A program made the position numbers and the translations under genes. The notes beneath the pieces were generated by a model that saw only the letters and a program-made list of their open reading frames with translations, was not told where the DNA came from and searched no databases. A stretch of DNA of 64,000 bases from Patescibacteria group bacterium (GTDB taxonomy: Bacteria > Patescibacteriota > Microgenomatia > UBA8517): assembly GCA_022868165.1 (NCBI GenBank), contig JALHYA010000004.1, forward strand, positions 83,432 to 147,431, given 5' to 3'. Shown one piece after another: positions 1 through 64,000 of this stretch; within the stretch, counting starts at the first letter, position 1; the number at the start of each line of letters is the position of its first letter.

Positions 1-347
1 TGCTCGTCGTAAATAAGAAAACTTTTCGGAATTCCGATTTGGTATCCGTCGATTCTTAGTACTTTGGCGCAAAAAGAGTGGAAGGTTCCTGCGAATTTTG
101 GCATCTGTCCGATTAGATTGACGACCCTTTCTTTCATCTCGTTGGCGGCCTTATTGGTGAAAGTAAGAAGAAGAACGTTGTCGGGTTTTACCGCCCCTGT
201 ATAAATAAAGTAGGCAACTCTATGGGTAAGTACTCTGGTTTTACCGCTTCCTGCTCCGGCGAGAACCAAAAGCGGACCTTTGTCATAGGTTACGGCCTCT
301 CTCTGCTGTCTGTTTAAGTCCGAAAGGAGCTTGTTTGTTGTATCCAT
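1..347 (-). CDS. UvrD/PcrA/Rep-family ATP-dependent DNA helicase, N-terminal part (gene continues past window edge)
   Basis: Reverse-strand translation from ATG (rev-comp of 345-347): MDTTNKLLSDLNRQQREAVTYDKGPLLVLAGAGSGKTRVLTHRVAYFIY...LLLTFTNKAANEMKERV. Contains the Walker A GAGSGKT and motif Ia typical of UvrD/PcrA. Not in the ORF track because it is truncated by the window edge. Confidence 0.8.
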   Translation of the reverse strand, partial: MDTTNKLLSDLNRQQREAVTYDKGPLLVLAGAGSGKTRVLTHRVAYFIYTGAVKPDNVLLLTFTNKAANEMKERVVNLIGQMPKFAGTFHSFCAKVLRIDGYQIGIPKSFLIYDE

Positions 348-387
348 CTGAAATAGAATATCACTTACTGGAACCTACGATTTTAGC

Positions 388-1428
388 ATGGAAGACGAGG
401 CAAAGAAGAACAAAAAAGATTTTGGTTGGGGACCAAAGACAATACTTATTGTCTTTATTCTTCTATTCTCCTACTTCATTTATTTTTCTATAAACAACCT
501 TTGGGTTAAAAGTGGAAAAGTCAATTACCTTGCACTTGTTGATGATTTTATTCTTACCCCCGCAAGCCAAATAGCCGCTGTCAATGGGAGAACCAACATT
601 CTTGTAATGGGCAAGGCTGGAAAGGGACAAACGGCTCCCGACTTGACGGACACGATTATGGTTGTCTCCATTTCGCATTCGAAACCGGCGATTTCATCTG
701 TTTCTTTTTCCCGCGATATTTGGATTCCCGAGATAAGGGCAAAAATAAATAGCGCCTATTATTGGGGAAACCAGAAATCCCTTCGCGGAGGACTTAATTT
801 GGCTAAAGAAACCGTAGGAAAAATTTTGGGACTTCCCATTCAATATGCTGTGGTAGTGGATTTTTCGAGCTTCAAAGATATTATCGATGTTTTGGGCGGA
901 ATAAACGTTAATGTTGAAAAATCTTTTACGGATACCCAGTTTCCTATTGTCGGCAAAGAAAATGACACATGCGGAGGAGATCCGCAGTTCAAATGCCGAT
1001 ACGAAACAATTCACTTCGACAAGGGAATGCAATTTATGGATGGCGACACCGCTCTGAAGTTTGTTCGTTCAAGAATGGCAAAAGGCGATGAAGGAACGGA
1101 TTTTGCAAGGGAGAAAAGACAGCAGGAAGTAATGGAGGCGATAAAAGAAAAGGTAATGAATACCCAAACGCTTTTGAATCCGACAAAACTCTGGGGTTTG
1201 TGGCAAGTAGCATCGAAAAATCTGGAAACAGACGTTCCACTCCCGGCAGGGGCAATTTTAGCCAGACGGGTAGTTGATGCAAGGGGTAAAGTCGCGTCTT
1301 TTGTTATTCCCGAGGAACTTTTGTATAACCCGCCGATTTCGGCAAGATACGATTTTCAATATGTTTTTATTCCGAAGGCCGGGGACTGGAGTAAAGTGCA
1401 GGACTTCATACAAAAAGCGCTTCCCTAG
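388..1428 (+). CDS. LytR-CpsA-Psr (LCP) family cell-envelope phosphotransferase with N-terminal TM anchor
   Basis: N-terminal TM segment followed by the LCP core: NILVMGKAGKG...DTIMVVSISH...IQYAVVVDFSSFKDIIDVLGGINVNV...HFDKGMQFMDGDTALKFVRSR. Confidence 0.8.
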   Translation: MEDEAKKNKKDFGWGPKTILIVFILLFSYFIYFSINNLWVKSGKVNYLALVDDFILTPASQIAAVNGRTNILVMGKAGKGQTAPDLTDTIMVVSISHSKPAISSVSFSRDIWIPEIRAKINSAYYWGNQKSLRGGLNLAKETVGKILGLPIQYAVVVDFSSFKDIIDVLGGINVNVEKSFTDTQFPIVGKENDTCGGDPQFKCRYETIHFDKGMQFMDGDTALKFVRSRMAKGDEGTDFAREKRQQEVMEAIKEKVMNTQTLLNPTKLWGLWQVASKNLETDVPLPAGAILARRVVDARGKVASFVIPEELLYNPPISARYDFQYVFIPKAGDWSKVQDFIQKALP

Positions 1429-1431
1429 AGA

Positions 1432-2571
1432 TTAAAAGGCCCACTGTCCTGTTACATAAGACAATGTGAGGTAAGAAAGAAGAATTGTCGATATAAATAT
1501 CCAGACGGTATAGACAATTTTATTTTTCGTTAAGTGCGTAAGAAAAATAAAAAACGGAGGAATAGACAGAAGGTAGCGCGGGGTACTCAAGATAAAACTT
1601 GTCGAGGAGAGGAAGATAACCCCCAGAAGGTAATAAACAAAATAGGATTTGCGCAGTTTTTTATAGGCATAGGGGATTAATAACCACAGCAAAGTTGCGG
1701 AAACCGCTTCGGCCCAGCCAATCATCACTCTAAAAAATATTGTTCCGCTTCCCAGTGCGATTCGCCAGCTATCGGCTATTGATTGCCAGGGGAATGCAAA
1801 ATGTTTTTGCCAGTTGTTGACCAAAATTCTTTGAAAGGCCAGAGCGTTGCCATAAATTTTTTGATTGATAACCAAATAGATTATTATGGCAATTAAAGTG
1901 GGAAGAAAAATCGCCGCAAACTGCCAAACTTTTTTGTTTTTTTCCTTTCGCCAATCAAAAAATATCGCAGGGGCAAATAAGATTCCGAAGGGCCGAGTCA
2001 ATACTGCCAGTCCGCTAAAAAATCCCGAAAGTCCCCAATTGCTTTTTCTTCCAAAGTAGAAGGACAAAGCAAAAAGAAGAATAAATAGAGACTCTGTATA
2101 TGGAGCTCCAAAAAAATATGAAGTTGGGAAAATCAATAGAAGAATCAAAAACCTTTCAACAAATTTTTCCTCATAATCTAAGCGTAAGAGTTTATACAAA
2201 AAAATGCATGCGAGTGCAAAGGAGGCTGTCGAAATTAATATTCCCACGGCTTCCGCGTTTTTTACGAAATTAAAAAGCGCCAAGATAAGTGGATAAAGGG
2301 GCATAAAAACAATAAAATTTGCAGGGTCGCCAACATTGGTATAACCATGAGTTACCAAATAAAGATAATGGGGCGCATCCCAATAGTTCCAGGAGTAACC
2401 CTTTCCGGGTAGAAGAAGTACCTGAACGAGCATTGGAACAAGAATGAGTGCTATTCTAGAAATAATGAGCAGAATTAAAAATTTCTTTAAGAACGAATTC
2501 ATGATGTTCTTTCTTATTCTACTGACTTTTGCAGTTAAATTTGTACTCTCATATCTTCCGAGCTTTGACAT
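1432..2571 (-). CDS. Polytopic membrane protein, GT-C fold glycosyltransferase-like (DUF2029/GT87-like mannosyltransferase family)
   Basis: 379 aa, about 10 predicted TM helices, aromatic-rich loops (FFGAPYTESLFILLFALSFYF) typical of GT-C lipid-linked sugar transferases. An alternative start MNSFLKK at 2502 would abut the divergent gene. Confidence 0.5.
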   Translation of the reverse strand: MSKLGRYESTNLTAKVSRIRKNIMNSFLKKFLILLIISRIALILVPMLVQVLLLPGKGYSWNYWDAPHYLYLVTHGYTNVGDPANFIVFMPLYPLILALFNFVKNAEAVGILISTASFALACIFLYKLLRLDYEEKFVERFLILLLIFPTSYFFGAPYTESLFILLFALSFYFGRKSNWGLSGFFSGLAVLTRPFGILFAPAIFFDWRKEKNKKVWQFAAIFLPTLIAIIIYLVINQKIYGNALAFQRILVNNWQKHFAFPWQSIADSWRIALGSGTIFFRVMIGWAEAVSATLLWLLIPYAYKKLRKSYFVYYLLGVIFLSSTSFILSTPRYLLSIPPFFIFLTHLTKNKIVYTVWIFISTILLSYLTLSYVTGQWAF

Positions 2572-4957
2572 AGATATGGGAACATGGATTGCATGGGCTC
2601 ATAGGCTTGCCGAAATAGGCCCCTGGAAATTTTACAGCGATGCTGTTTGGACTCAATACACTCCGGGATTTTTGTATTGGCTTTGGCTTTTAGGAAAGGC
2701 GGGGCTTGCGAATGCGCTTTCCATAAAATTGCCGGTCGTGATTGCGGAAGTTGCAACGGGGGTAATCATTTGGTCGGTACTTAGAAAGGTCGATGAAAAG
2801 TTCGCTTCCCTGGCTCTTTTATTTTATGCCTTAAATCCTGCAATTATTTTTGACGGCTCCGTTTGGGGACAGGTAGACGGGATTTTGGCGCTGTTTTTGT
2901 TCTTGAGTGTTTACTTTTTGACCTTCAAAGAAAAGCCAATTTTATCTGGTCTTTTTTGGGGACTTGCATTTCTGGTTAAACCCCAATCCTTTGCAATCTT
3001 GCCAGCCATTATCTTTATTTTGGCAATAAAGTTTTCGGCGAGGCGGGTTGTCAAATTTGTTCTATCCTCCGGAGCAACAATTTTTCTTTTGGGGCTTCCT
3101 TTCTTTCCACAAAATCCTATTTTCGGACTTGTCCAACTGGTTTTTGAGATGAGTTCCTATTATTCTTACACTTCTGTTTTTGCCTTTAATTTCTGGTCAA
3201 TTGTCGTAGGAATGTGGAAGTCGGATTCGATAATTTTTTTGGGAGTCCCCCTTTTCTTCTGGGGAATTTCTTTATACCTTGCATCCTTGGTATTGATATT
3301 TTTTGTTTTTAGAAAGAAAAGGGAAGTCGGGTATCTTTATTTGGTAACTGCACTTACCCTATTTGCATTTTTTCTTTTTCCGACCAGGGTTCACGAAAGA
3401 TACCTTCTTCCGATTTTTCCGTTTCTTTTAACCGCGGCAGGACTTCTTAAATCAAAAAAGCTTACTTGGGCGTTTATCGGAGTTTCCGTCTTGAGTCTTG
3501 CTAATCTTTACCACCCTTACGCCTATTACTCAAAGAATTACTTAGTAAGTAGCGGTCTTTTGCAATTTAGCGGAAATTTTGCTCCCTTTATCGGTGCGGC
3601 ATTTTTGGTTTTGTTTTTCGGTATGATATTTGATTGGAGATTGCCCGAAATAAAAATGAAATTTCCAAAATATTCCTCAAGGTTCTGGCTTTTTATAATT
3701 GTCGGCTTTGCACTGCTTACGAGAATTTTATTTTTGGGAAGTCCACAGAGCGAATATTTCGATGAGGTTTATCACGCCTTTACCGCAAGACAAATTCTTC
3801 ACGGGAACAAAATGGCTTGGGAATGGTGGAATGTTCCTCCCAAGGGTTTTGCCTATGAGTGGACCCACCCGCCATTGGCAAAACTCGGGATGGTTTTGGG
3901 AATGCTTATTTTTGGAGAAAACTCTTTCGGCTGGAGAATTCCCGGAGCGCTTTTGGGAGTGGGGAGTGTTTATCTTGTTTATTTGATTGCCAAAAAATTA
4001 TTCGACGATGAAAAAATTGCTCTTTTGTCGGCAGGAGTTTTTGCGCTTGATGGATTGCCGCTTGTGATGTCAAGAATAGGAATGAACGACAGTTATATTT
4101 TGTTTTTTGCCCTTGCCTCAATCTATCTCTTCATGGAACAAAAAAATCTTTTTTCGGCAATTGCTTTCGGACTTGCGCTTTCTTCCAAATGGTCGGCCCT
4201 TTGGGCGATACCAATCTTGGGACTTCTGTATTTGCAACGAAAAGATAACATCTTCCGCGGATTAAAATCCGCGGCTTTGTCCCTAAGGAAAGATGTTGAT
4301 ACAGCTTCAATTCATCCCCTCGACTTCGCTCGGGGTTTTCTTGAAGCTTTTAATAAATTCGAGAAAGGTTTACTCTGGTTTATTGTATTAGTTCCTGCGG
4401 TTTATCTGGCAATCTATGTACCATTCTTTTTGTCGGGACACGGATGGCCCACCTTTATCGAACTTCAAAAACAAATGTGGTGGTATCACACAAGGCTTAA
4501 GGCAACTCATCCTTATACATCTACATGGTGGGAATGGCCATTTCTCGTCCGTCCGATTTATTTGTATACAAGCGGTTACGCAAAGGGAGTTGTTGCAAAT
4601 ATTTATGCGATGGGAAATCCCGCGGTATTTTGGGGAGGCTTGGCTGCAGTAGTTTGGGGAATTTACTATGCATACGTAAATAAAATTAAAAGTCTCGGCC
4701 TGGTAATTTTTTCCTACTTGGTATTTTTTGTTCCTTGGGCGCTTTCTCCGAGAATAATGTTTCTCTATCACTATCTCCCGTCGATTCCTTTTTTGGCAAT
4801 TGCCACGGGATATTTTCTTAAAAGGACACCAAAAGCGATTATTCCCTTCTTCCTTATCGCAGGAATTTTGTTTATCTATTTCTTCCCGCACTGGACGGGA
4901 ATGACGATTCCGCAAAGTTTGGACTCTTTATACTATTGGTTCCCATCATGGCGGTGA
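2444..4957 (+). CDS. Large polytopic membrane glycosyltransferase: N-terminal GT-C/DUF2029-like module fused to a C-terminal PMT/ArnT-like (GT39/GT83) module
   Basis: 837 aa. The C-terminal half (FGSPQSEYFDEVYHAFTARQIL...WTHPPLAKLGMVLGMLIFGENSFGWRIPGALLG...) matches the dolichyl-phosphate-mannose/undecaprenyl-phosphate-sugar-dependent glycosyltransferase family. The N-terminal half is a second GT-C-like TM bundle. A start at ATG 2501 (MMFFLILL) is equally plausible. Confidence 0.6.
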   Translation: MSAILEIMSRIKNFFKNEFMMFFLILLTFAVKFVLSYLPSFDIDMGTWIAWAHRLAEIGPWKFYSDAVWTQYTPGFLYWLWLLGKAGLANALSIKLPVVIAEVATGVIIWSVLRKVDEKFASLALLFYALNPAIIFDGSVWGQVDGILALFLFLSVYFLTFKEKPILSGLFWGLAFLVKPQSFAILPAIIFILAIKFSARRVVKFVLSSGATIFLLGLPFFPQNPIFGLVQLVFEMSSYYSYTSVFAFNFWSIVVGMWKSDSIIFLGVPLFFWGISLYLASLVLIFFVFRKKREVGYLYLVTALTLFAFFLFPTRVHERYLLPIFPFLLTAAGLLKSKKLTWAFIGVSVLSLANLYHPYAYYSKNYLVSSGLLQFSGNFAPFIGAAFLVLFFGMIFDWRLPEIKMKFPKYSSRFWLFIIVGFALLTRILFLGSPQSEYFDEVYHAFTARQILHGNKMAWEWWNVPPKGFAYEWTHPPLAKLGMVLGMLIFGENSFGWRIPGALLGVGSVYLVYLIAKKLFDDEKIALLSAGVFALDGLPLVMSRIGMNDSYILFFALASIYLFMEQKNLFSAIAFGLALSSKWSALWAIPILGLLYLQRKDNIFRGLKSAALSLRKDVDTASIHPLDFARGFLEAFNKFEKGLLWFIVLVPAVYLAIYVPFFLSGHGWPTFIELQKQMWWYHTRLKATHPYTSTWWEWPFLVRPIYLYTSGYAKGVVANIYAMGNPAVFWGGLAAVVWGIYYAYVNKIKSLGLVIFSYLVFFVPWALSPRIMFLYHYLPSIPFLAIATGYFLKRTPKAIIPFFLIAGILFIYFFPHWTGMTIPQSLDSLYYWFPSWR

Positions 4958-4979
4958 AGGGAAGTTTGACGCCCGAAGC

Positions 4980-5420
4980 TTAAAGCGCTAATACCGCGGA
5001 GACAATAAGGAGAAGAATTCCCGCTCCAATTCCTATGACTGTCGGTAAAGATGTTCCCGAGCTTGGAAGTTGAGGGGCGGGTGTAGGTGTTGGCGCCAAA
5101 GGAGTCGCTGTTGAAGCAGGAGTTGCGGTTGGTGTGGCGCTTGGTGTGGGAGTTGCGGTGCCCGAAGGCGTAGGTGTTGGAGTTCCGCTAGGAGTTTCAG
5201 TCGGTGTTGGTGTCGGCGTTGCCGCAGAAATTGTAAATGTCAAAGCACTGCAGGCAATAGGGGCAGCAGCCGCCGGCTTCGAAGTAGGAACATTAGGTGC
5301 AACAGTGGTCTGCCTTAGTTGGTAGAGTCTAATTGCCGTAAATATCGCAATACCTGCCAACCCGACCGTTGCTATCAGGATTATTACCGTTACTATTCTT
5401 TTTCTAAAGAAATCCCTCAT
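4980..5420 (-). CDS. Small bitopic surface protein: N-terminal signal-anchor, Pro/Thr-rich stalk, C-terminal hydrophobic segment after LPSSG
   Basis: MRDFFRKRIVTVIILIATVGLAGIAIF... then (TP)n-rich linker ... QLPSSGTSLPTVIGIGAGILLLIVSAVLAL. Last gene of the minus-strand operon 9752->4980. Confidence 0.5.
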   Translation of the reverse strand: MRDFFRKRIVTVIILIATVGLAGIAIFTAIRLYQLRQTTVAPNVPTSKPAAAAPIACSALTFTISAATPTPTPTETPSGTPTPTPSGTATPTPSATPTATPASTATPLAPTPTPAPQLPSSGTSLPTVIGIGAGILLLIVSAVLAL

Positions 5421-5440
5421 TTTTTATTTTTATTTACTCC

Positions 5441-5470
5441 AGCTTCTAATCTCTAACTTCCAACTTCCAA
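5441..5470. repeat. Copy of the dispersed intergenic motif (AGCTTCTAATCTCTAACTTCCAACTTCCAA) between two surface-protein genes
   Basis: Reverse complement GGAAGTTGGAAGTTAGAGATTAGAAGCT. Matches the copies at 17955-17980 and 20636-20680. Confidence 0.5.
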
Positions 5471-5471
5471 A

Positions 5472-6842
5472 CTAGAACCAACCTAAAACCGTATTGTGTA
5501 ATTGGGCTCCGACAGTAAAGCTTGAGACTCCTTCGGGAATCGTATATTCATCATAATATTCTTCCGTTCCTGGTTTTTTCTGGGTAACCTCGGACCTATC
5601 GACTCCGTTTATTTTAAATTTGGCTTTATCATTTGTGCCCGTTGTGGCGGTCCCGCCGATTGCGAACCTCACAATATCTCCGACTTTAAGAGTGGAAAGT
5701 TTATCGGCGGTTAATAGCGTCCAGCTGGAATCGAATGCTTGGACGGCCAGACACTGAGCGGATTCTTCTCCTCCCGGGGGAGGTGTTGGAGTTTCTGTTA
5801 TTGTTCCCCCTCCGGTTCCTGTACACTGATAACACCAGTTTGGAATTGTAGCGGTTCCCGCATTAACTATAGTTGCATTTTCGCATATTCGGTTGGCGGT
5901 CGGCGTTTCTCTGACTCCGCAAACTCCCTCGCAAGCCTCTTCCGCAGCATCACGATTGCTTCCTCCGGAGGTATATCCAGTCGGACAAAGTTGGGTAGTT
6001 GTGGTAGAAACACATTCATTTGCCCAACAGCGCTCTCCTGTTGCGCATGCTCTTCCGCAGGAACCGCAGTTGCGGCTGTCGTAGCGGGGGTCGACACAAC
6101 TTCCGTTGCATACGATTTGTCCTGTCTGACAGGTAGTAGTTGCCGTTGCAGTTGGACTGGGTGAGGCAACTCTAGGCAGACAATTGTTGGCAGACCAATA
6201 ACAATCAGACCTGGCTTGACAGACAGAAATACCCAGTCCCAGACAGTTGGGTTGCGCTGTAGACGTAGGTATTGGAGTGGCTGTGGCTGTTGGACAGCCC
6301 GCCCTGCACTCCGTGGCGCTGTTACCTCTACAAAGACAGTTATTATAGCAACTGCCGCTGTTACAATCGATACAACATCCAATATTTTGGCCAGCGGGGG
6401 AAACACATCCTCCACTACTGGTACCCTTAAACGTTTTATTGGCTAGAGTGCATGCTCCGCCGGTGGTACATGTTCCAGTTTGACCACTAACAGTACATGA
6501 CTGACCGGGCCCCGCGGCTTTTTCCCTTATATCCTGTTGTTGTTGCACAAGGACTACTCCTGCTCCCAGACCTCCCACCAAAACGAGGATTCCCAAAATT
6601 GTTGCGACCATACGGCGACTTACTCTGCCTTTCGGTTTTGATGGAGTGATTACGGGAGGAATTCCGAGTCCTTGTAAATCACCAACCGGGCCTGCTCCGC
6701 CGGTCGGTTCGGGAGGCGACGGGGGAACATCGGAATCCATCGACGGCAAAGTTGGAGGAGCAGGTTCGGTTGGAGGAGTTTCACCAAAGATAGGTGTGAC
6801 CGGGACTGGTTTTATTGCGTTCGGGTCAGAATTATCGGGCAT
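5472..6842 (-). CDS. Cysteine-rich extracellular protein with Pro-rich cytoplasmic N-tail and a single TM anchor
   Basis: About 110 aa Pro-rich N-terminus, TM segment RRMVATILGILVLVGGLGAGVVLVQQQQ, then an ectodomain of about 330 aa with about 45 Cys in CxxC / NCGSCG / CxxGxxC arrays (e.g. CQTGQIVCNGSCVDPRYDSRNCGSCGRAC). Overlaps the upstream gene by 11 nt. Confidence 0.5.
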   Translation of the reverse strand: MPDNSDPNAIKPVPVTPIFGETPPTEPAPPTLPSMDSDVPPSPPEPTGGAGPVGDLQGLGIPPVITPSKPKGRVSRRMVATILGILVLVGGLGAGVVLVQQQQDIREKAAGPGQSCTVSGQTGTCTTGGACTLANKTFKGTSSGGCVSPAGQNIGCCIDCNSGSCYNNCLCRGNSATECRAGCPTATATPIPTSTAQPNCLGLGISVCQARSDCYWSANNCLPRVASPSPTATATTTCQTGQIVCNGSCVDPRYDSRNCGSCGRACATGERCWANECVSTTTTQLCPTGYTSGGSNRDAAEEACEGVCGVRETPTANRICENATIVNAGTATIPNWCYQCTGTGGGTITETPTPPPGGEESAQCLAVQAFDSSWTLLTADKLSTLKVGDIVRFAIGGTATTGTNDKAKFKINGVDRSEVTQKKPGTEEYYDEYTIPEGVSSFTVGAQLHNTVLGWF

Positions 6843-8190
6843 ATTTGAAAATAAAGAAACTTAGGCCCAAAAAGCCTATACCCATCATAGAAAGAAGCAG
6901 AGTTGGAGTCAAGCTGCCAGTCTGAGGAATTCCTGAGGCAGTTGAGATTGGAGTAGTAGTTGGCGCAAGCGTCGGCGTTGCCGAGACGGTAGAAGTAGGA
7001 GTTGGAGTAATTATTGGCGTCGGAGTCGGCGTCGGAGTCGGGGAAGGTGTGGTCGATGCAGACGGAGTGGAAACGAAAGCCGGTCCTTCCGCTGCTTGAA
7101 CGACAAATGTTCTTGTTAAAGTCCTTAAGATTCCGGAAGCATCGGTCCAGCTGATGGTTATAGTGTGGCTTCCGGCAGGAAGATTGGATGGTGGATCCCA
7201 AACCCAGTTGCCGCTGGCATCGACAATTGCTGTTCCGGTCACTGCTTCCGATTGAACCGTGATTGTAAGTTTCGTTCTGGGCGGTCCTTCTCCAAAAAAT
7301 TCCGGCTTGGTGCTGGTAACAATTTCCCCGCTGGAAACGCTTTTTAGCGTGACCGTTTGCGCCGATGGGGTTGCGATTTGCGAAGGAACATTAAATCCGG
7401 AAGACGGGGTGGATTCGTTGGGAAGTCCGACGTTTGCCGAAGGAACTTCGCTTGAATTGGAAGGAGGAAGGCTTGTAAAATCATGGGTTTTCCCAATAGT
7501 CATGGCAGGTGCCGGCTTTGCGGATTGAGGATAAATTTGAGCGCTTGAGGTGTTGCCCAGTCCGGCATCAACCGATATTTCGACCAAGGTTTTTGTATCG
7601 TCTATCACAATGTAATTTGTAAGGTCCGCCGTCCTTGCGGCAGATATTGGAACTACCCAATTTCCGTTTTGGGAAGTAAATGTCGAAAGAAGACTTCCTC
7701 CACTTACCGTTACATAAACTAAAGCATTTTGCACAGGGTTTCCGTCGTCACCCAAAACAGTTCCTGAAATTGTGTCCGCTTGTGTTGAAGCGGCAAGGGA
7801 AGGACCGGTTGATGTTTGCCAAGGGGAGCCGCTATCGTCATAAACCGTTCCGCTTGAATTTATTTTGAAAAAAATTGTTTGTCCTGCCGAAAGACCGTTT
7901 ATGGTTACGCGATGTGTAATGTTGGTTCCCACCAGTTCGTCGTTCTCGTTTCTGGATATTGTGCCTTGGGAGGTTCCCCAAAAGACAAAGCTTTCCGTTT
8001 TAGTGTCTGTTACCCAAGAAACCGCAAGAGATGTATCGCTAATATTGGATATCTTTACGTTTTTGGGTGCGGTATCTCCGGTTGCTCCCAATTTGAAAAT
8101 TTGCCTATATTGCACCAAAAATACTCCTGCGGCGAGGCCGATTATTAAAATTATTACCCCGATTATTGTCGGAATTCTACTTGGTTTCAT
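6832..8190 (-). CDS. Sortase-anchored cell-surface protein (FN3-like, CarboxypepD_reg-like and Ig-like beta domains; C-terminal IPQTG sorting signal)
   Basis: N-terminal signal/anchor MKPSRIPTIIGVIILIIGLAAGVFLVQ. Beta-rich domains (DTSLAVSWVTDTKTESFVFWG; ISGTVLGDDGNPVQNALVYVTVSGG; TKLTITVQSEAVTGTAIVDASGNWVW). PT-rich stalk. C-terminus ...STASGIPQTGSLTPTLLLSMMGIGFLGLSFFIFKYAR, i.e. an LPXTG-type motif, hydrophobic span and basic tail. ATGA overlap with the upstream gene. Confidence 0.6.
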   Translation of the reverse strand: MKPSRIPTIIGVIILIIGLAAGVFLVQYRQIFKLGATGDTAPKNVKISNISDTSLAVSWVTDTKTESFVFWGTSQGTISRNENDELVGTNITHRVTINGLSAGQTIFFKINSSGTVYDDSGSPWQTSTGPSLAASTQADTISGTVLGDDGNPVQNALVYVTVSGGSLLSTFTSQNGNWVVPISAARTADLTNYIVIDDTKTLVEISVDAGLGNTSSAQIYPQSAKPAPAMTIGKTHDFTSLPPSNSSEVPSANVGLPNESTPSSGFNVPSQIATPSAQTVTLKSVSSGEIVTSTKPEFFGEGPPRTKLTITVQSEAVTGTAIVDASGNWVWDPPSNLPAGSHTITISWTDASGILRTLTRTFVVQAAEGPAFVSTPSASTTPSPTPTPTPTPIITPTPTSTVSATPTLAPTTTPISTASGIPQTGSLTPTLLLSMMGIGFLGLSFFIFKYAR

Positions 8191-8537
8191 GGTGTTGGTG
8201 TAGCGCTTGCCGTTGCTGTTGGTGTTGCACTGGGACTTGCGGAAGGAGTCGGGGTAATGGTTGGAGATGGGGTTGGAGTTGTAGTTGCGGACGGCGTTGC
8301 TCCCGTAATCTTGGTCCCCCCAATTTCACCTTCGGATAAAAATGTTCTTGATTGAATCTTGGAAAGGGAATCGGTGTCGAGAGTAGGAGTTAAGGCCTGC
8401 AGAATATCTTCAGGAACGCTAGGAGAAGGTTTGGTTGTAAATGCTCTATAAGCGGTGAAAAATACCCAAAAGACAAGCGTTATTGCGGTCAAAACTGCGA
8501 TTGTAACTAAACTTGGGACTCTAGATTTTTTCTTCAT
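8187..8537 (-). CDS. Small membrane-anchored Pro/Thr-rich protein
   Basis: MKKKSRVPSLVTIAVLTAITLVFWVFF anchor followed by a T/P/S/A-rich low-complexity tail. 3-nt gap from the PilO-like gene; ATGA overlap with the next gene. Confidence 0.45.
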   Translation of the reverse strand: MKKKSRVPSLVTIAVLTAITLVFWVFFTAYRAFTTKPSPSVPEDILQALTPTLDTDSLSKIQSRTFLSEGEIGGTKITGATPSATTTPTPSPTITPTPSASPSATPTATASATPTP

Positions 8538-8540
8538 GAT

Positions 8541-9194
8541 TTAATTAGGGTAATAAGGAACTCTCCCCGAAATTACCAGCACCAAAGTTTTTCCGCCTTG
8601 GGTTTTGGAAGAGCTTATATTAAACACATCAATCTTTATAGGCCTTCTTAGGTTTTCGATGTTTGTCATAAACGCAGTCAGAGAAGAATAGTCGCCCTCA
8701 ATACTTACCGAGAAGGAAACTTCTTTTGCTCCCTCCGGAAGGGGAGCAAAATCGCTTTGTTTTACGGCCTCTTGCGACTTGCCCACAAGTGTTACGTCGC
8801 CGATTGAAACCCCAAGAAGTTTTGCGGAGGTTTTTTTGGAGATTCCTTCTATTTGTCGGGCAAACGTATCCGGGCTCGGGTCCGTTGGTACCGCATCGGG
8901 GACTAATAAAATAGTTGTCGGGTTGGCGTTAAAAAGACCCTCGGCCGTCTGAATATCGTTAATTTTTTGATTCATCTGGCTTATGGTTTGTTCGCGGCTT
9001 TTAAGCTGATTAATCAAATCGATAATTGTGAGAAGCGTCGGTTTTATGGCAAAAACTACGAAAATCGAAATAGTTGCTGCGGAAAGCAATATCTCCAAAA
9101 ACATCTTTACATCCTGTTTTTGTTTATAGACATTAACGATGTTTAGGAAATAATCCCTGTAGCGAAGATATGCCCCACGCCAACCGAGTGCCAT
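8541..9194 (-). CDS. pilO: Type IV pilus assembly protein PilO-like
   Basis: N-terminal TM, coiled-coil region, C-terminal segment SFSVSIEGDYSSLTAFMTNIENLRRPIKIDVFNIS resembling the conserved PilO core (SLSGSYHDLATFVSGVSSLPRIV...). Sits directly downstream of the PilN-like gene (9194/9195). Confidence 0.6.
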   Translation of the reverse strand: MALGWRGAYLRYRDYFLNIVNVYKQKQDVKMFLEILLSAATISIFVVFAIKPTLLTIIDLINQLKSREQTISQMNQKINDIQTAEGLFNANPTTILLVPDAVPTDPSPDTFARQIEGISKKTSAKLLGVSIGDVTLVGKSQEAVKQSDFAPLPEGAKEVSFSVSIEGDYSSLTAFMTNIENLRRPIKIDVFNISSSKTQGGKTLVLVISGRVPYYPN

Positions 9195-9752
9195 TTAAAG
9201 TTGTACTCCTTTCGGCCCCAAGATTATTTTGAGATTAAATTCAATCAAAGAACTTTCGCTTTGTGTTTCGGCCTGAGTAAGGGTTACGCTTTTGAAACTT
9301 TTTTCCGAAGAGAGATTGGTAATAAATTGCCCTACTTCTACCTCGGTTGGAGCGACTCCTTTAATTTGGATTGTGTCGTTGGATAGGGTAACGGCCGTAA
9401 GAATTACACTACTGGGTTGGTATTGGGTTATCGTGTTAAGGATATCGGTTGCGGCAGGCTGTGAGGAAAGTGAAGAAAATATTTTGAGCTGTTTTTGGAT
9501 TAAGCGGAACTGTTTTTCAAAATCGCTGGTTGCGGCAAGAACCGCCTGTTTTGTTTTAATCTCGTCATCCAAATCGCTTCTTCTTGAGTCAAGCCAAAAG
9601 CGGGACAAGAAAGCAATCATGACAATCATTTCGGTTGCGATAACGAGAATTCTAAATGTGGAAAGAAGCCACTTAAAAATTCGTCCGAAAGTTGATGCTT
9701 CGAACTCCTCCTGTGGTAATAAATTTATCTGGCGCTGTTTTTGGGCAGCCAT
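9195..9752 (-). CDS. pilN: Type IV pilus assembly protein PilN-like
   Basis: Begins MAAQKQRQINLLPQEEFE... with the hallmark PilN INLLP motif, followed by a single TM (FRILVIATEMIVMIAFL) and a periplasmic alpha/beta domain. Confidence 0.65.
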   Translation of the reverse strand: MAAQKQRQINLLPQEEFEASTFGRIFKWLLSTFRILVIATEMIVMIAFLSRFWLDSRRSDLDDEIKTKQAVLAATSDFEKQFRLIQKQLKIFSSLSSQPAATDILNTITQYQPSSVILTAVTLSNDTIQIKGVAPTEVEVGQFITNLSSEKSFKSVTLTQAETQSESSLIEFNLKIILGPKGVQL

Positions 9753-9757
9753 ACAAG

Positions 9758-9783
9758 CTAAGCGCTATTTAGCCAAGCGCTAA
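9758..9783. repeat. Two copies of AAGCGCTA (AGCGCT palindromic core) immediately upstream of the pilN-like start
   Basis: ctAAGCGCTAtttagccAAGCGCTAAcc at 9758-9783. A third near-copy AAAGCGCTAAT sits at the stop of gene 4980..5420 (about 4981-4993). Candidate operator. Confidence 0.3.
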
Positions 9784-9824
9784 CCTCAATATAGCACAAG
9801 TAAAAGAGTGAAAGAAGCTCGCAA

Positions 9825-10118
9825 TTATTTTTTCTTGGGAGTTTTTTTAGGAGCCTTTTTGACTTTCGGCATTAGTTTTGTCAGAGAACTTTTAATTCTT
9901 GCGGCTTTATTTTTGTGGATGGCCTTTTTCTTTGCGGCCTTATCCGCCAACGAAACGGCCGCGATAATATCTTTTGAAGACTTGCTCTTTTTCGCACGGC
10001 GCACAGCGACTTCCAATTTTGTAACCGTAATTTTATTAATGGAAGCCTTTTTCTTGGAACCTCTGAGCGCCCTTTTGGCCGTTTTAGTTACAGGCATGGC
10101 GAGAGTATAATCGAACAA
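9825..10118 (-). CDS. rpsT: 30S ribosomal protein S20 (bS20) with Lys-rich C-terminal extension
   Basis: ...AAVSLADKAAKKKAIHKNKAARIKSSLTKL matches the bS20 signature (IHKNKAARHK...L). The start may be the internal Met (MPVTKTAKR..., about 10097). Confidence 0.75.
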   Translation of the reverse strand: MFDYTLAMPVTKTAKRALRGSKKKASINKITVTKLEVAVRRAKKSKSSKDIIAAVSLADKAAKKKAIHKNKAARIKSSLTKLMPKVKKAPKKTPKKK

Positions 10119-10133
10119 GATTGAAATTTCAAC

Positions 10134-11864
10134 ATGGTTAATCGACTTTTCTCCAAAGGCAAAAACATATTATTTTCCCAACAATCTTCTGTTCTCTCGG
10201 CGGCATCTTTGATAATGCTGATGGTTGTTGTTTCGAGTATTCTCGGACTTGTAAGACAAAGGGTTCTTGCATACTTTTTTGCGCCGAGCGACCTTGCTCT
10301 CTTTTTTGCCGCCTTTAGACTTCCGGATACTATCTTTGAAGTTTTGGTTTACGGAACGTTTTCTTCGGCTTTTATACCGGTTTTTACCAGGTCCTTAAAA
10401 AAAGGCAACAAAAAAGCTTGGGAGGTTGCCGGAACGGTAACAAATATCGGGCTTATTCTTTATCTGATTTTTGTTGCCATCGTCTTTTTCTGGACAGATA
10501 AAATTTATAGTGTTCTTGCTCCGGGATTTACTCCTTTCGAAAGGCAAAAAATCGTTGGAATGGCAAGAATCCTTTTTGCTTCAGAAGGCTTCTTTATTGT
10601 GAGCTACGTCTTAACCGGCGTTTTGGAGTCTCTAAGAAGATTCTTGGTTCCGGCGTTGGCTCCGCTTTTTTACAATTTAGGAATAATTTTAGGCACCGTC
10701 ATATTCTCGCAGTCAATGGGTTTAACCGCACCTGCTCTAGGAGTATTTATCGGGGCTTCTTTACATTTCCTTATTCAGTTTCCTCTTGCAACGAAACTGG
10801 GTTTTAGATTTTCTCCGAGGATAAAAGTGACGGAAGACGTTAAAGCAATCGGAAAACTGGCCGCGCCAAGAGTTATCGAACTTTCGGTAACTCAGGTGGT
10901 GGAGGGGGTGCAGCTTTTCTTGGCCTCATTGATTTCTAAAGCAGCCTATACCTATTTTATTTTCGGCAATACCCTACAGGTTTTTCCTGTAGCCCTTTTT
11001 GGAACTTCGATTGCCAAAGCTGCACTGCCGACGCTTTCGAGACAGGTTGATACACCATCCAAGTTTAGAAGAACACTACTTCGCGCTCTTTATCAGATGA
11101 TTTTTGCGATTTTGCCGATAGCTACTGTACTTGCGGTTTTAAGAATTCCAATAGTAAGACTTGTATATGGGACAAACATTTTTACTTGGGAGGCAACTGT
11201 TCAGACCGGCATGGTCCTTTCCGCTTTTGCTTTTGGTATTGTTTTCCAGGCAGCGGCCGGCCTTTTGGCGAGAGGATTTTATGCACTTCACGATACAAAA
11301 ACCCCTGTTATAATTTCAGTCGGCTCTCTGATTCTAAACATTATTTTAGATTTTGTTTTTATTAAAGGTTTCGGTCTTCCGGCATGGGGACTTGCCTTGG
11401 GTTTTTCTTTGGGGAATGCCGTCCAGGCAAGCGCTCTTTATTGGTTTTTAACAAAAAGGATTGACGGCTATTCGCAACTGAAGACTTTCATCCCTATTGC
11501 CAAAGCAATTGTAGCCTCCGTCGCATCCGGCTTTGTGATGTATATTGTTTTGAGGATTTTTGACAGGAGTGCTTGGGTAAAACGACTTTCCTTCTTGGGT
11601 AAGATAGATATTGCAAAAAACATACCTTTTGAGAAGTTTGTGTTGGACACGCAGTACACGATAAATCTGTTGATACTCACGGTCTTTGTATGCGCAATAG
11701 GAGCCTTGGTTTACATTTTGATTTCTCTCATTCTTAGGAGTGAGGAACTTTGGGATTTTGTAAGGCTAATAAGAAGACTTATAACCAAGCGGTTGGGGAT
11801 TGGAATTCCCACAAAAGAACCCGAACCGGTTGCTCCTAGCCCCACAGACTCCAGGACCCCTTGA
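10134..11864 (+). CDS. murJ: Lipid II flippase MurJ (MviN)
   Basis: 576 aa, about 14 TM. N-terminus ...LIMLMVVVSSILGLVRQRVLAYFFAPSDLALFFAAFRLPDTIFEVLVYGTFSSAFIPVFT is the conserved MurJ start. Confidence 0.85.
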   Translation: MVNRLFSKGKNILFSQQSSVLSAASLIMLMVVVSSILGLVRQRVLAYFFAPSDLALFFAAFRLPDTIFEVLVYGTFSSAFIPVFTRSLKKGNKKAWEVAGTVTNIGLILYLIFVAIVFFWTDKIYSVLAPGFTPFERQKIVGMARILFASEGFFIVSYVLTGVLESLRRFLVPALAPLFYNLGIILGTVIFSQSMGLTAPALGVFIGASLHFLIQFPLATKLGFRFSPRIKVTEDVKAIGKLAAPRVIELSVTQVVEGVQLFLASLISKAAYTYFIFGNTLQVFPVALFGTSIAKAALPTLSRQVDTPSKFRRTLLRALYQMIFAILPIATVLAVLRIPIVRLVYGTNIFTWEATVQTGMVLSAFAFGIVFQAAAGLLARGFYALHDTKTPVIISVGSLILNIILDFVFIKGFGLPAWGLALGFSLGNAVQASALYWFLTKRIDGYSQLKTFIPIAKAIVASVASGFVMYIVLRIFDRSAWVKRLSFLGKIDIAKNIPFEKFVLDTQYTINLLILTVFVCAIGALVYILISLILRSEELWDFVRLIRRLITKRLGIGIPTKEPEPVAPSPTDSRTP

Positions 11865-11889
11865 CAAGAGTTAGCACTCGTGCTAATTT
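11861..11889 (+). promoter_or_regulatory. Sigma-70-type promoter (TTGACA-N17-TAATTT) overlapped by a shortened CIRCE-like palindrome TTAGCAC-TC-GTGCTAA
   Basis: -35 TTGACA 11861-11866, -10 TAATTT 11884-11889. The palindrome at 11871-11886 matches both CIRCE half-sites (TTAGCACTC / GAGTGCTAA) but with a 2-nt instead of 9-nt spacer. It sits directly upstream of hrcA-grpE-dnaK-dnaJ. Confidence 0.5.
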
Positions 11890-11896
11890 ACTGCTA

Positions 11897-11920
11897 AGCG
11901 CGAAGGCGCTGTTATTCATT
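11897..11920 (+). promoter_or_regulatory. Leader hairpin AGCGC-GAAG-GCGCT followed by a U-rich tract, ending 5 nt before the hrcA start
   Basis: Seen in sequence: stem 11897-11901 / 11906-11910, then GTTATTCATT. No Shine-Dalgarno sequence before ATG 11925. Confidence 0.35.
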
Positions 11921-11924
11921 AAAC

Positions 11925-12653
11925 ATGACTGACGGGCTAACCGCTAGACAAACACAAATTCTTAAGGCTTTAATCGATGAGTATATCGAAACCGCCGAGC
12001 CTGTCGGGTCCGAGAATTTGGACAAGAAATTTAATCTTGGAGTTTCCCCGGCAACAATACGAAACGAGATGGTAGATTTAACAAAAATGGGATATCTAAG
12101 ACAACCCCATACCTCGGCAGGAAGAATTCCCTCGCCCCGCGCAATAAAGTTTTATGTCGATACTCTTATGGAAGAAAAACAAATGAGTCTTGCCGATGAA
12201 GTAAAAGCAAAAGAGGAAGTTTGGGATTCCAGGGACGATATTGACGAACTTATTGCGGAGGCGACAAAAGCGCTTGCCGAAAGAACAAGTGAGCTTGCGG
12301 TCGCAGCGACCGATGAAGGTAAGGTTTGGCACGCCGGCTATTCGAACGTTTTTTTAAATCCTGAATTTGCAGATATCGAAATGTGCTCCAATTTATTTTC
12401 GTTTTTGGAAGAAGCCCAAGGAATTCATGATCTTTTCTTTGCCCACAAGTTTACCTCTCCAATCGAGGTTCTTTTTGGGGAAGAACTGGGTTGGCGTGAA
12501 CTTGCGCCTATTGGGATAGTTGCCACGCATTTTAATGCGAAAGGACGAAATGGGGCCTTGGGGATAATCGGTCCGACAAGATTAAGTTACCCGACAATTA
12601 TTCCCGTTTTGCGATATTTTGGTAATTTAATAGAAGAGGTTGCCGGAAAATGA
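11925..12653 (+). CDS. hrcA: Heat-inducible transcription repressor HrcA (short form)
   Basis: MTDGLTARQTQILKALIDEYIETAEPVGSENL...VSPATIRNEMVDLTKMGYLRQPHTSAGRIP is the HrcA winged-helix N-terminus. Lies upstream of grpE-dnaK. Confidence 0.8.
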   Translation: MTDGLTARQTQILKALIDEYIETAEPVGSENLDKKFNLGVSPATIRNEMVDLTKMGYLRQPHTSAGRIPSPRAIKFYVDTLMEEKQMSLADEVKAKEEVWDSRDDIDELIAEATKALAERTSELAVAATDEGKVWHAGYSNVFLNPEFADIEMCSNLFSFLEEAQGIHDLFFAHKFTSPIEVLFGEELGWRELAPIGIVATHFNAKGRNGALGIIGPTRLSYPTIIPVLRYFGNLIEEVAGK

Positions 12654-13072
12654 GTAAAATAAAAGAGTTAGATTTACTCAAGGAACAACTTGCAAGGGCA
12701 TTGGCGGATTATGATAATTTAAGAAAGAGGGCTGAAACCGAAAAACTTTCTTGGGCAAAGTTTGCAAGTCAGGGGATTTTGATAAAATTATTACCGGTTT
12801 TGGATATTTTGGAGTCGGCCAATTCGCACCTTGGGGATAAGGGACTTGAGATTGCACTTGCGGAATTTAAGAAAATCTTGGGAGAAGAGGGTCTTATTGA
12901 AGTCAATCCAAAAAGTGGACAGGTCTTTGACCATTCCGACCAAGAGGCAATAGAGTCGCTAGATGGGGGCAAGAAAGGAACGGTTGCGGAGGTTGTGCTT
13001 CCGGGATGGAAGTTTGTGGACGGACCGGTTGTGAGAGTTGCTAAAGTTAAAGTGTTTGGAAAGGGAAAATAA
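12650..13072 (+). CDS. grpE: Nucleotide exchange factor GrpE (short)
   Basis: ...[19 protein letters not shown]...[11 protein letters not shown]...[26 protein letters not shown]. 4-nt overlap with hrcA. Confidence 0.85.
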
Positions 13073-13077
13073 TTAAT

Positions 13078-15039
13078 ATGTCAAAAATCGTCGGAATTGA
13101 TTTAGGAACAACAAACAGCGTTGTGGCCGTAATGGAAGGGGGACATCCAAAAGTTATCCCCGCAGCCGATACCGGCAGAAATATTACGCCTTCCGTTGTC
13201 GAGCCCGTCAAAAACCTGGTCGGCGATGTGGCCAAAAGACAGGTAATCCTAAATCCCAAAAACACAATCTATTCGGTTAAGCGTCTTATGGGTAGGCGCG
13301 CCGACGATAAAGAGGTTGCAAGAACCAAAGAAATGGTTCCTTACGAAATTAAAGCCGGCAAAGACGGAATGGCGGTTGTCGAAGTTGAAGGCAAAACCTA
13401 CACCCCGCAGGAAATTTCGGCAAGAATCTTAATGAAGCTCAAAAAAGACGCGGAAAGCTATCTCGGCGAGAGTGTTGATAGTGCCGTAATTACGGTTCCC
13501 GCTTATTTTGATGATTCCCAGCGTCAGGCAACAAAGCAGGCTGGAGAAATCGCGGGGCTTAAAGTCGAAAGAATCATAAACGAACCAACAGCATCGGCCT
13601 TGGCCTACGGACTCGAAAAGGCTGCTCCGCAGAAAGAAAAACTTGAAAAAATCGCCGTTTACGACCTTGGGGGAGGAACTTTCGATATTTCTATCCTGGA
13701 GTTGGGGGATGGGGTTTTCGAAGTTAAAGCTACAAACGGAGATACACACCTAGGAGGAGACGATTTTGACGAAAAAATAGTTGACTGGATAGCGTCGGAG
13801 TTCAAAAAAGAATATGCGGTGGACCTTAAGGCCGACAAACAGGCGCTCCAGAGGGTCCGCGACGCAGCCGAGAAAGCAAAGATTGAACTTTCTGCGGCCA
13901 ACGAGATTGAAATAAACCAGCCCTACATTACCCAAAAAGACAGTCAGCCTCTTCATTTAACAATGAAGTTGACTAGGGCAAAATTGGAAAGCATTGTTTC
14001 CGATTTAATAGAAAAAACAATGAAGCCGGTTGAGTCGTGTTTTAAGGATGCAAAACTTGACCCGCACGATATTGATGAGGTAATTCTTGTAGGTGGAATG
14101 ACAAGAATGCCGAAAGTTGTAGAGACTGTTAAAGAATATTTTGGTAAAACTCCGAATCAATCGGTAAATCCGGACGAAGTAGTTGCCGTCGGAGCCGCTA
14201 TACAGGCCGGAGTTTTGGGTGGAGAAGTAAAAGACATTCTTCTGTTGGATGTGACTCCCCTGACTTTGGCAATAGAAACAATGGGGCAAATTGCAACCCC
14301 AATGATTCCTAGAAATACGACTATCCCGACTTCAAAGACCGAAATATTTTCAACCGCGTCGGATAATCAGACTCAGGTGGAGATAAATATAACCCAAGGG
14401 GAGCGTCCAATGAGCGTGGATAATAAGAGTCTTGGAAGATTTATCCTTGACGGTATTCCTCCGTCTCCCCGCGGGGTTCCGCAGATTGAAGTGACATTCG
14501 ATATTGATGCCTCGGGGATTTTGAAAGTTACGGCCAAGGATAATGCAACCGGAAAAACTCAAAACATCACAATTTCAGGTGCAATCGGACTTTCGGATGA
14601 CGAAGTCAAAAGAATGCAGGATGAGGCGGAAAAGCACAAGGAAGAAGACAAAAAGAAAGCAGAACAGGTTGAGGGCAAGAATCGTGCCGATGCGATGATT
14701 GCAGCTTCCGAGAAGGCTCTTAAGGACGCCGGAGATAAAGCTCCAAAAGAAGTAAAGGAGAAAGTGGAAGAGAAGATTAAAGCCTTAAAGGATATTCTGG
14801 AGACCGGCAGCAAGGAAGATTTGGAAGCAAAAACCAAAGATTTGTCGGACACTCTAAGTCAGGTTGGACAGGCAATGTATCAAGGCAAGCAAGGCGAAGA
14901 GAAGAAAGCCGAAGGTGCCGAGCAAAGTCGAGGAAACAAAGGCCCTGAGGACGTTCGACAAGGCTCAGTCGATAACCCCGCCGAAGGGGAAGACAAGAAA
15001 AAAGAAGAGAAGGTGGAGGAAGGCGAAGTTGTAAACTAA
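13078..15039 (+). CDS. dnaK: Chaperone DnaK (Hsp70)
   Basis: [15 protein letters not shown]...[12 protein letters not shown]...[13 protein letters not shown] plus C-terminal lid and EEVN-like tail. Confidence 0.95.
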
Positions 15040-15048
15040 GAATGTTAA

Positions 15049-15927
15049 ATGGCTGCAAAATCCGATTACTACGACATCCTCGGGGTTACTAAAAACGCTT
15101 CAGCCGAAGAATTAAAAAAGGCATACAGAAAGCAGGCTCTTGAGTGGCATCCCGATAGACACAAAGACGAGAAAGAAGTTGCAGAAAAACGCTTCAAAGA
15201 AATAAACGAGGCCTATCAGGTTTTGTCGGACTCGCAAAAACGTTCGGCCTATGACCAGTTTGGCCATCAAGCATTTACACCGGGAGGCGGATTTGCGGGC
15301 GCTAATCCGTTTGCTCAGAGTGGAAGGGCAGGCCCTTTTACCTATACTTACACAACTTATGGCGGTGGCCAAGACTCCCCCTTTGCCGGATTTGATTTTG
15401 GCGACCCGTTTGAAATTTTTGAACAGTTTTTTGGGGGAGGTAACCCATTTAGACAGCAGCAAAGAAGTGTTCCGCGCTATTCGATAAAAATTGATTTTAT
15501 TGAGGCTATGAAAGGGACAACAAAAGAAGTGGTTATCGAAAGGGAAAAACGGACGATAAAAATACCTGCAGGTGTGGATGAAGGTTCAAGGATTAATTTT
15601 GGAGATTTCCAGCTCTCGATTAATATAAAACCAAGCAATACATTTGACAGAGACGGAGACGATATTTATGCAACACTCAAGGTTCCCTACTCAATGCTGG
15701 TTTTGGGCGGAGAAACCCAAGCTCCGACCATCGATGGAGATATAAAAATAAGAATTCGTCCAGGAACACAGCCGGGAACGATGCTTAGAATTAGGGAAAA
15801 AGGAGTCCCCAGGCTTCACGGTCGTGGTCGTGGAGATGAGTATATTCGCATTAATATTTTGGTTCCCGATAAGCCAACGAGGGAACAAAAGCATCTTATA
15901 GAGGAGATGGGGAAAAGGGGTTTATAA
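15049..15927 (+). CDS. dnaJ: DnaJ-family co-chaperone lacking the Cys-rich zinc-finger domain
   Basis: J-domain DYYDILGV...HPDR, G/F-rich region, C-terminal substrate-binding domain ([15 protein letters not shown]...). No CxxCxGxG repeats and no Cys at all. Confidence 0.8.
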
Positions 15928-15936
15928 TATTTCGAG

Positions 15937-16674
15937 ATGACTGAAACAGGCGACATAGGTGAAAGAAAGGTTCCTTGTACCATTTCTCCCGAGTGGAATA
16001 AGACTATTCTTGCGCAGCAGAGGATTAAAGAGAGGGGTTTCTATGAGGAAGCCGATCGGGAATCCCCAAAGGGTTACTATTTAGGTAGACCGATAATAGG
16101 AAGAGACACTGCAATTAATGGAGGGGTGTATCTTGGCGGCGGCGAGAGAGAGGCAATTGTTGTTGACGATTCCTTGCCCAAAAGTCCGTTAAATAATGTG
16201 TACAGCGAATTACTGGCAATGAGGGCGAGGGCTGTTCAAAGAGGAGAACATTTCAAAGAAACCCTGCTGAGCGATGTTTTTGATCTCGTGCGACATAGAC
16301 TACCTTATAACGAACGGAGAGTGCGGGAAATTGGAGCCGCAATAGGCATAAAACCTGACCAGAAAGTGTCTTTGGGGGTATACATAACTGAAAAAACTGG
16401 GGTTTGCAGGCACCAGGCCCTTCTGGTTGCTTATCTTTTAGAAAGGCTTCGTAACGAGGGCCGGGTTAAAGGTAAAGTTTCGGTCGATAGGAATTATATT
16501 CCAGGAATAGGCGGGCACGCTTGGGTTAGATATATAAATTCTGCTGGAGAGGTAATAATAATAGATCCTGCGCGTGAACTAATTGATGATCTGCAACACA
16601 TAAAACCAGAACTAAGGGTGTTTTATGAAAGACCGCAAGAGCAGGGTTTTATACGCAAGCTCCTAAAGAAATAG
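15937..16674 (+). CDS. Cytoplasmic transglutaminase-like (TGc) Cys-His-Asp superfamily protein
   Basis: Core ...EKTGVCRHQALLVAYLLERLRNEG...GGHAWVRYINSAGEVIIIDPA matches the TGc signature (G-C-x-x-h-A; GHAW; hh-DP). No signal peptide. Starts 9 nt after the dnaJ stop. Confidence 0.5.
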   Translation: MTETGDIGERKVPCTISPEWNKTILAQQRIKERGFYEEADRESPKGYYLGRPIIGRDTAINGGVYLGGGEREAIVVDDSLPKSPLNNVYSELLAMRARAVQRGEHFKETLLSDVFDLVRHRLPYNERRVREIGAAIGIKPDQKVSLGVYITEKTGVCRHQALLVAYLLERLRNEGRVKGKVSVDRNYIPGIGGHAWVRYINSAGEVIIIDPARELIDDLQHIKPELRVFYERPQEQGFIRKLLKK

Positions 16675-16681
16675 TTTTAGA

Positions 16682-16710
16682 TTGACTTGTTTCTGCTTCT
16701 GGGGTAAACT
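16682..16710 (+). promoter_or_regulatory. Candidate sigma-70 promoter for nusA-infB (TTGACT-N17-TAAACT)
   Basis: -35 at 16682-16687, -10 at 16705-16710. Followed by leader hairpin GGTGGG-ATTTTTG-CCCGCC + ATTTTTTG (16734-16760) ending 10 nt before ATG 16771. Confidence 0.4.
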
Positions 16711-16770
16711 TGAGCAGGTTTTGTGAGTTTGATGGTGGGATTTTTGCCCGCCATTTTTTGTAAAAGACAT

Positions 16771-17913
16771 ATGCAAACACCGAGAACAGAATTTGCTCAA
16801 GCACTAACAGCCATCGCAACAGAGCGAGGGTTGGATGTCTCCGTGATTTTGGATACCATCAAGCAGGCAATTATTGCGGCTTACAGGAGAGATGCCCGTG
16901 AGCGCGGTGAAGATACGGAAACATCTGATTTTGACGCAGAAATTGACCCCGTAAACGGCGAAACCAAGATTTTCTCCTGGCCTTTGGAAAAGCCTGAAGA
17001 AAGAAAAGACGTTACTCCTCCGGGATTTGGCCGAATTGCAGCACAAACCGCAAAGCAGGTAATTCATCAGAAGATTCGTGAGGCTGAAAAAGGTGCGATT
17101 ATGGAGGAATTTGGAGAAAGAGTCGGAACCTTAATTTCCGGTATGGTTCTTCGCTTCGATGGTCCCAATGCACGCGTGGATATTGGCCGAACGGAGGCTA
17201 TTTTGCCGGCAGAGGAAAGGATACCCAACGAGCGATTGAATCTTAACCAGCGTATGACTTTTCTATTGAAAGATATAAAAGAAGGCTTAAAGGGTAAAGA
17301 AATTGTTCTTTCCAGGGGAGACCCAACTTTTGTCGAAAAGCTCTTTGCCAGGGAAGTTCCGGAAGTTGCCTCGAAGAGCGTAATTGTCAAGGCAATTGCC
17401 AGAGAACCCGGAATAAGAACCAAGATTGCTGTTGCCTCCGCGCAATCCGGCGTTGACCCCGTAGGAAGTTGTGTGGGCCAAAAAGGAGTAAGAGTTCAAG
17501 CCGTAACCAATGAGCTTGGGGGAGAGAGAGTTGATATTATTCCTTGGAGCGAGGATTCGGCTGAGCTTATCAAAGCTTCTCTTTCTCCGGCCGAAAACAT
17601 GGTGGTCGAGTTGGACGAAAAGAACAAAGTAGCCAAGGTTAAAGCTCCCGAAGATCAGCTTTCTTTGGCAATAGGCAAGGAGGGACAAAATGCAAGGCTT
17701 TGTGCGAAGCTAACCGGCTACAGGATTGAAGTCGAAGGACTCCCTGTTGAGTTTGCGAAGGAAGAGAAACCTGTTGAGGAAGAGGAAAAACCCAAAAAAG
17801 AGAAAAAGGTCAAAAAGGCTAAAAAATCAAAGCAGGCTAAGGCTAAAGAGTCTCAAGAAGTGGAAGAAGAGAAAACTGAAGATGGAAGTAAGAAGCTCGA
17901 TGCTGGAAAATGA
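16771..17913 (+). CDS. nusA: Transcription termination/antitermination factor NusA with Lys/Glu-rich C-terminal tail
   Basis: N-domain, S1 and two KH domains (...GVDPVGSCVGQKGVRVQAVTNELGGERVDII...). The ORF-track start 16723 was trimmed to the Met preceding FAQALTAIATERGL because the promoter and leader hairpin lie inside the longer ORF. Confidence 0.85.
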   Translation: MQTPRTEFAQALTAIATERGLDVSVILDTIKQAIIAAYRRDARERGEDTETSDFDAEIDPVNGETKIFSWPLEKPEERKDVTPPGFGRIAAQTAKQVIHQKIREAEKGAIMEEFGERVGTLISGMVLRFDGPNARVDIGRTEAILPAEERIPNERLNLNQRMTFLLKDIKEGLKGKEIVLSRGDPTFVEKLFAREVPEVASKSVIVKAIAREPGIRTKIAVASAQSGVDPVGSCVGQKGVRVQAVTNELGGERVDIIPWSEDSAELIKASLSPAENMVVELDEKNKVAKVKAPEDQLSLAIGKEGQNARLCAKLTGYRIEVEGLPVEFAKEEKPVEEEEKPKKEKKVKKAKKSKQAKAKESQEVEEEKTEDGSKKLDAGK

Positions 17914-17954
17914 AATTAGAAGTGAGAATGTGTAATTTCAAACATCGAACTTCA

Positions 17955-17980
17955 TAGTCTAATCTCTAGCTTCCAACCTC
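17955..17980. repeat. Copy of a dispersed ~20-nt intergenic motif (TCTAATCTCTAGCTTCCAAC) in the nusA-infB spacer
   Basis: 19/20 identical to 5447-5466 (TCTAATCTCTAACTTCCAAC). Its reverse complement (TTGGAAGYTAGAGATTAGA) is also found in the rpsO-pnp spacer. Confidence 0.5.
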
Positions 17981-17989
17981 TACCTTCGA

Positions 17990-19420
17990 TTGGTAAATAT
18001 GAAGACTATTATATCTAAAATGCAAACAACACAGACAAGGCCGCCTATTGTTACAGTACTAGGACACGTAGACCACGGTAAAACAACACTGCTTGATGCT
18101 ATTCGAAAGAGCAATGTAGCTTCGAAGGAAGCCGGCGGAATTACACAAAGTATAGGAGCTTCCACTGTTACCACAAAAGAGGGAAAGACAATAACATTTA
18201 TAGATACTCCCGGGCATGCGGCTTTTTCTAAAATGCGCTCAAGAGGTGCAAAAGTGGCTGATTTGGCGCTTCTGGTTGTTGCAGCAGATGATGGGGTAAA
18301 GCCCCAAACAATCGAGGCACTTCAATTGATTAAAGCGGCTAATATACCATTTATAGTAGTAGCTTCCAAGGTGGATTTACCCTCGGCTTCAGTTGAAACA
18401 CTCTATGGGCAGCTTGAGAAGGAACAAGTGTTGTTTGAAAATCGGGGAGGAGCTACTCCTTTGGTTCAGGTATCGGCAAAGAACGGAACAGGAATTGAAG
18501 AAATTCTTGAGATGATTAGCCTTGTGGCCGACCTCGAAGAAATTAAGGCGGATCCTAAAGCGATTCTCGAGGCTGTTGTAATCGAAACCACCAAAAACAC
18601 AAGGGGTCTTTTGACATCGGCGGTTGTTAGAAACGGGACTTTAAAAGTCGGACAAGAAGTGTATTGCGAGGGACTAAGGGCAAAAGTGCGAGGACTTTTT
18701 GATGACAAGGGCCAGAGTGTAAAAGAAATTATCTGCGGGTTTCCCGCTCAAATACTTGGATTTGAAAAATTACCTTCAGTCGGAGCCGTAATTAGCGGTT
18801 CGGAAGCTAGTATGGCACTTCAGGTTGAGGGCAAGAAAGAACTTCAGATTAAGGTAGAAGAAGGCCAGCTTCCGGTTATAGTTAAAGCCAAAAACGCCGG
18901 AAGTTTGGAAGCTATCATTGCGGGATTACCAAAAGATGTTGTGGTTCTTGATTCGGGGGTTGGAGACGTATTTGAATCCGATGTGCTTTTGGCAAGATCC
19001 TCCGGGGCAAAATATATTTTAGCTTTCGAGTCCAAGGCACCTACATCGGTCATGAAGCTGGCCGAAGCCGAAGGGGTAAAAATAGAAGCTTTTCAAATAA
19101 TCTACGAGCTTTTCCAAAAGGTTGAAGAAATTCTTAAGGGCGGGCAAATCGAGATATTGGGTAAGGCCGAAATTGTTGCTTCTTTTCCTTTCAACAACAA
19201 AAAAGTAGCAGGATGTAGGGTTACTCTAGGCAGAATTAATAAAACGGATACTTTAATTGTTCAGCGGGGAGAGAAAGAGTTGGGCAGAGTAAAAATTGTA
19301 TCCCTTAAGAAACAAAAACAAGACATTGCGGAGGCAAAGATAGGCGAGGAATTTGGAGTGATTTTTGCACCGCAACTTGATTTTGCTGAAGGCGATGTGA
19401 TAGTATCGGTGCGAAAGTAA
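17990..19420 (+). CDS. infB: Translation initiation factor IF-2 (short form lacking N-terminal domains)
   Basis: G-domain right at the N-terminus ([19 protein letters not shown]...DTPGHAAF...SKVDL), domain II beta-barrel, and the C-terminal fMet-tRNA-binding domain. 476 aa. Confidence 0.9.
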   Translation: MVNMKTIISKMQTTQTRPPIVTVLGHVDHGKTTLLDAIRKSNVASKEAGGITQSIGASTVTTKEGKTITFIDTPGHAAFSKMRSRGAKVADLALLVVAADDGVKPQTIEALQLIKAANIPFIVVASKVDLPSASVETLYGQLEKEQVLFENRGGATPLVQVSAKNGTGIEEILEMISLVADLEEIKADPKAILEAVVIETTKNTRGLLTSAVVRNGTLKVGQEVYCEGLRAKVRGLFDDKGQSVKEIICGFPAQILGFEKLPSVGAVISGSEASMALQVEGKKELQIKVEEGQLPVIVKAKNAGSLEAIIAGLPKDVVVLDSGVGDVFESDVLLARSSGAKYILAFESKAPTSVMKLAEAEGVKIEAFQIIYELFQKVEEILKGGQIEILGKAEIVASFPFNNKKVAGCRVTLGRINKTDTLIVQRGEKELGRVKIVSLKKQKQDIAEAKIGEEFGVIFAPQLDFAEGDVIVSVRK

Positions 19421-19424
19421 AACA

Positions 19425-20270
19425 GTGGAAAATTCATTTAAATCTTTAATTGATTCTGCCTCATCAATATTAATTCTTCTGCCTTCCAAACCTTACTTCG
19501 ACCAGGTAGCGGCAGGGCTTTCTCTTTATCTGTCCCTAATGGGGCAAAAGAATGTCAACATTTCCTGTCCTTCTCCGATGTTGGTTGAGTTTAATAGGCT
19601 GGTTGGAGTAAATAAAATTGTTACGGAGACAGGGAACAAGAATTTGACTTTAAAATTTTCCGATTACCCGGCCGATAATATAGAAAAAGTCAGTTACGAT
19701 ATTGAAAACGGTGAGTTTAAGCTTATGGTTGTACCAAAGCCGGGTTTTACTTCACCAAAAAAGGAGCAGATTGATCTTAACTATTCGGGAGTTTCGGCAG
19801 ACACGGTAATTCTTGTGGGCGGAGCCAACGAGTCACACTTTCCCAATCTAAGCACTAAAGATTTTGAGGCAGCAAAATTAATCCACATAGGCGTCAGAGG
19901 GCTTTCTCTTGGAAACAAACAAATTATGTCATTTGCCAAACCGGCCTCCTCGGCCTCGGAGCTGGTTGCCACTTTAATTAAACAAAGCGGTTATAGCCTC
20001 GATGCGGATATCGCCACAAACCTAGTGATGGGGATAGAAGAAGGAAGTAACCGTTTTACAAACTCCGATGTTACTGCGGAAACCTTCGAAATTTTTGCAC
20101 AGTTATTGAAAGCTGGAGGCCAAAGACTTCCAACACAAAAAGTCGAGAGGGCTCCCTTCCCGCAAGGAGCAATTCCCGGAGAGGAAATAAAACTTGAGAA
20201 AGTTGAGAAGAAGGAAGCACCGAAAGACTGGCTGGAGCCAAAAATCTTCAAAGGTACCTCGGTAAGTTAA
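19425..20270 (+). CDS. Degenerate DHH-family (NrnA-like) protein lacking the catalytic motifs and the DHHA1 domain
   Basis: Aligns with the NrnA DHH domain (SILILLPSKPYFDQVAAGLSLYLSL; ADTVILVGGANE; LIHIGVRG in place of the IDHH motif; GIEEGSNRF in place of GDTGRF). No DHHA1/GGGH domain; Lys/Glu-rich C-terminus. Occupies the slot where rbfA/DHH/truB usually lie between infB and rpsO. Confidence 0.45.
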   Translation: MENSFKSLIDSASSILILLPSKPYFDQVAAGLSLYLSLMGQKNVNISCPSPMLVEFNRLVGVNKIVTETGNKNLTLKFSDYPADNIEKVSYDIENGEFKLMVVPKPGFTSPKKEQIDLNYSGVSADTVILVGGANESHFPNLSTKDFEAAKLIHIGVRGLSLGNKQIMSFAKPASSASELVATLIKQSGYSLDADIATNLVMGIEEGSNRFTNSDVTAETFEIFAQLLKAGGQRLPTQKVERAPFPQGAIPGEEIKLEKVEKKEAPKDWLEPKIFKGTSVS

Positions 20271-20358
20271 TATTGTTTTGTCAATATTTGTGTGTTATTA
20301 TACCCAAGATGTAGACAAGGTTTTTCGATGAAACGAATTACTTTGTTTAACACGACTT

Positions 20359-20628
20359 ATGGCATTAGAATCAGAAGAGAAGATTGATATAATCAAAAAG
20401 TTTGCCCGCGAAAAAGGCGACACAGGTTCTCCTGAAGTACAAATCGCCCTTCTTTCAGCTCAAATCGACAAACTTGTTGCGCATTTGAAGGAACATAATA
20501 AAGATGTTCATTCAAGGCGCGGGCTTCTTAGTATGGTTGCCAAAAGAAGAAGGCTTTTGACCTATCTTCACAAACGTGATGAGGAACGCTACAAGAAATT
20601 GATTTCAGAATTGAAACTTGAAAAATAA
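20359..20628 (+). CDS. rpsO: 30S ribosomal protein S15
   Basis: ...[47 protein letters not shown]... Confidence 0.9.
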
Positions 20629-20635
20629 GGAGAGG

Positions 20636-20680
20636 GGAAGTTAGAATTTAGAAGCTAGAAAAGAAATTGGAAGTTAGAAA
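20636..20680. repeat. Two tandem copies of the dispersed intergenic motif (GGAAGTTAGA-ATTTAGAAGCTAGA ... TTGGAAGTTAGA) in the rpsO-pnp spacer
   Basis: GGGAAGTTAGAATTTAGAAGCTAGAA is 21/23 identical to the reverse complement of 5441-5463 (GGAAGTTAGAGATTAGAAGCTGG). Confidence 0.5.
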
Positions 20681-20713
20681 GATCTCAAATCAAACTTCAA
20701 AATCTAGCTTCTA
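20649..20713 (+). promoter_or_regulatory. Long-range hairpin in the rpsO-pnp intergenic leader (11-bp perfect stem TAGAAGCTAGA / TCTAGCTTCTA, 43-nt loop)
   Basis: Seen in sequence. This is the same position as the RNase III-processed pnp leader hairpin known from E. coli. The right arm is an inverted partial copy of the dispersed motif. Confidence 0.45.
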
Positions 20714-20742
20714 GCATCAAACATCTCACTTCAAAGAATCTA

Positions 20743-22989
20743 ATGAAGAAAACAGAAAAAAGTATCGAGTTAGGAGGAAGAAAATTAACCCTTCAAACTG
20801 GAATTTTAGCCCAACAGGCTTCCGGCGCCGTTGTGGCCACCTATGGAGAAACCGTTGTCTTGGCAACGGTTGTTGCGTCTCCCATGAAGGTGGATCCCGG
20901 ATATTTCCCACTCTTTGTTGAGTATCAAGAAAGGTTATATGCCGGAGGAAGAATAAAAGGTAGCCGTTGGGTTAAGCGTGAAGGCCGTCCGACAGACGAG
21001 GAAATTCTTTCGGCCAGATTGATAGACAGGTCGGTTCGCCCTCTTTTTCTTGAGAACTACAAAAAAGACGTACAGGTAATGATTACAGTTCTTTCGGTTG
21101 ATATTGAAAATGACCCTTCAATTCTTTCGGCAATTGCAGCTTCTGCGGCCATTGCAATCTCCCCCATTCCCTGGAAGGGACCGGTGGGAACCATAAGAGT
21201 CGGCAAAAAAGACGGAACTTATTTTACAAACCCATTGGATTCGGAACAAGCCTTTTCGGAGATGGATTTGGTTGTTTCATCCACAAAAGATGCGGTTTTG
21301 ATGGTTGAGGCCGGAGCCAAAGAAGTTGGCGAAGAAGATATTTTGGCTGGAATTAAATACGCCCAAGACGAGACGAAGAAGGTTATAGAGGCAATTGAAG
21401 ATTTGGCCAAAGAAGTCGGTGTTAAAAAAGAACCGGCTCCCGAGGCAGAAGTTAATGCGGGAGTTAAGTCTAAGGTCAAGAAGTTGCTTGACGGAAGGGA
21501 AGACAAGTTAATCGAAAGCATGGCTGCCCATGAAGGTGGTCTAATTGAGCTTGATGAAATAAAGGCGGCCATTTCACAAGAGCTTGCGGAAGAAAATCCC
21601 CAAGTTATATCTACCGCAATAGAGAAGATTCTCAAAGAAAAAGCCCGAGAAATCACAATTAAAGGAAAGAGAGTCGATGGAAGAAAGACCGATGAAATAA
21701 GACCGCTTTCGAGTCAAGTTGGAGTATTACCAAGAACACACGGAAGCGCAATTTTCCAAAGAGGTCAAACCCAGGTATTGACTGTAACAACTCTTGGTGC
21801 CCCGTCTATGGAACAGCTTCTGGAAAGCGCCGAAGGCGAAGAATCTAAGCGCTATATCCACCATTATTCAATGCCTCCTTATTCAACCGGCCAGACTGGC
21901 AGGGTGGGCTATCCTTCAAGGCGGGAAATTGGACACGGAGCGTTAGCCGAAAAAGCTCTCGAGCCGTTGCTTCCTTCCGACGAAAAGTTTCCTTATACAA
22001 TTAGGGTAGTTTCCGAAGTAACCAGCTCAAACGGGTCGACCTCTATGGCTTCGGTTTGCGGCTCAACGCTTTCTCTTATGGATGCAGGAGTTCCCATAAC
22101 AGCCCCTGTTTCCGGAATAGCAATGGGATTGGTTATAGAGGATGCAAAGAAATTCGTAGTTTTGTCGGACATTATGGGTATGGAAGATTATATGGTCGGC
22201 GATATGGATTTTAAGGTTGCCGGAACCAAAAAAGGAATCACCGCACTTCAACTCGATGTCAAAACCCTAAATCTCAATCTTGATATTCTTGAAAAGGCCT
22301 TGGCCCAAGCAAAAGTTGGACGCGCACTTATCCTCAAATCAATTCTAGAGACATTAGAAGAGCCGAGAAAGAATGTTTCTGCATACGCGCCGAAGATTAA
22401 AGTTTTGAAAGTATCCCCCGAGAAAATTGGAGGGGTTATTGGACCAGGGGGCAGGATGATAAAAAAGATTATTGCAGAGACCGGTGCGGAAGTTGATATC
22501 GAAGATGACGGGAGTGTAAATATCTCTGCTACTACAGAAGAAGCGGTAAATAAAGCAACTGAAATGGTAGAAGCTTTGACAAAGGAAGTTGTTGCGGGTG
22601 AGATTTATGAGGGAGTTGTTAAAAGAATTCAGCCGTTTGGAGCTTTTGTTGAGATTTTGCCGGGGAAGGATGGACTAGTTCATGTTTCCGATATGTCGGA
22701 GGAATTTGTCAAAAATCCCGAGGATGTGGTCAAAATCGGCGGCAAAGTTCAAGTTAGAGTCAAGGAGATTGATGACCTTGGAAGAATCAATCTTTCAATG
22801 GTAATGAATCCGGAATTTGACAAAAAGAAAGCAGAAAGAGGAGGATTTCAGAGGGGTGGAAGACCCCAACAGAGTAGAGGTTTTGGCGGTGGCGGAAGAA
22901 GATTTGACTCAAGGGCTGGTGGTCGACCGTCGGGACCTCATTTTCCGACAAGCCGATTCTTAGGTCCCAAGAAGGACTTCAATAGGTAA
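20743..22989 (+). CDS. pnp: Polyribonucleotide nucleotidyltransferase (PNPase)
   Basis: Two RNase PH-like domains, KH, S1, Gly/Arg-rich tail. ...GSMPPYSTGQTGRVG... and ...SNGSTSMASVCGSTLSLMDAGVPI.... Confidence 0.95.
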   Translation: MKKTEKSIELGGRKLTLQTGILAQQASGAVVATYGETVVLATVVASPMKVDPGYFPLFVEYQERLYAGGRIKGSRWVKREGRPTDEEILSARLIDRSVRPLFLENYKKDVQVMITVLSVDIENDPSILSAIAASAAIAISPIPWKGPVGTIRVGKKDGTYFTNPLDSEQAFSEMDLVVSSTKDAVLMVEAGAKEVGEEDILAGIKYAQDETKKVIEAIEDLAKEVGVKKEPAPEAEVNAGVKSKVKKLLDGREDKLIESMAAHEGGLIELDEIKAAISQELAEENPQVISTAIEKILKEKAREITIKGKRVDGRKTDEIRPLSSQVGVLPRTHGSAIFQRGQTQVLTVTTLGAPSMEQLLESAEGEESKRYIHHYSMPPYSTGQTGRVGYPSRREIGHGALAEKALEPLLPSDEKFPYTIRVVSEVTSSNGSTSMASVCGSTLSLMDAGVPITAPVSGIAMGLVIEDAKKFVVLSDIMGMEDYMVGDMDFKVAGTKKGITALQLDVKTLNLNLDILEKALAQAKVGRALILKSILETLEEPRKNVSAYAPKIKVLKVSPEKIGGVIGPGGRMIKKIIAETGAEVDIEDDGSVNISATTEEAVNKATEMVEALTKEVVAGEIYEGVVKRIQPFGAFVEILPGKDGLVHVSDMSEEFVKNPEDVVKIGGKVQVRVKEIDDLGRINLSMVMNPEFDKKKAERGGFQRGGRPQQSRGFGGGGRRFDSRAGGRPSGPHFPTSRFLGPKKDFNR

Positions 22990-23019
22990 CCAGGCCGTGC
23001 TAATCTGATATAGATATTT

Positions 23020-24066
23020 ATGGATGCTGCCTCTGCCGAAATTAGTTCATTAGAACAAAAAGTTAAAACCGCAAATATTCCCGATAAGCTCAGGGAAATT
23101 GTAGAAGTTAGACTTGAGCAGTTAACAAAGCTGACAAACTCTCCCACTTTCCTTCCGGAGTTTGACACGATAAGCCGTTATATCGATTGGATAACAACTC
23201 TTCCATGGAACATGCGAACTCAGGACAATTTGGACTTGGAAAACGCCAAGAAGATTTTGGACAAGAACCATTACGGTCTCGCCGATATTAAAATTAGGAT
23301 CTTGGAATATATTTCTGTGATGAAACTAAAGCAAGAGAAAGGAGAAGGGCAAGATATTTACAGAGCTCCAATACTTTGCTTTGTCGGCTTGGTCGGAACG
23401 GGTAAGACTACCATTGCTTTCTCCATAGCCGAGGCTTTGGGCAGAAAGTTTGCCAGGATTCCTTTCGGCGGAATGGGCGACCCGTTGGATTTAAGGGGCC
23501 AGTCGCGAATGCATCCCGAGGCCGAGCCGGGAAAAATAATTAAATCCCTAAAAACCACGCAAAGCAAAAATTCGGTTATCCTTTTGGATGAAATCGACAG
23601 GGTAACGGATATGGGAAGAGCTTCAATAATGGGAGTTTTGGTTGAACTACTGGATCCCGAGCAAAATCACGAATTTATCGATCACTATATCGACTATCCT
23701 TTTTACCTTTCCGAAGCTCTTTTTATTGCTACCGCAAACAATACAACAAATATTTCAACAGCCGTTTTGGATAGGTTGGAGCCTATCGCCATGCCTTCAT
23801 ATTCGGATACCGAAAAAATCGCAATTGGCTCAAGATATGTTTTTCCCAGGGCGCAAGTTCAAGCGGGGATACCACAGGGAGCATTGACGATTGACGAAGA
23901 CGTTTGGCCGTTTATTGTAAGACCTTTAGGATACGATGCAGGTATAAGGACGCTGGAGCGTACAATCGAAGGTATTGTTAGAAAAGTTGCCATGATGATG
24001 GTAGAAGGCAAGGGCAAATCCTTCAGAATTACCCAAGCCAATGTAAAAGAATTTTTGCCCCAGTAA
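23020..24066 (+). CDS. Lon-like AAA+ ATPase module without LON N-domain and without S16 protease domain
   Basis: YIDWITTLPW..LDLENAKKILDKNHYGLADIKIRILEY (Lon pre-AAA helical region). Walker A GLVGTGKTT, Walker B VILLDEIDR, sensor-1 FIATANN, sensor-2/Arg in DAGIRTLER. The ORF ends cleanly after ...VKEFLPQ with TAA, abutting the UDG start. No serine-protease domain. Confidence 0.7.
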   Translation: MDAASAEISSLEQKVKTANIPDKLREIVEVRLEQLTKLTNSPTFLPEFDTISRYIDWITTLPWNMRTQDNLDLENAKKILDKNHYGLADIKIRILEYISVMKLKQEKGEGQDIYRAPILCFVGLVGTGKTTIAFSIAEALGRKFARIPFGGMGDPLDLRGQSRMHPEAEPGKIIKSLKTTQSKNSVILLDEIDRVTDMGRASIMGVLVELLDPEQNHEFIDHYIDYPFYLSEALFIATANNTTNISTAVLDRLEPIAMPSYSDTEKIAIGSRYVFPRAQVQAGIPQGALTIDEDVWPFIVRPLGYDAGIRTLERTIEGIVRKVAMMMVEGKGKSFRITQANVKEFLPQ

Positions 24067-24068
24067 AG

Positions 24069-24692
24069 ATGACGAGAGAAGAAAAACAGAAATTGCTCGA
24101 CGATTTAAAAGAAAAGATGCTCCACGACGAAAGTCTTCCTTTAAAGCATGGCGCGACCAATTTGGTTTTCGGAGAAGGTAACCCGGAGGCACAAATCTTC
24201 TTTTTAGGCGAAGGACCGGGATACTGGGAAGATATTAAAGGAAGGCCCTTTGTAGGGAATGCCGGGGCGCTTCTAAATCAGTTGCTTTATTCGATTGAAT
24301 TGCCCAGGGAGGAAGTATTCATAACGAATGTTGTTTGTTTTCGGCCTCCCAACAATAGGGATCCGGAGCCGGCAGAAATTGAGGCTTTTCAAAAATATAT
24401 TGATGAAATGATAAAAATAATCGGGCCAAAAGTTATTGTAACTTTGGGCAGGTTTTCTATGGGAAAGTTTTTGTCCGGCGCAAGAATTAGTTCTGTCCAT
24501 GGCAAAACTTTCAGAGTAAACTGGAAAGTAAGCGAGATTACTGTGGTTCCCATGTACCATCCCGCTGCCGCACTAAGAAACGGGGAGGTAATGGCGCAGA
24601 TTAAGGCAGACTTTTTGAAGCTGCCGGAGGTGTTAAAGGAAGTTGAAAACTCGGATGAGAAATTATCCTCCGAGCAAATGAGTTTGGTATGA
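24069..24692 (+). CDS. Uracil-DNA glycosylase, family 4
   Basis: ...GATNLVFGEGNPEAQIFFLGEGPGYWEDIKGRPFVGNAGALLNQLL...FITNVVCFRPPNNRDP...MYHPAAALRN (GEGPG and HPS/A motifs of UDG family 4). Confidence 0.8.
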   Translation: MTREEKQKLLDDLKEKMLHDESLPLKHGATNLVFGEGNPEAQIFFLGEGPGYWEDIKGRPFVGNAGALLNQLLYSIELPREEVFITNVVCFRPPNNRDPEPAEIEAFQKYIDEMIKIIGPKVIVTLGRFSMGKFLSGARISSVHGKTFRVNWKVSEITVVPMYHPAAALRNGEVMAQIKADFLKLPEVLKEVENSDEKLSSEQMSLV

Positions 24693-26353
24693 AAGACAAA
24701 CAAACCGCTCTAAAATTTATTGCGCTCTCCGGAACAACGGGAGTGACGGAAAATTTTTATATTTATGAATACGGCGACGATATGATTGTCGTCGATTGTG
24801 GCGTGGGATTCCCCGAGCCCGAAATGTTCGGAGTTGATTTGGTTATTCCGGATTTTACCTATGTAAAAAATAATGCCAGGAAGCTTCGGGGAATTTTGAT
24901 TTCGCATGGACATGAAGACCACTTGGGAGCTTTACCGTTTCTTATGAAGCAGGTAAGAGCTCCAATTTATGCTTCGAAATTGGTAGCAGGTTTAATCAGG
25001 GATAAATTTGTGGATTACGACGCAAAAGTAGACAACCTACAGGTTTTCGACCCGGAAAAAGATATTTTATCGCTTGGAGTTTTTAGGGTTACACCGTTTA
25101 GAGTTTCCCACTCAATTCCGGACGCAGTAGGTTTTTGTATAGATACACCCGAAGGAAAAGTGTTCCATGTTCCGGATTATAAATTCGACTGGACGCCGGT
25201 TGACGACCGTCCGTTTGATATAGCAAAAGCTGCAATCTTGGCATCCAACGATACTTTGGCATTGGCCTCGGACTGTATAGGGGCAACCTCTCCGGGATAT
25301 ACGGAAAGCGAAGCTGCGATAGAAGGAAGAATTGAGGAAATTGTCAGAAAAGCCGTGGGCCAAATTTTCTTTACCACAATTTCCTCAAATATTTCCAGAA
25401 TGCAGCAGGCTCTAAATGTAGCATTAAGGCTTGGCAGAAAAGCAGTTTTTATCGGCCGCTCGATTGATAGAAAGTCCGCGATTGCCAAGGAGCTGGGATA
25501 TCTGCATTATCCGGAAGATTTGGTAATTTCTTCAAAGAAGATAGGCAAAATGCCGAAAAATAAACTTATGTACATTATCTCCGGCAGCTATGGTCAGCCG
25601 GGTAGCGCTCTCTATCGTTTGGCTATGGGAGAACACGAATTTTTGAAGTTAAGTCAGGAAGACGTGGTTGTTTTCTCTTCCGACCCGGCGCCTCCCGGTT
25701 CGAAAGCAAACGTAGATTCTGTTGTGGACAAGCTTATTGAATCCAACGCCGATGTTCATTATTACGACATGCAGGAAGATTTGCATGTTTCCGGCCACGG
25801 AAGCATGAAAGATATAGAAATGTTATTTGCCGTCATTAAACCAAAATATTTTATCCCAATAGGGGGAACAATAAGGCACATGAGGGCATACAGTTTGATA
25901 GCCCAGTCGATGGGAGCAACACCCGAAAGGGTTTTCAAGCTTCTTCCTGGACAAGTTGTTGAATATAAAAACGGCAGTGCGCGGCTGGCCGGGAAAGTTC
26001 AAGTCAAAGATGTCTTGGTTGACGGTCTTGGAATAGGAGACGTAGGAAATGTTGTTTTGAGAGATAGACACATACTTGCCAAGGACGGAATTGCGATAGC
26101 TCTTTTGCAGTTTGATAGGAATGAAGGCAGGTTATTAAGCGAGCCGGATATTTTAAGTAGAGGTTTCGTTTATGAAGCTAAAGGAAAAGATTTTCTGAAT
26201 AAAGCATCCAGGTCTCTTAGACAGGAATTGGATAAACACGGAAAAATCGATGCCAAAAGAACAAGAGATATTTCTATAGACTTTCTTGAAAGATTCTTCT
26301 TTACGGAGATTGGCCGAAGACCAATGGTACTACCTGTAGTGGTAGAGGTCTAA
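24689..26353 (+). CDS. rnj: Ribonuclease J (metallo-beta-lactamase / beta-CASP RNase)
   Basis: ...ILISHGHEDHLGALPFL... MBL motif HxHxDH, beta-CASP region, C-terminal domain. 554 aa. Confidence 0.85.
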   Translation: MKDKQTALKFIALSGTTGVTENFYIYEYGDDMIVVDCGVGFPEPEMFGVDLVIPDFTYVKNNARKLRGILISHGHEDHLGALPFLMKQVRAPIYASKLVAGLIRDKFVDYDAKVDNLQVFDPEKDILSLGVFRVTPFRVSHSIPDAVGFCIDTPEGKVFHVPDYKFDWTPVDDRPFDIAKAAILASNDTLALASDCIGATSPGYTESEAAIEGRIEEIVRKAVGQIFFTTISSNISRMQQALNVALRLGRKAVFIGRSIDRKSAIAKELGYLHYPEDLVISSKKIGKMPKNKLMYIISGSYGQPGSALYRLAMGEHEFLKLSQEDVVVFSSDPAPPGSKANVDSVVDKLIESNADVHYYDMQEDLHVSGHGSMKDIEMLFAVIKPKYFIPIGGTIRHMRAYSLIAQSMGATPERVFKLLPGQVVEYKNGSARLAGKVQVKDVLVDGLGIGDVGNVVLRDRHILAKDGIAIALLQFDRNEGRLLSEPDILSRGFVYEAKGKDFLNKASRSLRQELDKHGKIDAKRTRDISIDFLERFFFTEIGRRPMVLPVVVEV

Positions 26354-26384
26354 TATTGTGCTTCTTGTATAATGTAGTTAAGCC

Positions 26385-28475
26385 ATGGCCAAAAAACACA
26401 GACGCGGTGGAAGAAGGTCATTTAACCTCAAATTAAAAAAGGGGACCGTATATTCGATTGCCCAAGTTGTATTTTTTGCTCTTGCGGGTTTAATTTTTAT
26501 TTCTTTTGCCAGGCGGGGAGCGGCACTTGTTTTTATAAATAACTTTCTGGTTGCAAATTTCTCCTGGACTGTAGTATTTTTGCCTTTTATTTTTCTTGCA
26601 TTTGCTCTTCTGGTTTCCAAAATAAGAACTCCTTTAAGCCAGCCGAATGTGATTGTCGGAGGCTTGTTATTTTTTATTTCCCTTGTAAGTATCTCAAGGG
26701 CGGGGACTGTGGGAAGAGCGGCTTGGGACGGCGTTTCATCTTTGGTTACCGGAGTCGGAGCGTTTATTATTCTTCTCGGACTTTGCATGGTAGGGCTTAT
26801 TGTTCTTTTTAATACCTCAATAGACCAAGTCGTTACTTTTATTCTTTCCTTGTTTAACCAGTCGAGGCGCTACGTTACGGGTGCTCAAACCGGAGGCGGA
26901 GCTTTTACGAGAGGGGGGTTAAAAGTATCCGGCGGCCAGCCTTTTTCCAAAGAACCGGCGAAAAGTTCTCAAAGGGTTAACGAGGAGCCTTTGGCGCCCA
27001 AATTGGTGAGTAATGTTCCAGGAGAAGAACGGGTTTGGAAATATCCGCCGATTAGCCTTCTTAGCGATACCGAAACCGGCAAGGCCGACAGGGGTGACAT
27101 CAAAGGCAACGCCGCAACTATTGAGAAAACCCTTGAATCTTTCGGTATAACGGCGCGGGTTGTTGAAGTTAATATGGGTCCGGCGGTTACGCAATATGCT
27201 CTTGAAGTTGCGCTTGGCACAAAACTATCCAAAATTACCTCACTCGAAAGGGACCTTGCTCTGGCTCTTGCGGCACCCACCGGAACTATAAGAATTGAGG
27301 CCCCAATCCCCGGAAGGAATTTGGTGGGTATTGAGCTTCCAAACCGTTCTCCCGAATTTGTGCCTCTGAGGAAAATGCTCGAATCAAACGAAATGCGCGA
27401 GAGCCATTCAAAATTGGAGGTTTCTTTGGGATTGGATGTTTCTGGGAAGCCAGTTGTTTCGGATATCGGCAGAATGCCCCATGTCTTGATTGCGGGGCAG
27501 ACCGGTTCGGGAAAAAGCGTTTGTATAAATTCTTTCCTGGGCTCTATTCTTTTTAGGGCAACACCTTCGGAAGTTAAATTAATTCTGGTTGACCCTAAGA
27601 GAGTTGAACTTACCGGCTATAACGGTGTTCCCCATCTTCTTTCTCCGGTAATTGTGGAGCCCGAAAAGGTCATTTCGGCCCTAAGATGGATTCTTTCGGA
27701 GATGGACAGGAGATATAAGCTTTTTCAGCAGGCCGGCGTCAGAAATATTGACGCATATAATGAAATGTCAGGTTTCCAGGCTCTTCCATACATAGTTTTA
27801 ATTATCGACGAATTGGCGGATATTATGCTTTTTTCTCCAGTTGAAGTTGAAGACAATGTTACCAGAATTGCACAAATGAGCCGAGCAACCGGAATTCATA
27901 TGGTTTTAGCCACCCAAAGACCCTCGGTCGATGTTATTACGGGACTTATCAAGGCAAATATTCCTTGCAGAATTGCATTTGCCGTCGCTTCACAAGTTGA
28001 TTCCAGAGTTATTCTTGATACTCAGGGAGCCGAGAAACTTCTGGGTCGCGGAGATATGTTGTATCTTCCCCCGGAACAGGCAAAACCGCTCAGACTTCAG
28101 GGCGCATTTGTCTCGGATAGGGAAATAAATCAGCTTGTGGAATTTTTGAAGAATCAGGGAGTTACTCCGCAATATACGGAAGAAGTAATAAAGATGACGA
28201 AATCCGGAGTTCCTCAAGTTCCGGGACTGGATGGGGACATGGATGATTTGTTCCAGGAGGCAGTCAAGACAGTTTGTCAGTATGAAAGAGCTTCGGCCTC
28301 CCTTCTTCAAAGAAGGCTTTCTATTGGCTATGCCAGGGCAGCGCGAATTTTGGACCAGCTGGAAGCCACAGGGGTTGTTGGGCCCGCGGAGGGAAGTAAA
28401 CCAAGAGAAGTTTTGATTCAAAACGCAGATGAATTTTTAAATAGGTCTGCCCCACCCGAGTCTCCGCAGTCATAA
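26385..28475 (+). CDS. ftsK: DNA translocase FtsK/SpoIIIE
   Basis: N-terminal 4-5 TM, linker, motor domain HVLIAGQTGSGKSVCINSFL...LILVDPKRVEL...IVLIIDELADIM, C-terminal gamma winged helix (ASLLQRRLSIGYARAARILDQLE). Confidence 0.9.
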   Translation: MAKKHRRGGRRSFNLKLKKGTVYSIAQVVFFALAGLIFISFARRGAALVFINNFLVANFSWTVVFLPFIFLAFALLVSKIRTPLSQPNVIVGGLLFFISLVSISRAGTVGRAAWDGVSSLVTGVGAFIILLGLCMVGLIVLFNTSIDQVVTFILSLFNQSRRYVTGAQTGGGAFTRGGLKVSGGQPFSKEPAKSSQRVNEEPLAPKLVSNVPGEERVWKYPPISLLSDTETGKADRGDIKGNAATIEKTLESFGITARVVEVNMGPAVTQYALEVALGTKLSKITSLERDLALALAAPTGTIRIEAPIPGRNLVGIELPNRSPEFVPLRKMLESNEMRESHSKLEVSLGLDVSGKPVVSDIGRMPHVLIAGQTGSGKSVCINSFLGSILFRATPSEVKLILVDPKRVELTGYNGVPHLLSPVIVEPEKVISALRWILSEMDRRYKLFQQAGVRNIDAYNEMSGFQALPYIVLIIDELADIMLFSPVEVEDNVTRIAQMSRATGIHMVLATQRPSVDVITGLIKANIPCRIAFAVASQVDSRVILDTQGAEKLLGRGDMLYLPPEQAKPLRLQGAFVSDREINQLVEFLKNQGVTPQYTEEVIKMTKSGVPQVPGLDGDMDDLFQEAVKTVCQYERASASLLQRRLSIGYARAARILDQLEATGVVGPAEGSKPREVLIQNADEFLNRSAPPESPQS

Positions 28476-28481
28476 TTTTTA

Positions 28482-29105
28482 ATGAAAACAATAGGCGAGG
28501 CTATCAAAAATGCCCGGTCGAAGAAAAGATATTCTTTGGCAAAAGTCGAGGACGAGACAAAGATAAAAAAGGAATTTGTAGAGGCAATCGAAAATGAAAA
28601 GTGGGAGCAACTCCCCGAATATCCGGTTCTGGTTGGATTTGTCAAGAATTTGAGCAGATTTTTAGGGTTGGAAGAACGAAGCACGGTCGCGCTTTTGCGC
28701 CGGGATTATCCTCCGAAGAAGCTTTCTATAAATCCCAAACCGGATGTCTCCAGTAAATTTTCGTGGAGCCCAAAACTGACATTTTTTGTGGGAATAGCGG
28801 TTGTACTGGTTGCAATTTTTGGGTATTTGGCATTCCAGTATTACAAGTTTATTACTCCACCCCGCCTCTCGGTAAATGAACCGCAGCAAAATGAGGTAGT
28901 CAAAGTCCGAGATTTCAAGGTTTTTGGCACGACCGATCCTGACGCAACGGTGAGAGTAAATAATCAGCCTGCCTTGGTAAATGACGACGGAAGCTTTACT
29001 GTTGATATTGCAATTTATGAAGGAACAAACGAAATTGTGATAAGTGCAACTTCTCGCTCTGGAAAAACAACCACAATACATCGTAATATAAAGCCTGAAC
29101 TGTAA
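28482..29105 (+). CDS. rodZ: RodZ-like protein (N-terminal XRE-type HTH, single TM, C-terminal beta domain)
   Basis: MKTIGEAIKNARSKKRYSLAKVEDETKIKKEFVEAIENEKWEQLP (HTH), then TM LTFFVGIAVVLVAIFGYLAF, then extracytoplasmic domain. Confidence 0.5.
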   Translation: MKTIGEAIKNARSKKRYSLAKVEDETKIKKEFVEAIENEKWEQLPEYPVLVGFVKNLSRFLGLEERSTVALLRRDYPPKKLSINPKPDVSSKFSWSPKLTFFVGIAVVLVAIFGYLAFQYYKFITPPRLSVNEPQQNEVVKVRDFKVFGTTDPDATVRVNNQPALVNDDGSFTVDIAIYEGTNEIVISATSRSGKTTTIHRNIKPEL

Positions 29106-29362
29106 TGGACGGAGTTCAAACACTTTTAGTAATCGTAGTAGTTTCTTTAACCCTTCTTCTTTTGGTGGTCGGAATTCAGGTTTTGATGATAATTATCGAT
29201 TTGAGGAAAGCAATAAAGCGGCTAAATAGTATTTTGGAGGATGCAATTTTGGGGGGAGGTTTAATCCGGCCCGAAAAACTTACAGGCGTAGTTGAAATTT
29301 TCAGAAAAAATAAAAAGATGGAAACCTTCGGCCAGGAATCTTCTCCTCACACTCCCAAATGA
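29105..29362 (+). CDS. Small hypothetical membrane protein (one TM)
   Basis: TAATG overlap with the rodZ-like stop. TM LLVIVVVSLTLLLLVVGIQVLMIIIDL. No homolog recognised. Confidence 0.35.
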   Translation: MDGVQTLLVIVVVSLTLLLLVVGIQVLMIIIDLRKAIKRLNSILEDAILGGGLIRPEKLTGVVEIFRKNKKMETFGQESSPHTPK

Positions 29363-29387
29363 CCTCCATTCGTCGTATACTTTAGCC

Positions 29388-31199
29388 ATGACCACGGACG
29401 AAATTCGCGAGAGGTATTTGAAATTTTTTGAAGGCAAAGGACACGTTCGAATCGAGCCTGCCCCTCTTGTATTGGAAAACGACCCCACCACCCTTTTTAC
29501 TTCGGCCGGAATGCAGCCTCTTATTCCTTATCTCAAAGGAGAACCGCACCCAAAAGGGAAAAGGCTTGTCGATTCTCAGCTCTCATTGAGACTCCAAGAT
29601 ATCGAAGAAGTCGGCGATAATCGTCATACAACATACTTTGAGATGTTGGGCAACTGGTCTTTAGGAGATTATTTCAAAAAGGAGCAGCTCGAGTGGTGTT
29701 TGGAGTTTTTTACCAAAGAATTGGGATTGCCCAAAGAGAAACTTTGGGTTTCGGTTTTTGAAGGAACGAAGGAAGTTTCTAAAGACGAAGAGTCGGCATC
29801 GAGATGGAAAGAATTGGGAATCCCCGAAGATAGAATTTTCTTTTACGGAGTCGACAAAAATTGGTGGAGTAGAAGCGGGGAGCCGGATAAAATGCCGGCC
29901 GGGGAAATTGGCGGCCCGGATTCGGAAACCTTTTTCGATTTTGGAACGCCGCACAACCCTAAATATGGCAAGGAGTGCCACCCGAACTGCCAATGCGGAA
30001 GGTTTTTGGAAATAGGCAACTCGGTTTTTATTCAATACCAGAAAAACAAAGACGGAACTTTGTCCGAACTTCCACAGAAAAATGTCGATTTCGGAGGGGG
30101 GCTCGAAAGAATTTCCGCCGTCGTGGATGGTTTATCCGATGTTTTCCTGATTGATGTTTATACCCCAGTTATCAAAGTTTTAGAAAAAGAGACTGGGATT
30201 AAATATGGTTCCTCGGATGGAAACACAACCAGCTTCAGAATTATCGCCGACCATTTAAGGGCGGCTGTAGCAATTGCCAGCGAGGGGGTCGAACCGTCAA
30301 ACCGCGGGCAAGGATATATTTTAAGAAGACTGTTAAGAAAAGCAATTGTCCGTTATTCGCGATTAACAGACAAAGAAATTAAAGATTTTCTAAAGTCTAA
30401 TAGCCTGGACACAATTGTCGAGGCTCTAGGTGGGGCAAAGGTAAAAGAGTTATTCCAGGCAGAGTGGGACAAATTCGAAAGAACGTTTTGTACAGCCTAT
30501 CCTGCGATTATGAAACTGGCTACGAGAGAAAATAATATAGTAAGCGGAGAAGAAGCTTTCGAGTTATTCGAATCTCACGGTCTGTTGCCAGATGTCCAGA
30601 AGGAGGTTTTAGAGACAAGATTTGGAAAAAGAATCGATTGGGATAAATTTAAAGAACTTTTTGAAAAACACCAGGAGCAATCAAGAACCGCCTCTGCCGG
30701 TATGTTTAAAGGTGGACTAGCGGATACATCGGAAGAAGTAACCAAACTCCATACGGCAACACATCTTTTACACGCGGCCTTAAGAAAAGTTTTGGGCGAA
30801 CACGTTTCCCAAAAAGGTTCAAATATTACTGCCGAAAGGCTTCGATTCGATTTTTCGCACCCACAGAAACTGACGGAGGAAGAAATCAAAAAGGTCGAAG
30901 ATTTGGTTAATGAACAAATTAAAGAAGATTTGCCCGTCTCTTTTGAAACAATGAGCCTGGACGAGGCAATCAAAAAAGGCGCACTCCATTTCTTCGGGGA
31001 AAAATACGGCAAAGAAGTCAAAGTCTATACAATTGACCCTTCGACTCGCCCTGCTCGCTCAGGACTTGCTCCCTTTAGTCGCGAAGTTTGCGGGGGACCC
31101 CACGTTTCCCACATCGGCGAGCTTGGCCGTGTTAGAATTATTAAACAAGAAAAGGTCGGGGCAGGCATAGTTCGAATCTATGCCACAACCGGAAAATAA
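29388..31199 (+). CDS. alaS: Alanine--tRNA ligase (short form lacking C-Ala domain)
   Basis: MTTDEIRERYLKFFEGKGH...NDPTTLFTSAGMQ (class II catalytic core). Editing-domain motifs HTATHLLHAALRKVLG and CGGPHV. The ORF-track start 29292 was trimmed to the homologous N-terminus. Confidence 0.9.
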   Translation: MTTDEIRERYLKFFEGKGHVRIEPAPLVLENDPTTLFTSAGMQPLIPYLKGEPHPKGKRLVDSQLSLRLQDIEEVGDNRHTTYFEMLGNWSLGDYFKKEQLEWCLEFFTKELGLPKEKLWVSVFEGTKEVSKDEESASRWKELGIPEDRIFFYGVDKNWWSRSGEPDKMPAGEIGGPDSETFFDFGTPHNPKYGKECHPNCQCGRFLEIGNSVFIQYQKNKDGTLSELPQKNVDFGGGLERISAVVDGLSDVFLIDVYTPVIKVLEKETGIKYGSSDGNTTSFRIIADHLRAAVAIASEGVEPSNRGQGYILRRLLRKAIVRYSRLTDKEIKDFLKSNSLDTIVEALGGAKVKELFQAEWDKFERTFCTAYPAIMKLATRENNIVSGEEAFELFESHGLLPDVQKEVLETRFGKRIDWDKFKELFEKHQEQSRTASAGMFKGGLADTSEEVTKLHTATHLLHAALRKVLGEHVSQKGSNITAERLRFDFSHPQKLTEEEIKKVEDLVNEQIKEDLPVSFETMSLDEAIKKGALHFFGEKYGKEVKVYTIDPSTRPARSGLAPFSREVCGGPHVSHIGELGRVRIIKQEKVGAGIVRIYATTGK

Positions 31200-31205
31200 T
31201 ACCTC

Positions 31206-33377
31206 ATGGATTTAAAGAGCATTTTAGGTGGCCGCGAAGAAAAAAGCAGAGAGCTCTACTGGGCTTTGGTAATTGAACCCTCTTGGATTCAAGCTGGTAT
31301 TTGGGAAATTGTTGCCGGTAAAGCAAACGTAACTTCAATCAGTCCCTCCGCGGCTTGGGAAACCGAAGAGGAAATGATTGCCGCTGCGGATACCGCCCTA
31401 TCGGCTTCTGTTCAAAGCCTTCCCGAAGAAGCCCCCGAGCCTTCAAAGACGGTTTTTGGCGTTGCCTCCCTATGGGTTGCCAATGGACAGATTAAAGATG
31501 AATATCTTTCAAAAATCAGGAAAATCTGTGCGGAACTTTCTCTCCAACCTGTTGGTTTTGTCGTAATTCCGGAAGCGGTTGCCCATCTTGTCAAATCCGA
31601 AGAATCCACCCCCCTAAACGGGATAGTTGTAGGCATCGGGGCTGAAGAACTGGAGCTTTCCCTCTTTAGATTGGGAAACCTGATAGGAACAACGCAGGTT
31701 TCAAGAAGTGTTTCTTTGGCAGAGGATGTTACCGAAGGGCTTACCCGCTTTAACCAAACGGAGCCTCTTCCTTCAAGAATTTTGATTTATGACGGTAAAG
31801 AAGGAGAGTTGGAGGACGAAAGGCAAAGCCTGATAAAAACAAATTGGGAAGATTTCGAGAAGCTTAAATTTTTGCATACTCCAAAAGTTGAAGTCTTGGA
31901 GCCGGATAGAAAGGTTCTGGCAACATCATTGGCTGGAGCATCGGAGATTGCTAATGTTTCTGCGGTCGAAAGCCCGAAAGTAGAACGCTTTACCGGGGAG
32001 GACGAAACCCAGGAAGACGTAGAAAACGTAAAGGCTCCGGAAAAAGAAGTTACCGCAGAGGAGCTGGGGTTTGTGGTTGGACAGGATGTCAGAACAAACC
32101 AAGAAGTGCCGCAGCCAGTTGCCCCAACTTTACCCCCGAAGGAAATTCCTCGTCCTGCCGCAAGCGTTCGTCATCTCAAGCCGCCCGCCATATTAGGTTT
32201 TTTTAAGAAAATCCATTTGCCGAAATTCCGGTTGCCGATTTTGGGAACTCAGCCATTTATTGTCGCCGGAATTTTCCTTGGTCTTCTTTTTATTGCAGGT
32301 TTTATCTATTGGTGGACCGTTCCAACTGCCGACGTAACAATCTTTGTTTCTCCCAAGAAATTGAATGAGAATGTTTCGATGAAAATTTCCACCAGTGTGA
32401 CCAATCCGGATATAAACGCCAAGGTTCTTCCCGGCAAAGTTTTGACGACTGATGTTTCGGGAGATAAGACAATCCAAACGACCGGCACAAAGGTGATTGG
32501 GGACAAGGCAAAGGGCTCGGTGAATATAAGAAACGGAACTGCATCTGCCTTGGATCTTCCGGCCGGAACCGTAATTTACGGAACAAACGATCTTCAGTAC
32601 ACCCTGGATCAAGAAGCTTCGGTTTCGGCACAAATTTCCCCGGGTACCCCCGGCACAGCGACCGTTAACGTGACTGCTTCGGATATCGGCACTCAATATA
32701 ATTTGGATAAGGACGTGTCTTTTAAGGTTTCAAATTATCCGCAGTCAGTGGTCGATGCCGTTTCGACCGCAACATTCGCCGGGGGTTCGAGCCGTGATAT
32801 TTCTTCGGTTTCCGAAGACGACCAAAAAAATTTGGAGAAAACGCTTACCGATGAACTTTTGGATAAGGCTAAAGATAAACTGTCCAAATTGGTTGACCAA
32901 GGAATGTATTTTGTTGGCGACGGCCTTGTTTTAACAGAAGTATCGAAAGATTTCAGCAACAAAGTTGGAGACGAGGCCTCAAATCTTAAACTTTCGCTTT
33001 CCCTTAGTGTCCAGGGTTTGGAGGTAGATAAAAAAGCATATGTGGAATTGGCCAAATCCGCTCTTTCCGCGAAAGCTCCCTCGGGGTTTGTTTTAAGGGA
33101 AGACCAAATAAAAGGAAATTTCGATTTCAAGAAAAAAGACGGCAACACTTATTTTTTCGACATAGCATTTAGCGCCAACTTGCTTCCACAAATAAACACG
33201 GCGGATATCACAAAGAACATTGTTGGGAGGCAGCAATCCGTTGCGGAAACCTATCTTACCAGTATTCCCGGCTTCTCGCGGGTTGATATTAATCTAAAAC
33301 CCCGTCTGCCGGGAAGACTCGGAAGCCTTCCGAGAATAGAAAAGCATATTCATATCACTATTGACTCCGAACGATGA
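31206..33377 (+). CDS. Large bitopic membrane protein: cytoplasmic domain with faint actin-like (PilM/FtsA-like, degenerate) features, one TM, large extracytoplasmic beta-rich domain
   Basis: About 340-aa N-terminal domain (ELYWALVIEPSWIQAGIWEIV...; VVGIGAEELELSLFRLGNLIGTT... reminiscent of actin-fold phosphate motifs but degenerate), TM FIVAGIFLGLLFIAGFIYWW, about 350-aa exported domain. 4-nt overlap with the downstream sortase gene. Confidence 0.4.
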   Translation: MDLKSILGGREEKSRELYWALVIEPSWIQAGIWEIVAGKANVTSISPSAAWETEEEMIAAADTALSASVQSLPEEAPEPSKTVFGVASLWVANGQIKDEYLSKIRKICAELSLQPVGFVVIPEAVAHLVKSEESTPLNGIVVGIGAEELELSLFRLGNLIGTTQVSRSVSLAEDVTEGLTRFNQTEPLPSRILIYDGKEGELEDERQSLIKTNWEDFEKLKFLHTPKVEVLEPDRKVLATSLAGASEIANVSAVESPKVERFTGEDETQEDVENVKAPEKEVTAEELGFVVGQDVRTNQEVPQPVAPTLPPKEIPRPAASVRHLKPPAILGFFKKIHLPKFRLPILGTQPFIVAGIFLGLLFIAGFIYWWTVPTADVTIFVSPKKLNENVSMKISTSVTNPDINAKVLPGKVLTTDVSGDKTIQTTGTKVIGDKAKGSVNIRNGTASALDLPAGTVIYGTNDLQYTLDQEASVSAQISPGTPGTATVNVTASDIGTQYNLDKDVSFKVSNYPQSVVDAVSTATFAGGSSRDISSVSEDDQKNLEKTLTDELLDKAKDKLSKLVDQGMYFVGDGLVLTEVSKDFSNKVGDEASNLKLSLSLSVQGLEVDKKAYVELAKSALSAKAPSGFVLREDQIKGNFDFKKKDGNTYFFDIAFSANLLPQINTADITKNIVGRQQSVAETYLTSIPGFSRVDINLKPRLPGRLGSLPRIEKHIHITIDSER

Positions 33378-34063
33378 AGAAAAAACTTCTTTCAAGAATT
33401 TTTGCGGGGGTATTGGGCATCTTCGGCTTGGCAATTTTAATTGCCATTATTGTTCCGCTTGCGAATTATCAAAGAATTTCTTCGCAGAAGTACCCGAAAC
33501 TTCTAAGTCCGATTCCGGATAAGGGTGGCTCTACCCTTGGGGAGGAAAGCGATTTAACTAAAGCCTCGAACTGGTTTGTTGGTGGGGCCAAAAGCGGAGA
33601 TTTTACCTCATCAAGTGTTTCTTTTTATACGATTTCAATTCCTAAACTAAAAATCGATTCGGCCTCTGTGGCCTTTGGAGGAGAAGATTTGTCCAAAAGT
33701 CTAATCCATTATCCGGGTACCGCGCTCCCTGGGCAAAAAGGCAATGCCGTAATTTTCGGCCACTCCGTTCTTCCTTTGTTTTTTGACCCTAAAGATTATT
33801 TAAAGATTTTTTCAACGCTGCCGAGCCTAAACAAGGGAGATGAAATTTTGGTTAATTATGACGGTGTTTCCTATAAATACCGCGTCGAAACAATGCAGGA
33901 AATTTTGCCGACCGATTTGCAGGTTTTGGATCAGGACAAAAGCGATTCATTTTTAACGTTGGTTACCTGCGTCCCGCCGGGAGACCCCAGAAAACCATTT
34001 AGACTAATCGTTCGTGCTAGAATAGTTCCACTTGCGCAGACAAATGCGAATACTTGGAATTGA
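33374..34063 (+). CDS. Sortase family transpeptidase (membrane-anchored)
   Basis: N-terminal TM. Catalytic His in AVIFGHS, TLxTC motif in FLTLVTC, conserved Arg in LIVRARI. Confidence 0.8.
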   Translation: MKKKLLSRIFAGVLGIFGLAILIAIIVPLANYQRISSQKYPKLLSPIPDKGGSTLGEESDLTKASNWFVGGAKSGDFTSSSVSFYTISIPKLKIDSASVAFGGEDLSKSLIHYPGTALPGQKGNAVIFGHSVLPLFFDPKDYLKIFSTLPSLNKGDEILVNYDGVSYKYRVETMQEILPTDLQVLDQDKSDSFLTLVTCVPPGDPRKPFRLIVRARIVPLAQTNANTWN

Positions 34064-34439
34064 TTACGGAAGAAAAAAAATAGGCCTTGCTTTTGCGGAC
34101 TCAAAATTGGCTGACCCTTTAGCTGTTGTTCACGGAGAGACAACCGAGGAGCTGATCGAAGACCTCAAAAAGATTATTATAAAGAATCAGGTTGAAAAGA
34201 TTGTGGTCGGGATTTCGGAAAACGAAATGGGGGAAGAGTCGAAGAGATTTAGTCTGAGTCTAAAAGAGAAATTAAAAATACCGGTAGAGACTTTCGATGA
34301 AACTCTAACTACCCAGGAGGCCCAAAAATTGGCCATCGAGGCCGGCATAAAAAGACAAAAAAGAAAAGAGCTGGAGGATGCATACGCAGCCGCGCTTATG
34401 TTACAATCCTACTTAGACGAGAAGGAGATAAATGTTTAA
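34044..34439 (+). CDS. ruvX: Putative pre-16S rRNA nuclease / Holliday junction resolvase-like YqgF (RuvX)
   Basis: MRILGIDYGRKKIGLAFAD...KIVVGISEN...AAALMLQSYLD. RNase H-like fold signature. Confidence 0.8.
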   Translation: MRILGIDYGRKKIGLAFADSKLADPLAVVHGETTEELIEDLKKIIIKNQVEKIVVGISENEMGEESKRFSLSLKEKLKIPVETFDETLTTQEAQKLAIEAGIKRQKRKELEDAYAAALMLQSYLDEKEINV

Positions 34440-34632
34440 GAACGTAATTGCACCGATTCAGGCTTGGCTTCTTTCCCAAAAACGCTGCGTTGGTTGCGGA
34501 AAAGAGCTCGCCGATGCCAAAAGAGGTAAGGCAAAGGGAGGCGAAGAAAAAGTCACTTGTTTCTGCGGCCGTATTTATATTCACGACACAAAAACCGACA
34601 AATACAGGCGCGCTCTCTTGGAAGAAGTTTAA
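34432..34632 (+). CDS. Small Cys4 zinc-ribbon protein, hypothetical
   Basis: 66 aa. CVGC...(19)...CFC. 8-nt overlap with the ruvX end. Confidence 0.35.
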   Translation: MFKNVIAPIQAWLLSQKRCVGCGKELADAKRGKAKGGEEKVTCFCGRIYIHDTKTDKYRRALLEEV

Positions 34633-34706
34633 CCTCAATAACATCCTCCGCAGGCTAAAGCGTGCGGTTTCCTTTGAAGGAGGATGATATATCAGGTTCA
34701 ATTCCT

Positions 34707-34728
34707 CCACGAATTAAAAAATTCGTGG
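34707..34728. promoter_or_regulatory. Perfect 9-bp inverted repeat CCACGAATT-AAAA-AATTCGTGG 17 nt upstream of mltG
   Basis: Seen in sequence. Preceded by a GC-rich imperfect hairpin (CATCCTCC ... GGAGGATG, 34642-34686). Candidate operator or attenuator. Confidence 0.35.
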
Positions 34729-34744
34729 TATCCTTGAAACTGTT

Positions 34745-35734
34745 ATGAAGCGCACAATTCTTGTTTTATTTGTACTGGCCATAGCTGTTTTGGGAATCTT
34801 TTGGTGGAGGGAAAATACAAAGTCGGTTTCGGCCGATAAGGCGTTGAAAAGTATTGTTATACCCAGAGGTTCAAGTGCGGGTGCAATAGGCACGCGTCTT
34901 GCCCAGGCGGGGTTGATTAAAAACTCTTTGATTTTCAGAATTTATACAAGGATTACCGGAACGGCCGGAAAAATCCAGGCGGGAGAATATCTTCTTTCGC
35001 CAAGTTTCCCGTTAACAAAAATTGTTGAATATCTAACAAATGGGCCTGTCGAAGTCTGGGTTACGGTACCCGAAGGAATGCGAAGAGAAGAAATTGCCGA
35101 TAAATTTATATCGGGGCTCGGCAAGAACGGGGAGGATGCGACGGTCTTTAGAGACGAATTCTTAAATCGCTCAAGCGGACTTGAAGGTTTTCTTTTCCCC
35201 GATACATACCTATTTCCCAAGGACGCAAGTGCATCCGCAGTCGTTGCCAAATTAAGATCGACATTTGATTTACGGGTGGATTCAAAAATGAAAGAGGATA
35301 TTTCCAAGTCCGCATACGATTTGGGTCAGATTATTAGTTTGGCCGCCATTATCGAAAGGGAAACGATCACGTCTGGTGAGCGTCCGGTGGTCGCAGGCAT
35401 TTTATATAAAAGATTAAAAGCCGGATGGCCTCTCCAGGTGGATGCGACAATCCAATATGCACTCAGTAGCCAAAAATGCTCGGTCGGTACGGGATGCAAT
35501 TGGTGGCCGAATGTATCAATAGACGATAGAGCCATAAATTCTAGATACAACACATACAAATTTGCCGGCTTGTCGCCAACACCCATTGCCAGTCCCGGTC
35601 TTTCGTCAATTAAGGCGGCAATTTACCCGGAAGATTCGCCATATTGGTACTATCTTCATGATTCAAAAGGAGTAATTCATTATGCACGGACGTTGGAAGA
35701 ACATAACCAGAATATCAATAAATACATAATGTAA
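34745..35734 (+). CDS. mltG: Endolytic murein transglycosylase MltG (YceG-like)
   Basis: N-terminal TM, then VTVPEGMRREEIA...FLFPDTYLF...AAIIERET...GWPLQVDATIQYAL...NTYKFAGLSPTPIASPG. Confidence 0.85.
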   Translation: MKRTILVLFVLAIAVLGIFWWRENTKSVSADKALKSIVIPRGSSAGAIGTRLAQAGLIKNSLIFRIYTRITGTAGKIQAGEYLLSPSFPLTKIVEYLTNGPVEVWVTVPEGMRREEIADKFISGLGKNGEDATVFRDEFLNRSSGLEGFLFPDTYLFPKDASASAVVAKLRSTFDLRVDSKMKEDISKSAYDLGQIISLAAIIERETITSGERPVVAGILYKRLKAGWPLQVDATIQYALSSQKCSVGTGCNWWPNVSIDDRAINSRYNTYKFAGLSPTPIASPGLSSIKAAIYPEDSPYWYYLHDSKGVIHYARTLEEHNQNINKYIM

Positions 35735-35754
35735 GGATATGAGAAAGTTTCCCC

Positions 35755-35782
35755 TTGACACGAGCGTGCTGTTTTGTATAAT
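35755..35782 (+). promoter_or_regulatory. Strong consensus sigma-70 promoter for the rpoB-rpoC operon (TTGACA-N16-TATAAT with upstream TG)
   Basis: TTGACA 35755-35760; TGTATAAT 35775-35782. Confidence 0.5.
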
Positions 35783-35811
35783 CCACCCTAGGCGTACGTA
35801 AGTACGTTGTT

Positions 35812-35842
35812 CCCGCTTCATTCTGCGGGGGTTTTGTGTTTG
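35812..35842 (+). promoter_or_regulatory. Leader hairpin CCCGC-TTCATTCT-GCGGG followed by GGUUUUGUGUUUG, ending 4 nt before the rpoB ATG
   Basis: Seen in sequence. Attenuator-like structure. No Shine-Dalgarno sequence before ATG 35847. Confidence 0.4.
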
Positions 35843-35846
35843 TAAA

Positions 35847-38800
35847 ATGAGCCAACCAAAAAGAATAAATTTTGGAAAAGAAGAGAAAAATTTGCCGGAG
35901 CTGGACCTAAGCTTCGTTCAAAGGCAATCATGGGAATGGTTTCTAACAGAAGGCATTGCCCAGGAACTTACGGAAATTTCTCCAATTGATGACTTCACAG
36001 GTAAAAACTGGCAGCTTATATTAGGTAAGCATGTATTGGGCGAGCCGACAATTTCTCCAAGAGTTGCCCAAGTAAAAGGAATAAATTATTCTTCCCCTCT
36101 TAAAATTGATGCAACACTTATCAACAAAAAGACAGGCAAGGAAGTAACGCAGGAGGTATTCTTGGGAGACCTTCCTCAGATGACTTCGCAAGGAACTTTT
36201 GTCATAAACGGAATCGAAAGATCGGTTATTAATCAGATTGTAAGAAGTCCGGGGGTTTATTTTTCCGGCGACTTGGACGCATCCTCGGGAAGAATGCTTT
36301 ACCATGCGGAAGTTAGACCCTTGCACGGTTCGTGGCTAGAATTCGAAGTTGCCAGAAACGATGTGATTTCGGCAAGAATTGATAGGCGAAGAAAAGTCTT
36401 GGCCACAATTCTTTTGCGTGCAATGGGGGTAGAAAGTGACACCGAAATTTTGGAATATTTCAATGACGTCGATAAAAACCCAACCCATAAATACGTTAAA
36501 GCCACACTGGAAAAGGATTCTACAAAAACAAGAGACGAAGCTCTTTTGGAAATTTACAGAAAAATGAGGCCTGGGGAGCCGGCAATTTTGGAGAATGCCG
36601 AAGCCCTTTTTGCCAGCCTTTTCTTGGAGCCCAGAAGATACGACTTGGGTAAGGTGGGAAGGTTCAAGATAAATAAAAGACTGGGTCTTACAATCCCCAA
36701 CGAAAAAGCGACATGGATACTTACAAGGCAGGATGTGTTGGGAACAATTGCTTATCTCATCGGATTGCAAAACGGTCAGGGCAGGGTTGACGATATCGAC
36801 CATTTGGCAAATAGACGCCTCAGAAGGGTTGGGGAGTTGGTTGCCACAAATGCATTTAGAGTTGGCCTTTTAAGACTCGAACGCTCGGTAAAGGAAAAAA
36901 TGAGTCTTATTTCACCGGACGATAAACCCCTTCCGGCAAACCTTATCAATGCCAGACCCTTGATTGCCGCGTTGAATGAATTTTTCAGAAGCAATCAGCT
37001 ATCCACAATCTTGGATAACACCAATCCTTTAAGCGAAATAGACAACCTTAGGCGTGTTTCTGTCTTGGGACCGGGCGGAATTAATAGAGAAAGGGCATCT
37101 TTTTCTATCCGCGACGTAAATTCTTCCCAATACGGAAGAATAGATCCGGTTAGGAGCCCCGAGGGACCGAATATCGGACTGGTTACCTATCTCGCATTGT
37201 ATGCAAGGGTCAACGAGTTCGGATTTTTGGAGACTCCTTATAGAAAAATCGAGAAAGTCAAAAGAGGAAGCAAAACTCTGGTTCGTATTACGGATGAGGT
37301 TGTATATCTTACCGCCGACGACGAAGAAGAGTATCACGTCACCCATTCGGGGGTGGGAATTGATAAAAACGGTTACATAACCGACGAAAGAGTTCCTTAT
37401 AGATATAGGGGAGCTTTCTTGGAAGGGGCGGCCCAACTGGTTGATTTTGTCGATGTTACCCCCAGACAGGTAGTCGGGGCCTCGGCATCTCTTATTCCGT
37501 TTTTGGCGCACGACGAGGGAAACCGGGCGCTCATGGGTTCGAACATGCAATGTCAGGCAGTTCCTTTGGTTGTCCCCGAGTCTCCGGTGGTTGGAACCGG
37601 AATGGAAGAAAAGATTGCCGAGGGAATGGGTAGAGTGATTAAAGCAAAACACGCAGGAACGGTTTTGTATGCGGATGCGGAAAGAATTGAGGTAAAACTT
37701 GACAAAAAAGTAGCGGAAACTTCCATTGCCGAAGATGTCGAGCTGGCAGATGGTGGCAAAAGAGAAATATATTATTTGACTAAGTTCAAAAGAACAGCCC
37801 ATTCAACCTGTTACAACCAAAGGGCAATGGTGGAAGCGGGTCAGAAGGTAAAAGAGGGAGACCTTTTGGCAGATGGTCCTGCAATTGACGGCGGAGAATT
37901 GGCTTTGGGAAGGAATTTGGTCGTCGCATATGCTTCTTTTGAAGGATACGGTTTTGAAGATGCGATTTTAGTTTCGGAAAAATTGGTAACAAACGACCTT
38001 CTTACATCAATCCACATAGAAGAGTACGAAGCCGACGTTGTTGATACTAAACTCGGTCCGGAAGAGCTAACCCGTGATATTCCCAATGTTGCCGAGACAG
38101 AGCTTGCAAATTTGGCGGAAGACGGAATTGTAGTAATTGGGGCCAAAGTTGGCCCGAATGATATTTTGGTGGGTAAAATCGCTCCAAAGGGAGAAACGGA
38201 GCTCACGGCAGAGGAAAGGCTTCTCCGCGCAATTTTTGGAGAAAAGGCCAGGGAGGTTCGGGATACGTCCCTAAGAGTTCCCCACGGAGAGAAAGGAATT
38301 GTGGTAGATGTTCAGATTTTGGATAAAGACAAGGGAGATGAACTTGGACCCGGGGTTATCAAGAAAGTCATTGTCAGGGTTGCACAGATGAGAAAAGTGA
38401 TGGTTGGAGACAAAGTAGCCGGACGCCACGGAAATAAAGGAGTTATTGCCAAGATTTTACCGGTAGCCGACATGCCTTATTTGGCCGATGGCACCCCAGT
38501 TGATATTATTATTTCCCCGCTTTCGGTTCTTTCCCGTATGAACTTGGGACAGCTTTTGGAAACTCACTTGGGCTGGGCGCTTTCCAAAAAGGCTGTCAAA
38601 GCCGCTCTTCCCGTATTTGACAAGATTAGTGAGGATGCAATTTCCAACGAACTTAAAGCTGCGGGTCTTCCCTTAACCGGGAAATCAAGACTCTATGACG
38701 GGAGAACCGGCCAGCCGTTTAAGGAAGACACGGTTGTTGGTATCGGCTACATAATGAAGCTTATCCACATGGTTGAGGACAAAACCCACGCGCGTTCAAC

Positions 38801-39224
38801 CGGACCGTATTCTTTGGTCACACAACAGCCTTTGGGAGGTAAAGCACAGATGGGAGGTCAACGTCTCGGAGAGATGGAGGTTTGGGGGCTTGAGGCACAT
38901 CGCGCCGCATACACTCTGCAGGAAATGCTGACTATAAAATCCGACGATATCCTGGGACGTGCCCGCGCATTCGAAGCAATCGTTAAGGGTGTTGATATTC
39001 CCGAAGCCACAGTTCCGGAATCGTTCAAAGTTTTAGTCAGAGAGCTAAATTCCCTAGGGCTTTCTATAGAAGCCAGGGGAGCAGTTGTTGTCAAAGAGAC
39101 CGAAGAGGGCGAAAAGACGGAAGAAGAAGCAAAAGAAATTGCAAAAGCGGCCGGCGCAAAATTGGTTGCAACTGAGGAGCTACTTAAACCCGAAGGGCCT
39201 ATGGAAGTGGAGGAACAAGCCTAA
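35847..39224 (+). CDS. rpoB: DNA-directed RNA polymerase subunit beta
   Basis: 1125 aa. Conserved blocks ...GPGGINRERA... and ...MVGDKVAGRHGNKGVI.... Confidence 0.97.
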   Translation: MSQPKRINFGKEEKNLPELDLSFVQRQSWEWFLTEGIAQELTEISPIDDFTGKNWQLILGKHVLGEPTISPRVAQVKGINYSSPLKIDATLINKKTGKEVTQEVFLGDLPQMTSQGTFVINGIERSVINQIVRSPGVYFSGDLDASSGRMLYHAEVRPLHGSWLEFEVARNDVISARIDRRRKVLATILLRAMGVESDTEILEYFNDVDKNPTHKYVKATLEKDSTKTRDEALLEIYRKMRPGEPAILENAEALFASLFLEPRRYDLGKVGRFKINKRLGLTIPNEKATWILTRQDVLGTIAYLIGLQNGQGRVDDIDHLANRRLRRVGELVATNAFRVGLLRLERSVKEKMSLISPDDKPLPANLINARPLIAALNEFFRSNQLSTILDNTNPLSEIDNLRRVSVLGPGGINRERASFSIRDVNSSQYGRIDPVRSPEGPNIGLVTYLALYARVNEFGFLETPYRKIEKVKRGSKTLVRITDEVVYLTADDEEEYHVTHSGVGIDKNGYITDERVPYRYRGAFLEGAAQLVDFVDVTPRQVVGASASLIPFLAHDEGNRALMGSNMQCQAVPLVVPESPVVGTGMEEKIAEGMGRVIKAKHAGTVLYADAERIEVKLDKKVAETSIAEDVELADGGKREIYYLTKFKRTAHSTCYNQRAMVEAGQKVKEGDLLADGPAIDGGELALGRNLVVAYASFEGYGFEDAILVSEKLVTNDLLTSIHIEEYEADVVDTKLGPEELTRDIPNVAETELANLAEDGIVVIGAKVGPNDILVGKIAPKGETELTAEERLLRAIFGEKAREVRDTSLRVPHGEKGIVVDVQILDKDKGDELGPGVIKKVIVRVAQMRKVMVGDKVAGRHGNKGVIAKILPVADMPYLADGTPVDIIISPLSVLSRMNLGQLLETHLGWALSKKAVKAALPVFDKISEDAISNELKAAGLPLTGKSRLYDGRTGQPFKEDTVVGIGYIMKLIHMVEDKTHARSTGPYSLVTQQPLGGKAQMGGQRLGEMEVWGLEAHRAAYTLQEMLTIKSDDILGRARAFEAIVKGVDIPEATVPESFKVLVRELNSLGLSIEARGAVVVKETEEGEKTEEEAKEIAKAAGAKLVATEELLKPEGPMEVEEQA

Positions 39225-39226
39225 AA

Positions 39227-42200
39227 ATGGAACCGCTAACAGACCTTAAAACATTGGCAGATTTTAAGAGTTTAATTATTAAACTTGCGTCTCCCGAAGA
39301 CATTAGGAAGTGGTCGCGTGGGGAAGTCACAAAACCCGAAACAATCAACTATCGCACCCTCAAGCCGGAAAAAGATGGCCTTTTTGACGAAAGAATCTTC
39401 GGTCCCACAAAAGACTGGGAATGTTACTGCGGAAAGTACAAAAGAATCAGGTACAAGGGAGTAGTCTGCGACAAGTGCGGCGTTGAAGTTACACAGTCCA
39501 GAGTCAGACGCGAGCGTATGGGCCATATTACATTGGCAACCCCGGTTATCCACGTTTGGTTTTTCAAAGGCGCGCCCAGCAAGATTTCGCTTCTTTTGGG
39601 TATTCCTCCCAGAGCTATAGAGCAGGTTATCTACTTTGCCAGATATTTGGTTAGCGAAGTTGACGAAAAGGGCAGAAAAGAAGCCATCAAGGTTCTCGAA
39701 AGGGTAAAAGCGGAACGCGAGAAAGAGGTTTCGGACGGATTTACCGAAAGAAAAGACCAGCTCAAACTTGAGGCGAAGGAAGCTAAAGATAAGATTCAAA
39801 ACAAAATTAAAGACAAAGAGCAGCTTTCTTTGGCACTTTCAGAGATTGACCTGGATCTTAGGAAGAAAGAGACGGGATTGGGCGAAGAAGAAAAAGGCAC
39901 AACAGAAAAAACGGGTCAGCTTTTCGAAAACTTACTCACAATAGTTAGATCGGTTAAGCCCTTGAGTGTTCTTACCGAGGAAGAATACGACGAAATGGCC
40001 AACCATGGGGCGGCAGAGTTCATGACGGTAAAAATGGGTGCCGATGCAGTTCTTTCGGCTATAGAGAAAGTTAATCTGGAAGAGCTGGCCGCGGGATTGA
40101 GAAAAGAACTCGATGAAGCCAAAGGTTCTTCGGCCAGATATATTAAACTTGCAAAAAGATTGAAGCTTATCGACGGATTAAAAAGAGCAAAGGTTGAAGC
40201 CACATGGATGGTACTGAGGGTTCTTCCGGTTCTTCCTCCGGACTTAAGGCCGATGGTTCAACTTTCTGGGGGCCGTTTTGCCACAAGCGACTTAAACGAC
40301 CTTTATAGAAGAGTCATAAATAGAAACAACCGTTTGAAGCACTTAATTTCTCTTGGTGCACCGGAGATAATTTTACGAAACGAAAAAAGAATGCTTCAGG
40401 AAGCGGTGGATTCTTTGATTGATGCGTCCCAGCGCAAAGCTACGAGAAAAGGAAGAGGAAAACAGGTATTGCGCTCTCTTTCCGATATGCTCAGAGGCAA
40501 GCAAGGACGATTTAGACAAAATCTTTTGGGGAAAAGGGTCGATTATTCGGGAAGAAGCGTAATTATAGTTGGACCGGAGCTTAAGCTTACCCAGTGCGGA
40601 CTTCCTAAAGAAATGGCCCTGGAGATGTTCAAGCCTTTTGTCTTAAGGGAGATGATTATCAAGGGAATTGCCCCGAACGTCAAAAGTGCCAAAAACATGC
40701 TTGAAAGAAGGCCGCCTGAGGTTTTTGATATTTTGGAAGAGATTACAATAAACCATCCTGTTCTTCTTAATCGTGCTCCTACTTTGCACAAACTTTCAAT
40801 TCAGGCATTTTATCCGGTACTTATCGAAGGAAACGCTATTCGTATTCATCCTGCAATCTGTTCGGGATTCAACGCCGACTTCGACGGAGACCAGATGGCT
40901 GTTCATGTCCCGCTTTCCTCAAGGGCAATAGAGGAAGCTAAAAACTTAATGCTTCCGTCGAACAATTTGCTTAGACCGTCGGACGGCTCTCCGGTTGCCA
41001 CCCCGGCATCTAAAGAAATGGCCCTCGGTGTTTATTATTTGACCAGCGACGACCCAAGGCTTAAACCTTTTGAGACTATTTTTTCGGATATAGACGAAGC
41101 AATTTTTGCCTATCAGGCAGGTAAAATTGAGCTTAGGCAGAAAATCTTTGTAAGAATCGGCAAGGAAATGGTCGAAACAACCGTAGGGAGAATTTTCTTC
41201 AACGAGATTTTGCCAGAAGATTTCGGTTATGTGAACGAGGCAGTTACCTCTACGGTTATCAAAAAACTCTTTACTCAAGCTTATCGGATTGTCGACAAAG
41301 ATAGAATTGTGCAAATGGTTGACGACATCAAGGACTTGGGCTTTAGGGGCGGAACCCTTTCCGGTATTTCCTTCGGAATTTTTGATGCACAAATTTTGCC
41401 CGAAAAAAAGGCACTTCTTGATGAGGCGGAGGCAAGAATTACCGAGATTGAAAGCACTTTCTCACAAGGTCTTATCACTGCGGAAGAGAAAAAGAGATTG
41501 TCGCAGGAAGTTTGGATAGAAGTTTCCGAGGATTTGGCGGATAAAACTTGGGAAGCCTTTGACGCGACAAATCCGATTAAGGTTGTTATTGATGCCAAAG
41601 TCGGTCGGGCATCTCGCGACCAAGTTAAGCAGTTGGCCGCTATCAGAGGTCTTGTTGTAGATCCTCTAGGAAAAATTGTGGAGCTTCCTATCAAATCCAA
41701 CTTTAGGGAAGGCCTTTCGGTTTTTGAATATGTCACCTCCTCCAGAGGTTCCAGAAAGGGTCTAACCGATACCGCTATTAAGACCGCAGATGCCGGTTAC
41801 TTGACCAGAAGATTGGTTGATGTAGCCCACGACGTAATTGTCAGAATGGAAGATTGCGGAACCAAAGACTTTATAACAATAAGTAAGGGTTCAAGACCCA
41901 ATATATTTACCCAGAGAATTTTTGGAAGGATAGCGGCTAAGGATATATCTGCTCCAAAAGGCGGTAAAATCATTGTTGGAAAGGGAGATATTATTACGGA
42001 AGCCAATGCGGCAGAAATCGATGCGGCCGGCATTACGGCCGTTGAAATTCGTTCTCCTCTTGCCTGTGCGGCGAGATACGGAATTTGTGCAAAATGCTAC
42101 GGTTGGGACCTATCAACCAAAGATATGGTTCAGTTGGGTTCTCCGATGGGAGTTGTCGCAGCCCAATCGATTGGTGAGCCGGGAACTCAGCTGACTCTTA

Positions 42201-42958
42201 AGACCAAACACGCCGCAGGAATTGTGGGGCTTGATGTTACTCAGGGCTTGCCTAGGGTTGAGGAACTGTTTGAAGCACGAGTTCCGAAAGTTCTTTCCCC
42301 TCTTTCCGAAATTGCGGGTAGGGTAAGGGTTGTTGAAACCGATGAAGGTTGGAAGGTGACGGTTACTTCGGTCGGCTCCAAAGTCAAAGAGGAAAGAGAA
42401 TATCTGATTCCGAAAACCATCAAGCTCGCCGTTGAGGATAAACAACTTATTGATGCCGGAATGCAGCTTGCACAAGGCGCATTGGATATTAAGGAAATTC
42501 TTTCCATAAGAGGCTTGAAGCAGGCACAAGAATATTTGGTTAATGAGATCCAGAAAGTTTATGAATCACAAGGCATTCCCATAAACGATAAACACTTCGA
42601 GGTGATGGTCAGAAAGATGAGCGACGAAGTTAAAATTATAACTCCGGGAGATACGCCCTTCCTTCCGGGCGATATTGTCGATAAATCTACATTTGATGAA
42701 GAAAACGAGAAGGTTTTGGCAGCCGGAGGCGAACCCTCAAGTGCTCAACAGGTAATCTTGGGAATAACAAGAAGGGCACTAAGAACCGAAAGCTGGCTTT
42801 CTGCAGCTTCATTCGAACAGACTACGGACGTATTAACTGAAGCCGCCTTGTACGGAAAAGAGGATAAATTGATAGGACTCAAGGAGAATGTTATTATAGG
42901 ACGCCTTATCCCGGTAACCGCCGAGAGGGCAGCAATGTTGCAGGAGGTAAGCAAATAA
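39227..42958 (+). CDS. rpoC: DNA-directed RNA polymerase subunit beta'
   Basis: 1243 aa. Zn-finger [23 protein letters not shown]; catalytic [16 protein letters not shown]. Confidence 0.97.
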
Positions 42959-43422
42959 TGCCTACAGTTTCTCAACTGGTTAGAAAAGGAAGAAAAAGAA
43001 TTACCAAGAAAACCAAAACTACGGCTCTTAGGCGCTGGTTTAGTGCCAAAGACCGAAAGTTTTCTGAATCGGCCTCTCCATTCAAAAGAGGTGTTGTCTT
43101 GGCGGTAAGAACTATGACTCCCAAAAAACCGAATTCGGCTCTAAGAAAAGTAGCCAGGGTAAGATTTTCAAATAAACAGGAAGTTACCGCATACATTCCC
43201 GGCGAAGGCCATGAACTTGCGGAGCATTCGATAGTTTTGGTCCGCGGAGGAAGGGTCAAGGACCTTCCGGGAGTAAAGTATCATGTAGTCCGAGGGAAGT
43301 ACGACACAACCGGAGTTGTCGGAAGGCAATCGGCAAGAAGTAGGTACGGAGCAAAGAAAGCCATGCCTGCCGGCAGGCAGGGAGGAGCGGCTCCAAAGGA
43401 AGCTAAGGAGGCAGCAGCTTAA
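42958..43422 (+). CDS. rpsL: 30S ribosomal protein S12 (uS12) with ~10-aa internal insertion and C-terminal extension
   Basis: [13 protein letters not shown]...[59 protein letters not shown].... Confidence 0.9.
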
Positions 43423-43426
43423 TATT

Positions 43427-43906
43427 ATGGCAAGAAGAGGAGCCACAAGAATAAAATCGGTTGAGCCCGACCCTATTTACAAAAGCGAAGTTGTAACAAA
43501 GCTGGTAAACAGGTCTATGTTGGACGGGAAAAAAAGTGTTGCCCAAAAGGAAGTCTACAGGGCTTTTGAGGCAGTTAAAGAAAAAACTGGCGAAGATGCT
43601 CTTAGTGTGTTTGATCGGGCTTTGGAAAATATTAAACCCACAATGGAAGTTCGTCCCAGGCGTGTCGGAGGTGCCGCCTATCAGGTTCCGATGAGCGTTC
43701 GCGGTCCGAGGAGGGAGTCTTTGGGAATCAGGTGGATGATTATGGCAGCCCGCTCGCGTTCAAATTCCGAATATCATACATATGCCGAAAAATTGGCAGC
43801 AGAGATAATCGACGCTTCAAAAGGAGAGGGAGTTGCAGTCAAGAAACGCAAGGATATGGAAAGAGTGGCAGAAGCGAACAGAGCCTTTAGTCACTTCAGA
43901 TGGTAA
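43427..43906 (+). CDS. rpsG: 30S ribosomal protein S7
   Basis: MARRGATRIKSVEPDPIYKSEVVTKLVNRSMLDGKKSVAQKEVY.... The ORF-track start 43316 was trimmed. Confidence 0.9.
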   Translation: MARRGATRIKSVEPDPIYKSEVVTKLVNRSMLDGKKSVAQKEVYRAFEAVKEKTGEDALSVFDRALENIKPTMEVRPRRVGGAAYQVPMSVRGPRRESLGIRWMIMAARSRSNSEYHTYAEKLAAEIIDASKGEGVAVKKRKDMERVAEANRAFSHFRW

Positions 43907-43925
43907 TTTCCAGTTAAAATAAATT

Positions 43926-46088
43926 ATGGCAGAGCAAGCAAGGAAAAAAGCAGCTATGATTGTGACGGTTACCAAAGACCGCGATGTTCCATTGGAAAGA
44001 ATAAGAAATATCGGAATTATCGCCCATATCGACGCCGGCAAAACCACGACAACCGAGCGGATTCTTTTTGAGACAGGCAAGACATATAGGATAGGCTCGG
44101 TTGACGAAGGAACAACGGTTACAGACTGGATGGCGCAGGAGCGCGAGCGCGGAATTACTATCGTTTCCGCAGCCATCACTACCTTCTGGGACCTGAAAAA
44201 CAAATCTTCTGTCGAGCCAGGCCATTATCGAATAAATATCATTGACACTCCGGGACATATCGACTTTACCGCAGAGGTTGAGAGGAGCTTGAGAGTTTTG
44301 GACGGGGCGGTAATGGTTTTTGACGGTTGTACGGGAGTTGAATCCCAGTCCGAAACCGTTTGGCACCAGGCAGATAAATATAATGTTCCAAGAATTTGTG
44401 TTCTTAACAAGCTAAATCTTATTGGGGCGGATTTTGAGGGAAGCATCAAATCCATCCACGAGCGCCTTGGGGCAAATGCTAGCCCAGTGAATATTCCTAT
44501 TGGGGTTGAACATGCCCATAGAGGAGTAGTTGACCTTATCAAAATGAAAGCCTTTACTTATAAAGACATTTCCGACAATAAGCTTACCGAGGAAGAAATT
44601 CCGGCTGACTTGGTCGAAGAAGCTAAAAAATACAGGCACGAGCTTATAGAAAAAGTTGCTGAGTACGACGATGTCGCTCTTACAAAATATCTCGAAGGCC
44701 AAGAGCCAACAGAGGAAGAATTGAAAAGGGCAATAAGGGCCGGGGTTGTGGCCGGCAGGTTTTTCCCAATTTTTGGCGGGGACAACAGGACCGTGGAGGT
44801 TCAGATTCTTTTGGACGGCGTTGTGGAATATCTTCCTTCTCCTTTGGACTTGCCTGCAGTTATCGGAACTAATCCCAAAACAGGCGAGAAAGAAACCAGA
44901 GAAAGGAAAAACGAGGTCCCCTTTAGCGCCTTGGCATTTAAGGTTATGACCGATCCTCACGTTGGCCGTTTAGTCTACTTAAGAATTTACTCCGGCAAAC
45001 TTTCAACGGGCCAGGTTATTTATAATTCAACCTCCCAGAAGCAGGAAAGAATAGGAAAGTTGGTTCTTTTGCATGCTGACCAGAGGGAGCTTATCGAAAA
45101 CGCATTCGCCGGAGAAATAGTGGCTGCAGTCGGAATCAAAGATACCACAACCGGAGATACTCTTTGCGACCCGTCCAGTCCGATTCTTCTTGAGTCAATT
45201 TCTTTCCCGGAGCCCGTTATTTCTTTGGCCATTGAGCCGGCAACAAAGAGCGACCAGGAAAAAATGGGCATGGCTTTAGGTAAACTTTCCGACGAGGACC
45301 CGACCTTTAGAATTAAATCCAACCCCGAAACTGGACAAACAATAATTTCCGGAATGGGAGAGTTGCAGCTTGAGGTTCTTGTGGACAGAATGAAGCGCGA
45401 ATTCGGAGTTGTTGCCACAACCGGAGCCCCACAGGTTGCCTATAAGGAAACGGTTAAAAAAATTGGTCAGGGAGAAGGGAAGTATATTCGCCAAACTGGA
45501 GGAAGAGGGCAATATGGGCATTGTTTACTTCGGGTTGAGCCTCGCGGGCGCGGTGAAGGATTCGAATTTAAGAGCGAAATAAAAGGTGCTGCAATTCCTT
45601 CCGAATTTATTCCTGCTATCGAAAAGGGAGTCAAAGAGAAGATGGAGAACGGAATTATGGCGGGTTTCCCAATGGTCGATATATTGGTGGCGGTTTATGA
45701 CGGGAGCTTCCACGAAGTCGACTCCAGCGAAATAGCCTTCAAAATCGCCGGTTCTTTGGCGGTTGAAGAAGCGGCCAGAGCCGCCGAAATGATACTTTTG
45801 GAGCCCATTATGAAACTGGAAGTTTCCACCCCGGAAGAGTTTATGGGAGATGTCATCGGAGATTTATCCTCTAAGCGCGCCCAGATTCAGGGAACGGAGA
45901 AAAAGGGAAAAATGACGGTTATTTTGGCCCAGGCACCATTGGCCGAGCTTTCCGGGTACGCCACAAAGCTGCGTTCGATTTCTCAAGGAAGAGCCAGCTA
46001 TTATATGGAGCCTTCTCACTACGAAGAAGTTCCCAAAAATATTGCCGAGCAAATAGTTGCCAAGAGCGGGAAGCAACCTGCCTCTTGA
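43926..46088 (+). CDS. fusA: Elongation factor G
   Basis: G-domain [22 protein letters not shown]...[10 protein letters not shown]. 720 aa. Confidence 0.95.
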
Positions 46089-46114
46089 CAGGCTTATTTA
46101 GCCTCGATTATAAT
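46085..46114 (+). promoter_or_regulatory. Candidate promoter for tuf (TTGACA-N18-TATAAT) overlapping the fusA stop codon
   Basis: TTGACA 46085-46090, TATAAT 46109-46114. Confidence 0.4.
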
Positions 46115-46123
46115 ACGAGTTAG

Positions 46124-46150
46124 TAAGGGCTTCTATGCCCTTATTTATTT
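46124..46150 (+). promoter_or_regulatory. Hairpin TAAGGGC-TTCTAT-GCCCTTA followed by UUUAUUU, 12 nt upstream of the tuf ATG
   Basis: Seen in sequence. A perfect 7-bp stem and a T-run; intrinsic-terminator-like element located in the tuf leader. Confidence 0.45.
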
Positions 46151-46162
46151 CGGAAACTTAAA

Positions 46163-47362
46163 ATGGCAGGTGAAGCAAAACAAAAATACGTTAGATCTAA
46201 GCCGCACGTAAACGTTGGAACCATCGGTCATGTTGACCATGGTAAAACCACTTTGACAGCGGCTATTACCTCTGTTTTATCCAAACAGCCCGGCAATCCT
46301 ACAAAAGCCCTTAAATTTGACGAAATTGATAATGCTCCAGAGGAAAAGGAAAGAGGAGTTACTATCAATATTTCCCACATAGAGTACGAAACAGACAAGC
46401 GCCACTATGCTCATATTGACGCTCCGGGACACGCCGATTACATAAAAAACATGATTACCGGTGCGGCACAGATGGACGGAGCAATATTGGTTATCTCCGC
46501 AGCCGATGGTCCAATGCCTCAAACCCGCGAGCATGTTATTTTGGCCAGACAAGTCAATGTTCCCGCAATCGTGGTTTTCTTAAACAAGGTTGATACGGTT
46601 GATGACCCCGAAATTATTGATTTGGTTGAAGCTGATGTTCGTGATCTTCTTAAGAAATACGAATATCCCGGAGATGAAGTTCCGATAATCAAAGGAAGTG
46701 CTCTTAAAGCCTTGGAGGGCGATGCTGAAGCCGAAAAGCAAATTTTGGAGCTTATGAAAGCAGTAGACGAATACATTCCGGAACCTAAACGCGATGTTGA
46801 TAAGCCCTTCCTGATGCCTATAGAGGATATTTTTGCAATCAAGGGTCGCGGAACGGTTGTTACCGGCCGCGTAGAACGCGGTAAATTAAAGGTTAACGAG
46901 GAAGTTGAAATCGTCGGACTTAGGGAAACCAAAAAAACGGTTGCAACCGGGCTTGAAATGTTCAGAAAAACTTTGGACGAAACTCAGGCAGGAGACAATG
47001 TAGGAGTTCTTTTGAGGGGAATTGAAAAAGACGATGTTGAGCGCGGACAGGTTTTGGCAAAGCCGGGCACAGTTACTCCTCATACGGAATTCGAAGCCGA
47101 AGTTTATATTCTTTCTAAAGAGGAAGGTGGAAGGCATACACCGTTCTTTACCGGATACAAACCGCAATTTTATGTAAGAACAGCCGATATTACCGGAGAA
47201 GTTAAGCTTCCGGAGGGAATTGAAATGGTTATGCCTGGAGACAACGCCAAAATGCACATCAAACTCATTCAGCCCGTATCTATGGAGGAAGGTTGGAGAT
47301 TTGCTATTCGTGAGGGCGGACAAACCGTTGGAGCCGGCGCCATCACAAAGATAGTTGCGTAA
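46163..47362 (+). CDS. tuf: Elongation factor Tu
   Basis: ...[21 protein letters not shown]...[25 protein letters not shown].... Confidence 0.97.
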
Positions 47363-47372
47363 AGCACATTAA

Positions 47373-47681
47373 ATGCCTACTGGTAGACTTCGCGTCAAGC
47401 TTAAAAGCTACGACCACCGCGTCATTGACGAAGCGGCTCTGAAGATATTGGATTCAGTTTTGGCTACCGGGGCAAAGATTATTGGTCCGACCCCTCTTCC
47501 TACCAAAAGAACTCTCATGGCTGTCAAAGAATCTCCTTTTACGGATAAAGATGCCCAGGAACATTACGAAATATTGGTCCACAAGCGCCTGATTGACATT
47601 CTGGACCCTTCCGAACGCACAATCGACGCCCTTAGCAATCTCGACCTCCCTGCGGGGGTGTCAATCGAGATAAAGATGTAA
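47373..47681 (+). CDS. rpsJ: 30S ribosomal protein S10
   Basis: ...RLRVKLKSYDHRVIDEAALKILDSVLATGAKIIGPTPLPTKR...HYEILVHKRLIDIL.... Confidence 0.9.
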   Translation: MPTGRLRVKLKSYDHRVIDEAALKILDSVLATGAKIIGPTPLPTKRTLMAVKESPFTDKDAQEHYEILVHKRLIDILDPSERTIDALSNLDLPAGVSIEIKM

Positions 47682-48804
47682 GTTTTGTTTTCGTAAGCAG
47701 GTAAACGTTTATTCCCCACAAAATTACGGCTCCATAAAATTGGTTAGACAAAAGCAATATTTTCGGAAAACCTAAATATAGAGAAGGATTTTTGAAATTC
47801 CAGCTAACCAGTAAATAGGCGACTCCTAGTAAAATCCACAACCAAATTTTCTTTATAGTCAAAGCGTATCTACAAAGAACGACGAACGGAAAGATTAGCC
47901 AGACAAAGTGATGTTGCCAGGAGAGTGAATCAACCAAAAGAAGAGAGATAAGGAAAAGTGAAAACAGTAGTTGTTTGTTATTTTTCTTAAAAGCCAAGAA
48001 GGAGCTTGACCCAACAACCAAGATAGAAATCAAAATTGTGGCGAGCCCTCGAATAGTAGGGTTCTGTGTAAGCCTAGAAATAAAACCAGAGATGCCTTGG
48101 TTATAATAAACTTCCCTGCCACCCATTCCCAAAAGGGGAGGAAAAACCTTTTCTATCCAGTACTGATAAAGTGCAATATTTGAGACTAAGATTGAAAGAA
48201 GAAAGCCTCCGATTAGGGTGCCAAGAATATACAAAATTACTCTCCGTTCGTGCTCCAGCAGGAAAAATAAAAGAAGAAATCCAAATATTGGTTTGGAGAT
48301 AATACTCAACCCTAATAGTATTCCGGCAATTTTGTAACTTCTTCTAAGATAAAAATAGAAACCCGAAAGAAGAATGAAAAGCGAAATTGTGTTTACCTGC
48401 CCCATGCCTAGAGTATATTTTGTTGGGAAGGCTGTGAGAGCCAAGAATAGAACAAGTAGAAAATAATGCCATGGAATTTTGTCGAAAGTGATTTTTAGAG
48501 AAATGAGGGCTGTTCCCACAATTGAAGCGAATGACAGTAAAATGAATATAGCCTGAGCGTATCGATAAAAAATTAGGGACAGAGGAATATAAAATACTAG
48601 TGTTATGGGAGGCTGGAGTAACTGATAGACAAGATCAGGGTTACTGTATAGATTTTTCCTGGCCAGGAAATCTTTTGAGGCCATCCAGAAAACAGAGAAG
48701 TCTGGAGCGGTTGTAGAAACTATTTTGAGAATTGACCAGCAAATCCAGGCAAAGCTGAACAAAAATAGAACTACAACTGCTAATTTCAGCAATCTCCTGC
48801 TCAT
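47632..48804 (-). CDS. Polytopic membrane protein, GT-C/DUF2029-like glycosyltransferase, inserted antisense between rpsJ and rplC
   Basis: 390 aa, about 11 TM. ...SYKIAGILLGLSIISKPIFGFLLLFFLLE... resembles the GT-C modules at 1432-4957. Its 3' end overlaps the rpsJ 3' end convergently by 50 nt. Confidence 0.55.
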   Translation of the reverse strand: MSRRLLKLAVVVLFLFSFAWICWSILKIVSTTAPDFSVFWMASKDFLARKNLYSNPDLVYQLLQPPITLVFYIPLSLIFYRYAQAIFILLSFASIVGTALISLKITFDKIPWHYFLLVLFLALTAFPTKYTLGMGQVNTISLFILLSGFYFYLRRSYKIAGILLGLSIISKPIFGFLLLFFLLEHERRVILYILGTLIGGFLLSILVSNIALYQYWIEKVFPPLLGMGGREVYYNQGISGFISRLTQNPTIRGLATILISILVVGSSSFLAFKKNNKQLLFSLFLISLLLVDSLSWQHHFVWLIFPFVVLCRYALTIKKIWLWILLGVAYLLVSWNFKNPSLYLGFPKILLLSNQFYGAVILWGINVYLLTKTKLTSLSRLTPPQGGRDC

Positions 48805-48824
48805 TTGGCGCTAGTATACCACCC

Positions 48825-48853
48825 TTGCAAGCTTGAGCCTGCTCTGATATAAT
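48825..48853 (+). promoter_or_regulatory. Promoter restarting the ribosomal protein cluster (TTGCAA-N17-TATAAT with extended -10 TG)
   Basis: TTGCAA 48825-48830; TGATATAAT 48845-48853. Confidence 0.5.
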
Positions 48854-48919
48854 TTCGCCATCGTGGAGGTGGTTTTCTCGAATTAACCACTGTTTAGAAT
48901 TGCGGGACGGCGTTTACAA

Positions 48920-48941
48920 GGTGCCTCCGGCACCTTTTTTT
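48920..48941 (+). promoter_or_regulatory. Hairpin GGTGCC-TCC-GGCACC followed by a U7 tract, 13 nt upstream of the rplC ATG
   Basis: Seen in sequence. A canonical intrinsic-terminator shape placed inside the S10-operon leader, i.e. attenuator-like. Confidence 0.45.
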
Positions 48942-48954
48942 GTGTCTTTAAAAA

Positions 48955-49734
48955 ATGATTAACACTATTTTAGGAGAAAAAGAGAAAATGAGCCAGGCCT
49001 TTGTCAAGGGACTGCGAGTCCCGGTGACTAAAGTTTTGGCCGGTCCGTGCGTGGTAACACAAGTTAAAAAGATGGATAAGGACGGATATTGGGCTGTTCA
49101 GCTAGGCTTCGGACAAAAGAAAATCAAAAATGTAAGCAAAGCTCTTCAAGGACACCTCAAAGCCATAATTAAAGAAGGAAAAGCCCCAAGATATATCGCA
49201 GAAGTCAGACTAGACAAAGAACCTGAATTCAACGTCGGAGACGAAATTAAAGCCTCCGACATTTTTCGTGTTGGAGATGTCGTAAATGTAACCGGAATTT
49301 CCAAAGGTAAGGGCTTTGCAGGAGTAGTTAAAAGGCACCACTTCCACGGCGGACCCCATACTCACGGTCAATCCGACAGGGAACGCGCCCCCGGTTCAAT
49401 CGGTCAAACCACCACACCCGGAAGAGTTCTCAAAGGAAAGAAAATGGCCGGAAGAATGGGAGGAGATACGGTAACCGTCAGAAACCTTCATATTATTTCC
49501 GTAAATCCCGAGACAAACGAAATTCAAATTTCAGGCCAGATTCCGGGAATACCCGGCGGATTTGTCCGTGTCAAAAGAGTTCATGCAGGGAGCCTTGAGG
49601 AATTGGAACACGAGACAGTCGAAAAAATAGTCGAAGGTGAGGCACCCGCCGGAGAAGGCGGGGAGGCGGCAGGGGCGGAGGGACAAGTTCCGTCACCGGA
49701 GGTGCCCAAACAGGAGGAAAAAGCAAATGAGTAA
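48955..49734 (+). CDS. rplC: 50S ribosomal protein L3 with Glu/Ala-rich C-terminal extension
   Basis: MINTILGEKEKMSQAF...VVNVTGISKGKGFAGVVKRHHFHGGPHTHGQSDRERAPGSIGQTTTPGRVLKGKKMAG.... Confidence 0.9.
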   Translation: MINTILGEKEKMSQAFVKGLRVPVTKVLAGPCVVTQVKKMDKDGYWAVQLGFGQKKIKNVSKALQGHLKAIIKEGKAPRYIAEVRLDKEPEFNVGDEIKASDIFRVGDVVNVTGISKGKGFAGVVKRHHFHGGPHTHGQSDRERAPGSIGQTTTPGRVLKGKKMAGRMGGDTVTVRNLHIISVNPETNEIQISGQIPGIPGGFVRVKRVHAGSLEELEHETVEKIVEGEAPAGEGGEAAGAEGQVPSPEVPKQEEKANE

Positions 49735-50332
49735 AGTTGACGCATATTCGGCCAAGGGAACTAAACTTCCCGCATTCACACTCCCTAAGGGATTTGAAGA
49801 AAAAGGGAGCATGAATCTGTTGGCCCAAGCAATCAGAGTTTATGAAGCAAGAGGTCATTTTGGATTGGCAAAGGCACAAACCCGAGCCGAGGTCAATAGA
49901 ACAAAGAAAAAGGTTTACAAACAAAAAGGCACCGGTGGAGCCAGACACGGAAGCCGAAGCGCTCCGATTTATGTAGGAGGCGGAAAAGCCCACGGCCCGA
50001 GACCTGTTGAGCGTGCTTTACACCTGCCGGAAAAGATGAGGCAAAAAGCTCTGAAAATTGCATTGGGGCTAAAAGTTGCAGACGGCAAAGTGGTTTTTGT
50101 CAGTGATTTGGGAAAGATTAAAAAGACGAAAGAAGCACAAAACTTGATGGATAAAATAGGTGCCAAAGGAAGAGTAGTTTTTGTTTTGAAGGGCGAAGTA
50201 TCAAAAAAATCGTTTATAAATATTCGGGGCTCACAGGTAATTTTTTACAGGGACCTTAATGCATACAATGCCTACTTGGGAGGAACTTTAATTTTCGACA
50301 AAGCCATTTTTGAGAAAGAGGCGAAGAAATGA
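49727..50332 (+). CDS. rplD: 50S ribosomal protein L4
   Basis: MSKVDAYSAKGTKLPAFTLP...TRAEVNRTKKKVYKQKGTGGARHGSRSAPIYVGGG.... SD GGAGG upstream. ORF-track start trimmed. Confidence 0.9.
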   Translation: MSKVDAYSAKGTKLPAFTLPKGFEEKGSMNLLAQAIRVYEARGHFGLAKAQTRAEVNRTKKKVYKQKGTGGARHGSRSAPIYVGGGKAHGPRPVERALHLPEKMRQKALKIALGLKVADGKVVFVSDLGKIKKTKEAQNLMDKIGAKGRVVFVLKGEVSKKSFINIRGSQVIFYRDLNAYNAYLGGTLIFDKAIFEKEAKK

Positions 50333-50622
50333 AGCTTATACCAATATTAACTGAAAAAAGTTTGGAAGAGGCCAAGAAGGGAAAATACACCTTTTTGGTC
50401 GACTCAGATATGAACAAGCCGGATGTGAAGTATGTTATCGACACGGTTTTTAAAGTTCATACGAAGCGTGTTCGCATAATTTCTTCTCAAGGAGGAACAA
50501 AGAAGAATTCGAAAGGGATAATCCAAAAAATTGCTCGAAGAAAGAAAGCGATAATTTCTCTTAAAAGTGGAGAAAAGATAGATTTGTTTGAGGAAAAAGC
50601 AAAGGGTAAAAGTAAAAAATAA
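50329..50622 (+). CDS. rplW: 50S ribosomal protein L23
   Basis: MKLIPILTEKSLEEAKKGKYTFLVDSDMNKPDVKYVIDTVFKVHTKRVRI.... Confidence 0.9.
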   Translation: MKLIPILTEKSLEEAKKGKYTFLVDSDMNKPDVKYVIDTVFKVHTKRVRIISSQGGTKKNSKGIIQKIARRKKAIISLKSGEKIDLFEEKAKGKSKK

Positions 50623-50628
50623 AATGCA

Positions 50629-51378
50629 ATGAAGCTAAAAAGAATTTTGCAAAAACATAGCGGAAGAGGTGTTAGCGGAAGTATTACCGTCAGGCACCAA
50701 GGCGGCCGTGCCAAGAGGTTTTTGAGAGATATTGATTTTAAAAGGGACAAAAGGGATATTTGGGGCAAAGTTGTAAGTATAGAATATGACCCGAATAGAA
50801 GTGCCGATATTGCCCTGGTTGTTTACGAAGACGGAGAAAAGCGCTATATATTAGCACCCAACGGGCTAACGATTGGACAAAAGGTAATTTCGTCCGAAGT
50901 AGCACCGATTGAGGTTGGTAATAGTCTTCCCCTCAGCAAAATTCCGGTGGGTACCCAAATCCACAATATCGAAATAAGTAGGGGAAAAGGTGGACAAATG
51001 GTTAAAAGTGCCGGAAGTGTTGCGGTTTTGCAGGGTAAGGAAGGCGGCTGGGTTTTGGTCAAGCTTCCTTCAGGAGAGATTAGAAGGTTTGACCCGGGGG
51101 CATATGCAACAGTGGGGCAGATTGGAAGAGTGGACGCGAAAGCACGAAATTTCGGCAAGGCAGGAAGAAAAAGATGGATGGGAATAAGGCCGACTGTAAG
51201 AGGAGTTGCAATGCATCCTGCGGCACATCCGCACGGGGGAGGAGAAGGAAGAAGCTCTGTAGGGTTAAAATATCCGAAAACAGTTTACGGAAAGAAAGCG
51301 GTCGGAAATACAAGAACTAAGAATAAATATTCGAACCGACTAATAGTTTCCAGAAGAAAGCTGGGTAAACACCATTAA
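50629..51378 (+). CDS. rplB: 50S ribosomal protein L2
   Basis: ...[21 protein letters not shown]...[51 protein letters not shown].... Confidence 0.9.
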
Positions 51379-51383
51379 TAAGC

Positions 51384-51665
51384 ATGTCTAGAAGCGCCAA
51401 AAAAGGACCATTTGTAGACGAACGCCTTGTAAAAAAGGTGAAGGCCGGTATGGGGACAAAAGAAACGCCTATTAAAACCTGGTCTAGAAATTGCCAGCTT
51501 CCCCCGGAATTTGTGGGGAAGTATTTCCAGGTTCATAACGGAAGAGTATTCATAGATGTTTTTGTGACGGAAGACATGGTTGGTCATCGGTTGGGAGAGT
51601 TTGCGCCGACTAGAACTTTCAGGGGCCACGGAGAAATAGTCAAGAGAATATTAGAAAAAACCTAA
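51384..51665 (+). CDS. rpsS: 30S ribosomal protein S19
   Basis: [19 protein letters not shown]...[32 protein letters not shown]. Confidence 0.9.
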
Positions 51666-51682
51666 GCCGGAGGCTGTTATTC

Positions 51683-52096
51683 ATGGAAATTGTAGCAACA
51701 CAGAAGTATTTATTGATGTCACCCAAAAAAATTAGGGTTGTTGCCGATCTGGCCAGAAAATTAAAGCCCGTGGTTGCAATCGAGACGCTTCCGTTTACAA
51801 ACAAAAGAGCCTCCGAGCCCTTGATAAAAGTAATCAAATCGGCAATCGCAACAGCCAAAGCCAAAGGAATTAGCGAGACGGACTTGGTTTTCAAGGAAAT
51901 ACAAATCGGCGAGGGACCAAGACTCAAAAGAGGAAGACCGGTTTCAAGAGGCATGTGGCACCCGATAAAGAAAAGAATGAGCCATATAAGAGTTGTATTG
52001 ACAGCAGTTGAGAAGCAGGTTGCACCTGCCAAGAAAAATGTGGTTTCAGAGAAAGGTGGAGGCAGAGGAGGAAAGTCCTCCTCTGGTAAATCATGA
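51683..52096 (+). CDS. rplV: 50S ribosomal protein L22 with Gly/Lys-rich C-terminal extension
   Basis: ...MSPKKIRVVADLARKLKPVVAIETLPFTNKRASEPLIKVIKSAIATAK.... Confidence 0.9.
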   Translation: MEIVATQKYLLMSPKKIRVVADLARKLKPVVAIETLPFTNKRASEPLIKVIKSAIATAKAKGISETDLVFKEIQIGEGPRLKRGRPVSRGMWHPIKKRMSHIRVVLTAVEKQVAPAKKNVVSEKGGGRGGKSSSGKS

Positions 52097-52746
52097 GTCA
52101 GAAGATTAATCCAATAGGTATAAGAGTCGGAACGTTTTTGCCTTGGAAATCCCGTTGGTTTTCCGACGACAAAACTTTCAAGGACAATCTTATTGAAGAC
52201 ATAAGGATAAGAAAGGCCTTGATGGAAAGGCTTAAACTAGCGGGCATTACCAGCGTCGAAATTGAAAGATTGCCCAAAAGCATGGTAATTGTTATGACAG
52301 TTTCCCGGCCCGGAGTTGTTATCGGACGAGGCGGAACGGGAATAGAAGATGTCAAAAAGTTTGTTTTGGAAGAAATAAGCAAAGTTCGAGGCAAGAAGAT
52401 TAAGGATTTAAAGATCGATTTAAGGGTCAACGAGGTAAAAAATCCGGAACTCTCGGCACACCTAGTTGCATCGAGGATTGTTGGCGAACTGGAACGAAGA
52501 ATGCCATCAAGACGTGTTGTTACAAGAGTTATGGAGAGAGTTATGCAATCCGGTGCTTTGGGGGTAAAGATAGTTTTGGGGGGTCGCGTCGACGGAGCCG
52601 AAATCTCCAGAGTAGAAAAGTTTAAGACGGGATCGGTTCCCAGCCAGACTTTGCGCGCAGATATAGATTATGCCTCAGTTCCGGCACTTTTGAAAAGAGG
52701 ATACGTGGGAGTAAAAGTCTGGATTCATAAAAAGCCCGAGGAGTAA
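52093..52746 (+). CDS. rpsC: 30S ribosomal protein S3
   Basis: MSQKINPIGIRVGT...KH domain...GALGVKIVLGGRVDGAEISRVEKFKTGSVPSQTLRADIDYA. Confidence 0.9.
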   Translation: MSQKINPIGIRVGTFLPWKSRWFSDDKTFKDNLIEDIRIRKALMERLKLAGITSVEIERLPKSMVIVMTVSRPGVVIGRGGTGIEDVKKFVLEEISKVRGKKIKDLKIDLRVNEVKNPELSAHLVASRIVGELERRMPSRRVVTRVMERVMQSGALGVKIVLGGRVDGAEISRVEKFKTGSVPSQTLRADIDYASVPALLKRGYVGVKVWIHKKPEE

Positions 52747-52748
52747 TT

Positions 52749-53159
52749 ATGTTGCAACCAAAGAGATCCAAATACAGAAAAACATTTAGAGGAAAAAGAA
52801 GGGGAATTTCTACGCGTGGGGCGACGCTGGCTTTCGGGGAATTCGGTTTAAAGGCGACAACCCGAGGTTGGGTATCGGCGGGGCAATTGGAAGCGGCTAG
52901 AAAAACAATTACCCACGGACTCAAAAAAGGCGGGCGAATTTGGCTAAGAGTTTTTCCGGATAAGCCTATCACCGCAAGGGCGGCAGGGCACAGAATGGGC
53001 GGAGGAAAGGGAGAAGTAAGTAAATATGTCGTTGTTATCACGCCCGGCAAAATTATCTTTGAGGTTGCTGGAGCCCAAGAAGAAATAGTCACAAGGGCTT
53101 TTGAAAAAGCAGCTGTAAGACTTCCGGTAAGAACCAGAATGATTAAAAAGGAGGGATAA
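52749..53159 (+). CDS. rplP: 50S ribosomal protein L16
   Basis: MLQPKRSKYRKTFRGKRRGIS...RMGGGKGEVSKYVVVITPGKIIFEV. Confidence 0.9.
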   Translation: MLQPKRSKYRKTFRGKRRGISTRGATLAFGEFGLKATTRGWVSAGQLEAARKTITHGLKKGGRIWLRVFPDKPITARAAGHRMGGGKGEVSKYVVVITPGKIIFEVAGAQEEIVTRAFEKAAVRLPVRTRMIKKEG

Positions 53160-53389
53160 TGAAAAAGAAAGATTTTGTAGCCGTGAGAGCAAAAAAGGCA
53201 GACGAGATTAAAAAAAGCATTCGCGAAAAGAAAAATGAGCTTGCCCAGATAGCCGGAAAAGTAAAAATCGGGGAGGAAAAAAATTTGAAAAAGATGCATA
53301 ATTTGAGACTCGAAATTGCCAGACTCTTGACCATAATTAGAGAGAAAGAGATATTGGAGCAAGAGGGGTCCAGTAAGGAAGCAAAATGA
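53159..53389 (+). CDS. rpmC: 50S ribosomal protein L29
   Basis: 76 aa, helical. Fits the L29 profile (KADEIKKSIREKKNELAQ...LRLEIARLLTIIREKE). Sits in the canonical slot between L16 and S17. Confidence 0.85.
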   Translation: MKKKDFVAVRAKKADEIKKSIREKKNELAQIAGKVKIGEEKNLKKMHNLRLEIARLLTIIREKEILEQEGSSKEAK

Positions 53390-53625
53390 AGATTTTAATA
53401 GGAAAAGTCATATCAACAAAAATGCCTAAAACCGCAACGGTTGCGGTCGAAAGGGTTGTGGTCCACCCCTTATATAAAAAGAGATTCAAAAAGATTAGGA
53501 AATATCACGTTCACGACGAAAACAGTGTTGCCAAGGTGGGGGACAGAGTTAAATTTGTCGCATCCAGGCCCTACAGCAAATTAAAGAAATGGGTTTTAGT
53601 TCAAGAAGTAGGGAAAGGTAAATAA
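53386..53625 (+). CDS. rpsQ: 30S ribosomal protein S17
   Basis: ...GKVISTKMPKTATVAVERVVVHPLYKKRFKKIRKYHVHDENSVAKVGDRVKF.... Confidence 0.9.
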   Translation: MKILIGKVISTKMPKTATVAVERVVVHPLYKKRFKKIRKYHVHDENSVAKVGDRVKFVASRPYSKLKKWVLVQEVGKGK

Positions 53626-53628
53626 ACA

Positions 53629-53994
53629 ATGGTACAAGTAAGAACAATGTTAAATCCTGCCGATAATTCCGGAGCAAAGAAGCTCATGCTAATCGGAATG
53701 TCTTCTAAAATTGGTACGAAGGCCAGTTTGGGGGATGTTGTTTTGTGTGTTGTTAGGGGGGCCGACCCCGCCGGAGTTGTTACGGACAGAGAAAAAGTTA
53801 GGGTTCTTATTGTCAGAACCAAAAAGGAAGTAAGACGAAAAGACGGAAGCTATGTGAGATTTGACGACAATGCCGGAGTAGTAATCGACAAATTGGGACT
53901 TCCGCGAGGAACCAGAGTATTGGGACCAATTGCAAGAGAAGTTAAAGAAGCCGGATATAACAAAATTGCATCATTGGCAAGGGAAGTTGTCTAA
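53629..53994 (+). CDS. rplN: 50S ribosomal protein L14
   Basis: [24 protein letters not shown]...GDVVLCVV...[12 protein letters not shown].... Confidence 0.9.
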
Positions 53995-53998
53995 AAAT

Positions 53999-54313
53999 AT
54001 GTTGAAATTTAAAAAAGGAGACACGGTTAAAATTACGGCAGGAAAAGATAAAGGCCGTGAGGGAAAAATCGAAAAGATTTTGCCCCAAGAAGGCCTTGCG
54101 ATTATTCCTGAGGTAAATATTTACAAAAAACACGTAAAAGGTTTTCAGGGACAAAAGGGAGGAATTTATGATTTGCCCCGACCTCTTCCTTTTGCCAAAA
54201 TTGCGCTTATTTGCCCAAAATGTAAAAAGGTAACCCGAGTTTCATTTAGGTTTGTTGGAGCCGAGAAAGTCAGGGTTTGTGCCAAATGCAAAAAGGAAAT
54301 CGATACGAAATAA
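53999..54313 (+). CDS. rplX: 50S ribosomal protein L24 with an unusual C-terminal CxxC...CxxC zinc-ribbon-like extension
   Basis: KOW motif MLKFKKGDTVKITAGKDKGREGKIEKIL, then ...ICPKCKKVTRVSFRFVGAEKVRVCAKCKKEIDTK. ORF-track start trimmed. Confidence 0.85.
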   Translation: MLKFKKGDTVKITAGKDKGREGKIEKILPQEGLAIIPEVNIYKKHVKGFQGQKGGIYDLPRPLPFAKIALICPKCKKVTRVSFRFVGAEKVRVCAKCKKEIDTK

Positions 54314-54329
54314 CTATCAACAATTAACT

Positions 54330-54878
54330 ATGAAATCCAAACAAAGATTACAAGAAAGATATATCAAGGAGATTGCACCCAAAATTGCCCAGGAGTTCGG
54401 CATAAAAAATCCTATGTCTTATCCCAAAGTGGTTAAGGTTGTTTTAAATATGGGTGTCGGTCAGGCGGTAAAAAATAAGGAAATTTTAGAGACATTAAAG
54501 AAAGACCTAGCTGCCATAACAGGACAACTGCCGTCGGTGAGGCGTGCCAATGTTTCTATTGCAAGTTTTGGAATCAGGGCCGGAATGCCGGTTGGCTTAG
54601 CGGTTACCTTAAGGGGAGACAGAATGTATGCTTTTTTGGACAGGTTATTTTCAATAGTGCTGCCAAGACTTAGAGATTTTCGAGGGGCTCCTTTGAAAAA
54701 TTTCGATCAGTCAGGAAATTATACGTTAGGAATGAGCGAACAGACAATTTTTCCCGAGCTTGAAGGCAAAACGTCAACCGTTCACGGATTGGAAATTGTT
54801 ATAGTGACCAATACTAAAGATAAAGAAAAATCAAAAAGATTTTTGGAAGAATTGGGCATGCCTTTTGAGAAGTCTTAA
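54330..54878 (+). CDS. rplE: 50S ribosomal protein L5
   Basis: [44 protein letters not shown].... ORF-track start trimmed. Confidence 0.9.
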
Positions 54879-54889
54879 GGGAGAAAGTT

Positions 54890-55075
54890 ATGAGTACTAC
54901 AGCAAAAGAAGTCAGAGAAACGAAAAAATTAAAATATAAAGTCAGATACAGAAACAGATGCAGAATCTGTGGACGCAGCCGTGGATATATGCGAAAATTC
55001 GGACTCTGCAGACTTTGCTTTAGGGAATATGCACTAAAGGGTGAAATCCCTGGTGTTAGAAAGGCCAGTTGGTAA
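54890..55075 (+). CDS. rpsZ: 30S ribosomal protein S14, zinc-binding type Z
   Basis: 61 aa. [23 protein letters not shown]. Confidence 0.9.
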
Positions 55076-55079
55076 CAAC

Positions 55080-55457
55080 ATGACTAATTATCCATTGGGC
55101 GATTTTCTTATAAGGGTTAAAAATGTTTCGATGGCCCGCGGCAGGGAAGTTAGTGTCAGGAATACAAGGCAAATAGAAGAAGTTGCCAAATGTCTTAAAA
55201 GAGCCGGATTTTTGGCCGAGGTAAAAAAGGAAAAAGATACCCTTACGGTAAGCTTGGCCTATGCCAAAAAAGTACCCGTTATGATGGGTTTGAACCTTGT
55301 GTCGAAACCTGGACTCAGGATTTACAAGAGTGTCGGAGATTTGATGAAGGAGAAGGGTCCTTCGATACTTCTGTTGCACACACCGAAAGGTATTTATTCA
55401 TCCAAAGAAGCCAAGAAAGAAAATGTTGCCGGAGAAGTAATAGCAAAGGTTTGGTAA
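55080..55457 (+). CDS. rpsH: 30S ribosomal protein S8
   Basis: MTNYPLGDFLIRVKNVSMARGREVSV.... ORF-track GTG-start 55041 trimmed. Confidence 0.9.
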   Translation: MTNYPLGDFLIRVKNVSMARGREVSVRNTRQIEEVAKCLKRAGFLAEVKKEKDTLTVSLAYAKKVPVMMGLNLVSKPGLRIYKSVGDLMKEKGPSILLLHTPKGIYSSKEAKKENVAGEVIAKVW

Positions 55458-55461
55458 CCAT

Positions 55462-56019
55462 ATGAGCAAAATCGGAAAAGCACCGGTAGTTTTACCTAAC
55501 GGAGTAACCTTCGAAAACGAGGGTCATGATGTAGTGGTTACGGGGCCAAAGGGAACTATTAAGATGAAATTTCCCAGAGAAATCTCCTTTGAAAAGAAAG
55601 ATAACCAAATTTTAGTTTCCTTAAAAGACGGCCAAAAAACCAATCTTCACGGAACGGCGAGGGCACTCCTGAACAATATGGTTAAAGGAGTATCGGCGGG
55701 ATGGCAAAAACAGTTGGAATTGGTAGGAACCGGTTATCGTGCCGAAACAGACGGAAAAACATTAACTTTGACGGTCGGATTTTCTCACCCGGTGAAGATA
55801 GAGGCACCCGAGGGAATATCTTTTAAAGTAGAGAAATCACTTATCACAATTGAAGGAGCCGACAAAGAAACCGTAGGACAGGTTTCGGCAAATATCAGAT
55901 CGGTTCGCCCTCCGGAGCCCTATAAAGGCAAGGGAATAAAATATGTCGGAGAGGCAATTCGGAGAAAAGCAGGAAAGGCGGCCAAAGTAGGAGGACCGGG
56001 AGCCCTGGGGGCAGCATAA
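55462..56019 (+). CDS. rplF: 50S ribosomal protein L6
   Basis: [37 protein letters not shown].... Confidence 0.9.
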
Positions 56020-56372
56020 TGTCAAACAAAAAGTATTCGCAGAGAAAAAATAGAGTAAGAAAAACCGTCAGGGCAGTCGCGGATAGACCGAGACTATCCG
56101 TTTTTCGTTCAAACAAATTTATTTATGCTCAAATAATTGACGACGCGAAAGGCAAAACTTTGGCATCATTTTCCGAGAAAAAGCTGGCAAAAGAAGTTTT
56201 ATCAAAAGCAAAAACCAAATTGGAAAAAGCGTCTTTGGTGGGGGAAGAAATTGCCAAGCTTGCCAAAAAAGCCAAAGTGACAAAGGTTGTTTTTGATAGG
56301 GGAGGATATAAATATCACGGAAGAGTCAAGGCTTTGGCCGAGGCAGCAAGAAAAGGAGGACTGGAATTTTAA
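56019..56372 (+). CDS. rplR: 50S ribosomal protein L18
   Basis: ...[28 protein letters not shown]...[27 protein letters not shown]. Confidence 0.9.
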
Positions 56373-56376
56373 AATC

Positions 56377-56871
56377 ATGAATAATCAAAGAAGCAATTAT
56401 AATTTTCCCAGAGAGATAAAAGAATTTGAGGAAACCGTTGTTCAAATAAACCGTATTTCCAAGAAAACCAAAGGTGGTAACCAAATAAGGTTTTCGGCCC
56501 TGGTTGTTATTGGAGACAAAAAAGGCAAAGTGGGGGTAGGACTTTCAAAAGCCCCTGATGTAAGAAGTGCCATACGCAAGGCCATATCCAGTGCGAAAAA
56601 GAGATTGATTACGGTGCCCCTAAAAGGTACGACGGTTCCTTACTCCGTAAGAGAGAAATTTTCGGCAGCAGAAATTTTGCTTAAACCCGCACCGGCCGGA
56701 AGCGGTATTATTGCAGGAGGACCGATGAGAGTTGTTTTGGAATCCGCGGGCATAAGAGATGTAGTCGGAAAAATTTTGGGAACAAAAAATAAAATTTCCA
56801 ACGTTTATGCAACACTAAAAGCCCTCGAGACAATTTCCGAAATGAGTTCAAGAAGGGAAAGAAATGACTGA
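56377..56871 (+). CDS. rpsE: 30S ribosomal protein S5
   Basis: ...VVQINRISKKTKGGNQIRFSALVVIGDKKGKVGVGLSKAPDVRSAIRKA.... ORF-track start trimmed. Directly followed by L15 with no L30 gene. Confidence 0.9.
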   Translation: MNNQRSNYNFPREIKEFEETVVQINRISKKTKGGNQIRFSALVVIGDKKGKVGVGLSKAPDVRSAIRKAISSAKKRLITVPLKGTTVPYSVREKFSAAEILLKPAPAGSGIIAGGPMRVVLESAGIRDVVGKILGTKNKISNVYATLKALETISEMSSRRERND

Positions 56872-57304
56872 CTTACCTAAAATTGTAACAAAAAGAGATA
56901 AAAGAGTGGGTCGGGGTTATGGAAGCGGCAAGGGTGGACACACAACCGGTAGGGGTCAAAAAGGACAAAAGGCGCGGGGCGGAGTTTCGATTCTTTTCGA
57001 AGGAATGAAAGTCAAAAAGTCTCTTATAAAAAGACTTCCCTTCAGACGTGGAAAAGACAAGTTAAAAGCGGCAGATAAACCGGTAATAATTAAGCTTGGC
57101 GCTCTAGAGCTTTTGTCTTCGGGTTCCACCGTTAATGTCGATATCCTTATTAAGGAAGGTATTGTTAATGCGTCGGATGCCAAAAAATTTGGGGTAAAGA
57201 TTTTAGGGGACGGCAAGATTTCCAAGAAATTGAATATTAGTGTTCCTATTTCCAAAAGTGCAGCAAAATTAGTTGAACAGGCAGGCGGTAAAATACTAAA
57301 GTAA
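56864..57304 (+). CDS. rplO: 50S ribosomal protein L15
   Basis: ...KRVGRGYGSGKGGHTTGRGQKGQKARGG.... Confidence 0.9.
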   Translation: MTDLPKIVTKRDKRVGRGYGSGKGGHTTGRGQKGQKARGGVSILFEGMKVKKSLIKRLPFRRGKDKLKAADKPVIIKLGALELLSSGSTVNVDILIKEGIVNASDAKKFGVKILGDGKISKKLNISVPISKSAAKLVEQAGGKILK

Positions 57305-57307
57305 ATT

Positions 57308-58591
57308 ATGTTTTCCTCGATTGCCCATTTTTTTGTTAGGGTAGCAAAATCCCCCGACATTAGAAAAAAGCTAATCATAACAGCCGTTGTCCTTTTGGTT
57401 TTTAGAATTGTTGCTCACGTCCCCGCTGCGGGGATAGATAGAACTTCCCTTTCCGCTCTATTTACCGGAAGCCCGTTTCTTTCTCTACTGGATATATTTT
57501 CGGGGGGAACTCTGGCCAATTTTTCGATAATGGCCCTGGGGCTTAATCCTTACATCAACGCGTCAATTATTCTCCAGCTTCTTTCCTATGTGGTTCCTTC
57601 TTTGGAAGAGTTGCAAAAAGAGGGTGAGTACGGTCAGGAAAAAATTGACCAATACACGCGCTTTTTGACGGTACCTTTAGCCGCTCTTCAGGGCTTTGGA
57701 ATGTATTCCCTTCTTAAAAGTCAACACATTATCCAGACATTTTCGCCTCTGGCGCTTTTGTCTTTGGTTTTGACAATGACGGCCGGAACCGTATTTGCGG
57801 TTTGGCTGGGAGAACTCATCACGGAATACGGAGTAGGAAACGGAGTATCTCTTCTTATTTTTGCGGGAATTGTGGCAAGGCTGCCCGTTTCTTTGGGACA
57901 ATCCGCAACTATAGTCCAAACGTCGGATCTTCTAAAGATTTTGGTATTTGTTGTTTTGGCGATTGTTATTATCGGGCTTATTGTTTTTATGAACGAAGCA
58001 ACGCGGCAAATTCCCGTGAGTTATGCAAGGAGGGCCGGTAGGGAAACTTTGCCATTTTCCTCATATCTTCCCTTGAGGCTTAACCAGGCAGGGGTAATTC
58101 CTATTATCTTTGCGGTTTCGTTGGTTCTTTTGCCGTCACTTCTTAGCCAGTTTTTGGCAGGAGTTCCAAATCTTGTGATTTCGCAACTTGCAAGCCGGAT
58201 AGCCCAAGTTTTTAATCCCCAATCCCTTGTTTATAATTTGACATACTTCTTCTTGGTTTTTGGTTTTACTTATTTTTATACAGCGGTTGTTTTTAACCCC
58301 GAAAAAATCTCGGAAAATTTACAAAAGAACGGAGGATTTGTTCCCGGAATCAGACCGGGTCCCCAAACGACCAAATATTTATCTTTCGTACTTTCGAGAA
58401 TAACACTGGCCGGAGGGATATTTTTGGGTTTTGTGGCGATATTGCCATCTTTTTTCCAAAAATTTCTCGGCATAGCCAATCTCGCCATAGGAGGAACAGG
58501 AATACTGATTGTGGTGTCGGTAGTTTTGGAGGCAGTCAGGGATCTTGAAGCGCAATTGGTGATGAGAAAGTACGAAAGTTTCCTTAGATAG
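57308..58591 (+). CDS. secY: Protein translocase subunit SecY
   Basis: 427 aa, 10 TM. ...FSGGTLANFSIMALGLNPYINASIILQLL.... Confidence 0.95.
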   Translation: MFSSIAHFFVRVAKSPDIRKKLIITAVVLLVFRIVAHVPAAGIDRTSLSALFTGSPFLSLLDIFSGGTLANFSIMALGLNPYINASIILQLLSYVVPSLEELQKEGEYGQEKIDQYTRFLTVPLAALQGFGMYSLLKSQHIIQTFSPLALLSLVLTMTAGTVFAVWLGELITEYGVGNGVSLLIFAGIVARLPVSLGQSATIVQTSDLLKILVFVVLAIVIIGLIVFMNEATRQIPVSYARRAGRETLPFSSYLPLRLNQAGVIPIIFAVSLVLLPSLLSQFLAGVPNLVISQLASRIAQVFNPQSLVYNLTYFFLVFGFTYFYTAVVFNPEKISENLQKNGGFVPGIRPGPQTTKYLSFVLSRITLAGGIFLGFVAILPSFFQKFLGIANLAIGGTGILIVVSVVLEAVRDLEAQLVMRKYESFLR

Positions 58592-58594
58592 TAG

Positions 58595-59224
58595 ATGAAT
58601 ATTATTATTTTAGGTCCGCAAGGCTCCGGGAAAGGTACTCAGGCGCGGCTTTTATCAGAGAAGTTTGGGTTATTTTATCTTGAATCCGGAGATTTTCTGC
58701 GGGAGATTGCCAAAAAAGATAAAGAAGTTAACGAAATTATAAATGTTCAAGGAAAGCTTCTTCCCGACGAACAGACATTTTCCCTAATAAAAAACTATTT
58801 GGAAGAAAAAGCACCGCTGGCAACAAATTTACTTTTTGACGGCTATCCGCGCTCGGTTAAGCAATACCAGCTTTTAAAAGATTGGCTTATCCAAAAAAGT
58901 CAAAAAATTGACATAGCATTCCTGCTTGAAATCAGCGAGGAGGAATCTATCCGTCGGCTTTCGGCACGCAGGGTTTGCGAAAAAGACGGGAAAGTTTGGA
59001 ATTTAATTACCAATCCGCCGCCATCAGATGAATGTAGTTGTGGAGGAAATCTGATTCAAAGACCGGACGATACACTCGAAAAAATAAAAGTAAGGTTGTC
59101 CGAATATCGAAAAACAACAGAGCCTCTGGTTTCTCTATTGGAAAAAGAAAATTTATTGATAAAAATTAACGGCGAAAGACCCATCGAGGTTATTTTCCAC
59201 GATTTGGTTAATTATGTTAAATAA
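58595..59224 (+). CDS. adk: Adenylate kinase (with Cys-containing lid)
   Basis: MNIIILGPQGSGKGTQA...DGYPRSVKQ...RRVCEKDGKVWNL...CSCGGNLIQRPDD. Confidence 0.9.
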   Translation: MNIIILGPQGSGKGTQARLLSEKFGLFYLESGDFLREIAKKDKEVNEIINVQGKLLPDEQTFSLIKNYLEEKAPLATNLLFDGYPRSVKQYQLLKDWLIQKSQKIDIAFLLEISEEESIRRLSARRVCEKDGKVWNLITNPPPSDECSCGGNLIQRPDDTLEKIKVRLSEYRKTTEPLVSLLEKENLLIKINGERPIEVIFHDLVNYVK

Positions 59225-59981
59225 AATTTCAATAAAAACCAAAGAAGAGGTTGATGTTATGGCCGAAGGCGGAAAAAAGTTGGGTCGAATCAACAAAGCC
59301 TTGATGGATGCCGTAAAAATTGGGGGAAACGCATATGAAGTTGAAGAGTTGGCAAATAAGCTTATTGCCAGAGAAGGCGCCGAGGCATCTTTTAAAATGG
59401 TGCCCGGATACAAGTGGGCTACTTGCGTGAATATAAATGACGGCCTTGTTCACGGAATACCCTCAAAGGATGTAGTTTTTCATAAAGGCGACGTGGTCAG
59501 CATTGATGTGGGCATATACTACAAAGGTTTCCACACCGACACCTCCGATACCAAAGGATTGGAAGTAGATAAACAAACGAGAATGTTTTTGGAAGCAGGT
59601 CAAAAAGCTCAAAAAAAAGCAATAAGCGTGGCTAAACCCGGGGGCAGGATTTATGACATATCGAAGGCCATGGAAGATGTAATCCGAGGCGAGGGGTATA
59701 CTCCCATTGAGGCTCTTGTTGGTCACGGAGTAGGCAGAGAGCTTCATGAAGGCCCGCCAATTCCCTGCCTTGTTCGGGCAAGTAGTGAGGCTACCCCACA
59801 AATTACTCCTGGAATGGTGCTGGCGATCGAGGTTATGTACGCACAAGGCGAGCCTGATGTGGAAATTACCAAGGATGGGTGGACAATTCGCATGCGCGAT
59901 GGTAAAATATCAGCGCTCTACGAGGAGACCGTAGCGGTTACACCGAACGGTCCCCTTGTTTTGACGGAGGCTAAAAGTTAA
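59214..59981 (+). CDS. map: Methionine aminopeptidase type I
   Basis: ...[33 protein letters not shown]...[15 protein letters not shown]...AIEVMY.... Confidence 0.9.
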
Positions 59982-60199
59982 TGTCAAAAGGCGAAAATAT
60001 TACAACCTTTGACGCAGTTGTAACTCAGGCTTTGCCCAATACCATGTTCAAGGTCGAGCTTGAAGGAGGAAAGGTTATTTTGGTTACCCTAAAAGGAAGA
60101 ATGAGGAGAAATTATATCCGAATTTTTCCTGGCGACAGAGTCAAAGTTGAAATGACGCCCTATGACACAGAACGAGGAAGAATTGTATACAAATATTAA
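59981..60199 (+). CDS. infA: Translation initiation factor IF-1
   Basis: ...[59 protein letters not shown].... Confidence 0.9.
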
Positions 60200-60202
60200 A
60201 AA

Positions 60203-60316
60203 ATGAAAGTTATTAGCTCAATTCAAAAACGCTGTAAAGATTGCAAAATCGTTAAAAGACGAGGAGTTTTGTATGTAATTTGCAAAAACCCCCGTCATAA
60301 GCAACGACAAGGGTAA
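60203..60316 (+). CDS. rpmJ: 50S ribosomal protein L36 (zinc-ribbon type)
   Basis: Hand-translated: [37 protein letters not shown]. Absent from the ORF track (too short). Sits in the canonical slot between infA and rpsM. Confidence 0.85.
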
Positions 60317-60322
60317 CCCCAT

Positions 60323-60736
60323 ATGGCAAGAATCGCAGGAATCGAACTGGCTGACAATTGGAAGGTAGATTTTGCACTAACCCGCATTTACGGGATAGGA
60401 TGGTCGTTGTCCAAAAAAATAGTTTCCAAGCTTAAAATTGATTCGAAGAAAAGGATTTCCGATCTTTCTGCTGAGGAGATAGCCGCTATTTCCGGCGAAC
60501 TTGATAAATATTCAACCGAAGGAGAATTGGCAAGAAGTGTAAAGAGCAATATCTCGAGACTCCAGGCTATAGGTAGCTACAGAGGTCTAAGACACACAAA
60601 GAACCTTCCCGCCCGCGGACAGAGAACCAGGACAAATGCGCGCACCAAAAGAGGAAAAAGAAAGACCGTCGGAGCATTTAAGAAAGAGATTCTTAACAAA
60701 TTGACCCAAACAAAAGAAGCGGAGACTAAAAAATAA
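60323..60736 (+). CDS. rpsM: 30S ribosomal protein S13
   Basis: MARIAGIELADNWKVDFALTRIYGIG...GLRHTKNLPARGQRTRTNARTKRGKRKTV. Confidence 0.9.
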   Translation: MARIAGIELADNWKVDFALTRIYGIGWSLSKKIVSKLKIDSKKRISDLSAEEIAAISGELDKYSTEGELARSVKSNISRLQAIGSYRGLRHTKNLPARGQRTRTNARTKRGKRKTVGAFKKEILNKLTQTKEAETKK

Positions 60737-61107
60737 TGGCTGAGGCAAAGAAAAGACAATCCGGCATAGGAAGAGCATATATTTCCGCGTCGTTTAATAA
60801 CACACTTGTGACCGTTACCGATGAAAGCGGAAAGACCTTGGTCTGGGGTTCATCCGGAGCATCCGGATTTAAAGGAACCAGGAAGGCAACTCCCTATGCG
60901 GCAACGACAGCGGTTGATAGGGTTATAAAGAAAGCCAAAGACGAGCATGGAATCAACGAGGTAGAAATCTACGTCAAAGGCCCAGGTCCCGGCCGCGATG
61001 CGGCGCTACGGGCGATTCGTGCAGCCGGAGTAAAAATTTCAATGATTGCGGATGTGACACCGATCCCGCACAACGGCCCAAGGCCGAAGAAGAAAAGGAG
61101 AATTTAG
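60736..61107 (+). CDS. rpsK: 30S ribosomal protein S11
   Basis: ...GRAYISASFNNTLVTVTDESGKTLVWGSSGASGFKGTRKATPYAA.... Confidence 0.9.
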   Translation: MAEAKKRQSGIGRAYISASFNNTLVTVTDESGKTLVWGSSGASGFKGTRKATPYAATTAVDRVIKKAKDEHGINEVEIYVKGPGPGRDAALRAIRAAGVKISMIADVTPIPHNGPRPKKKRRI

Positions 61108-61108
61108 T

Positions 61109-61708
61109 ATGGCGCGATATACAGGACCGAAAGACAGATTATCAAGAAGAGAGGGGTTTGACCTCTTTAGTAAAGGTGCTAAACTTACGCGTCTTGCGGT
61201 TCCGCCTGGTGTTCATGGGTCTACAAGGGCTCGGATGCCTTCACAGTACGGACGACAACTTAGGGAAAAACAGAAAGTAAAAAGGATTTACGGCATTTTA
61301 GAGAAACAGTTTAGGAAATATGTGGAGTCGGCATTAAAAACCAGAGGCAACACCGGAGAAAAGCTTTTAATCCTGCTAGAGAAGCGCCTTGATAATGTGA
61401 TTTATAGATTGGGTTTTGTCCCGACCCGGCCTGCCGCAAGGCAGCTGGTTTCCCATAGACATGTTTTGGTAAACGGCAAGAAGGTCAATATTCCTTCTTT
61501 TGAAGTTTCCGTTGGCGAGGTAGTAGGTATTTCGGATAAGGCCGCAGAAATTCCTGCAATAAAACAATCGATGGCGGAAAAAGACAGAAAGATTCCCGGC
61601 TGGTTGGAGAAAAAAGCCACACTTGGAAAAGTTGTTAAAGAACCTATCCGTGAAGATATTACGGAGCCAATTTCTGAACAGGATATAGTAGAGTTCTATT
61701 CGCGTTAG
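61109..61708 (+). CDS. rpsD: 30S ribosomal protein S4
   Basis: MARYTGPKDRLSRREG...LEKRLDNVIYRLGFVPTRPAARQLVSHRHVLVNGKKVNIPSFEV.... Confidence 0.9.
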   Translation: MARYTGPKDRLSRREGFDLFSKGAKLTRLAVPPGVHGSTRARMPSQYGRQLREKQKVKRIYGILEKQFRKYVESALKTRGNTGEKLLILLEKRLDNVIYRLGFVPTRPAARQLVSHRHVLVNGKKVNIPSFEVSVGEVVGISDKAAEIPAIKQSMAEKDRKIPGWLEKKATLGKVVKEPIREDITEPISEQDIVEFYSR

Positions 61709-61729
61709 TTTTGAAGGAGGTGATAGGTA

Positions 61730-62641
61730 ATGAATGAACCGATGTTTGAAATAAAACAAGAAACTAAAGAGGGAAACTATGGCAAGTTTGTAGTTTCTCC
61801 ATTAGAAAACGGTTACGGAAACACCTTGGGAAATTCCTTGAGGAGAGTATTATTGACTTCTCTTCCTGGGGCAGCCATAACCAATGTAAAAATTTCGGGA
61901 GTAAAACATCAATTTACAACCCTTAAGGGAATGAAGGAGGATGTTGTTGAATTTTTGTTAAACCTCAAAAAGGTGCGTTTAAGCTATTCGGGAGAAAAGC
62001 CGGTTAAGGCTAGCATCTCGGTCAAAAGCGCAGGAGAGGTAAAAGCAAAAGATATCAAGGTTCCCGCTAATGTTAAGATTGCTAATCCGGAATTAGTTTT
62101 GGCAAATTTAGCGAAGGGAGCAAAGCTCGATGCAGAAATGGAAATCGAGGGAGGTACAGGATACTCGCCCGCCGAAGACAGAATGACCTCGACAGTGGGG
62201 TTAATTCCTCTTGATGCCGCATTCTCTCCCGTTTTACGAGTTAACTATAAAGTTGAGGAAACCCGCGTAGGGCGACTCACCAACTATGATAAGTTGACTT
62301 TGGAAATTTGGACGGACGGAACTATTGAACCGAAGGAAGCTTTTACACAGGCTTCAAAGGTTTTGGTTTCATACTTTAACCAAATAGTTTCTCCCAAAAA
62401 GGTTGTTAAGACCGAAGAAAAAGAAACTGACACTCTTGGACCGGTAGGAAAGCTTTCGGTCGAAGAGATTGGTCTTCCGACTAGGGTTGCAAATGCTCTT
62501 CTTAAGGCAGGGTACGAAACTGTCGAGCAATTGGTCAAAGCCAAGAAAGAGGATTTGGTCAAAGTAAGAAATCTCGGCGAGAAATCCATAAAGATTATCG
62601 CAGTCGCGCTTAGCGAAAAAGGGGTTCCTTTCGGACAGTAA
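61730..62641 (+). CDS. rpoA: DNA-directed RNA polymerase subunit alpha (compact, 303 aa)
   Basis: NTD ...GNTLGNSLRRVLLTSLPGAAIT... and CTD helix-hairpin-helix ...EIGLPTRVANALLKAGYETVEQLV.... Confidence 0.9.
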   Translation: MNEPMFEIKQETKEGNYGKFVVSPLENGYGNTLGNSLRRVLLTSLPGAAITNVKISGVKHQFTTLKGMKEDVVEFLLNLKKVRLSYSGEKPVKASISVKSAGEVKAKDIKVPANVKIANPELVLANLAKGAKLDAEMEIEGGTGYSPAEDRMTSTVGLIPLDAAFSPVLRVNYKVEETRVGRLTNYDKLTLEIWTDGTIEPKEAFTQASKVLVSYFNQIVSPKKVVKTEEKETDTLGPVGKLSVEEIGLPTRVANALLKAGYETVEQLVKAKKEDLVKVRNLGEKSIKIIAVALSEKGVPFGQ

Positions 62642-62645
62642 TGCC

Positions 62646-63089
62646 ATGAGAAAGCAGGTTTTTGGGCGAAAATTCAGCCGTGACAAAGGTTCTCGGCAAG
62701 CGCTTTTTCGGTCTTTAATCAAGGCCTTTATTGCTAATGGGAAAATTGAAACAACCAAAGCCAGAGCAAAAGCGATATCCGGAGAAATTGATAAAATTGT
62801 TACTTCAACCAAAGGGAGTAATATCGTTTCGGCGAAAAGAAAAGTTTTGAGTTTTCTCGCAAACGATGGGAAAACCACGGAGTTTTTATTCAAAAATGTT
62901 ACCCCGGCTTTTGCCGAAAGAAAAAGCGGTTTCACAAAAATTACCTATCTACCGAGAAGAATGGGCGATGGCGCCGAAATGGCAAGGCTCGAGTGGGTTG
63001 TCGAAATAAAAACCGAGGAAGAAAAAAATAAGAAGAAAGAAAAGAAAAACGAATCCAAAAGTAAAAAAGAAGTTAAAGCGAAGAAATGA
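62646..63089 (+). CDS. rplQ: 50S ribosomal protein L17 with Lys-rich C-terminal extension
   Basis: MRKQVFGRKFSRDKGSRQALFRSLIKAFIANGKIETTKARAKA.... Confidence 0.9.
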   Translation: MRKQVFGRKFSRDKGSRQALFRSLIKAFIANGKIETTKARAKAISGEIDKIVTSTKGSNIVSAKRKVLSFLANDGKTTEFLFKNVTPAFAERKSGFTKITYLPRRMGDGAEMARLEWVVEIKTEEEKNKKKEKKNESKSKKEVKAKK

Positions 63090-63556
63090 ACAAAACTTTC
63101 CAGCCAAAAGAAAAAGAAATCAAAAGAGTCTGGCACCTAATTGATGCCAAAGGCCAGGTATTGGGAAGACTTGCAACGAAAGTCTCGGGTCTTCTTATGG
63201 GCAAGGGAAAAGCCACCTATGCACCCCACCTGGACAGCGGCGATTTTGTGGTTGTCACAAATGCCGAAAAGATTACGGTAACCGGCAAGAAAGCATTACA
63301 AAAGGTTTATCGCGGCCATTCCGGATATCCCGGCGGATTCAAAGAAGTTTCTTTTGAGAAAATGCTAAAAGAGCACCCGGAAAGAATAATCGAACACGCG
63401 GTTAAAGGAATGCTTCCCGACAATCGTTTAAAGAAAGATAGAATGACAAGATTAAAAGTTGTAGTTGGAGACAAGAATCCTTTTGAGAATAAATTTATGA
63501 GTTCTGGTGTTAGTGGGGCCCCCGATTCCGTCGCAGACGGAATGGGGGTGATATAA
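63086..63556 (+). CDS. rplM: 50S ribosomal protein L13
   Basis: ...KRVWHLIDAKGQVLGRLATKVSGLLMGKGKATYAPHLDSGDFVVVTNAEKI.... Confidence 0.9.
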   Translation: MNKTFQPKEKEIKRVWHLIDAKGQVLGRLATKVSGLLMGKGKATYAPHLDSGDFVVVTNAEKITVTGKKALQKVYRGHSGYPGGFKEVSFEKMLKEHPERIIEHAVKGMLPDNRLKKDRMTRLKVVVGDKNPFENKFMSSGVSGAPDSVADGMGVI

Positions 63557-63961
63557 ATGGCTAAAAAATTAAATATCACTTACGCAATCGGGAAAAGAAA
63601 AAATGCATCCGCAAGGGTAAGACTTTTTCATGGAAAGGGCGAGAACATAGTTAATGAAATGCCGATTGAGAAATACTTTCCTGGAGAAATAAACAAAACC
63701 TTTTGGAGTAAACCCTTTGATTTGACGGAAACAGCAGATAAATATTATGTAACCGTCAGAGTTTTTGGTGGAGGACTGCATGCACAATTGGAAGCGGTTG
63801 TCCAGGGAATTGCCAAAGCGCTTTCTTTGGCCAAAAAAGAAGAGTTTCGGCCAATCCTCAAAAAAGCCGGGCTTCTTACGCGCGACTCTCGAATCCGCCA
63901 AAGACGTATGGTAGGTATGGGCGGAAAGTCTCGAAGAATGAAGCAGTCTCCGAAGCGTTAA
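63557..63961 (+). CDS. rpsI: 30S ribosomal protein S9
   Basis: ...YAIGKRKNASARVRLF...GGGLHAQLEAVVQGIAKAL...LTRDSRIRQRRMVGMGGKSRRMKQSPKR. Confidence 0.9.
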   Translation: MAKKLNITYAIGKRKNASARVRLFHGKGENIVNEMPIEKYFPGEINKTFWSKPFDLTETADKYYVTVRVFGGGLHAQLEAVVQGIAKALSLAKKEEFRPILKKAGLLTRDSRIRQRRMVGMGGKSRRMKQSPKR

Positions 63962-64000
63962 TTTGGTCGGGGAGCCGGGAATTGGACCCGGTCCAGACGC

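Follow-up and report, generated by a model that had tools for sequence, protein, structure and literature searches.

A clade of protease-less LonA-like AAA+ ATPases with an acidified pore loop in CPR bacteria

Introduction

Lon is the classic example of an AAA+ motor that carries its own protease on the same chain. ClpX and HslU, of the HCLR clade, are stand-alone AAA+ unfoldases with aromatic pore loops, and they dock a dedicated peptidase via loops or tails. For LonA of Meiothermus taiwanensis (MtaLonA), Tyr397 of pore loop 1 and Trp431 of pore loop 2 touch the translocating chain, and degradation needs both (PMC8503904). The E. coli Lon fragment 235-584 (PDB 6N2I) binds ADP, and its subunits pack into an open helical hexamer (PMC6722904). 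LonC (e.g., that of M. taiwanensis) is reported to have kept its protease and lost its ATPase activity (PMC3391209, PMC13069640).

The 348-residue ATPase described here resembles LonA (E. coli Lon, B. subtilis LonA, human LONP1) in its three-helix bundle, YxDW..LPW segment, Walker A and B motifs, sensor-1, arginine finger, Lon_lid, and sensor-2, with 36-45% identity to the LonA AAA+ modules over 335 residues (E ~1e-74), but it has neither the N-domain nor the S16 Ser-Lys protease domain, and its pore loops 1 and 2 and Walker A are altered. Its boundaries are those of 6N2I, which likewise consists of part of the HI(CC) helices and the AAA+ module; 6N2I, however, is a laboratory fragment generated by limited proteolysis, whereas the protein studied here occurs naturally, is maintained by selection, and has altered pore loops. 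Like ClpX and HslU, it has one AAA+ module on a separate chain, to which no peptidase is fused, but the protease-less clade to which it belongs has no conserved pore aromatic, and no partner was found near the gene. The clade is the mirror image of LonC: both are Lon relatives minus one of the two Lon activities, and the protease-less clade is the one that keeps the ATPase. The tandem Lon proteins of Dependentiae/Babeliales are also LonA-derived, also have no Lon N domain, and often contain some modules with degenerate pore loops; they differ in having two or three AAA+ modules together with one Lon_C domain, and in a neighbor-joining (NJ) tree they lie outside the protease-less clade. Full-text searches of the literature, with most subscription journals outside their coverage, turned up no description of a protease-less Lon or of Lon in CPR bacteria, and this large, strongly conserved CPR family has apparently not been described previously.

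Domain Content of the ATPase

The window is the whole 64-kb stretch of DNA that was analyzed, and all features given below are on its plus strand. The ATPase gene occupies positions 23,020-24,066, beginning with ATG and ending with TAA, and encodes a protein of 348 amino acids (39 kDa, pI 5.6); the nearest upstream in-frame stop ends 6 nt ahead of the ATG. Pfam matched AAA at residues 119-255 and Lon_lid at residues 282-333, and matched neither Lon_C nor LON_substr_bdg. Full-length Lon models were only partly covered: NCBIfam TIGR00763 ("endopeptidase La") aligned over model positions 251-570 of 795, scoring 325.7 bits against a cutoff of 608.05, and PRK10787 over model positions 244-579 of 784, scoring 234.3 bits against a cutoff of 891. 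The matched region corresponds to residues 244-579 of E. coli Lon, and, among solved structures, human LONP1, B. subtilis LonA, and E. coli Lon match best, each through its AAA+ module (E ~1e-74 to 1e-66). The ORF ends two residues beyond the last residue aligned with the Lon AAA+ module, and its C-terminus, ...NVKEFLPQ, falls at the point where LonA runs on into its protease domain. Pfam, NCBIfam, and structure matches thus agree with the first-pass annotation of this DNA, which had matched the protein to Lon from YIDWITTLPW through the complete AAA+ module.

The AlphaFold2 (AF2) model has a mean pLDDT of 75, with helices at residues 2-17, 22-37, and 44-59 modeled at a pLDDT of ~90. The folds nearest to it are Lon AAA+ modules; against the 338-residue E. 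coli Lon fragment 6N2I, the target-normalized TM-score (TMt) is 0.81. From the AF2 helices and the alignment with Lon, residues 1-59 (positions 23,020-23,196) form an N-terminal three-helix bundle, which is the "3H" part of the LonA AAA+ module and equivalent to alpha8-alpha10 of E. coli Lon (PMC6722904, PMC8519571). The YIDWITTLPW segment (residues 54-63, positions 23,179-23,208) is common to LonA and the protease-less family, and Y54, W57, P62, and W63 are invariant in the latter.

Walker A, GLVGTGKTT, is at residues 123-131 (positions 23,386-23,412), and Walker B lies in VILLDEIDR, residues 186-194 (positions 23,575-23,601). Sensor-1 N240 (in IATANN) and the arginine finger R252 (in VLDRLE) are encoded within positions 23,725-23,781. 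The alpha-helical lid domain spans residues 259-348 (positions 23,794-24,063) and includes sensor-2 R310 in DAGIRTLER (positions 23,935-23,961). Intact Walker A and B, sensor-1, and sensor-2 had been claimed earlier, and all four could be located (residues 123-131, 186-193, N240, and R310). The lysine, aspartate, glutamate, asparagine, and two arginines concerned (K129, D190, E191, N240, R252, and R310) do not vary across the Woesebacteria set. The Walker A lysine, the Walker B Asp-Glu pair, and the sensor-1 asparagine are present in 28 of 28 protease-less representatives; the arginine finger and the sensor-2 arginine are present in 27 of 28, the remaining one being a gap; and all these ATPase residues occur in 117 of the 117 Dojkabacteria-type matches listed. 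The Walker A signature of the family is G-L-x-G-x-GKT (GLVGTGKT in the window's copy), versus GPPGVGKT in Lon. Ahead of sensor-2, a P-L-G-[FY]-D sequence takes the place of the Lon YTRE segment, although it is absent from three proteins (P0156, P0159, and P0171). It was considered as a ClpX-like "IGF" docking motif and rejected as such: it lies at the nucleotide site within the lid and not on an exposed loop.

Overall, one of five LonA-protease features tested for was found in the ATPase, namely the AAA+ module with its motifs and lid; the N domain (PF02190), the protease domain (PF05362), the pore-loop-1 tyrosine, and a score above the equivalog cutoff were not. A search by tblastn used the N-terminal and protease pieces of eight full-length LonA proteins (774-933 aa, from Fibrobacterota and Cloacimonadota) as queries, and the six frames of the window plus the 10-kb flanks on either side of the gene at 71 related loci as targets. 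Across the window and these flanks, no Lon protease or N-domain piece gave a match below E = 0.02, and the eight N-domains gave none below E = 0.49 in the window; the weak hits that were obtained fall within the PNPase gene. Neither Lon_C nor a Lon N-domain was called in the two Dojkabacteria loci, L081 and L082, and the survey of 73 loci recorded no peptidase within 10 kb of the ATPase gene (for clpP in L081, see below). The first-pass statement that there is no N-terminal substrate domain, S16 protease domain, or frameshift remnant therefore stands by Pfam, by NCBIfam, and by tblastn of the neighborhood, the protease domain having been sought in every frame of the window; a protease remnant or split gene nearby was rejected on the same searches of the window and the 71 loci. 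Rfam and tRNA scans of the window were both empty.

Pore Loops

Pore loop 1 is not Lon-like, a feature overlooked in the first-pass annotation. It comprises residues 159-175, RGQSRMHPEAEPGKIIK (positions 23,494-23,544), and aligns as RGQSRMHPEAEPGKII with RGHRRTY[VI]GAMPGRII of Lon; the core of the loop reads H-P-E-A-E-P-G, versus Y-[VI]-G-A-M-P-G in LonA. His165 occupies the position of the Lon tyrosine, and Glu167 and Glu169 occupy those of the Lon glycine and methionine/leucine, respectively. Pore loop 2, VTDMGRASIMGVLV (residues 195-208, positions 23,602-23,643), has lost the Lon "RGDP" and has Gly199 at the position where LonA usually has Phe, Tyr, or Trp.

These changes are properties of the family. 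The pore-loop-1 tyrosine is present in 97 of 102 canonical LonA modules; it is not among the eight commonest residues, which together cover 25 of the 28 protease-less representatives, and the representatives have H, F, Q, E, S, or N at that position. His predominates among Woesebacteria (108 of 121 sequences), and one locus copy, L068, retains the tyrosine. Of the 117 Dojkabacteria-type matches listed, 30 have Glu, 25 Phe, 24 Tyr, and 17 Asn. Two residues further along, 95 of the 102 canonical LonA modules have Gly, whereas Asp or Glu is found in 22 of 28 representatives and in 104 of the 117 Dojkabacteria matches listed; at four residues along, Met or Leu (89/102) is replaced by Glu in 25 of 28 and 117 of 117, respectively. 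The pore-loop-2 position is Phe, Tyr, or Trp in 60 of 102 canonical LonA modules and Gly, Ala, or Ser in 24 of 28 protease-less representatives. What marks the family is a pore loop that has become acidic and lacks a conserved aromatic residue. Judged by these residues, the module appears to be intact for ATP hydrolysis and not for canonical substrate threading.

Distribution and Phylogeny

A first homology search yielded at least 120 proteins of 348-349 amino acids with 76-99% identity to the window's ATPase, of which those with names are from Candidatus Woesebacteria; the closest among the matches listed, P0001, is 99% identical. In a separate, exhaustive search covering 1.84 billion cluster representatives, the best 150 matches had three architectures: a protease-less single module, tandem modules (two or three Lon AAA+ modules) with one protease domain, and canonical LonA. 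Some of the protease-less single modules also have a low-complexity N-terminal extension, a variable low-complexity linker before the Walker A strand, or a low-complexity tail. A profile made from divergent protease-less members then recovered a second large subfamily, of 347-545 amino acids and named Candidatus Dojkabacteria. The first homology search and the profile search each returned at least about 8,000 related database clusters, and no precomputed Lon_C domain was found among the 240 matches listed from the two. Complete or near-complete genomes with the gene include CP011214.1, CP066686.1, CP066693.1, and OY970314.1 of Woesebacteria and GCA_016932785.1 of Dojkabacteria. The closest full-length Lon relatives with names are from Anaerolineales and Clostridiales, and not from CPR bacteria. 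Protease-less proteins are labeled in databases as "ATP-dependent Lon protease," "Lon protease," or "AAA family ATPase"; CPR genome inventories thus probably over-count Lon.

The first-pass annotation had left the placing of the AAA+ module among Lon types to phylogeny. The full NJ tree of AAA+ modules places the protease-less proteins in a single bipartition, apart from the modules of canonical and tandem Lon. In a reduced tree, a clade of 22 of the 23 protease-less sequences was recovered in 96 of 100 bootstrap replicates, but strict monophyly of all 23 representatives failed (30/100), with P0171 an unstable outlier. The window's ATPase shares the marks of this clade: it is a single module ending no more than eight residues past the lid, it groups with the protease-less proteins against canonical and tandem Lon, and it has [DE]-A-E-P-G in pore loop 1 and a G-[LIV]-x-G-x-GKT Walker A. 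There is thus one clade of protease-less LonA-like ATPases in CPR bacteria, comprising those of Woesebacteria/Microgenomates and of Dojkabacteria.

Other Lon-related assignments were tried and set aside. LonB is marked by a protease domain plus a membrane insertion within its AAA+ module, and LonC by a protease domain plus degenerate ATPase motifs. No LonB or LonC model was matched in NCBIfam at E <= 0.01, and a LonB, LonC, or sporulation Lon-like identity was rejected, as there is no protease domain and the ATPase motifs are intact. A role in a defense system (BrxL and the like) was likewise rejected: PADLOC gave generic AAA matches of no more than 20 bits and no BrxL, and the gene is in a housekeeping context.

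Species-representative genomes provided 71 loci with the ATPase gene, at 51-80% identity. The copies that are complete, at 68 loci, are 346-381 amino acids long and bounded by stops on both sides. Among related Woesebacteria/Microgenomates loci, the median identity to the window's ATPase is 73%, compared with 60% for PNPase, 57% for IF2, 63% for RNase J, 69% for NusA, and 71% for FtsK; ribosomal protein S15, at 80%, is the only neighbor above it. The ATPase gene is under purifying selection, and because its identity exceeds that of PNPase, IF2, RNase J, NusA, and FtsK, its being a pseudogene is excluded.

Gene Neighborhood

The gene for PNPase (748 aa, positions 20,743-22,989), a conserved upstream neighbor, ends 30 nt before the ATPase gene. 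Downstream, a UDG-superfamily gene (positions 24,069-24,692) starts 2 nt past the ATPase stop, and the RNase J gene (positions 24,689-26,353) overlaps the end of udg by 4 nt; no terminator-like site was found between pnp and rnj in the window. Both the clean stop with an unrelated UDG gene adjoining it and the pnp-lonATPase-udg-rnj string, as first annotated, are borne out, Pfam identifying the neighbors as PNPase, UDG-family, and RNase J. The order nusA-infB-orf-rpsO-pnp-[ATPase]-(variable insert)-udg-rnj-ftsK extends across the 71 loci, as far as the contigs reach, and is also found in the Dojkabacteria genome L082. The Dojkabacteria-type locus L081 differs, reading yidC-L25-...-[ATPase]-...-ftsA-groES-groEL-clpP plus a Clp ATPase.

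The ATPase gene and udg are frequently separated by genes that vary from locus to locus. Most common is one for a 158-amino-acid YfcE-like metallophosphoesterase; toxin-antitoxin pairs, a HAD hydrolase, a homing endonuclease, and genes of that sort also occur. As none is universal and none is a peptidase, a conserved partner encoded at this site was rejected. The recurrent neighbors across the loci likewise include no peptidase. Synteny in these small genomes extends over the entire region; adjacency alone therefore says little about a functional link, and the gene order may simply be inherited.

PNPase ends in a basic, RGG-rich C-terminal tail (positions 22,810-22,986), the only RGG-rich segment in the window, which includes the sequence GPHFPTSR (positions 22,933-22,956). 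A single copy of GPHFPTSR was found at each of 63 loci, in the PNPase tail wherever tails were read. It is absent from L064, L068, L069, and L082, all four of which have the ATPase; because co-occurrence is not strict, there is no support from phylogenetic profiles. The tail could conceivably be a client or docking tail of the ATPase.

Discussion

We interpret the ATPase as a functional LonA descendant minus the N-terminal substrate-recognition and S16 protease domains. By analogy with LonA and from its conserved residues, it would assemble into Lon-like rings or spirals and hydrolyze ATP; the helical packing of 6N2I and the match of the AF2 model to that fragment are consistent with an ability to form rings, but stable ring formation is uncertain because the protease ring, the main hexamerization platform of Lon, is absent. 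Its axial pore seems, from the pore loops, to have been rebuilt, and the ATPase has probably ceased to deliver proteins to a protease or to serve a protease chamber. Judging by loop charge, a negatively charged pore would suit basic, disordered client segments. The pore tyrosine is not conserved, the pore-loop-2 aromatic is replaced, and two positions of pore loop 1 are acidic, and for these reasons we consider the protein probably, if by no means securely, to be a non-proteolytic, ATP-driven remodeler or chaperone and not a threader of hydrophobic degrons into a protease chamber. The first-pass annotation had proposed a stand-alone unfoldase or chaperone or, alternatively, an AAA+ partner of another protease; a chaperone is retained at that strength, whereas the loss of the pore aromatics and the acidification of the loop weaken the idea of an unfoldase that feeds a second protease. 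About 40% of Dojkabacteria-type proteins nevertheless have Phe or Tyr at the pore-loop-1 position, so threading is possible for the family.

The position of the gene invites an explanation in which the targets of the ATPase are RNA, DNA, or the enzymes of RNA decay, and it serves as an accessory to PNPase/RNase J or to uracil repair and not as a general protein chaperone. LonA binds DNA, the pnp-ATPase-udg-rnj order is kept in Woesebacteria and in one Dojkabacteria genome, start codons lie close to the preceding stops and no terminator-like site intervenes, and the PNPase encoded upstream has the conserved basic RGG tail with GPHFPTSR. An acidic pore is, however, unsuited to threading nucleic acids; adjacency counts for little where the whole region is syntenic, L081 has the ATPase without any pnp-udg-rnj context, and the PNPase motif is missing from four loci that have the ATPase. 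We regard such a nucleic-acid-directed function as rather unlikely. Slightly less likely still is a split Lon, in which the ATPase subunit would work with an S16 peptidase encoded elsewhere (with or without an N-domain protein), as ClpX does with ClpP and HslU with HslV. Truncation exactly at the lid/protease domain boundary and the full conservation of the ATPase machinery are what a split would look like, and the conserved C-terminal ...EF[LI]P could be a docking element; but nothing similar to Lon_C or the N-domain was found in the window or, at the 71 loci, in the 10 kb on either side of the gene, none was called in L081 or L082, no peptidase recurs among the neighbors, and the pore residues that feed the protease are not conserved (PMC8503904).

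Partnership with a non-Lon peptidase such as ClpP is suggested by L081, in which clpP lies 7 kb downstream of the ATPase gene. In that locus, though, a Clp-type ATPase gene adjoins clpP, and at other loci clpP is not a neighbor; furthermore, the protein aligns colinearly with LonA and has gained no docking loop, its length varying only in the low-complexity linker before the Walker A strand. We therefore consider this very improbable. It is scarcely credible that the gene is a decaying remnant, i.e., a lon that a deletion has truncated and that is being lost. The absence of two of the three Lon domains is the sole point in favor of decay, whereas a length of ~348 amino acids is held in the 68 complete loci and in at least 120 database proteins, the protein is more conserved than the products of most neighboring essential genes, the catalytic residues are invariant, and the clade is spread over two CPR classes.

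Returning to the remodeler or chaperone that we prefer, its conserved place behind rpsO-pnp and ahead of udg-rnj suggests, as the weakest of our inferences, a housekeeping role tied to RNA or ribonucleoprotein metabolism. A more speculative proposal, which we think has only a slim chance of being correct, is that Woesebacteria and Dojkabacteria have no proteolytic Lon, and that this ATPase is their sole Lon descendant, which would have given up threading hydrophobic degrons into a protease chamber, its acidic pore now gripping basic disordered tails such as, perhaps, the RGG/GPHFPTSR tail of PNPase. If true, minimal cells would have a new kind of AAA+ remodeler linked to RNA decay or to the assembly of ribonucleoproteins.

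The family offers a natural experiment on those features of Lon that depend on the protease ring, hexamerization and the constraints on pore loops among them. A Lon motor that was kept while the protease and recognition domain were dropped and the chemistry of the pore was inverted would show that this motor can be reused for non-proteolytic work. It also provides a defined target for the question of proteostasis in CPR bacteria, a group with minimal genomes about whose biology little is known.

Gene content of the window

The window (positions 1-64000) is made up of densely packed housekeeping genes; over this length, a tRNA scan found zero tRNA genes and an Rfam scan at the gathering threshold found zero families, the regions upstream of rpsO and of the ribosomal-protein operons likewise yielding no Rfam family at that threshold. 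Between infB and rpsO, an interval occupied by rbfA/truB in many bacteria, lies a conserved 281-aa ORF (19425-20270, plus strand) for which Pfam gave no match; all related loci have one, at 30-66% identity. An unannotated 442-aa ORF takes the same infB-rpsO position in the Dojkabacteria locus L082. Also among the housekeeping genes, following alaS, is an ORF of 723 aa (31206-33377, plus strand) that encodes a Baseplate_J-like domain and is conserved in related loci, at 29-55% identity. The Dojkabacteria locus has a similar gene (18327-20876), which is placed after ftsA.

Relatives of the ATPase and its locus

In other Woesebacteria, the commonest insert after the ATPase gene is a YfcE-like metallophosphoesterase of 141-171 aa with the sequence pattern MKILIISDSHG...GDW...GNAD...GH.H (11.06-11.54 kb in the related loci L003, L005, and L010; also at many other loci); no such gene separates the ATPase gene from udg in the window. 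Further inserts at this junction are PIN/antitoxin pairs, an HAD hydrolase, and GIY-YIG and LAGLIDADG genes. Many of the species-representative records with a Woesebacteria-type locus (L001, L005, L007, and others) are titled "uncultured Gammaproteobacteria", and two further such loci come from records titled "Alphaproteobacteria" (L019) and "Nanoarchaeia archaeon" (L071). The records with these three kinds of title probably represent CPR contigs that were mislabelled or mis-binned.

In many Lon relatives, which are not encoded in the window, two or three Lon AAA+ modules stand in tandem ahead of a single S16 protease domain. These tandem-module proteins are without the Lon N domain, and pore loops are degenerate in some of their modules; they include the database proteins P0121-P0124, P0127-P0131, P0133, P0135-P0138, P0140, P0142, and others, the named carriers being Candidatus Dependentiae/Babeliales.

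The PNPase C-terminal tail

The PNPase encoded upstream of the ATPase gene ends in a basic, RGG-rich C-terminal tail of ~60 aa (22810-22986); no other stretch of the 64-kb window is RGG-rich. Tail length varies from 42 to 114 aa across the related loci in which the tail was read. The tail contains a short, conserved motif, GPHFPTSR (22933-22956). Each of 63 related loci has a single copy of this motif, which falls inside the PNPase tail wherever tails were read among them. GPHFPTSR has the look of a candidate docking motif in a PNPase tail that is probably disordered.

Follow-up and report, generated by a model that had tools for sequence, protein, structure and literature searches.

In a 64,000-nucleotide stretch of the genome of a Patescibacteria group bacterium (GCA_022868165.1, JALHYA010000004.1:83432-147431; hereafter the window), the gene directly upstream of a sortase gene codes for a lineage-specific transmembrane connector of the Microgenomates, which we here call X. 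In this protein, a cytoplasmic domain with a predicted actin fold and a degenerate nucleotide site is joined through a disordered linker and a single transmembrane (TM) helix to an ectodomain displayed outside the cell (Table 1). By analogy, X might represent a new variant of the transmembrane connectors of the GspL and PilM-PilN type. The explanation that we tentatively favor, with a probability of roughly 40%, is that X is a connector whose degenerate actin-fold module helps sortase-dependent surface anchoring; it is from synteny that we infer a functional link between X and the sortase, an interaction between the two, and the direction of any coupling.

Table 1. Positions of X, the sortase gene, and the pilN-pilO operon genes in the window
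Feature	Position (nt)	Strand	Description	Basis
Gene X	31206..33377	+	723-aa bitopic (N-in/C-out) membrane protein; founding member of its family	ORF
Minimal ASKHA/actin-fold domain, cytoplasmic (predicted)	31257..31970	+	aa 18-255	
Disordered cytoplasmic linker, acidic then basic	31971..32240	+	aa 256-345; pLDDT 45-69	
Linker motif ELGFVVGQDV	32061..32090	+	G288, F289, and D294 invariant in Woesebacteria	
Single TM helix	32244..32312	+	aa ~347-369	Hydropathy scan
Extracytoplasmic domain	32316..33374	+	aa 371-723; beta-rich N-terminal half, then long helix and alpha/beta units	
Baseplate_J/gp47/GlxA-type beta-barrel module	32505..32789	+	aa 434-528; ~95 aa	
ATGA stop/start overlap, X/sortase gene	33374..33377	+	4 nt	Read from sequence
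Sortase gene	33374..34063	+	229 aa	ORF and Pfam
Sortase N-terminal signal-anchor TM	33398-33454	+	aa 9-27	
Sortase catalytic domain	33632-34024	+	aa 87-217	
pilN (9195-9752) and pilO (8541-9194)	8541..9752	-	First operon genes; pilN with N-terminal INLLP	Pfam
Candidate sortase substrate 1	6832..8190	-	452-aa fn3/Ig surface protein; Pro/Thr-rich stalk, IPQTG, TM, and KYAR	
Candidate sortase substrate 2	4980..5420	-	146 aa, Pro/Thr-rich; ends in LPSSG and TM	

Domain architecture of X

The N-terminal domain of X retrieved no match in Pfam, NCBIfam, or the PDB sequences, whether the single sequence or the family profile was used (in the PDB profile search, up to E<=10); its actin fold came to light by structure prediction alone. 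The AF2 model, with pLDDT values of >90 over residues 18 to 255, has the two RNase-H-like bbbababa halves (1A and 2A) around a cleft that define the ASKHA fold, and Foldseek searches with it recover FtsA and PilM at E values of about 1e-8. An actin-like domain of the PilM/FtsA kind had been suspected in a preliminary description of this DNA, which named structure prediction as the check, and on this point the model bears it out. The structural scores for Ppx/GppA and Hsp70 are nearly equal to that for PilM; hence, the likeness to PilM is unspecific. DSSP assignments on the model indicate that the 1B, 1C, and 2B inserts are all missing, and the stretch between beta3 and alpha1 of subdomain 1 comprises only 8 residues (aa 46 to 53), leaving no room for 1C or 1B.

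The phosphate-1 (DxGxxxxK) and phosphate-2 (DxGGGTxD) loops of ASKHA domains, with their catalytic Asp residues, are not found in X. When the equivalent positions are taken from the hairpins of the model, as opposed to a residue-level superposition, they read E-P-G-W for phosphate-1 and G-V-G-x-E-N-L-E for phosphate-2 in Woesebacteria, and G/S/A/T and R/Q/G/N in a distant clade of the family (~34% identity in the N-terminal domain). The canonical Asp is therefore gone in both groups, as the preliminary description had held in stating that the catalytic residues are replaced. The residues that are invariant across the family lie outside the phosphate loops (W33, R167-S168, D174, E177-G178, R181, H224, G244, and E247). 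Judging from the model, the domain is probably a degenerate, inactive pseudo-ATPase that has lost the canonical residues for ATP hydrolysis, and it would most likely serve as a protein-binding or switch module, being neither an enzyme nor a former of filaments.

The cytoplasmic part had previously been described as some 340 residues; this extent holds, but it consists of about 240 folded residues and a disordered linker of about 90 residues and is not a single domain. The linker has a mean pairwise identity of 0.28, against 0.65 for the N-terminal domain. Its motif ELGFVVGQDV is absent from the distant clade, in which the core pattern GFxxGxD occurs in 3 of 38 members. The 25 residues preceding the TM helix include six K/R and no D/E, which predicts an N-in/C-out orientation; hydropathy and this positive-inside count agree on the one TM segment, cytoplasmic N-terminal part, and exported C-terminal part that had been proposed, and a hydropathy scan recovers the one-TM layout in 120 homologues. 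X likewise has no sorting signal at its own C terminus, again in line with what had been noted.

The ectodomain (model pLDDT, 89.7) is non-enzymatic and centered on a barrel of the Baseplate-J/GlxA type but is not a whole baseplate wedge protein. Pfam PF04865 matches it at 28.4 bits (GA, 21.1), and then only over model positions 22 to 110 of 255; the PHROG baseplate wedge family phrog_6 matches at an E value of 4.6e-6, and the GlxA barrel (PF21110) matches the same barrel stretch in homologues of X. Comparison of its fold with those of the baseplate wedge and the GlxA barrel aligns about 130 of the 353 residues with a large rmsd. The conserved residues are mostly G, A, P, or N, and the ectodomain contains no Cys. 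The module differs from the Baseplate J/gp47/T4 gp6-type wedge and from the GlxA barrel in that a membrane protein carries it on the cell exterior, and, while X exceeds the gathering score of PF04865, it has neither the full wedge architecture nor a contractile-tail context. The barrel had not been foreseen in the preliminary description. We also considered a PilN-like origin for the alpha/beta-rich C-terminal half of the ectodomain and rejected it at the sequence level, as hhalign comparison of the X profile with a profile of 47 PilN sequences yielded nothing beyond a coincidence over 5 residues, NLLP[Q/E], at a probability of 0.5%.

Gene neighborhood, sortase, and candidate substrates

Full-length homologues of X number at least 796, with identities of 47 to 97%, and the family of its N-terminal domain comprises 1,308 clusters at 50% identity with a single architecture. 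Weaker relatives of this domain, with E values between 1e-10 and 1e-30, number about 1,000. All named members belong to Microgenomates lineages (Woese-, Curtiss-, and Beckwithbacteria), and X is present in every Microgenomates genome sampled (about 90). In databases, the family is labeled “hypothetical” or, misleadingly, “baseplate J/gp47 family protein.”

The product of the downstream gene matches the Pfam Sortase model (PF04203) at E=6.5e-26 over 124 of 125 positions and retains the catalytic motifs IFGHS (His130), TLVTC (Cys199), and VRAR (Arg214); it had been reported as a sortase with an intact His/Cys/Arg set and as the only one in the window, and indeed no second sortase was found among the scanned window ORFs of >=150 aa. 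The generic sortase_fam model of NCBIfam accepts it, and none of the NCBIfam class models, with cutoffs of 140 to 166, is reached (class C, 59.1 bits; E, 51.3; D, 45 to 47; F, 28.8; A and B, unmatched). Sortases of classes C, E, and D are its nearest matches among PDB structures; the C-terminal TM segment known from class C is absent. The His-Cys-Arg residues and the full-length Pfam match are common to it and the class A, E, and C sortases, the N-terminal membrane anchor to it and classes A and E, and its candidate substrates, as with known sortases, carry a [I/L/V]P-x-x-G motif. What distinguishes it from the known classes is its genetic pairing with an actin-fold membrane protein: our literature search found no sortase class described as being so paired, and we know of no sortase system with a cytoplasmic actin-fold partner. 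In the literature (PMC6744442), a CPR sortase family is described as almost universal in Microgenomates and of scattered occurrence in other groups.

X and the sortase gene are embedded in a conserved gene order, FtsK-RodZ-AlaRS-X-Srt-RuvX-MltG-RpoB, which is syntenic as a whole block across the clade and in which FtsK, a RodZ-like protein, and MltG/YceG occur alongside AlaRS, RuvX, and RpoB/C. Both ORFs and the 4-nt ATGA overlap between them are as first described. Of the translational coupling read from it, the overlap itself is real but is nothing special in this gene string: from FtsK through a 66-aa gene after RuvX, neighboring genes either overlap or are separated by 6 nt at every junction, which makes the ATGA overlap weak evidence of a link. 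The same -4 overlap recurs in 14 of 77 related loci, and in 57 of the 77 the two genes overlap or lie <=30 nt apart. A scan for promoters and terminators bounding an X-sortase operon gave counts equal to those of shuffled controls, with none setting the pair apart; its sole strong site lies upstream of rpoB. Base composition is flat across the region of X.

The sortase gene follows X directly, at a distance of <=150 nt, in 74 of 77 Woesebacteria/Microgenomates loci, and it does so directly in all six loci of the distant clade; overall, X and the sortase gene are adjacent in about 80 of 83 loci. The flanks of the distant-clade loci are rearranged, with the sortase-RuvX junction broken in three of the six and extra genes between RodZ and AlaRS. 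The adjacency of AlaRS and X is as conserved as that of X and the sortase, and two genomes have unrelated genes between X and the sortase, coding for a 1,440-aa cytoplasmic-looking protein and a short-chain dehydrogenase. In mirror-tree comparisons, the partial correlation with the sortase is 0.25 for the ectodomain of X and 0.31 for RodZ (56 loci), and it is 0.00 for the N-terminal domain of X; that between the ectodomain and RodZ is 0.27. Since the value for the ectodomain and sortase is no higher than that for RodZ and sortase, this test of co-evolution is not specific.

Elsewhere in the window, pilN (Pfam, 44.7 bits) and pilO (23.4 bits, barely over the cutoff) have no adjoining pilM, an arrangement also seen in three other genomes (four loci), and the scan of window ORFs detected no pilB, pilC, or pilT. 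The motif (I/V)NLLP is kept in 118 of 120 PilN orthologues. The IPQTG protein that had been placed beside this pair lies directly downstream of both genes and has IPQTG followed by a hydrophobic stretch and KYAR at its C terminus. It had been supposed to be the sole sorting-signal protein in the window, but the LPSSG protein is a second candidate. Orthologues of the former have VPITG or PVSG, and those of the latter LPVAG or LPQSG, in each case with a TM segment. Both candidate substrates are possibly linked to X. IPQTG is a typical motif of the pilin substrates of class C sortases. We considered the IPQTG protein as a polymerized pilin and rejected this, as it shows no YPKN-type pilin motif and no CnaA/CnaB domain and matches only fn3, Ig, and CarboxypepD_reg; by its sequence, it looks like a wall-anchored adhesin as opposed to a pilus shaft.

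Known connectors and alternative readings

Like X, GspL/EpsL and PilM-PilN (as a pair or as fusions) combine a cytoplasmic ASKHA domain, one TM segment, and an extracytoplasmic alpha/beta domain. The degenerate actin-like domain, single TM helix, and ectodomain of X correspond to those of GspL as a resemblance of architecture, and the nucleotide site of GspL is degenerate too. X differs from GspL and PilM in having no 1C-like subdomain, in matching no T2SSL or PilM profile of Pfam or NCBIfam, and in its gene context, which consists of sortase and housekeeping genes and not of a secretion ATPase or pilins; no T2SS genes that would supply the GspE/GspM context were found in the window. Profile comparison finds no similarity between its ectodomain and PilN, from which the ectodomain also differs in its Baseplate-J/GlxA barrel. 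FtsA, for its part, has the SHS2 1C and the 2B subdomains and the canonical ATP-site Asp residues, all missing in X, and is held at the membrane by a C-terminal amphipathic helix, whereas X is held by a true TM helix that leads into an ectodomain of 350 residues.

The preliminary description had offered X as the PilM-like partner that PilN/PilO lack, and in its extended form this reading has the N-terminal domain binding the INLLP motif, with X, the sortase, and the [I/L]PxxG proteins acting as one assembly system. PilM is among the top structural matches of the domain, pilN-pilO stands without an adjacent pilM in this and the three other genomes, the near-invariance of (I/V)NLLP among PilN orthologues implies a partner, and the operon contains two candidate substrates for the sortase to which X is coupled. 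Yet in the solved PilM:PilN structures (PDB 2ych and 5eou), the INLLP peptide of PilN sits in the 1A/1C cleft, half of which is made by 1C, and the DSSP analysis finds no 1C in X. None of the PilM, GspL, and FtsA models of Pfam and NCBIfam matches X at E<0.1; X lies about 21.5 kb from pilN, in a separate conserved block (the loci are about 25 kb apart); and Ppx/GppA and Hsp70 score almost as high as PilM. Moreover, a canonical PilM family has been reported as widespread in the CPR (PMC6744442), and a member may be encoded outside the window. Neither the subdomains nor the profiles thus support the identification with PilM, and we regard a PilM-type role as quite unlikely. Slightly less likely still is a single, so far undescribed Microgenomates machine for surface fibres or adhesins that would unite X, the sortase, PilN and PilO without a PilM, and the two [I/L]P-x-x-G proteins of their operon.

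Other readings dispense with PilN/PilO. Public annotation implies that X is the remnant of a baseplate J/gp47 gene from a prophage or tailocin, and both the Pfam score above the gathering threshold and the PHROG wedge match could be read in this way. Against it, the match is confined to the ~95-aa barrel, a module that matches the GlxA barrel as well; the protein exposes this barrel on the outer side of the membrane and has an actin-fold domain joined to it; inheritance of the gene, within a housekeeping block, has been vertical; the window ORF scan found no other genes of phages or contractile systems nearby; and base composition is flat. With no phage neighbors and no compositional anomaly, we rejected a prophage origin, to which we give next to no credence. 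A more serious contender makes X a membrane-anchored FtsA-like factor in division or wall growth, acting with FtsK, RodZ, and MltG, the adjacency to the sortase being incidental. The presence of these three genes in the conserved block and the residual covariation of the ectodomain with RodZ, about the same as with the sortase, agree with such a role. The 1C subdomain of FtsA is the site for downstream divisome proteins, and 2B is the site for the FtsZ tail; X has neither, and it has a TM helix and large ectodomain in place of the amphipathic helix. Most genes of the block have informational housekeeping functions (AlaRS, RuvX, and RpoB/C), so little can be read from the neighborhood, and in the rearranged genomes X has kept its place beside the sortase rather than that near RodZ or MltG; we consider a division role unlikely. 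X might, finally, be an independent envelope protein, such as a wall or S-layer tether or a receptor, caught in a frozen syntenic string and with no tie to the sortase, PilN/PilO, or division. Synteny of the entire block, the tight packing of all its genes, the nonspecific co-evolution signal, and the toleration of unrelated insertions between X and the sortase all accord with this. On the other hand, X and the sortase remain contiguous at ~34% identity despite broken junctions nearby, and their restriction to a lineage is common to both. The alaS-ruvX-mltG cluster is widespread and known in Firmicutes, and X and the sortase look like a two-gene insertion into that arrangement. An independent protein also appears improbable to us. 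The Pam pilus of CPR bacteria (a 2026 preprint) was considered as an explanation and discarded, being a chaperone-mediated donor-strand system unrelated to the sortase or X.

A possible role in surface anchoring

Returning to the connector reading that we favor, X would be coexpressed with an N-terminally anchored, housekeeping-type sortase, and the ectodomains of both proteins would be exposed together on the outer side of the membrane. There, X might position, scaffold, or gate the sortase-dependent attachment of surface proteins with [I/L/V]P-x-x-G motifs. Wall anchoring could in this way be coupled to a signal from the cytoplasm, by analogy with GspL or PilM-PilN, through which a partner in the cytoplasm is linked to an assembly site outside the membrane.

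Recognition of X as a connector with a degenerate FtsA/PilM-like module corrects the annotation of its family and adds a minimal, insert-free member to the repertoire of actin-fold domains. Were the link to PilN/PilO true, it would point to a new kind of surface-assembly system, in which sortase-catalyzed assembly would take place on a membrane platform formed by a PilM-like pseudo-ATPase with a fused baseplate-type ectodomain. Such a system would be without precedent in connecting a sortase pathway to an actin-fold component of the cytoplasm, and it would combine alignment parts of type IV pili with the sortase chemistry of Gram-positive bacteria. The ultra-small bacteria of the Microgenomates, as yet uncultured, presumably spend their lives attached to other cells, so the envelope and its appendages, which are almost unstudied, are of central importance to them; in these organisms X offers a testable candidate for the coupling of sortase-dependent surface display to the cytoplasm.

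Architecture of X and its cytoplasmic actin-fold domain

X, the membrane protein encoded directly upstream of the sortase, has a single hydrophobic helix (aa ~347-369), and since the 25 residues preceding it contain six K/R and no D/E, it is predicted to be oriented N-in/C-out. The ~340 cytoplasmic aa attributed to it in the preliminary description are indeed cytoplasmic, but they comprise ~240 folded residues (the N-domain, aa 18-255) and a ~90-residue disordered linker. In keeping with that description, no C-terminal sorting signal was found in X. The N-domain went unrecognized by the sequence libraries searched. An AlphaFold2 model built on a 72-sequence alignment (block pLDDT 80-97, mostly >90) presents it as two consecutive bbbababa units, the ASKHA signature. 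In a fold search, the matches following the top one are P. aeruginosa PilM (14.5), E. coli FtsA (14.1), and T. thermophilus PilM (13.7), with Hsp70s (~13.7) and crenactin and other actins (~13) further down, and Foldseek recovers FtsA, Ppx/GppA, and PilM at E values of ~1e-8 with probability 1.00. Hence, the actin-like fold earlier suspected from sequence is borne out, and the closeness of the modeled domain to FtsA/PilM rather than to other ASKHA members is modest. The loops at the usual 1B/1C and 2B insertion sites are short (the beta3-alpha1 gap comprises residues 46-53 only), and the domain is, as modeled, a bare 1A+2A core.

The Woesebacteria sequences have W-A-L-V-I-E24-P-G-W at the phosphate-1 hairpin, versus the canonical D-x-G-T/S, and G143-V-G-x-E-N-L-E150 at phosphate-2, versus D-x-G-G-G-T-x-D; a distant clade, ~34% identical to X in the N-domain and including Beckwithbacteria, shows G/S/A/T, R/Q/G/N, and A/T at the corresponding positions. 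All of these assignments follow the hairpins of the model instead of a residue-level superposition. The acidic residues of catalysis are thus neither canonical nor conserved, in line with the replacement of catalytic residues noted in the preliminary description. Within X, constraint is strongest in the N-domain (mean pairwise identity 0.65, compared with 0.50-0.58 in the ectodomain and 0.28 in the linker), with family-wide invariants at W33, D62, F84, W90, G117-F-V, R167-S168, D174, E177-G178, R181, F222, H224, P226, G244, and E247. We read it as a likely pseudo-ATPase that would serve as an interaction or switch module and may still bind a ligand. The otherwise disordered linker contains a motif, [E/D][D/E]-L-G-F-V-V-G-x-D-V, in which G288, F289, and D294 are invariant across 72 Woesebacteria-type sequences; it is found in just 3 of 38 distant-clade members and may be a lineage-specific docking peptide.

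The ectodomain (aa 371-723; model pLDDT 89.7) includes a stretch, aa 434-528, that is matched by Pfam Baseplate_J at 28.4 bits (GA 21.1), over model positions 22-110 of 255 only, and by PHROGs as "baseplate wedge subunit," while in some homologs PF21110 ("GlxA beta barrel domain") matches the equivalent stretch instead. On account of these partial matches, the public annotation as a "baseplate J/gp47 family protein" comes down to one shared ~95-aa barrel module, and X is not a wedge or baseplate protein. Despite that module, it is extremely improbable that X is a phage remnant; base composition is flat and phage genes are absent around it. The C-terminal half of the ectodomain consists of a long helix and then beta-beta-alpha-beta-beta units, and it has no profile similarity to PilN in hhalign. 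Across clades, conservation falls mostly on Gly, Ala, Pro, and Asn, and the ectodomain is free of Cys, which points to a role in structure or binding rather than catalysis. A near-invariant NLLP[Q/E] pentapeptide in this extracellular part equals the core of the INLLPQ at the cytoplasmic N-terminus of PilN. Hhalign matched the two families nowhere else and gave this match a probability of 0.5%. The membrane separates the pentapeptide from the actin-fold domain, and the identity is probably due to chance.

When the N-domain was searched exhaustively with phmmer, its 50%-identity clusters numbered 1308 at E <=1e-3, 1018 at E <=1e-10, and 320 at E <=1e-30. The homologs of X are named as Woesebacteria, Curtissbacteria, Beckwithbacteria, Microgenomates, or "Patescibacteria group," which places the window in a Microgenomates (CPR) genome. 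Among the best 150 matches, the full-length members are all 670-810 aa and a single architecture was seen; members below that length resemble fragments cut off at contig ends. The literature searched gave no account of the X family, nor of a sortase paired with an actin-fold protein.

The sortase and the conserved gene string

The protein encoded downstream of X is a bona fide sortase belonging to no defined class. Its PF04203 match (E=6.5e-26) spans 124 of the 125 model positions, and it has the catalytic residues previously recognized, His130 (IFGHS), Cys199 (TLVTC), and Arg214 (VRAR), behind an N-terminal signal-anchor helix (aa 9-27); a C-terminal TM segment is lacking. It is also the sole sortase in the window among the scanned ORFs of >=150 aa. 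In NCBIfam, only the generic sortase model is above its cut-off: the class C (59 bits), E (51), D (45-47), and F (29) models fall below the class cut-offs of 140-166, and those for classes A and B give no match. The closest solved structures are a mixture, with enzymes from classes C, E, and D (E values of 1e-10 to 1e-8). The class, from which a motif preference was to be read, predicts none. The [I/V/L]P-x-[T/S/A]-G motifs of the local candidate substrates are compatible with a sortase, without proving one.

Features discussed in the text (window coordinates)
Feature	Position	Strand	Remarks
LCP (LytR_cpsA_psr), 837-aa PMT-family protein O-mannosyltransferase, GT87 glycosyltransferase	388-4957 and 47632-48804		
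pilN/pilO/candidate-substrate operon	4980-9752	-	tightly packed, overlapping stops/starts
LPSSG protein	4980-5420	-	LPSSG and TM segment at end
IPQTG protein	6832-8190	-	directly downstream of pilN and pilO
RodZ-like protein, then 85-aa TM protein	28482-29362		
X	31206-33377	+	723-aa ORF
Linker motif of X	32061-32090		aa 286-295
NLLP[Q/E] of X	33177-33191		aa 658-662
Sortase	33374-34063	+	229-aa ORF
66-aa protein	34432-34632		between RuvX and MltG; overlaps RuvX stop by 8 nt
Sigma-70 consensus	35755-35782		TTGACA-16-TATAAT (12/12), upstream of rpoB
GC-rich hairpin and T-tract	35809-35832		3' of sigma-70 site, inside rpoB leader

The two genes lie in a co-directional housekeeping string coding for FtsK, a RodZ-like protein, the 85-aa TM protein, AlaRS, X, the sortase, RuvX, a 66-aa Cys-rich protein, MltG/YceG, RpoB, and RpoC. 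The 4-nt overlap between X and the sortase is real (an ATGA stop/start) but unremarkable: from FtsK through the small gene that follows RuvX, all neighboring genes either overlap or are 6 nt apart. Across 80 species-level genomes, the order from FtsK to RpoB is almost invariant; in 74 of 77 loci, no more than 150 nt separate the X stop from the sortase start, and in 57 of the 77 the two genes overlap or lie <=30 nt apart. AlaRS, X, and the sortase are contiguous in all six distant-clade loci, where additional genes lie between RodZ and AlaRS and where a NUDIX, PspC, or copper-ATPase cluster splits the sortase from RuvX in three. The alaS-ruvX-mltG arrangement is widespread, as known from Firmicutes, and X plus the sortase looks like a two-gene unit set inside it. 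Consistent with the apparent distribution of X, the CPR sortase family is reported to occur almost throughout Microgenomates and to be patchy elsewhere (Méheust et al., PMC6744442).

That X is an unrelated envelope protein caught in a frozen gene string seems unlikely to us. The adjacency calls for caution: AlaRS-X is as strongly conserved as X-sortase, the whole block is tightly packed, and no promoter or terminator sets the pair apart in the 10 kb scanned. In two genomes, unrelated genes intervene between X and the sortase. Mirror-tree partial correlations with the sortase are 0.25 for the X ectodomain and 0.00 for its N-domain, RodZ scoring no lower. A functional link between X and the sortase, for which synteny is the sole evidence, is plausible.

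Several other features of this region deserve mention. The protein between X and the sortase in one Woesebacteria genome (locus L068, 8219-12541) is 1440 aa long, apparently cytoplasmic, and helix-rich. In the mirror-tree test, residual co-variation with the sortase is highest for RodZ (0.31). The RodZ-like protein combines an HTH_25 domain in the cytoplasm with a TM helix and an ectodomain of Glucodextran_B/Ig-like type, and its gene and that of the 85-aa TM protein are kept upstream of AlaRS at almost every related locus. The 66-aa protein, kept in most of the related loci, has a zinc-ribbon-like CxxC...CxC spacing and no Pfam match. The 10 kb scanned contain no strong promoter-like site other than the perfect sigma-70 consensus before rpoB, and the hairpin following that consensus could be a leader attenuator.

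The pilN-pilO operon and the proposed role of X

The operon encodes, in order, PilN (with INLLP), PilO, a 116-aa TM/Pro-Thr-rich protein, the 452-aa IPQTG protein with fn3/Ig domains, a 456-aa Cys-rich protein with a weak Stig1-like match, and a 146-aa Pro/Thr-rich protein whose LPSSG is kept as LPVAG or LPQSG in orthologs. The IPQTG protein is thus real but, contrary to the preliminary description, not the only one with a candidate sorting signal. It is unusual in its own right for a PilN/PilO pair to share an operon with candidate sortase substrates. Genes for LCP and PMT flank the operon here, as does PMT in locus L081 and PMT plus LCP in L083/L084, suggesting that the Pro/Thr-rich stalks of the candidate substrates are O-glycosylated.

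X had been proposed as the missing PilM-like partner of this pair. The operon has no pilM, pilus ATPase, platform, or pilin genes, and its arrangement recurs at four loci (L081-L084) in three other genomes, where MurJ and S20 lie upstream and pilM is again absent from the neighborhood. Further, PilN keeps (I/V)NLLP, a PilM-binding-type N-terminus, in 118 of 120 orthologs, and two candidate sortase substrates are encoded beside it while X pairs with the sortase. Against this, the X model has no 1C subdomain, which forms the PilN-peptide groove in the solved PilM:PilN complexes (2ych, 5eou); X has no sequence-family tie to PilM or GspL; and X and pilN-pilO belong to different conserved blocks. 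Moreover, canonical PilM is reported as a widespread family of CPR that many genomes encode together with pilB, pilC, pilN, and pilO (PMC6744442). We therefore consider a PilM surrogate quite improbable. An FtsA-like division or elongation factor is also unlikely, if somewhat less so; X fell outside FtsA, as it did PilM and GspL, in the membership tests.

It is highly probable that X is structurally a transmembrane connector, in which a flexible linker and a single TM helix connect an FtsA/PilM-like cytoplasmic module with a degenerate nucleotide site to an ectodomain that is non-enzymatic and lies on the same membrane face as the catalytic domain of the sortase. We propose, with a probability of about 0.4, that X positions, scaffolds, or gates the step in which [I/L/V]PxxG surface proteins are anchored by the sortase, and that it would thereby work like a connector of the GspL or PilM-PilN type. 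While the biology of X is what we infer, the useful outcome is solid: an actin-fold assignment, a corrected annotation of X, and its pairing with a sortase across the lineage.

Follow-up and report, generated by a model that had tools for sequence, protein, structure and literature searches.

We consider it likely that, in a Patescibacteria group bacterium (GCA_022868165.1, contig JALHYA010000004.1, positions 83,432-147,431 of the forward strand; this 64,000-nt stretch is referred to below as the window), rpsJ belongs to the str-tuf transcription unit, rplC heads an attenuator-controlled operon of its own, and the spacer between them is a permissive site for gene insertion. The order in the window is tuf, rpsJ, an antisense 390-aa ORF, a promoter-like site, a hairpin followed by U7, and rplC (Table 1). 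The boundary that divides the str operon from the 'S10' operon would lie one gene later in the host lineage than in E. coli, with rpsJ as the final cistron of an rpsL-rpsG-fusA-tuf-rpsJ unit.

Table 1. Features of the rpsJ-rplC junction (window coordinates)
Feature	Position	Strand	Basis and remarks
tuf (EF-Tu)	46163-47362	+	Pfam GTP_EFTU plus D2 and D3; penultimate in str-tuf-rpsJ unit
rpsJ (S10)	47373-47681	+	Pfam Ribosomal_S10 E=5e-28; NF001861 E=6.7e-36
GT87 gene, 390 aa	47632-48804	-	Pfam GT87 E=3.6e-21
Candidate GT87 extended -10 (TGgTATACT)	48813-48821	-	By eye from sequence; missed by consensus scan
Putative rplC promoter (TTGCAA, 17 nt, TGaTATAAT)	48825-48853	+	Consensus scan; -35 at 48825-48830, -10 at 48848-48853
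Conserved rplC leader RNA, ~88 nt	48854-48943	+	Covariance model R1, 80.7 bits, E ~1e-13
uORF-like element (GTG GAG GTG GTT TTC TCG AAT TAA), 7 codons + stop	48863-48886	+	Leader alignment
Leader hairpin P1 (GTGGTT ... AACCAC)	48869-48890	+	Minimum-free-energy and centroid folds
Intrinsic-terminator hairpin + U7, candidate attenuator	48918-48943	+	Terminator scan; 8 bp stem, loop UCC
rplC (L3)	48955-49734	+	TIGR03625 E=3.6e-69; heads rplC-rplD-rplW-rplB... operon

The junction was compared with loci from two 80-locus retrievals made by S10 or L3 similarity, in which 34 close relatives were defined as those with an S10 >=75% identical; these are Woesebacteria/Microgenomates-like Patescibacteria. 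With this sampling, and with the taxonomy in many record titles being unreliable, how widely the pattern extends across Patescibacteria is only sketched here. On the upstream side, rpsJ starts 10 nt past the tuf stop codon. An earlier note on this DNA had drawn attention to the proximity of rpsJ to tuf, which is real yet ordinary: in 31 close relatives the tuf-rpsJ spacer measures 9-62 nt, with a median of 25 nt. Linkage of tufA and rps10 in cyanobacteria and plastids is background only and carries no weight in this judgement. A terminator scan of the window called no terminator-like site downstream of rpsJ. On the downstream side, the TIGR03625 alignment of L3 begins at residue 5 and relatives align from residue 1, which favours the ATG at 48955 over a later ATG at 48988 (the gene caller's choice in L001). 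The window contains no tRNA or tmRNA according to ARAGORN, and no 23S rRNA according to an Rfam search.

The same earlier note described an own promoter-like site (TTGCAA-N17) and a hairpin-U7 leader ahead of rplC, and both were recovered. The promoter-like site matches the consensus at 10/12 positions and has an extended -10 (TG). The promoter scan by itself was non-significant (5 sites found, 3.3 expected); the pattern TTGC..N..TGnTATAAT was present at the same place in >40 related loci and in 31/34 close relatives. By sequence and conserved position the site is a sigma-70-type promoter, putative in activity. In relatives without an insert just 9-18 nt lie between the rpsJ stop codon and the -35 box, indicating that this stretch is inter-operon DNA.

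Downstream of the putative promoter lies a leader RNA that, like the promoter, is conserved in >40 loci. RNAalifold run on 39 leaders aligned with MAFFT returned no structure, with variable loops misaligning the 3' arm; the R1 covariance model was built from an 11-sequence seed and the leaders were re-aligned with Infernal. R1 had a single match in the 64-kb window, at the rplC leader, and in a search of ~1.09 Mb on both strands it matched 34 loci, each directly upstream of rplC and none elsewhere. Over the 34 aligned sequences 88.9% of cells were paired and 7 pairs varied on both sides, and the observed covariation score was reached by 0/500 shuffles. P1 was 79% paired, with both-side changes at 4/6 pairs. 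The terminator hairpin, which in the window reads AAGGTGCC-TCC-GGCACCTT at 48918-48936 with T7 at 48937-48943, was 96% paired, and one of its pairs was C-G in 19 sequences and U-A in 15. The window leader taken alone folded no better than shuffles (z = -1.0). No family of Rfam 15 scored at or above its gathering threshold for either the window or 17 related loci, and a search of 47300-49100 with E up to 10 gave a best E of ~1, to unrelated sRNAs. Alternative pairings (of the middle motif with one or the other arm of the terminator, or of GGAGGUG with YGCCUCC) were 77-89% complementary, with covariation not above that of shuffled columns, and an antiterminator switch is for this reason not claimed. 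The order of promoter followed by terminator was found in 27/34 close relatives; all 27 distant loci with a spacer of <=100 nt lacked both elements, without exception (0/27).

Taken together, these observations suggest a model in which the rplC unit would comprise a conserved sigma-70-type promoter, a structured leader of ~88 nt and an intrinsic terminator just ahead of the start codon. Polymerases starting at the rplC promoter, or reading through from tuf-rpsJ across the GT87 gene, would meet the leader terminator, and the fraction reading through would set expression of the rplC operon. On the analogy of the S10 leader in E. coli, read-through is probably tuned either by an r-protein that the operon encodes (L4, for example) or through translation of the 7-codon uORF. 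From sequence, we infer transcription start, termination, read-through, attenuation and an effector at the rplC leader, whereas the identities of the genes, the conserved promoter, leader and terminator and the variable junction are observed.

A variant of this model would have the attenuator sense translation, with no r-protein binding: a ribosome on the nearly leaderless uORF (M-E-V-V-x-x-x), occupying P1 and GGAGGUG, would decide whether the terminator forms. The start column of the uORF-like element holds a GTG or ATG in 34/34 leaders, the element is exactly 7 codons long and ends in TAA or TAG in 24/34, and departures from this length are mostly of whole codons. Its start lies 7-12 nt past the -10 box, and about half of the genes in the window have no Shine-Dalgarno sequence, making SD-independent initiation plausible in this host. 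However, GTG is the more frequent start (GTG 23, ATG 11), a codon from which leaderless initiation works poorly in model bacteria. Moreover, codons 5-7 are not conserved, and the same bases build P1 and the Shine-Dalgarno-like motif GGAGGTG (48865-48871) that lies inside the element, so that constraint at the RNA level could account for the conservation. We regard sensing of translation alone as unlikely.

It is rather improbable that the hairpin and U7 serve simply to terminate or insulate upstream transcription, or that promoter, 88 nt and terminator form a stand-alone small RNA gene. In favour of such a reading, relatives without an insert have no separate terminator past rpsJ, so str-tuf-rpsJ transcripts must likewise be ended or attenuated by this hairpin, and several relatives have 30-120 nt from the U-run to rplC, enough for a second promoter to be present there. 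Against this, the order of the elements is promoter then terminator and not the reverse, and where genes are inserted the element stays with rplC and never goes with rpsJ. Furthermore, in the window the U-run ends only 12 nt ahead of the rplC ATG, and the distance is similarly small in many short-spacer relatives; this leaves no space for a second promoter, and the essential rplC operon must consequently be transcribed through the hairpin.

An attenuated rplC operon behind an inter-operon spacer fits the variability of the junction among relatives. The rpsJ-rplC spacer was <=100 nt in none of the 34 close relatives, 101-260 nt in 13 and >260 nt in 21 (19 of these >500 nt). Among distant loci, 28/63 had a spacer of <=100 nt, and in the retrieved non-Patescibacteria loci the two genes were tightly adjacent (0-80 nt). 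Genes sampled from the gap were mutually unrelated and included an FtsJ methyltransferase, a NUDIX protein, an epimerase and an IS element (rve_3 plus HTH, in L104). A 325-aa unannotated membrane protein found in two gaps (L097 and L007) was considered as a further GT-C protein and set aside, its likeness to GT87 being weak (hhalign probability 35%). Related genomes have thus acquired or retained unrelated genes in the inter-operon stretch time and again, and in the window this stretch is filled by a functional antisense GT87 gene, with its candidate -10 and the rplC promoter placed back to back. The earlier note had presented the separation of rpsJ from rplC as an unusual break of a conserved adjacency; the split is instead general in the sampled close relatives, among which the presence and identity of an insert vary.

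The inserted ORF had been described as an antisense gene for a polytopic GT-C-like protein, and this assignment is borne out. Pfam family PF09594 (GT87) matched with 76.5 bits (cut-off 25) over positions 4-234 of the 237 in the profile, and 258 homologues were found, with a GT87 domain in all matches listed. An exact-sequence look-up of the 390-aa product gave no match; the database copy (P0001) begins 4 codons later. Comparison with the two closest orthologues gave dN/dS values of 0.21-0.23, which, on sequence evidence, mark the ORF as a real, functional gene under purifying selection. The protein has ~8-10 hydrophobic segments, and its AF2 model (pLDDT 83, pTM 0.85) was best matched in a Foldseek search of the PDB by PimE, with a TM score of 0.71-0.76; the other top matches were PIG-M, ALG3, ALG6 and ArnT. 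PimE is the mycobacterial polyprenyl-phosphate-mannose-dependent alpha-1,2-mannosyltransferase of family GT87 (PDB 9dm5, 9dm7). A phmmer search of the PDB with the protein as lone query found no match; a 12-sequence profile was required and retrieved the PimE entry 9dm5 at E=1.1e-17. The product is a polytopic membrane glycosyltransferase of the GT87 family, PimE-like and with a GT-C fold.

The protein has an invariant Asp (D35) in its first loop, a candidate equivalent of the catalytic Asp that GT-C enzymes carry in the first extracytoplasmic loop: the motifs P34-D35-F36, which follows the first helix, and SWQHHF are invariant in 12 homologues. In its Patescibacteria envelope the predicted enzyme probably takes a polyprenyl-phosphate sugar as donor. 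Sequence identity to PimE is just ~20%, however. Additionally, the score against the NCBIfam PimE equivalog NF009915 (42.7 bits) falls far under its cut-off of 413, indicating that the product is a member of the family and not a PimE orthologue.

The 3' end of the GT87 gene overlaps rpsJ by exactly 50 nt (47632-47681), as the earlier note had reported. The last ~14-16 residues of the protein do not align to homologues, residues 375-390 have pLDDT <50, and the conserved core stops near 47686; the overlap is due to this non-conserved, low-confidence tail. Shorter overlaps occur elsewhere (21 nt in L002; 11 nt in L085 and L170). At the other end of the gene, the candidate -10 box lies 9 nt upstream of the GT87 start codon, with 6 nt between it and the -35 box of rplC, and a TGnTATACT box is also present in L002 and L085. 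Such a position would imply a very short or leaderless GT87 mRNA.

GT87 genes occupy the rpsJ-rplC gap, always antisense, in at least four deep lineages (the window clade, L169, L170 and L092), whose GT87 proteins are 42-53% identical. Another, in L171, lies antisense between the genes for RNase J and FtsK, where the window has a 31-nt spacer. In a neighbour-joining tree of GT87 proteins junction and non-junction copies were interleaved, and the tree was star-like and so poorly resolved that a single ancient insertion followed by losses is indistinguishable from repeated insertion. No promoter element was shared by GT87 genes across genomic contexts. The GT87 gene is an ordinary member of a family widespread in the host group.

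These observations bear on the view that a recent and unusual insertion split an intact rpsJ-rplC operon, with a new promoter arising or arriving with the insert and rescuing rplC. Consistent with it are the tight adjacency in non-Patescibacteria loci, the position of the GT87 gene as the sole opposite-strand gene within ~50 kb of co-directional genes, and its GC content of 36-39%, as against 44-48%. However, rplW is similarly low in GC, so the compositional case for a foreign origin is weak, and no repeats, target-site duplications or mobile-element genes were found flanking the GT87 gene in the window. Intact adjacency occurs in no close relative, GT87 lies at the same site in other deep lineages, and across three assemblies the gene diverges in step with its neighbours while under purifying selection. 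Most directly, relatives without an insert, and relatives with other cargo, have this promoter and leader ahead of rplC as well, indicating that promoter, leader and terminator are older than the GT87 gene at this junction; contrary to what had been supposed, the promoter is no new one. A recent insertion is accordingly very improbable. Even less so can the arrangement be attributed to a chimeric join at 47600-48960, whose probability is negligible for all that the sequences are metagenome-derived: the order is identical on a 38-kb Logan contig (SRR19116065), diverged copies with GT87 ~86-90% identical lie on 52-kb and 15-kb contigs from other samples (JGI 3300056905 and JGI 3300032053), and related arrangements are present in NCBI MAGs (L169, L170), so that its occurrence in three independent assemblies rules out the misassembly against which the earlier note had advised checking.

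With the rpsJ/rplC boundary placed after rpsJ, a broader proposal can be made, which we hold to be possible if short of probable. The ~88-nt element may be an undescribed class of r-protein operon leader specific to Woesebacteria/Microgenomates-like Patescibacteria, an attenuator that would couple L3-L4-L23-L2... output to free r-protein or, via the nearly leaderless 7-codon uORF, to ribosome availability; the shift of the boundary past rpsJ would have made the junction a lineage-wide insertion hotspot. Other Patescibacteria clades appear to have leaders of their own, comparable to this one but distinct from it. In the literature we found no report of an rpsJ/rplC split, of an rplC leader or of such r-protein control in Patescibacteria. 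The conserved promoter, leader and terminator constitute a testable candidate for control of r-protein synthesis in these bacteria, and a genetic system is available for one Patescibacteria group (PMC10633639).

The junction also matters for practical reasons. Both rpsJ and rplC serve as syntenic ribosomal markers for binning and placing uncultivated bacteria, and contiguity of the block is usually taken for granted; in the present group, which is large and uncultivated, it is routinely interrupted at one defined point, with consequences for gene calling, for operon prediction and for extracting markers from contigs. More generally, not just gene order but an operon boundary can shift inside the most conserved gene cluster of bacteria, here with an archaeal-like tuf-S10 / L3 split as the result.

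The closest functional parallel is the S10 leader of E. coli, through which L4 mediates transcription attenuation and translational repression (PMC3616713, PMC10931766). In both systems a promoter is followed by a structured 5' leader that closes with an intrinsic-terminator hairpin just ahead of the first cistron of a unit carrying L3-L4-L23-L2... (PMC3616713, PMC10931766). Outside Gammaproteobacteria the E. coli element does not occur (PMC3616713). In contrast to it, the leader described here stands ahead of rplC and not rpsJ, and it is ~88 nt long with two covarying hairpins, whereas the E. coli leader has ~170 nt and five hairpins; no similarity of sequence or structure to the E. coli leader was detected with Rfam.

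In gene order the arrangement resembles that of archaea, where S10 follows EF-1alpha and is apart from L3, the str/L30e cluster running ...S12-S7-(EF-2)-EF-1alpha-S10 and L3-L4-L23-L2 forming a separate cluster (PMC10833476). In both cases S10 is kept with the EF-Tu/EF-1alpha gene and L3 heads its own cluster (PMC10833476). Unlike in archaea, the two units remain chromosomal neighbours here, with the promoter-leader and a variable insert between them. Foreign or relocated genes are known to enter the conserved ribosomal cluster at operon boundaries, with the new order variably retained (PMC8046335, PMC6735719). Compared with those insertions, the permissive boundary here lies after rpsJ and not before it, and the site is filled in most of the sampled close relatives, with many different cargos.

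The earlier note had described an antisense membrane glycosyltransferase gene between rpsJ and rplC, followed by a promoter and a hairpin-U leader. The sequence confirmed this description with base-level accuracy, and the convergent overlap with the rpsJ 3′ end is indeed 50 nt. No terminator was called downstream of rpsJ in the window scan. The antisense gene, here termed GT87, has a candidate -10 box separated from its ATG by 9 nt and from the -35 box of rplC by 6 nt. Misassembly, a concern of the earlier note, was ruled out: the same order recurs in three other contigs, an identical 38-kb Logan contig and two JGI contigs (52 kb and 15 kb) with GT87 86% and about 87-90% identical, and the genes flanking GT87 diverge in parallel with it.

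Features of the window and of related loci fetched for comparison (L numbers)
Feature	Position	Remarks
LytR-CpsA-Psr protein	window 388-1428	
PMT-family protein	window 2444-4957	837 aa
Segment syntenic with L171	window 23020-29946	apart from GT87
Spacer matching the L171 GT87 site	window 26353-26385	31 nt
Baseplate_J-like protein	window 31206-33377	723 aa
Gene starts listed for Shine-Dalgarno check	window 35847, 43926, 46163, 47373, 48955, 50629, 51384	
fusA	window 43926-46088	
tuf	window 46163-47362	
rpsJ	window 47373-47681	starts 10 nt past tuf stop
GT87 (390-aa ORF)	window 47632-48804	opposite strand
Candidate extended -10 box of GT87	window 48813-48821	TGgTATACT, minus strand
Intergenic stretch, GT87 to rplC		150 nt
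rplC promoter-like site	window 48825-48830 (TTGCAA), 48848-48853 (-10)	17-nt spacer, TGaTATAAT
Hairpin AAGGTGCC-TCC-GGCACCTT	window 48918-48936	then T7, end 12 nt before rplC ATG
L3 C-terminal extension	window 49575-49734	rplC 3′ end
Longest rplD ORF	window 49637-50332	GTG at 49637
GT87 homologue	L171:4001-5107	about 51% identical
IS element	L104:1220-2328	rve_3 integrase core and HTH ORF
FtsJ/TlyA-like methyltransferase	L009:4690-5253, L011:5679-6233, L012:4300-4845, L101:895-1449, L127:2292-2915, L130:2723-3271, L170:3389-3940	rpsJ-rplC gap
Divergent gene pair	L007:4709-6600, L097:1944-3826	rpsJ-rplC gap
Other-clade leaders upstream of rplC	L143 ~3800-4000, L144, L140, L139, L154, L166, L134; L042 ~4300-4450, L044, L039, L050, L059, L061, L070	

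Of the 259 residues of L3, the bacterial L3 model covers 5-207; past it lies a C-terminal extension of ~50 residues rich in Glu/Gly/Ala/Pro. The longest rplD ORF overlaps this extension, and the gene caller places the rplD start later, giving 201 aa. Elsewhere, a co-directional housekeeping run includes a gene for a protein whose Baseplate_J-like domain is weak (E=1e-6).

The opposite-strand ORF encodes a genuine GT-C glycosyltransferase, as the earlier note had proposed. It matched Pfam GT87 far over threshold and has 258 homologues; among the matches listed, all contain the GT87 domain and those named by source are Patescibacteria, Microgenomates or Woesebacteria. An alignment of 12 homologues revealed invariant motifs PDF (D35), GMGQ, YNQG and SWQHHF, and its profile matched the solved mannosyltransferase PimE (9dm5; E=1.1e-17). 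The AlphaFold model (pLDDT 83, pTM 0.85) superposed on PimE with a TM of 0.71-0.76, with PIG-M, ALG3, ALG6 and ArnT as next-best structures, and dN/dS against the two closest orthologues was 0.21-0.23. Orthology to PimE itself was ruled out (equivalog model 42.7 bits vs cut-off 413). The C-terminal ~14-16 residues have no counterpart in the homologue alignment, pLDDT is <50 at residues 375-390, and rpsJ is overlapped by just 21 nt in L002 and 11 nt in L085 and L170, indicating that the 50-nt overlap is a by-product of the position of the first antisense stop codon and not a conserved feature. Because PMT-family (GT39-like; protein O-mannosyltransferase-like, GT-C) and LytR-CpsA-Psr genes occur elsewhere in the window, the genome encodes several lipid-linked-sugar-dependent enzymes, which fits an envelope using lipid-linked sugar donors.

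Two sets of 80 loci each served to compare the junction, one centred on S10 relatives in species-representative genomes and the other on L3 relatives in metagenomes. Among the 34 close relatives (S10 ≥75% identical to that of the window), none had an rpsJ-rplC spacer of ≤100 nt; 13 had 101-260 nt, two had 261-500 nt and 19 exceeded 500 nt (maximum 3.4 kb). The median tuf-rpsJ spacer was 25 nt. Spacers of ≤100 nt were found in 28 of the 63 loci with S10 <60% identity, including Thermotogota, Cloacimonadota, Clostridia and Melainabacteria; a split also occurs in some loci labelled Saccharibacteria. Many 'binchicken' MAG records (L005, L007, L009-L011, L018, L019 and others) are titled 'uncultured Gammaproteobacteria bacterium', yet share 60-90% identity with the Woesebacteria-like window in S10, tuf and L3; these titles are unreliable as taxonomy.

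The earlier note regarded the rplC promoter as new, a view contradicted by its conservation, together with the leader, before rplC in >40 related loci, including insert-free ones, where the -35 box starts just 9-18 nt past the rpsJ stop. Within 260 nt before rplC these loci share, in series, TTGC..N..TGnTATAAT, RTG-GAGGTGGTT, a hairpin GGUGGUU/AACCAC, a conserved GGAUGUGCC motif, a GC-rich hairpin GG(C/U)GCC-UCC-GGC(G/A)CC and a run of 6-8 U. A simple scan recovered the promoter-then-terminator order in 27/34 close relatives and neither signal in 27 distant short-spacer loci. A covariance model with an 11-sequence seed (E up to 0.05; about 1.09 Mb, both strands) identified 34 loci with one match each, always directly 5′ of rplC, and a single match within the 64-kb window. 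In the model-based alignment, which was fitted to the tested structure, 88.9% of cells were paired vs 38-62% with partners slid, 7/14 pairs changed on both sides, and the covariation score was reached in 0/500 shuffles; one terminator pair is C-G in 19 sequences and U-A in 15. By these comparisons, both promoter and hairpin are ancient and go with rplC. No Rfam match was obtained for the leader in the window or in 17 related loci. In other Patescibacteria clades, rplC is preceded by conserved promoter-leader-terminator elements particular to the clade and unlike the window type: a Levy/Gottesman-like group (…CAGGAGGTGATTGTAGCTACATAG…GCGACTCTATGTGGTCGCTTTTTT) and a Moranbacteria-like group (…CGTTCAAGTCC…GGATACTAAGCGAGCCAG…CCAGTTTTTTGTTTG), neither matching an Rfam family.

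Three alternative leader pairings are 77-89% complementary. In two of them the middle motif would pair with one or the other arm (5′ or 3′) of the terminator, and in the third GGAGGUG would pair with a terminator-loop YGCCUCC; in none did covariation exceed the conserved-column expectation. GTG or ATG occupies one column in 34/34 leaders and is followed through exactly seven codons (M-E-V-V-x-x-x) to a TAA or TAG stop in 24/34, and this element may represent a nearly leaderless uORF or may just reflect RNA constraints. About half of the highly expressed window genes checked lacked a Shine-Dalgarno-like sequence ≤20 nt from the start, namely rpoB, fusA, tuf, rpsJ, rplC, rplB, rpsS and rpsC. The rplC leader contains a perfect GGAGGUG about 85 nt 5′ of the rplC start, although rplC itself lacks such a sequence.

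Among lineages with readable gene context, GT87 occupies the rpsJ-rplC gap in four, antisense every time: the window clade, L092, L169 (rpsJ, TPR protein, 158-aa protein, PKD protein, GT87, rplC) and L170 (rpsJ, GT87, FtsJ, rplC). In three others (L003, L087, L171) it lies elsewhere. In L171 it is antisense between RNase J and FtsK, indicating that GT87 occurs at different intergenic sites, where it always runs opposite to a co-directional array of housekeeping genes. Identity among the GT87 proteins of these lineages is 42-53%, and their poorly resolved tree interleaves junction and non-junction copies and does not separate a single old insertion, with later losses and moves, from repeated insertion.

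Genes in the gap across relatives show no kinship to one another, and comprise NUDIX hydrolases, an NAD-epimerase with an unannotated membrane protein, peptide deformylase, an AAA_14/DUF4143 ATPase, histidine phosphatase, Fic, metallophosphoesterase, DUF7736 and, in seven loci, an FtsJ/TlyA-like methyltransferase. The latter (motif SRAGEKLQFAL) is encoded on the r-protein strand, directly 5′ of the rplC promoter in all six loci scanned for the promoter pattern, and adjoins antisense GT87 in L170; it may be an old resident of the junction. The IS-type transposase in the gap of L104, a close relative (S10 90% identical), is direct evidence of mobile DNA landing at this site. The divergent pair of L007 and L097 encodes an NAD-dependent sugar epimerase and a 325-329-aa polytopic membrane protein, which had no Pfam match and only weakly resembles GT87 (hhalign probability 35%); the site may thus hold another envelope-glycan gene. 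Since a split junction, the promoter and the leader are the norm in the lineage, and GT87 is a recurring cargo, the proposal that the junction is an unusual break of an ultra-conserved adjacency is not supported.

The simplest account is an operon boundary after rpsJ in the window lineage: rpsJ would be carried on the str-tuf unit, and rplC would open a separate unit, equipped with a promoter of its own and with a leader that ends in a terminator. The spacer would thus be ordinary inter-operon DNA, open to gene entry. Because no terminator follows rpsJ, tuf-rpsJ read-through would cross GT87 antisense and then reach the same rplC hairpin. The proximity of the terminator to the rplC start means that the essential rplC operon must be transcribed through it, a placement that points to an attenuator architecture.

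Of interest, in a large group without cultivated members, are the shifted operon boundary and a conserved leader of rplC that appears neither in Rfam nor in the papers searched. The known kinds touched are operon-boundary insertions and r-protein leader attenuators. Insertions into the conserved cluster fall between operons (PMC8046335), which fits the rpsJ-rplC site. In archaea, S10 comes after EF-1alpha, with L3-L4-L23 grouped in a cluster of their own (PMC10833476), a layout mirrored in the window lineage by S10 with tuf and the L3 cluster apart. The attenuator architecture predicted for the window rplC leader is also that of the E. coli S10 leader, which is under the control of L4 and NusA (PMC3616713, PMC10931766).
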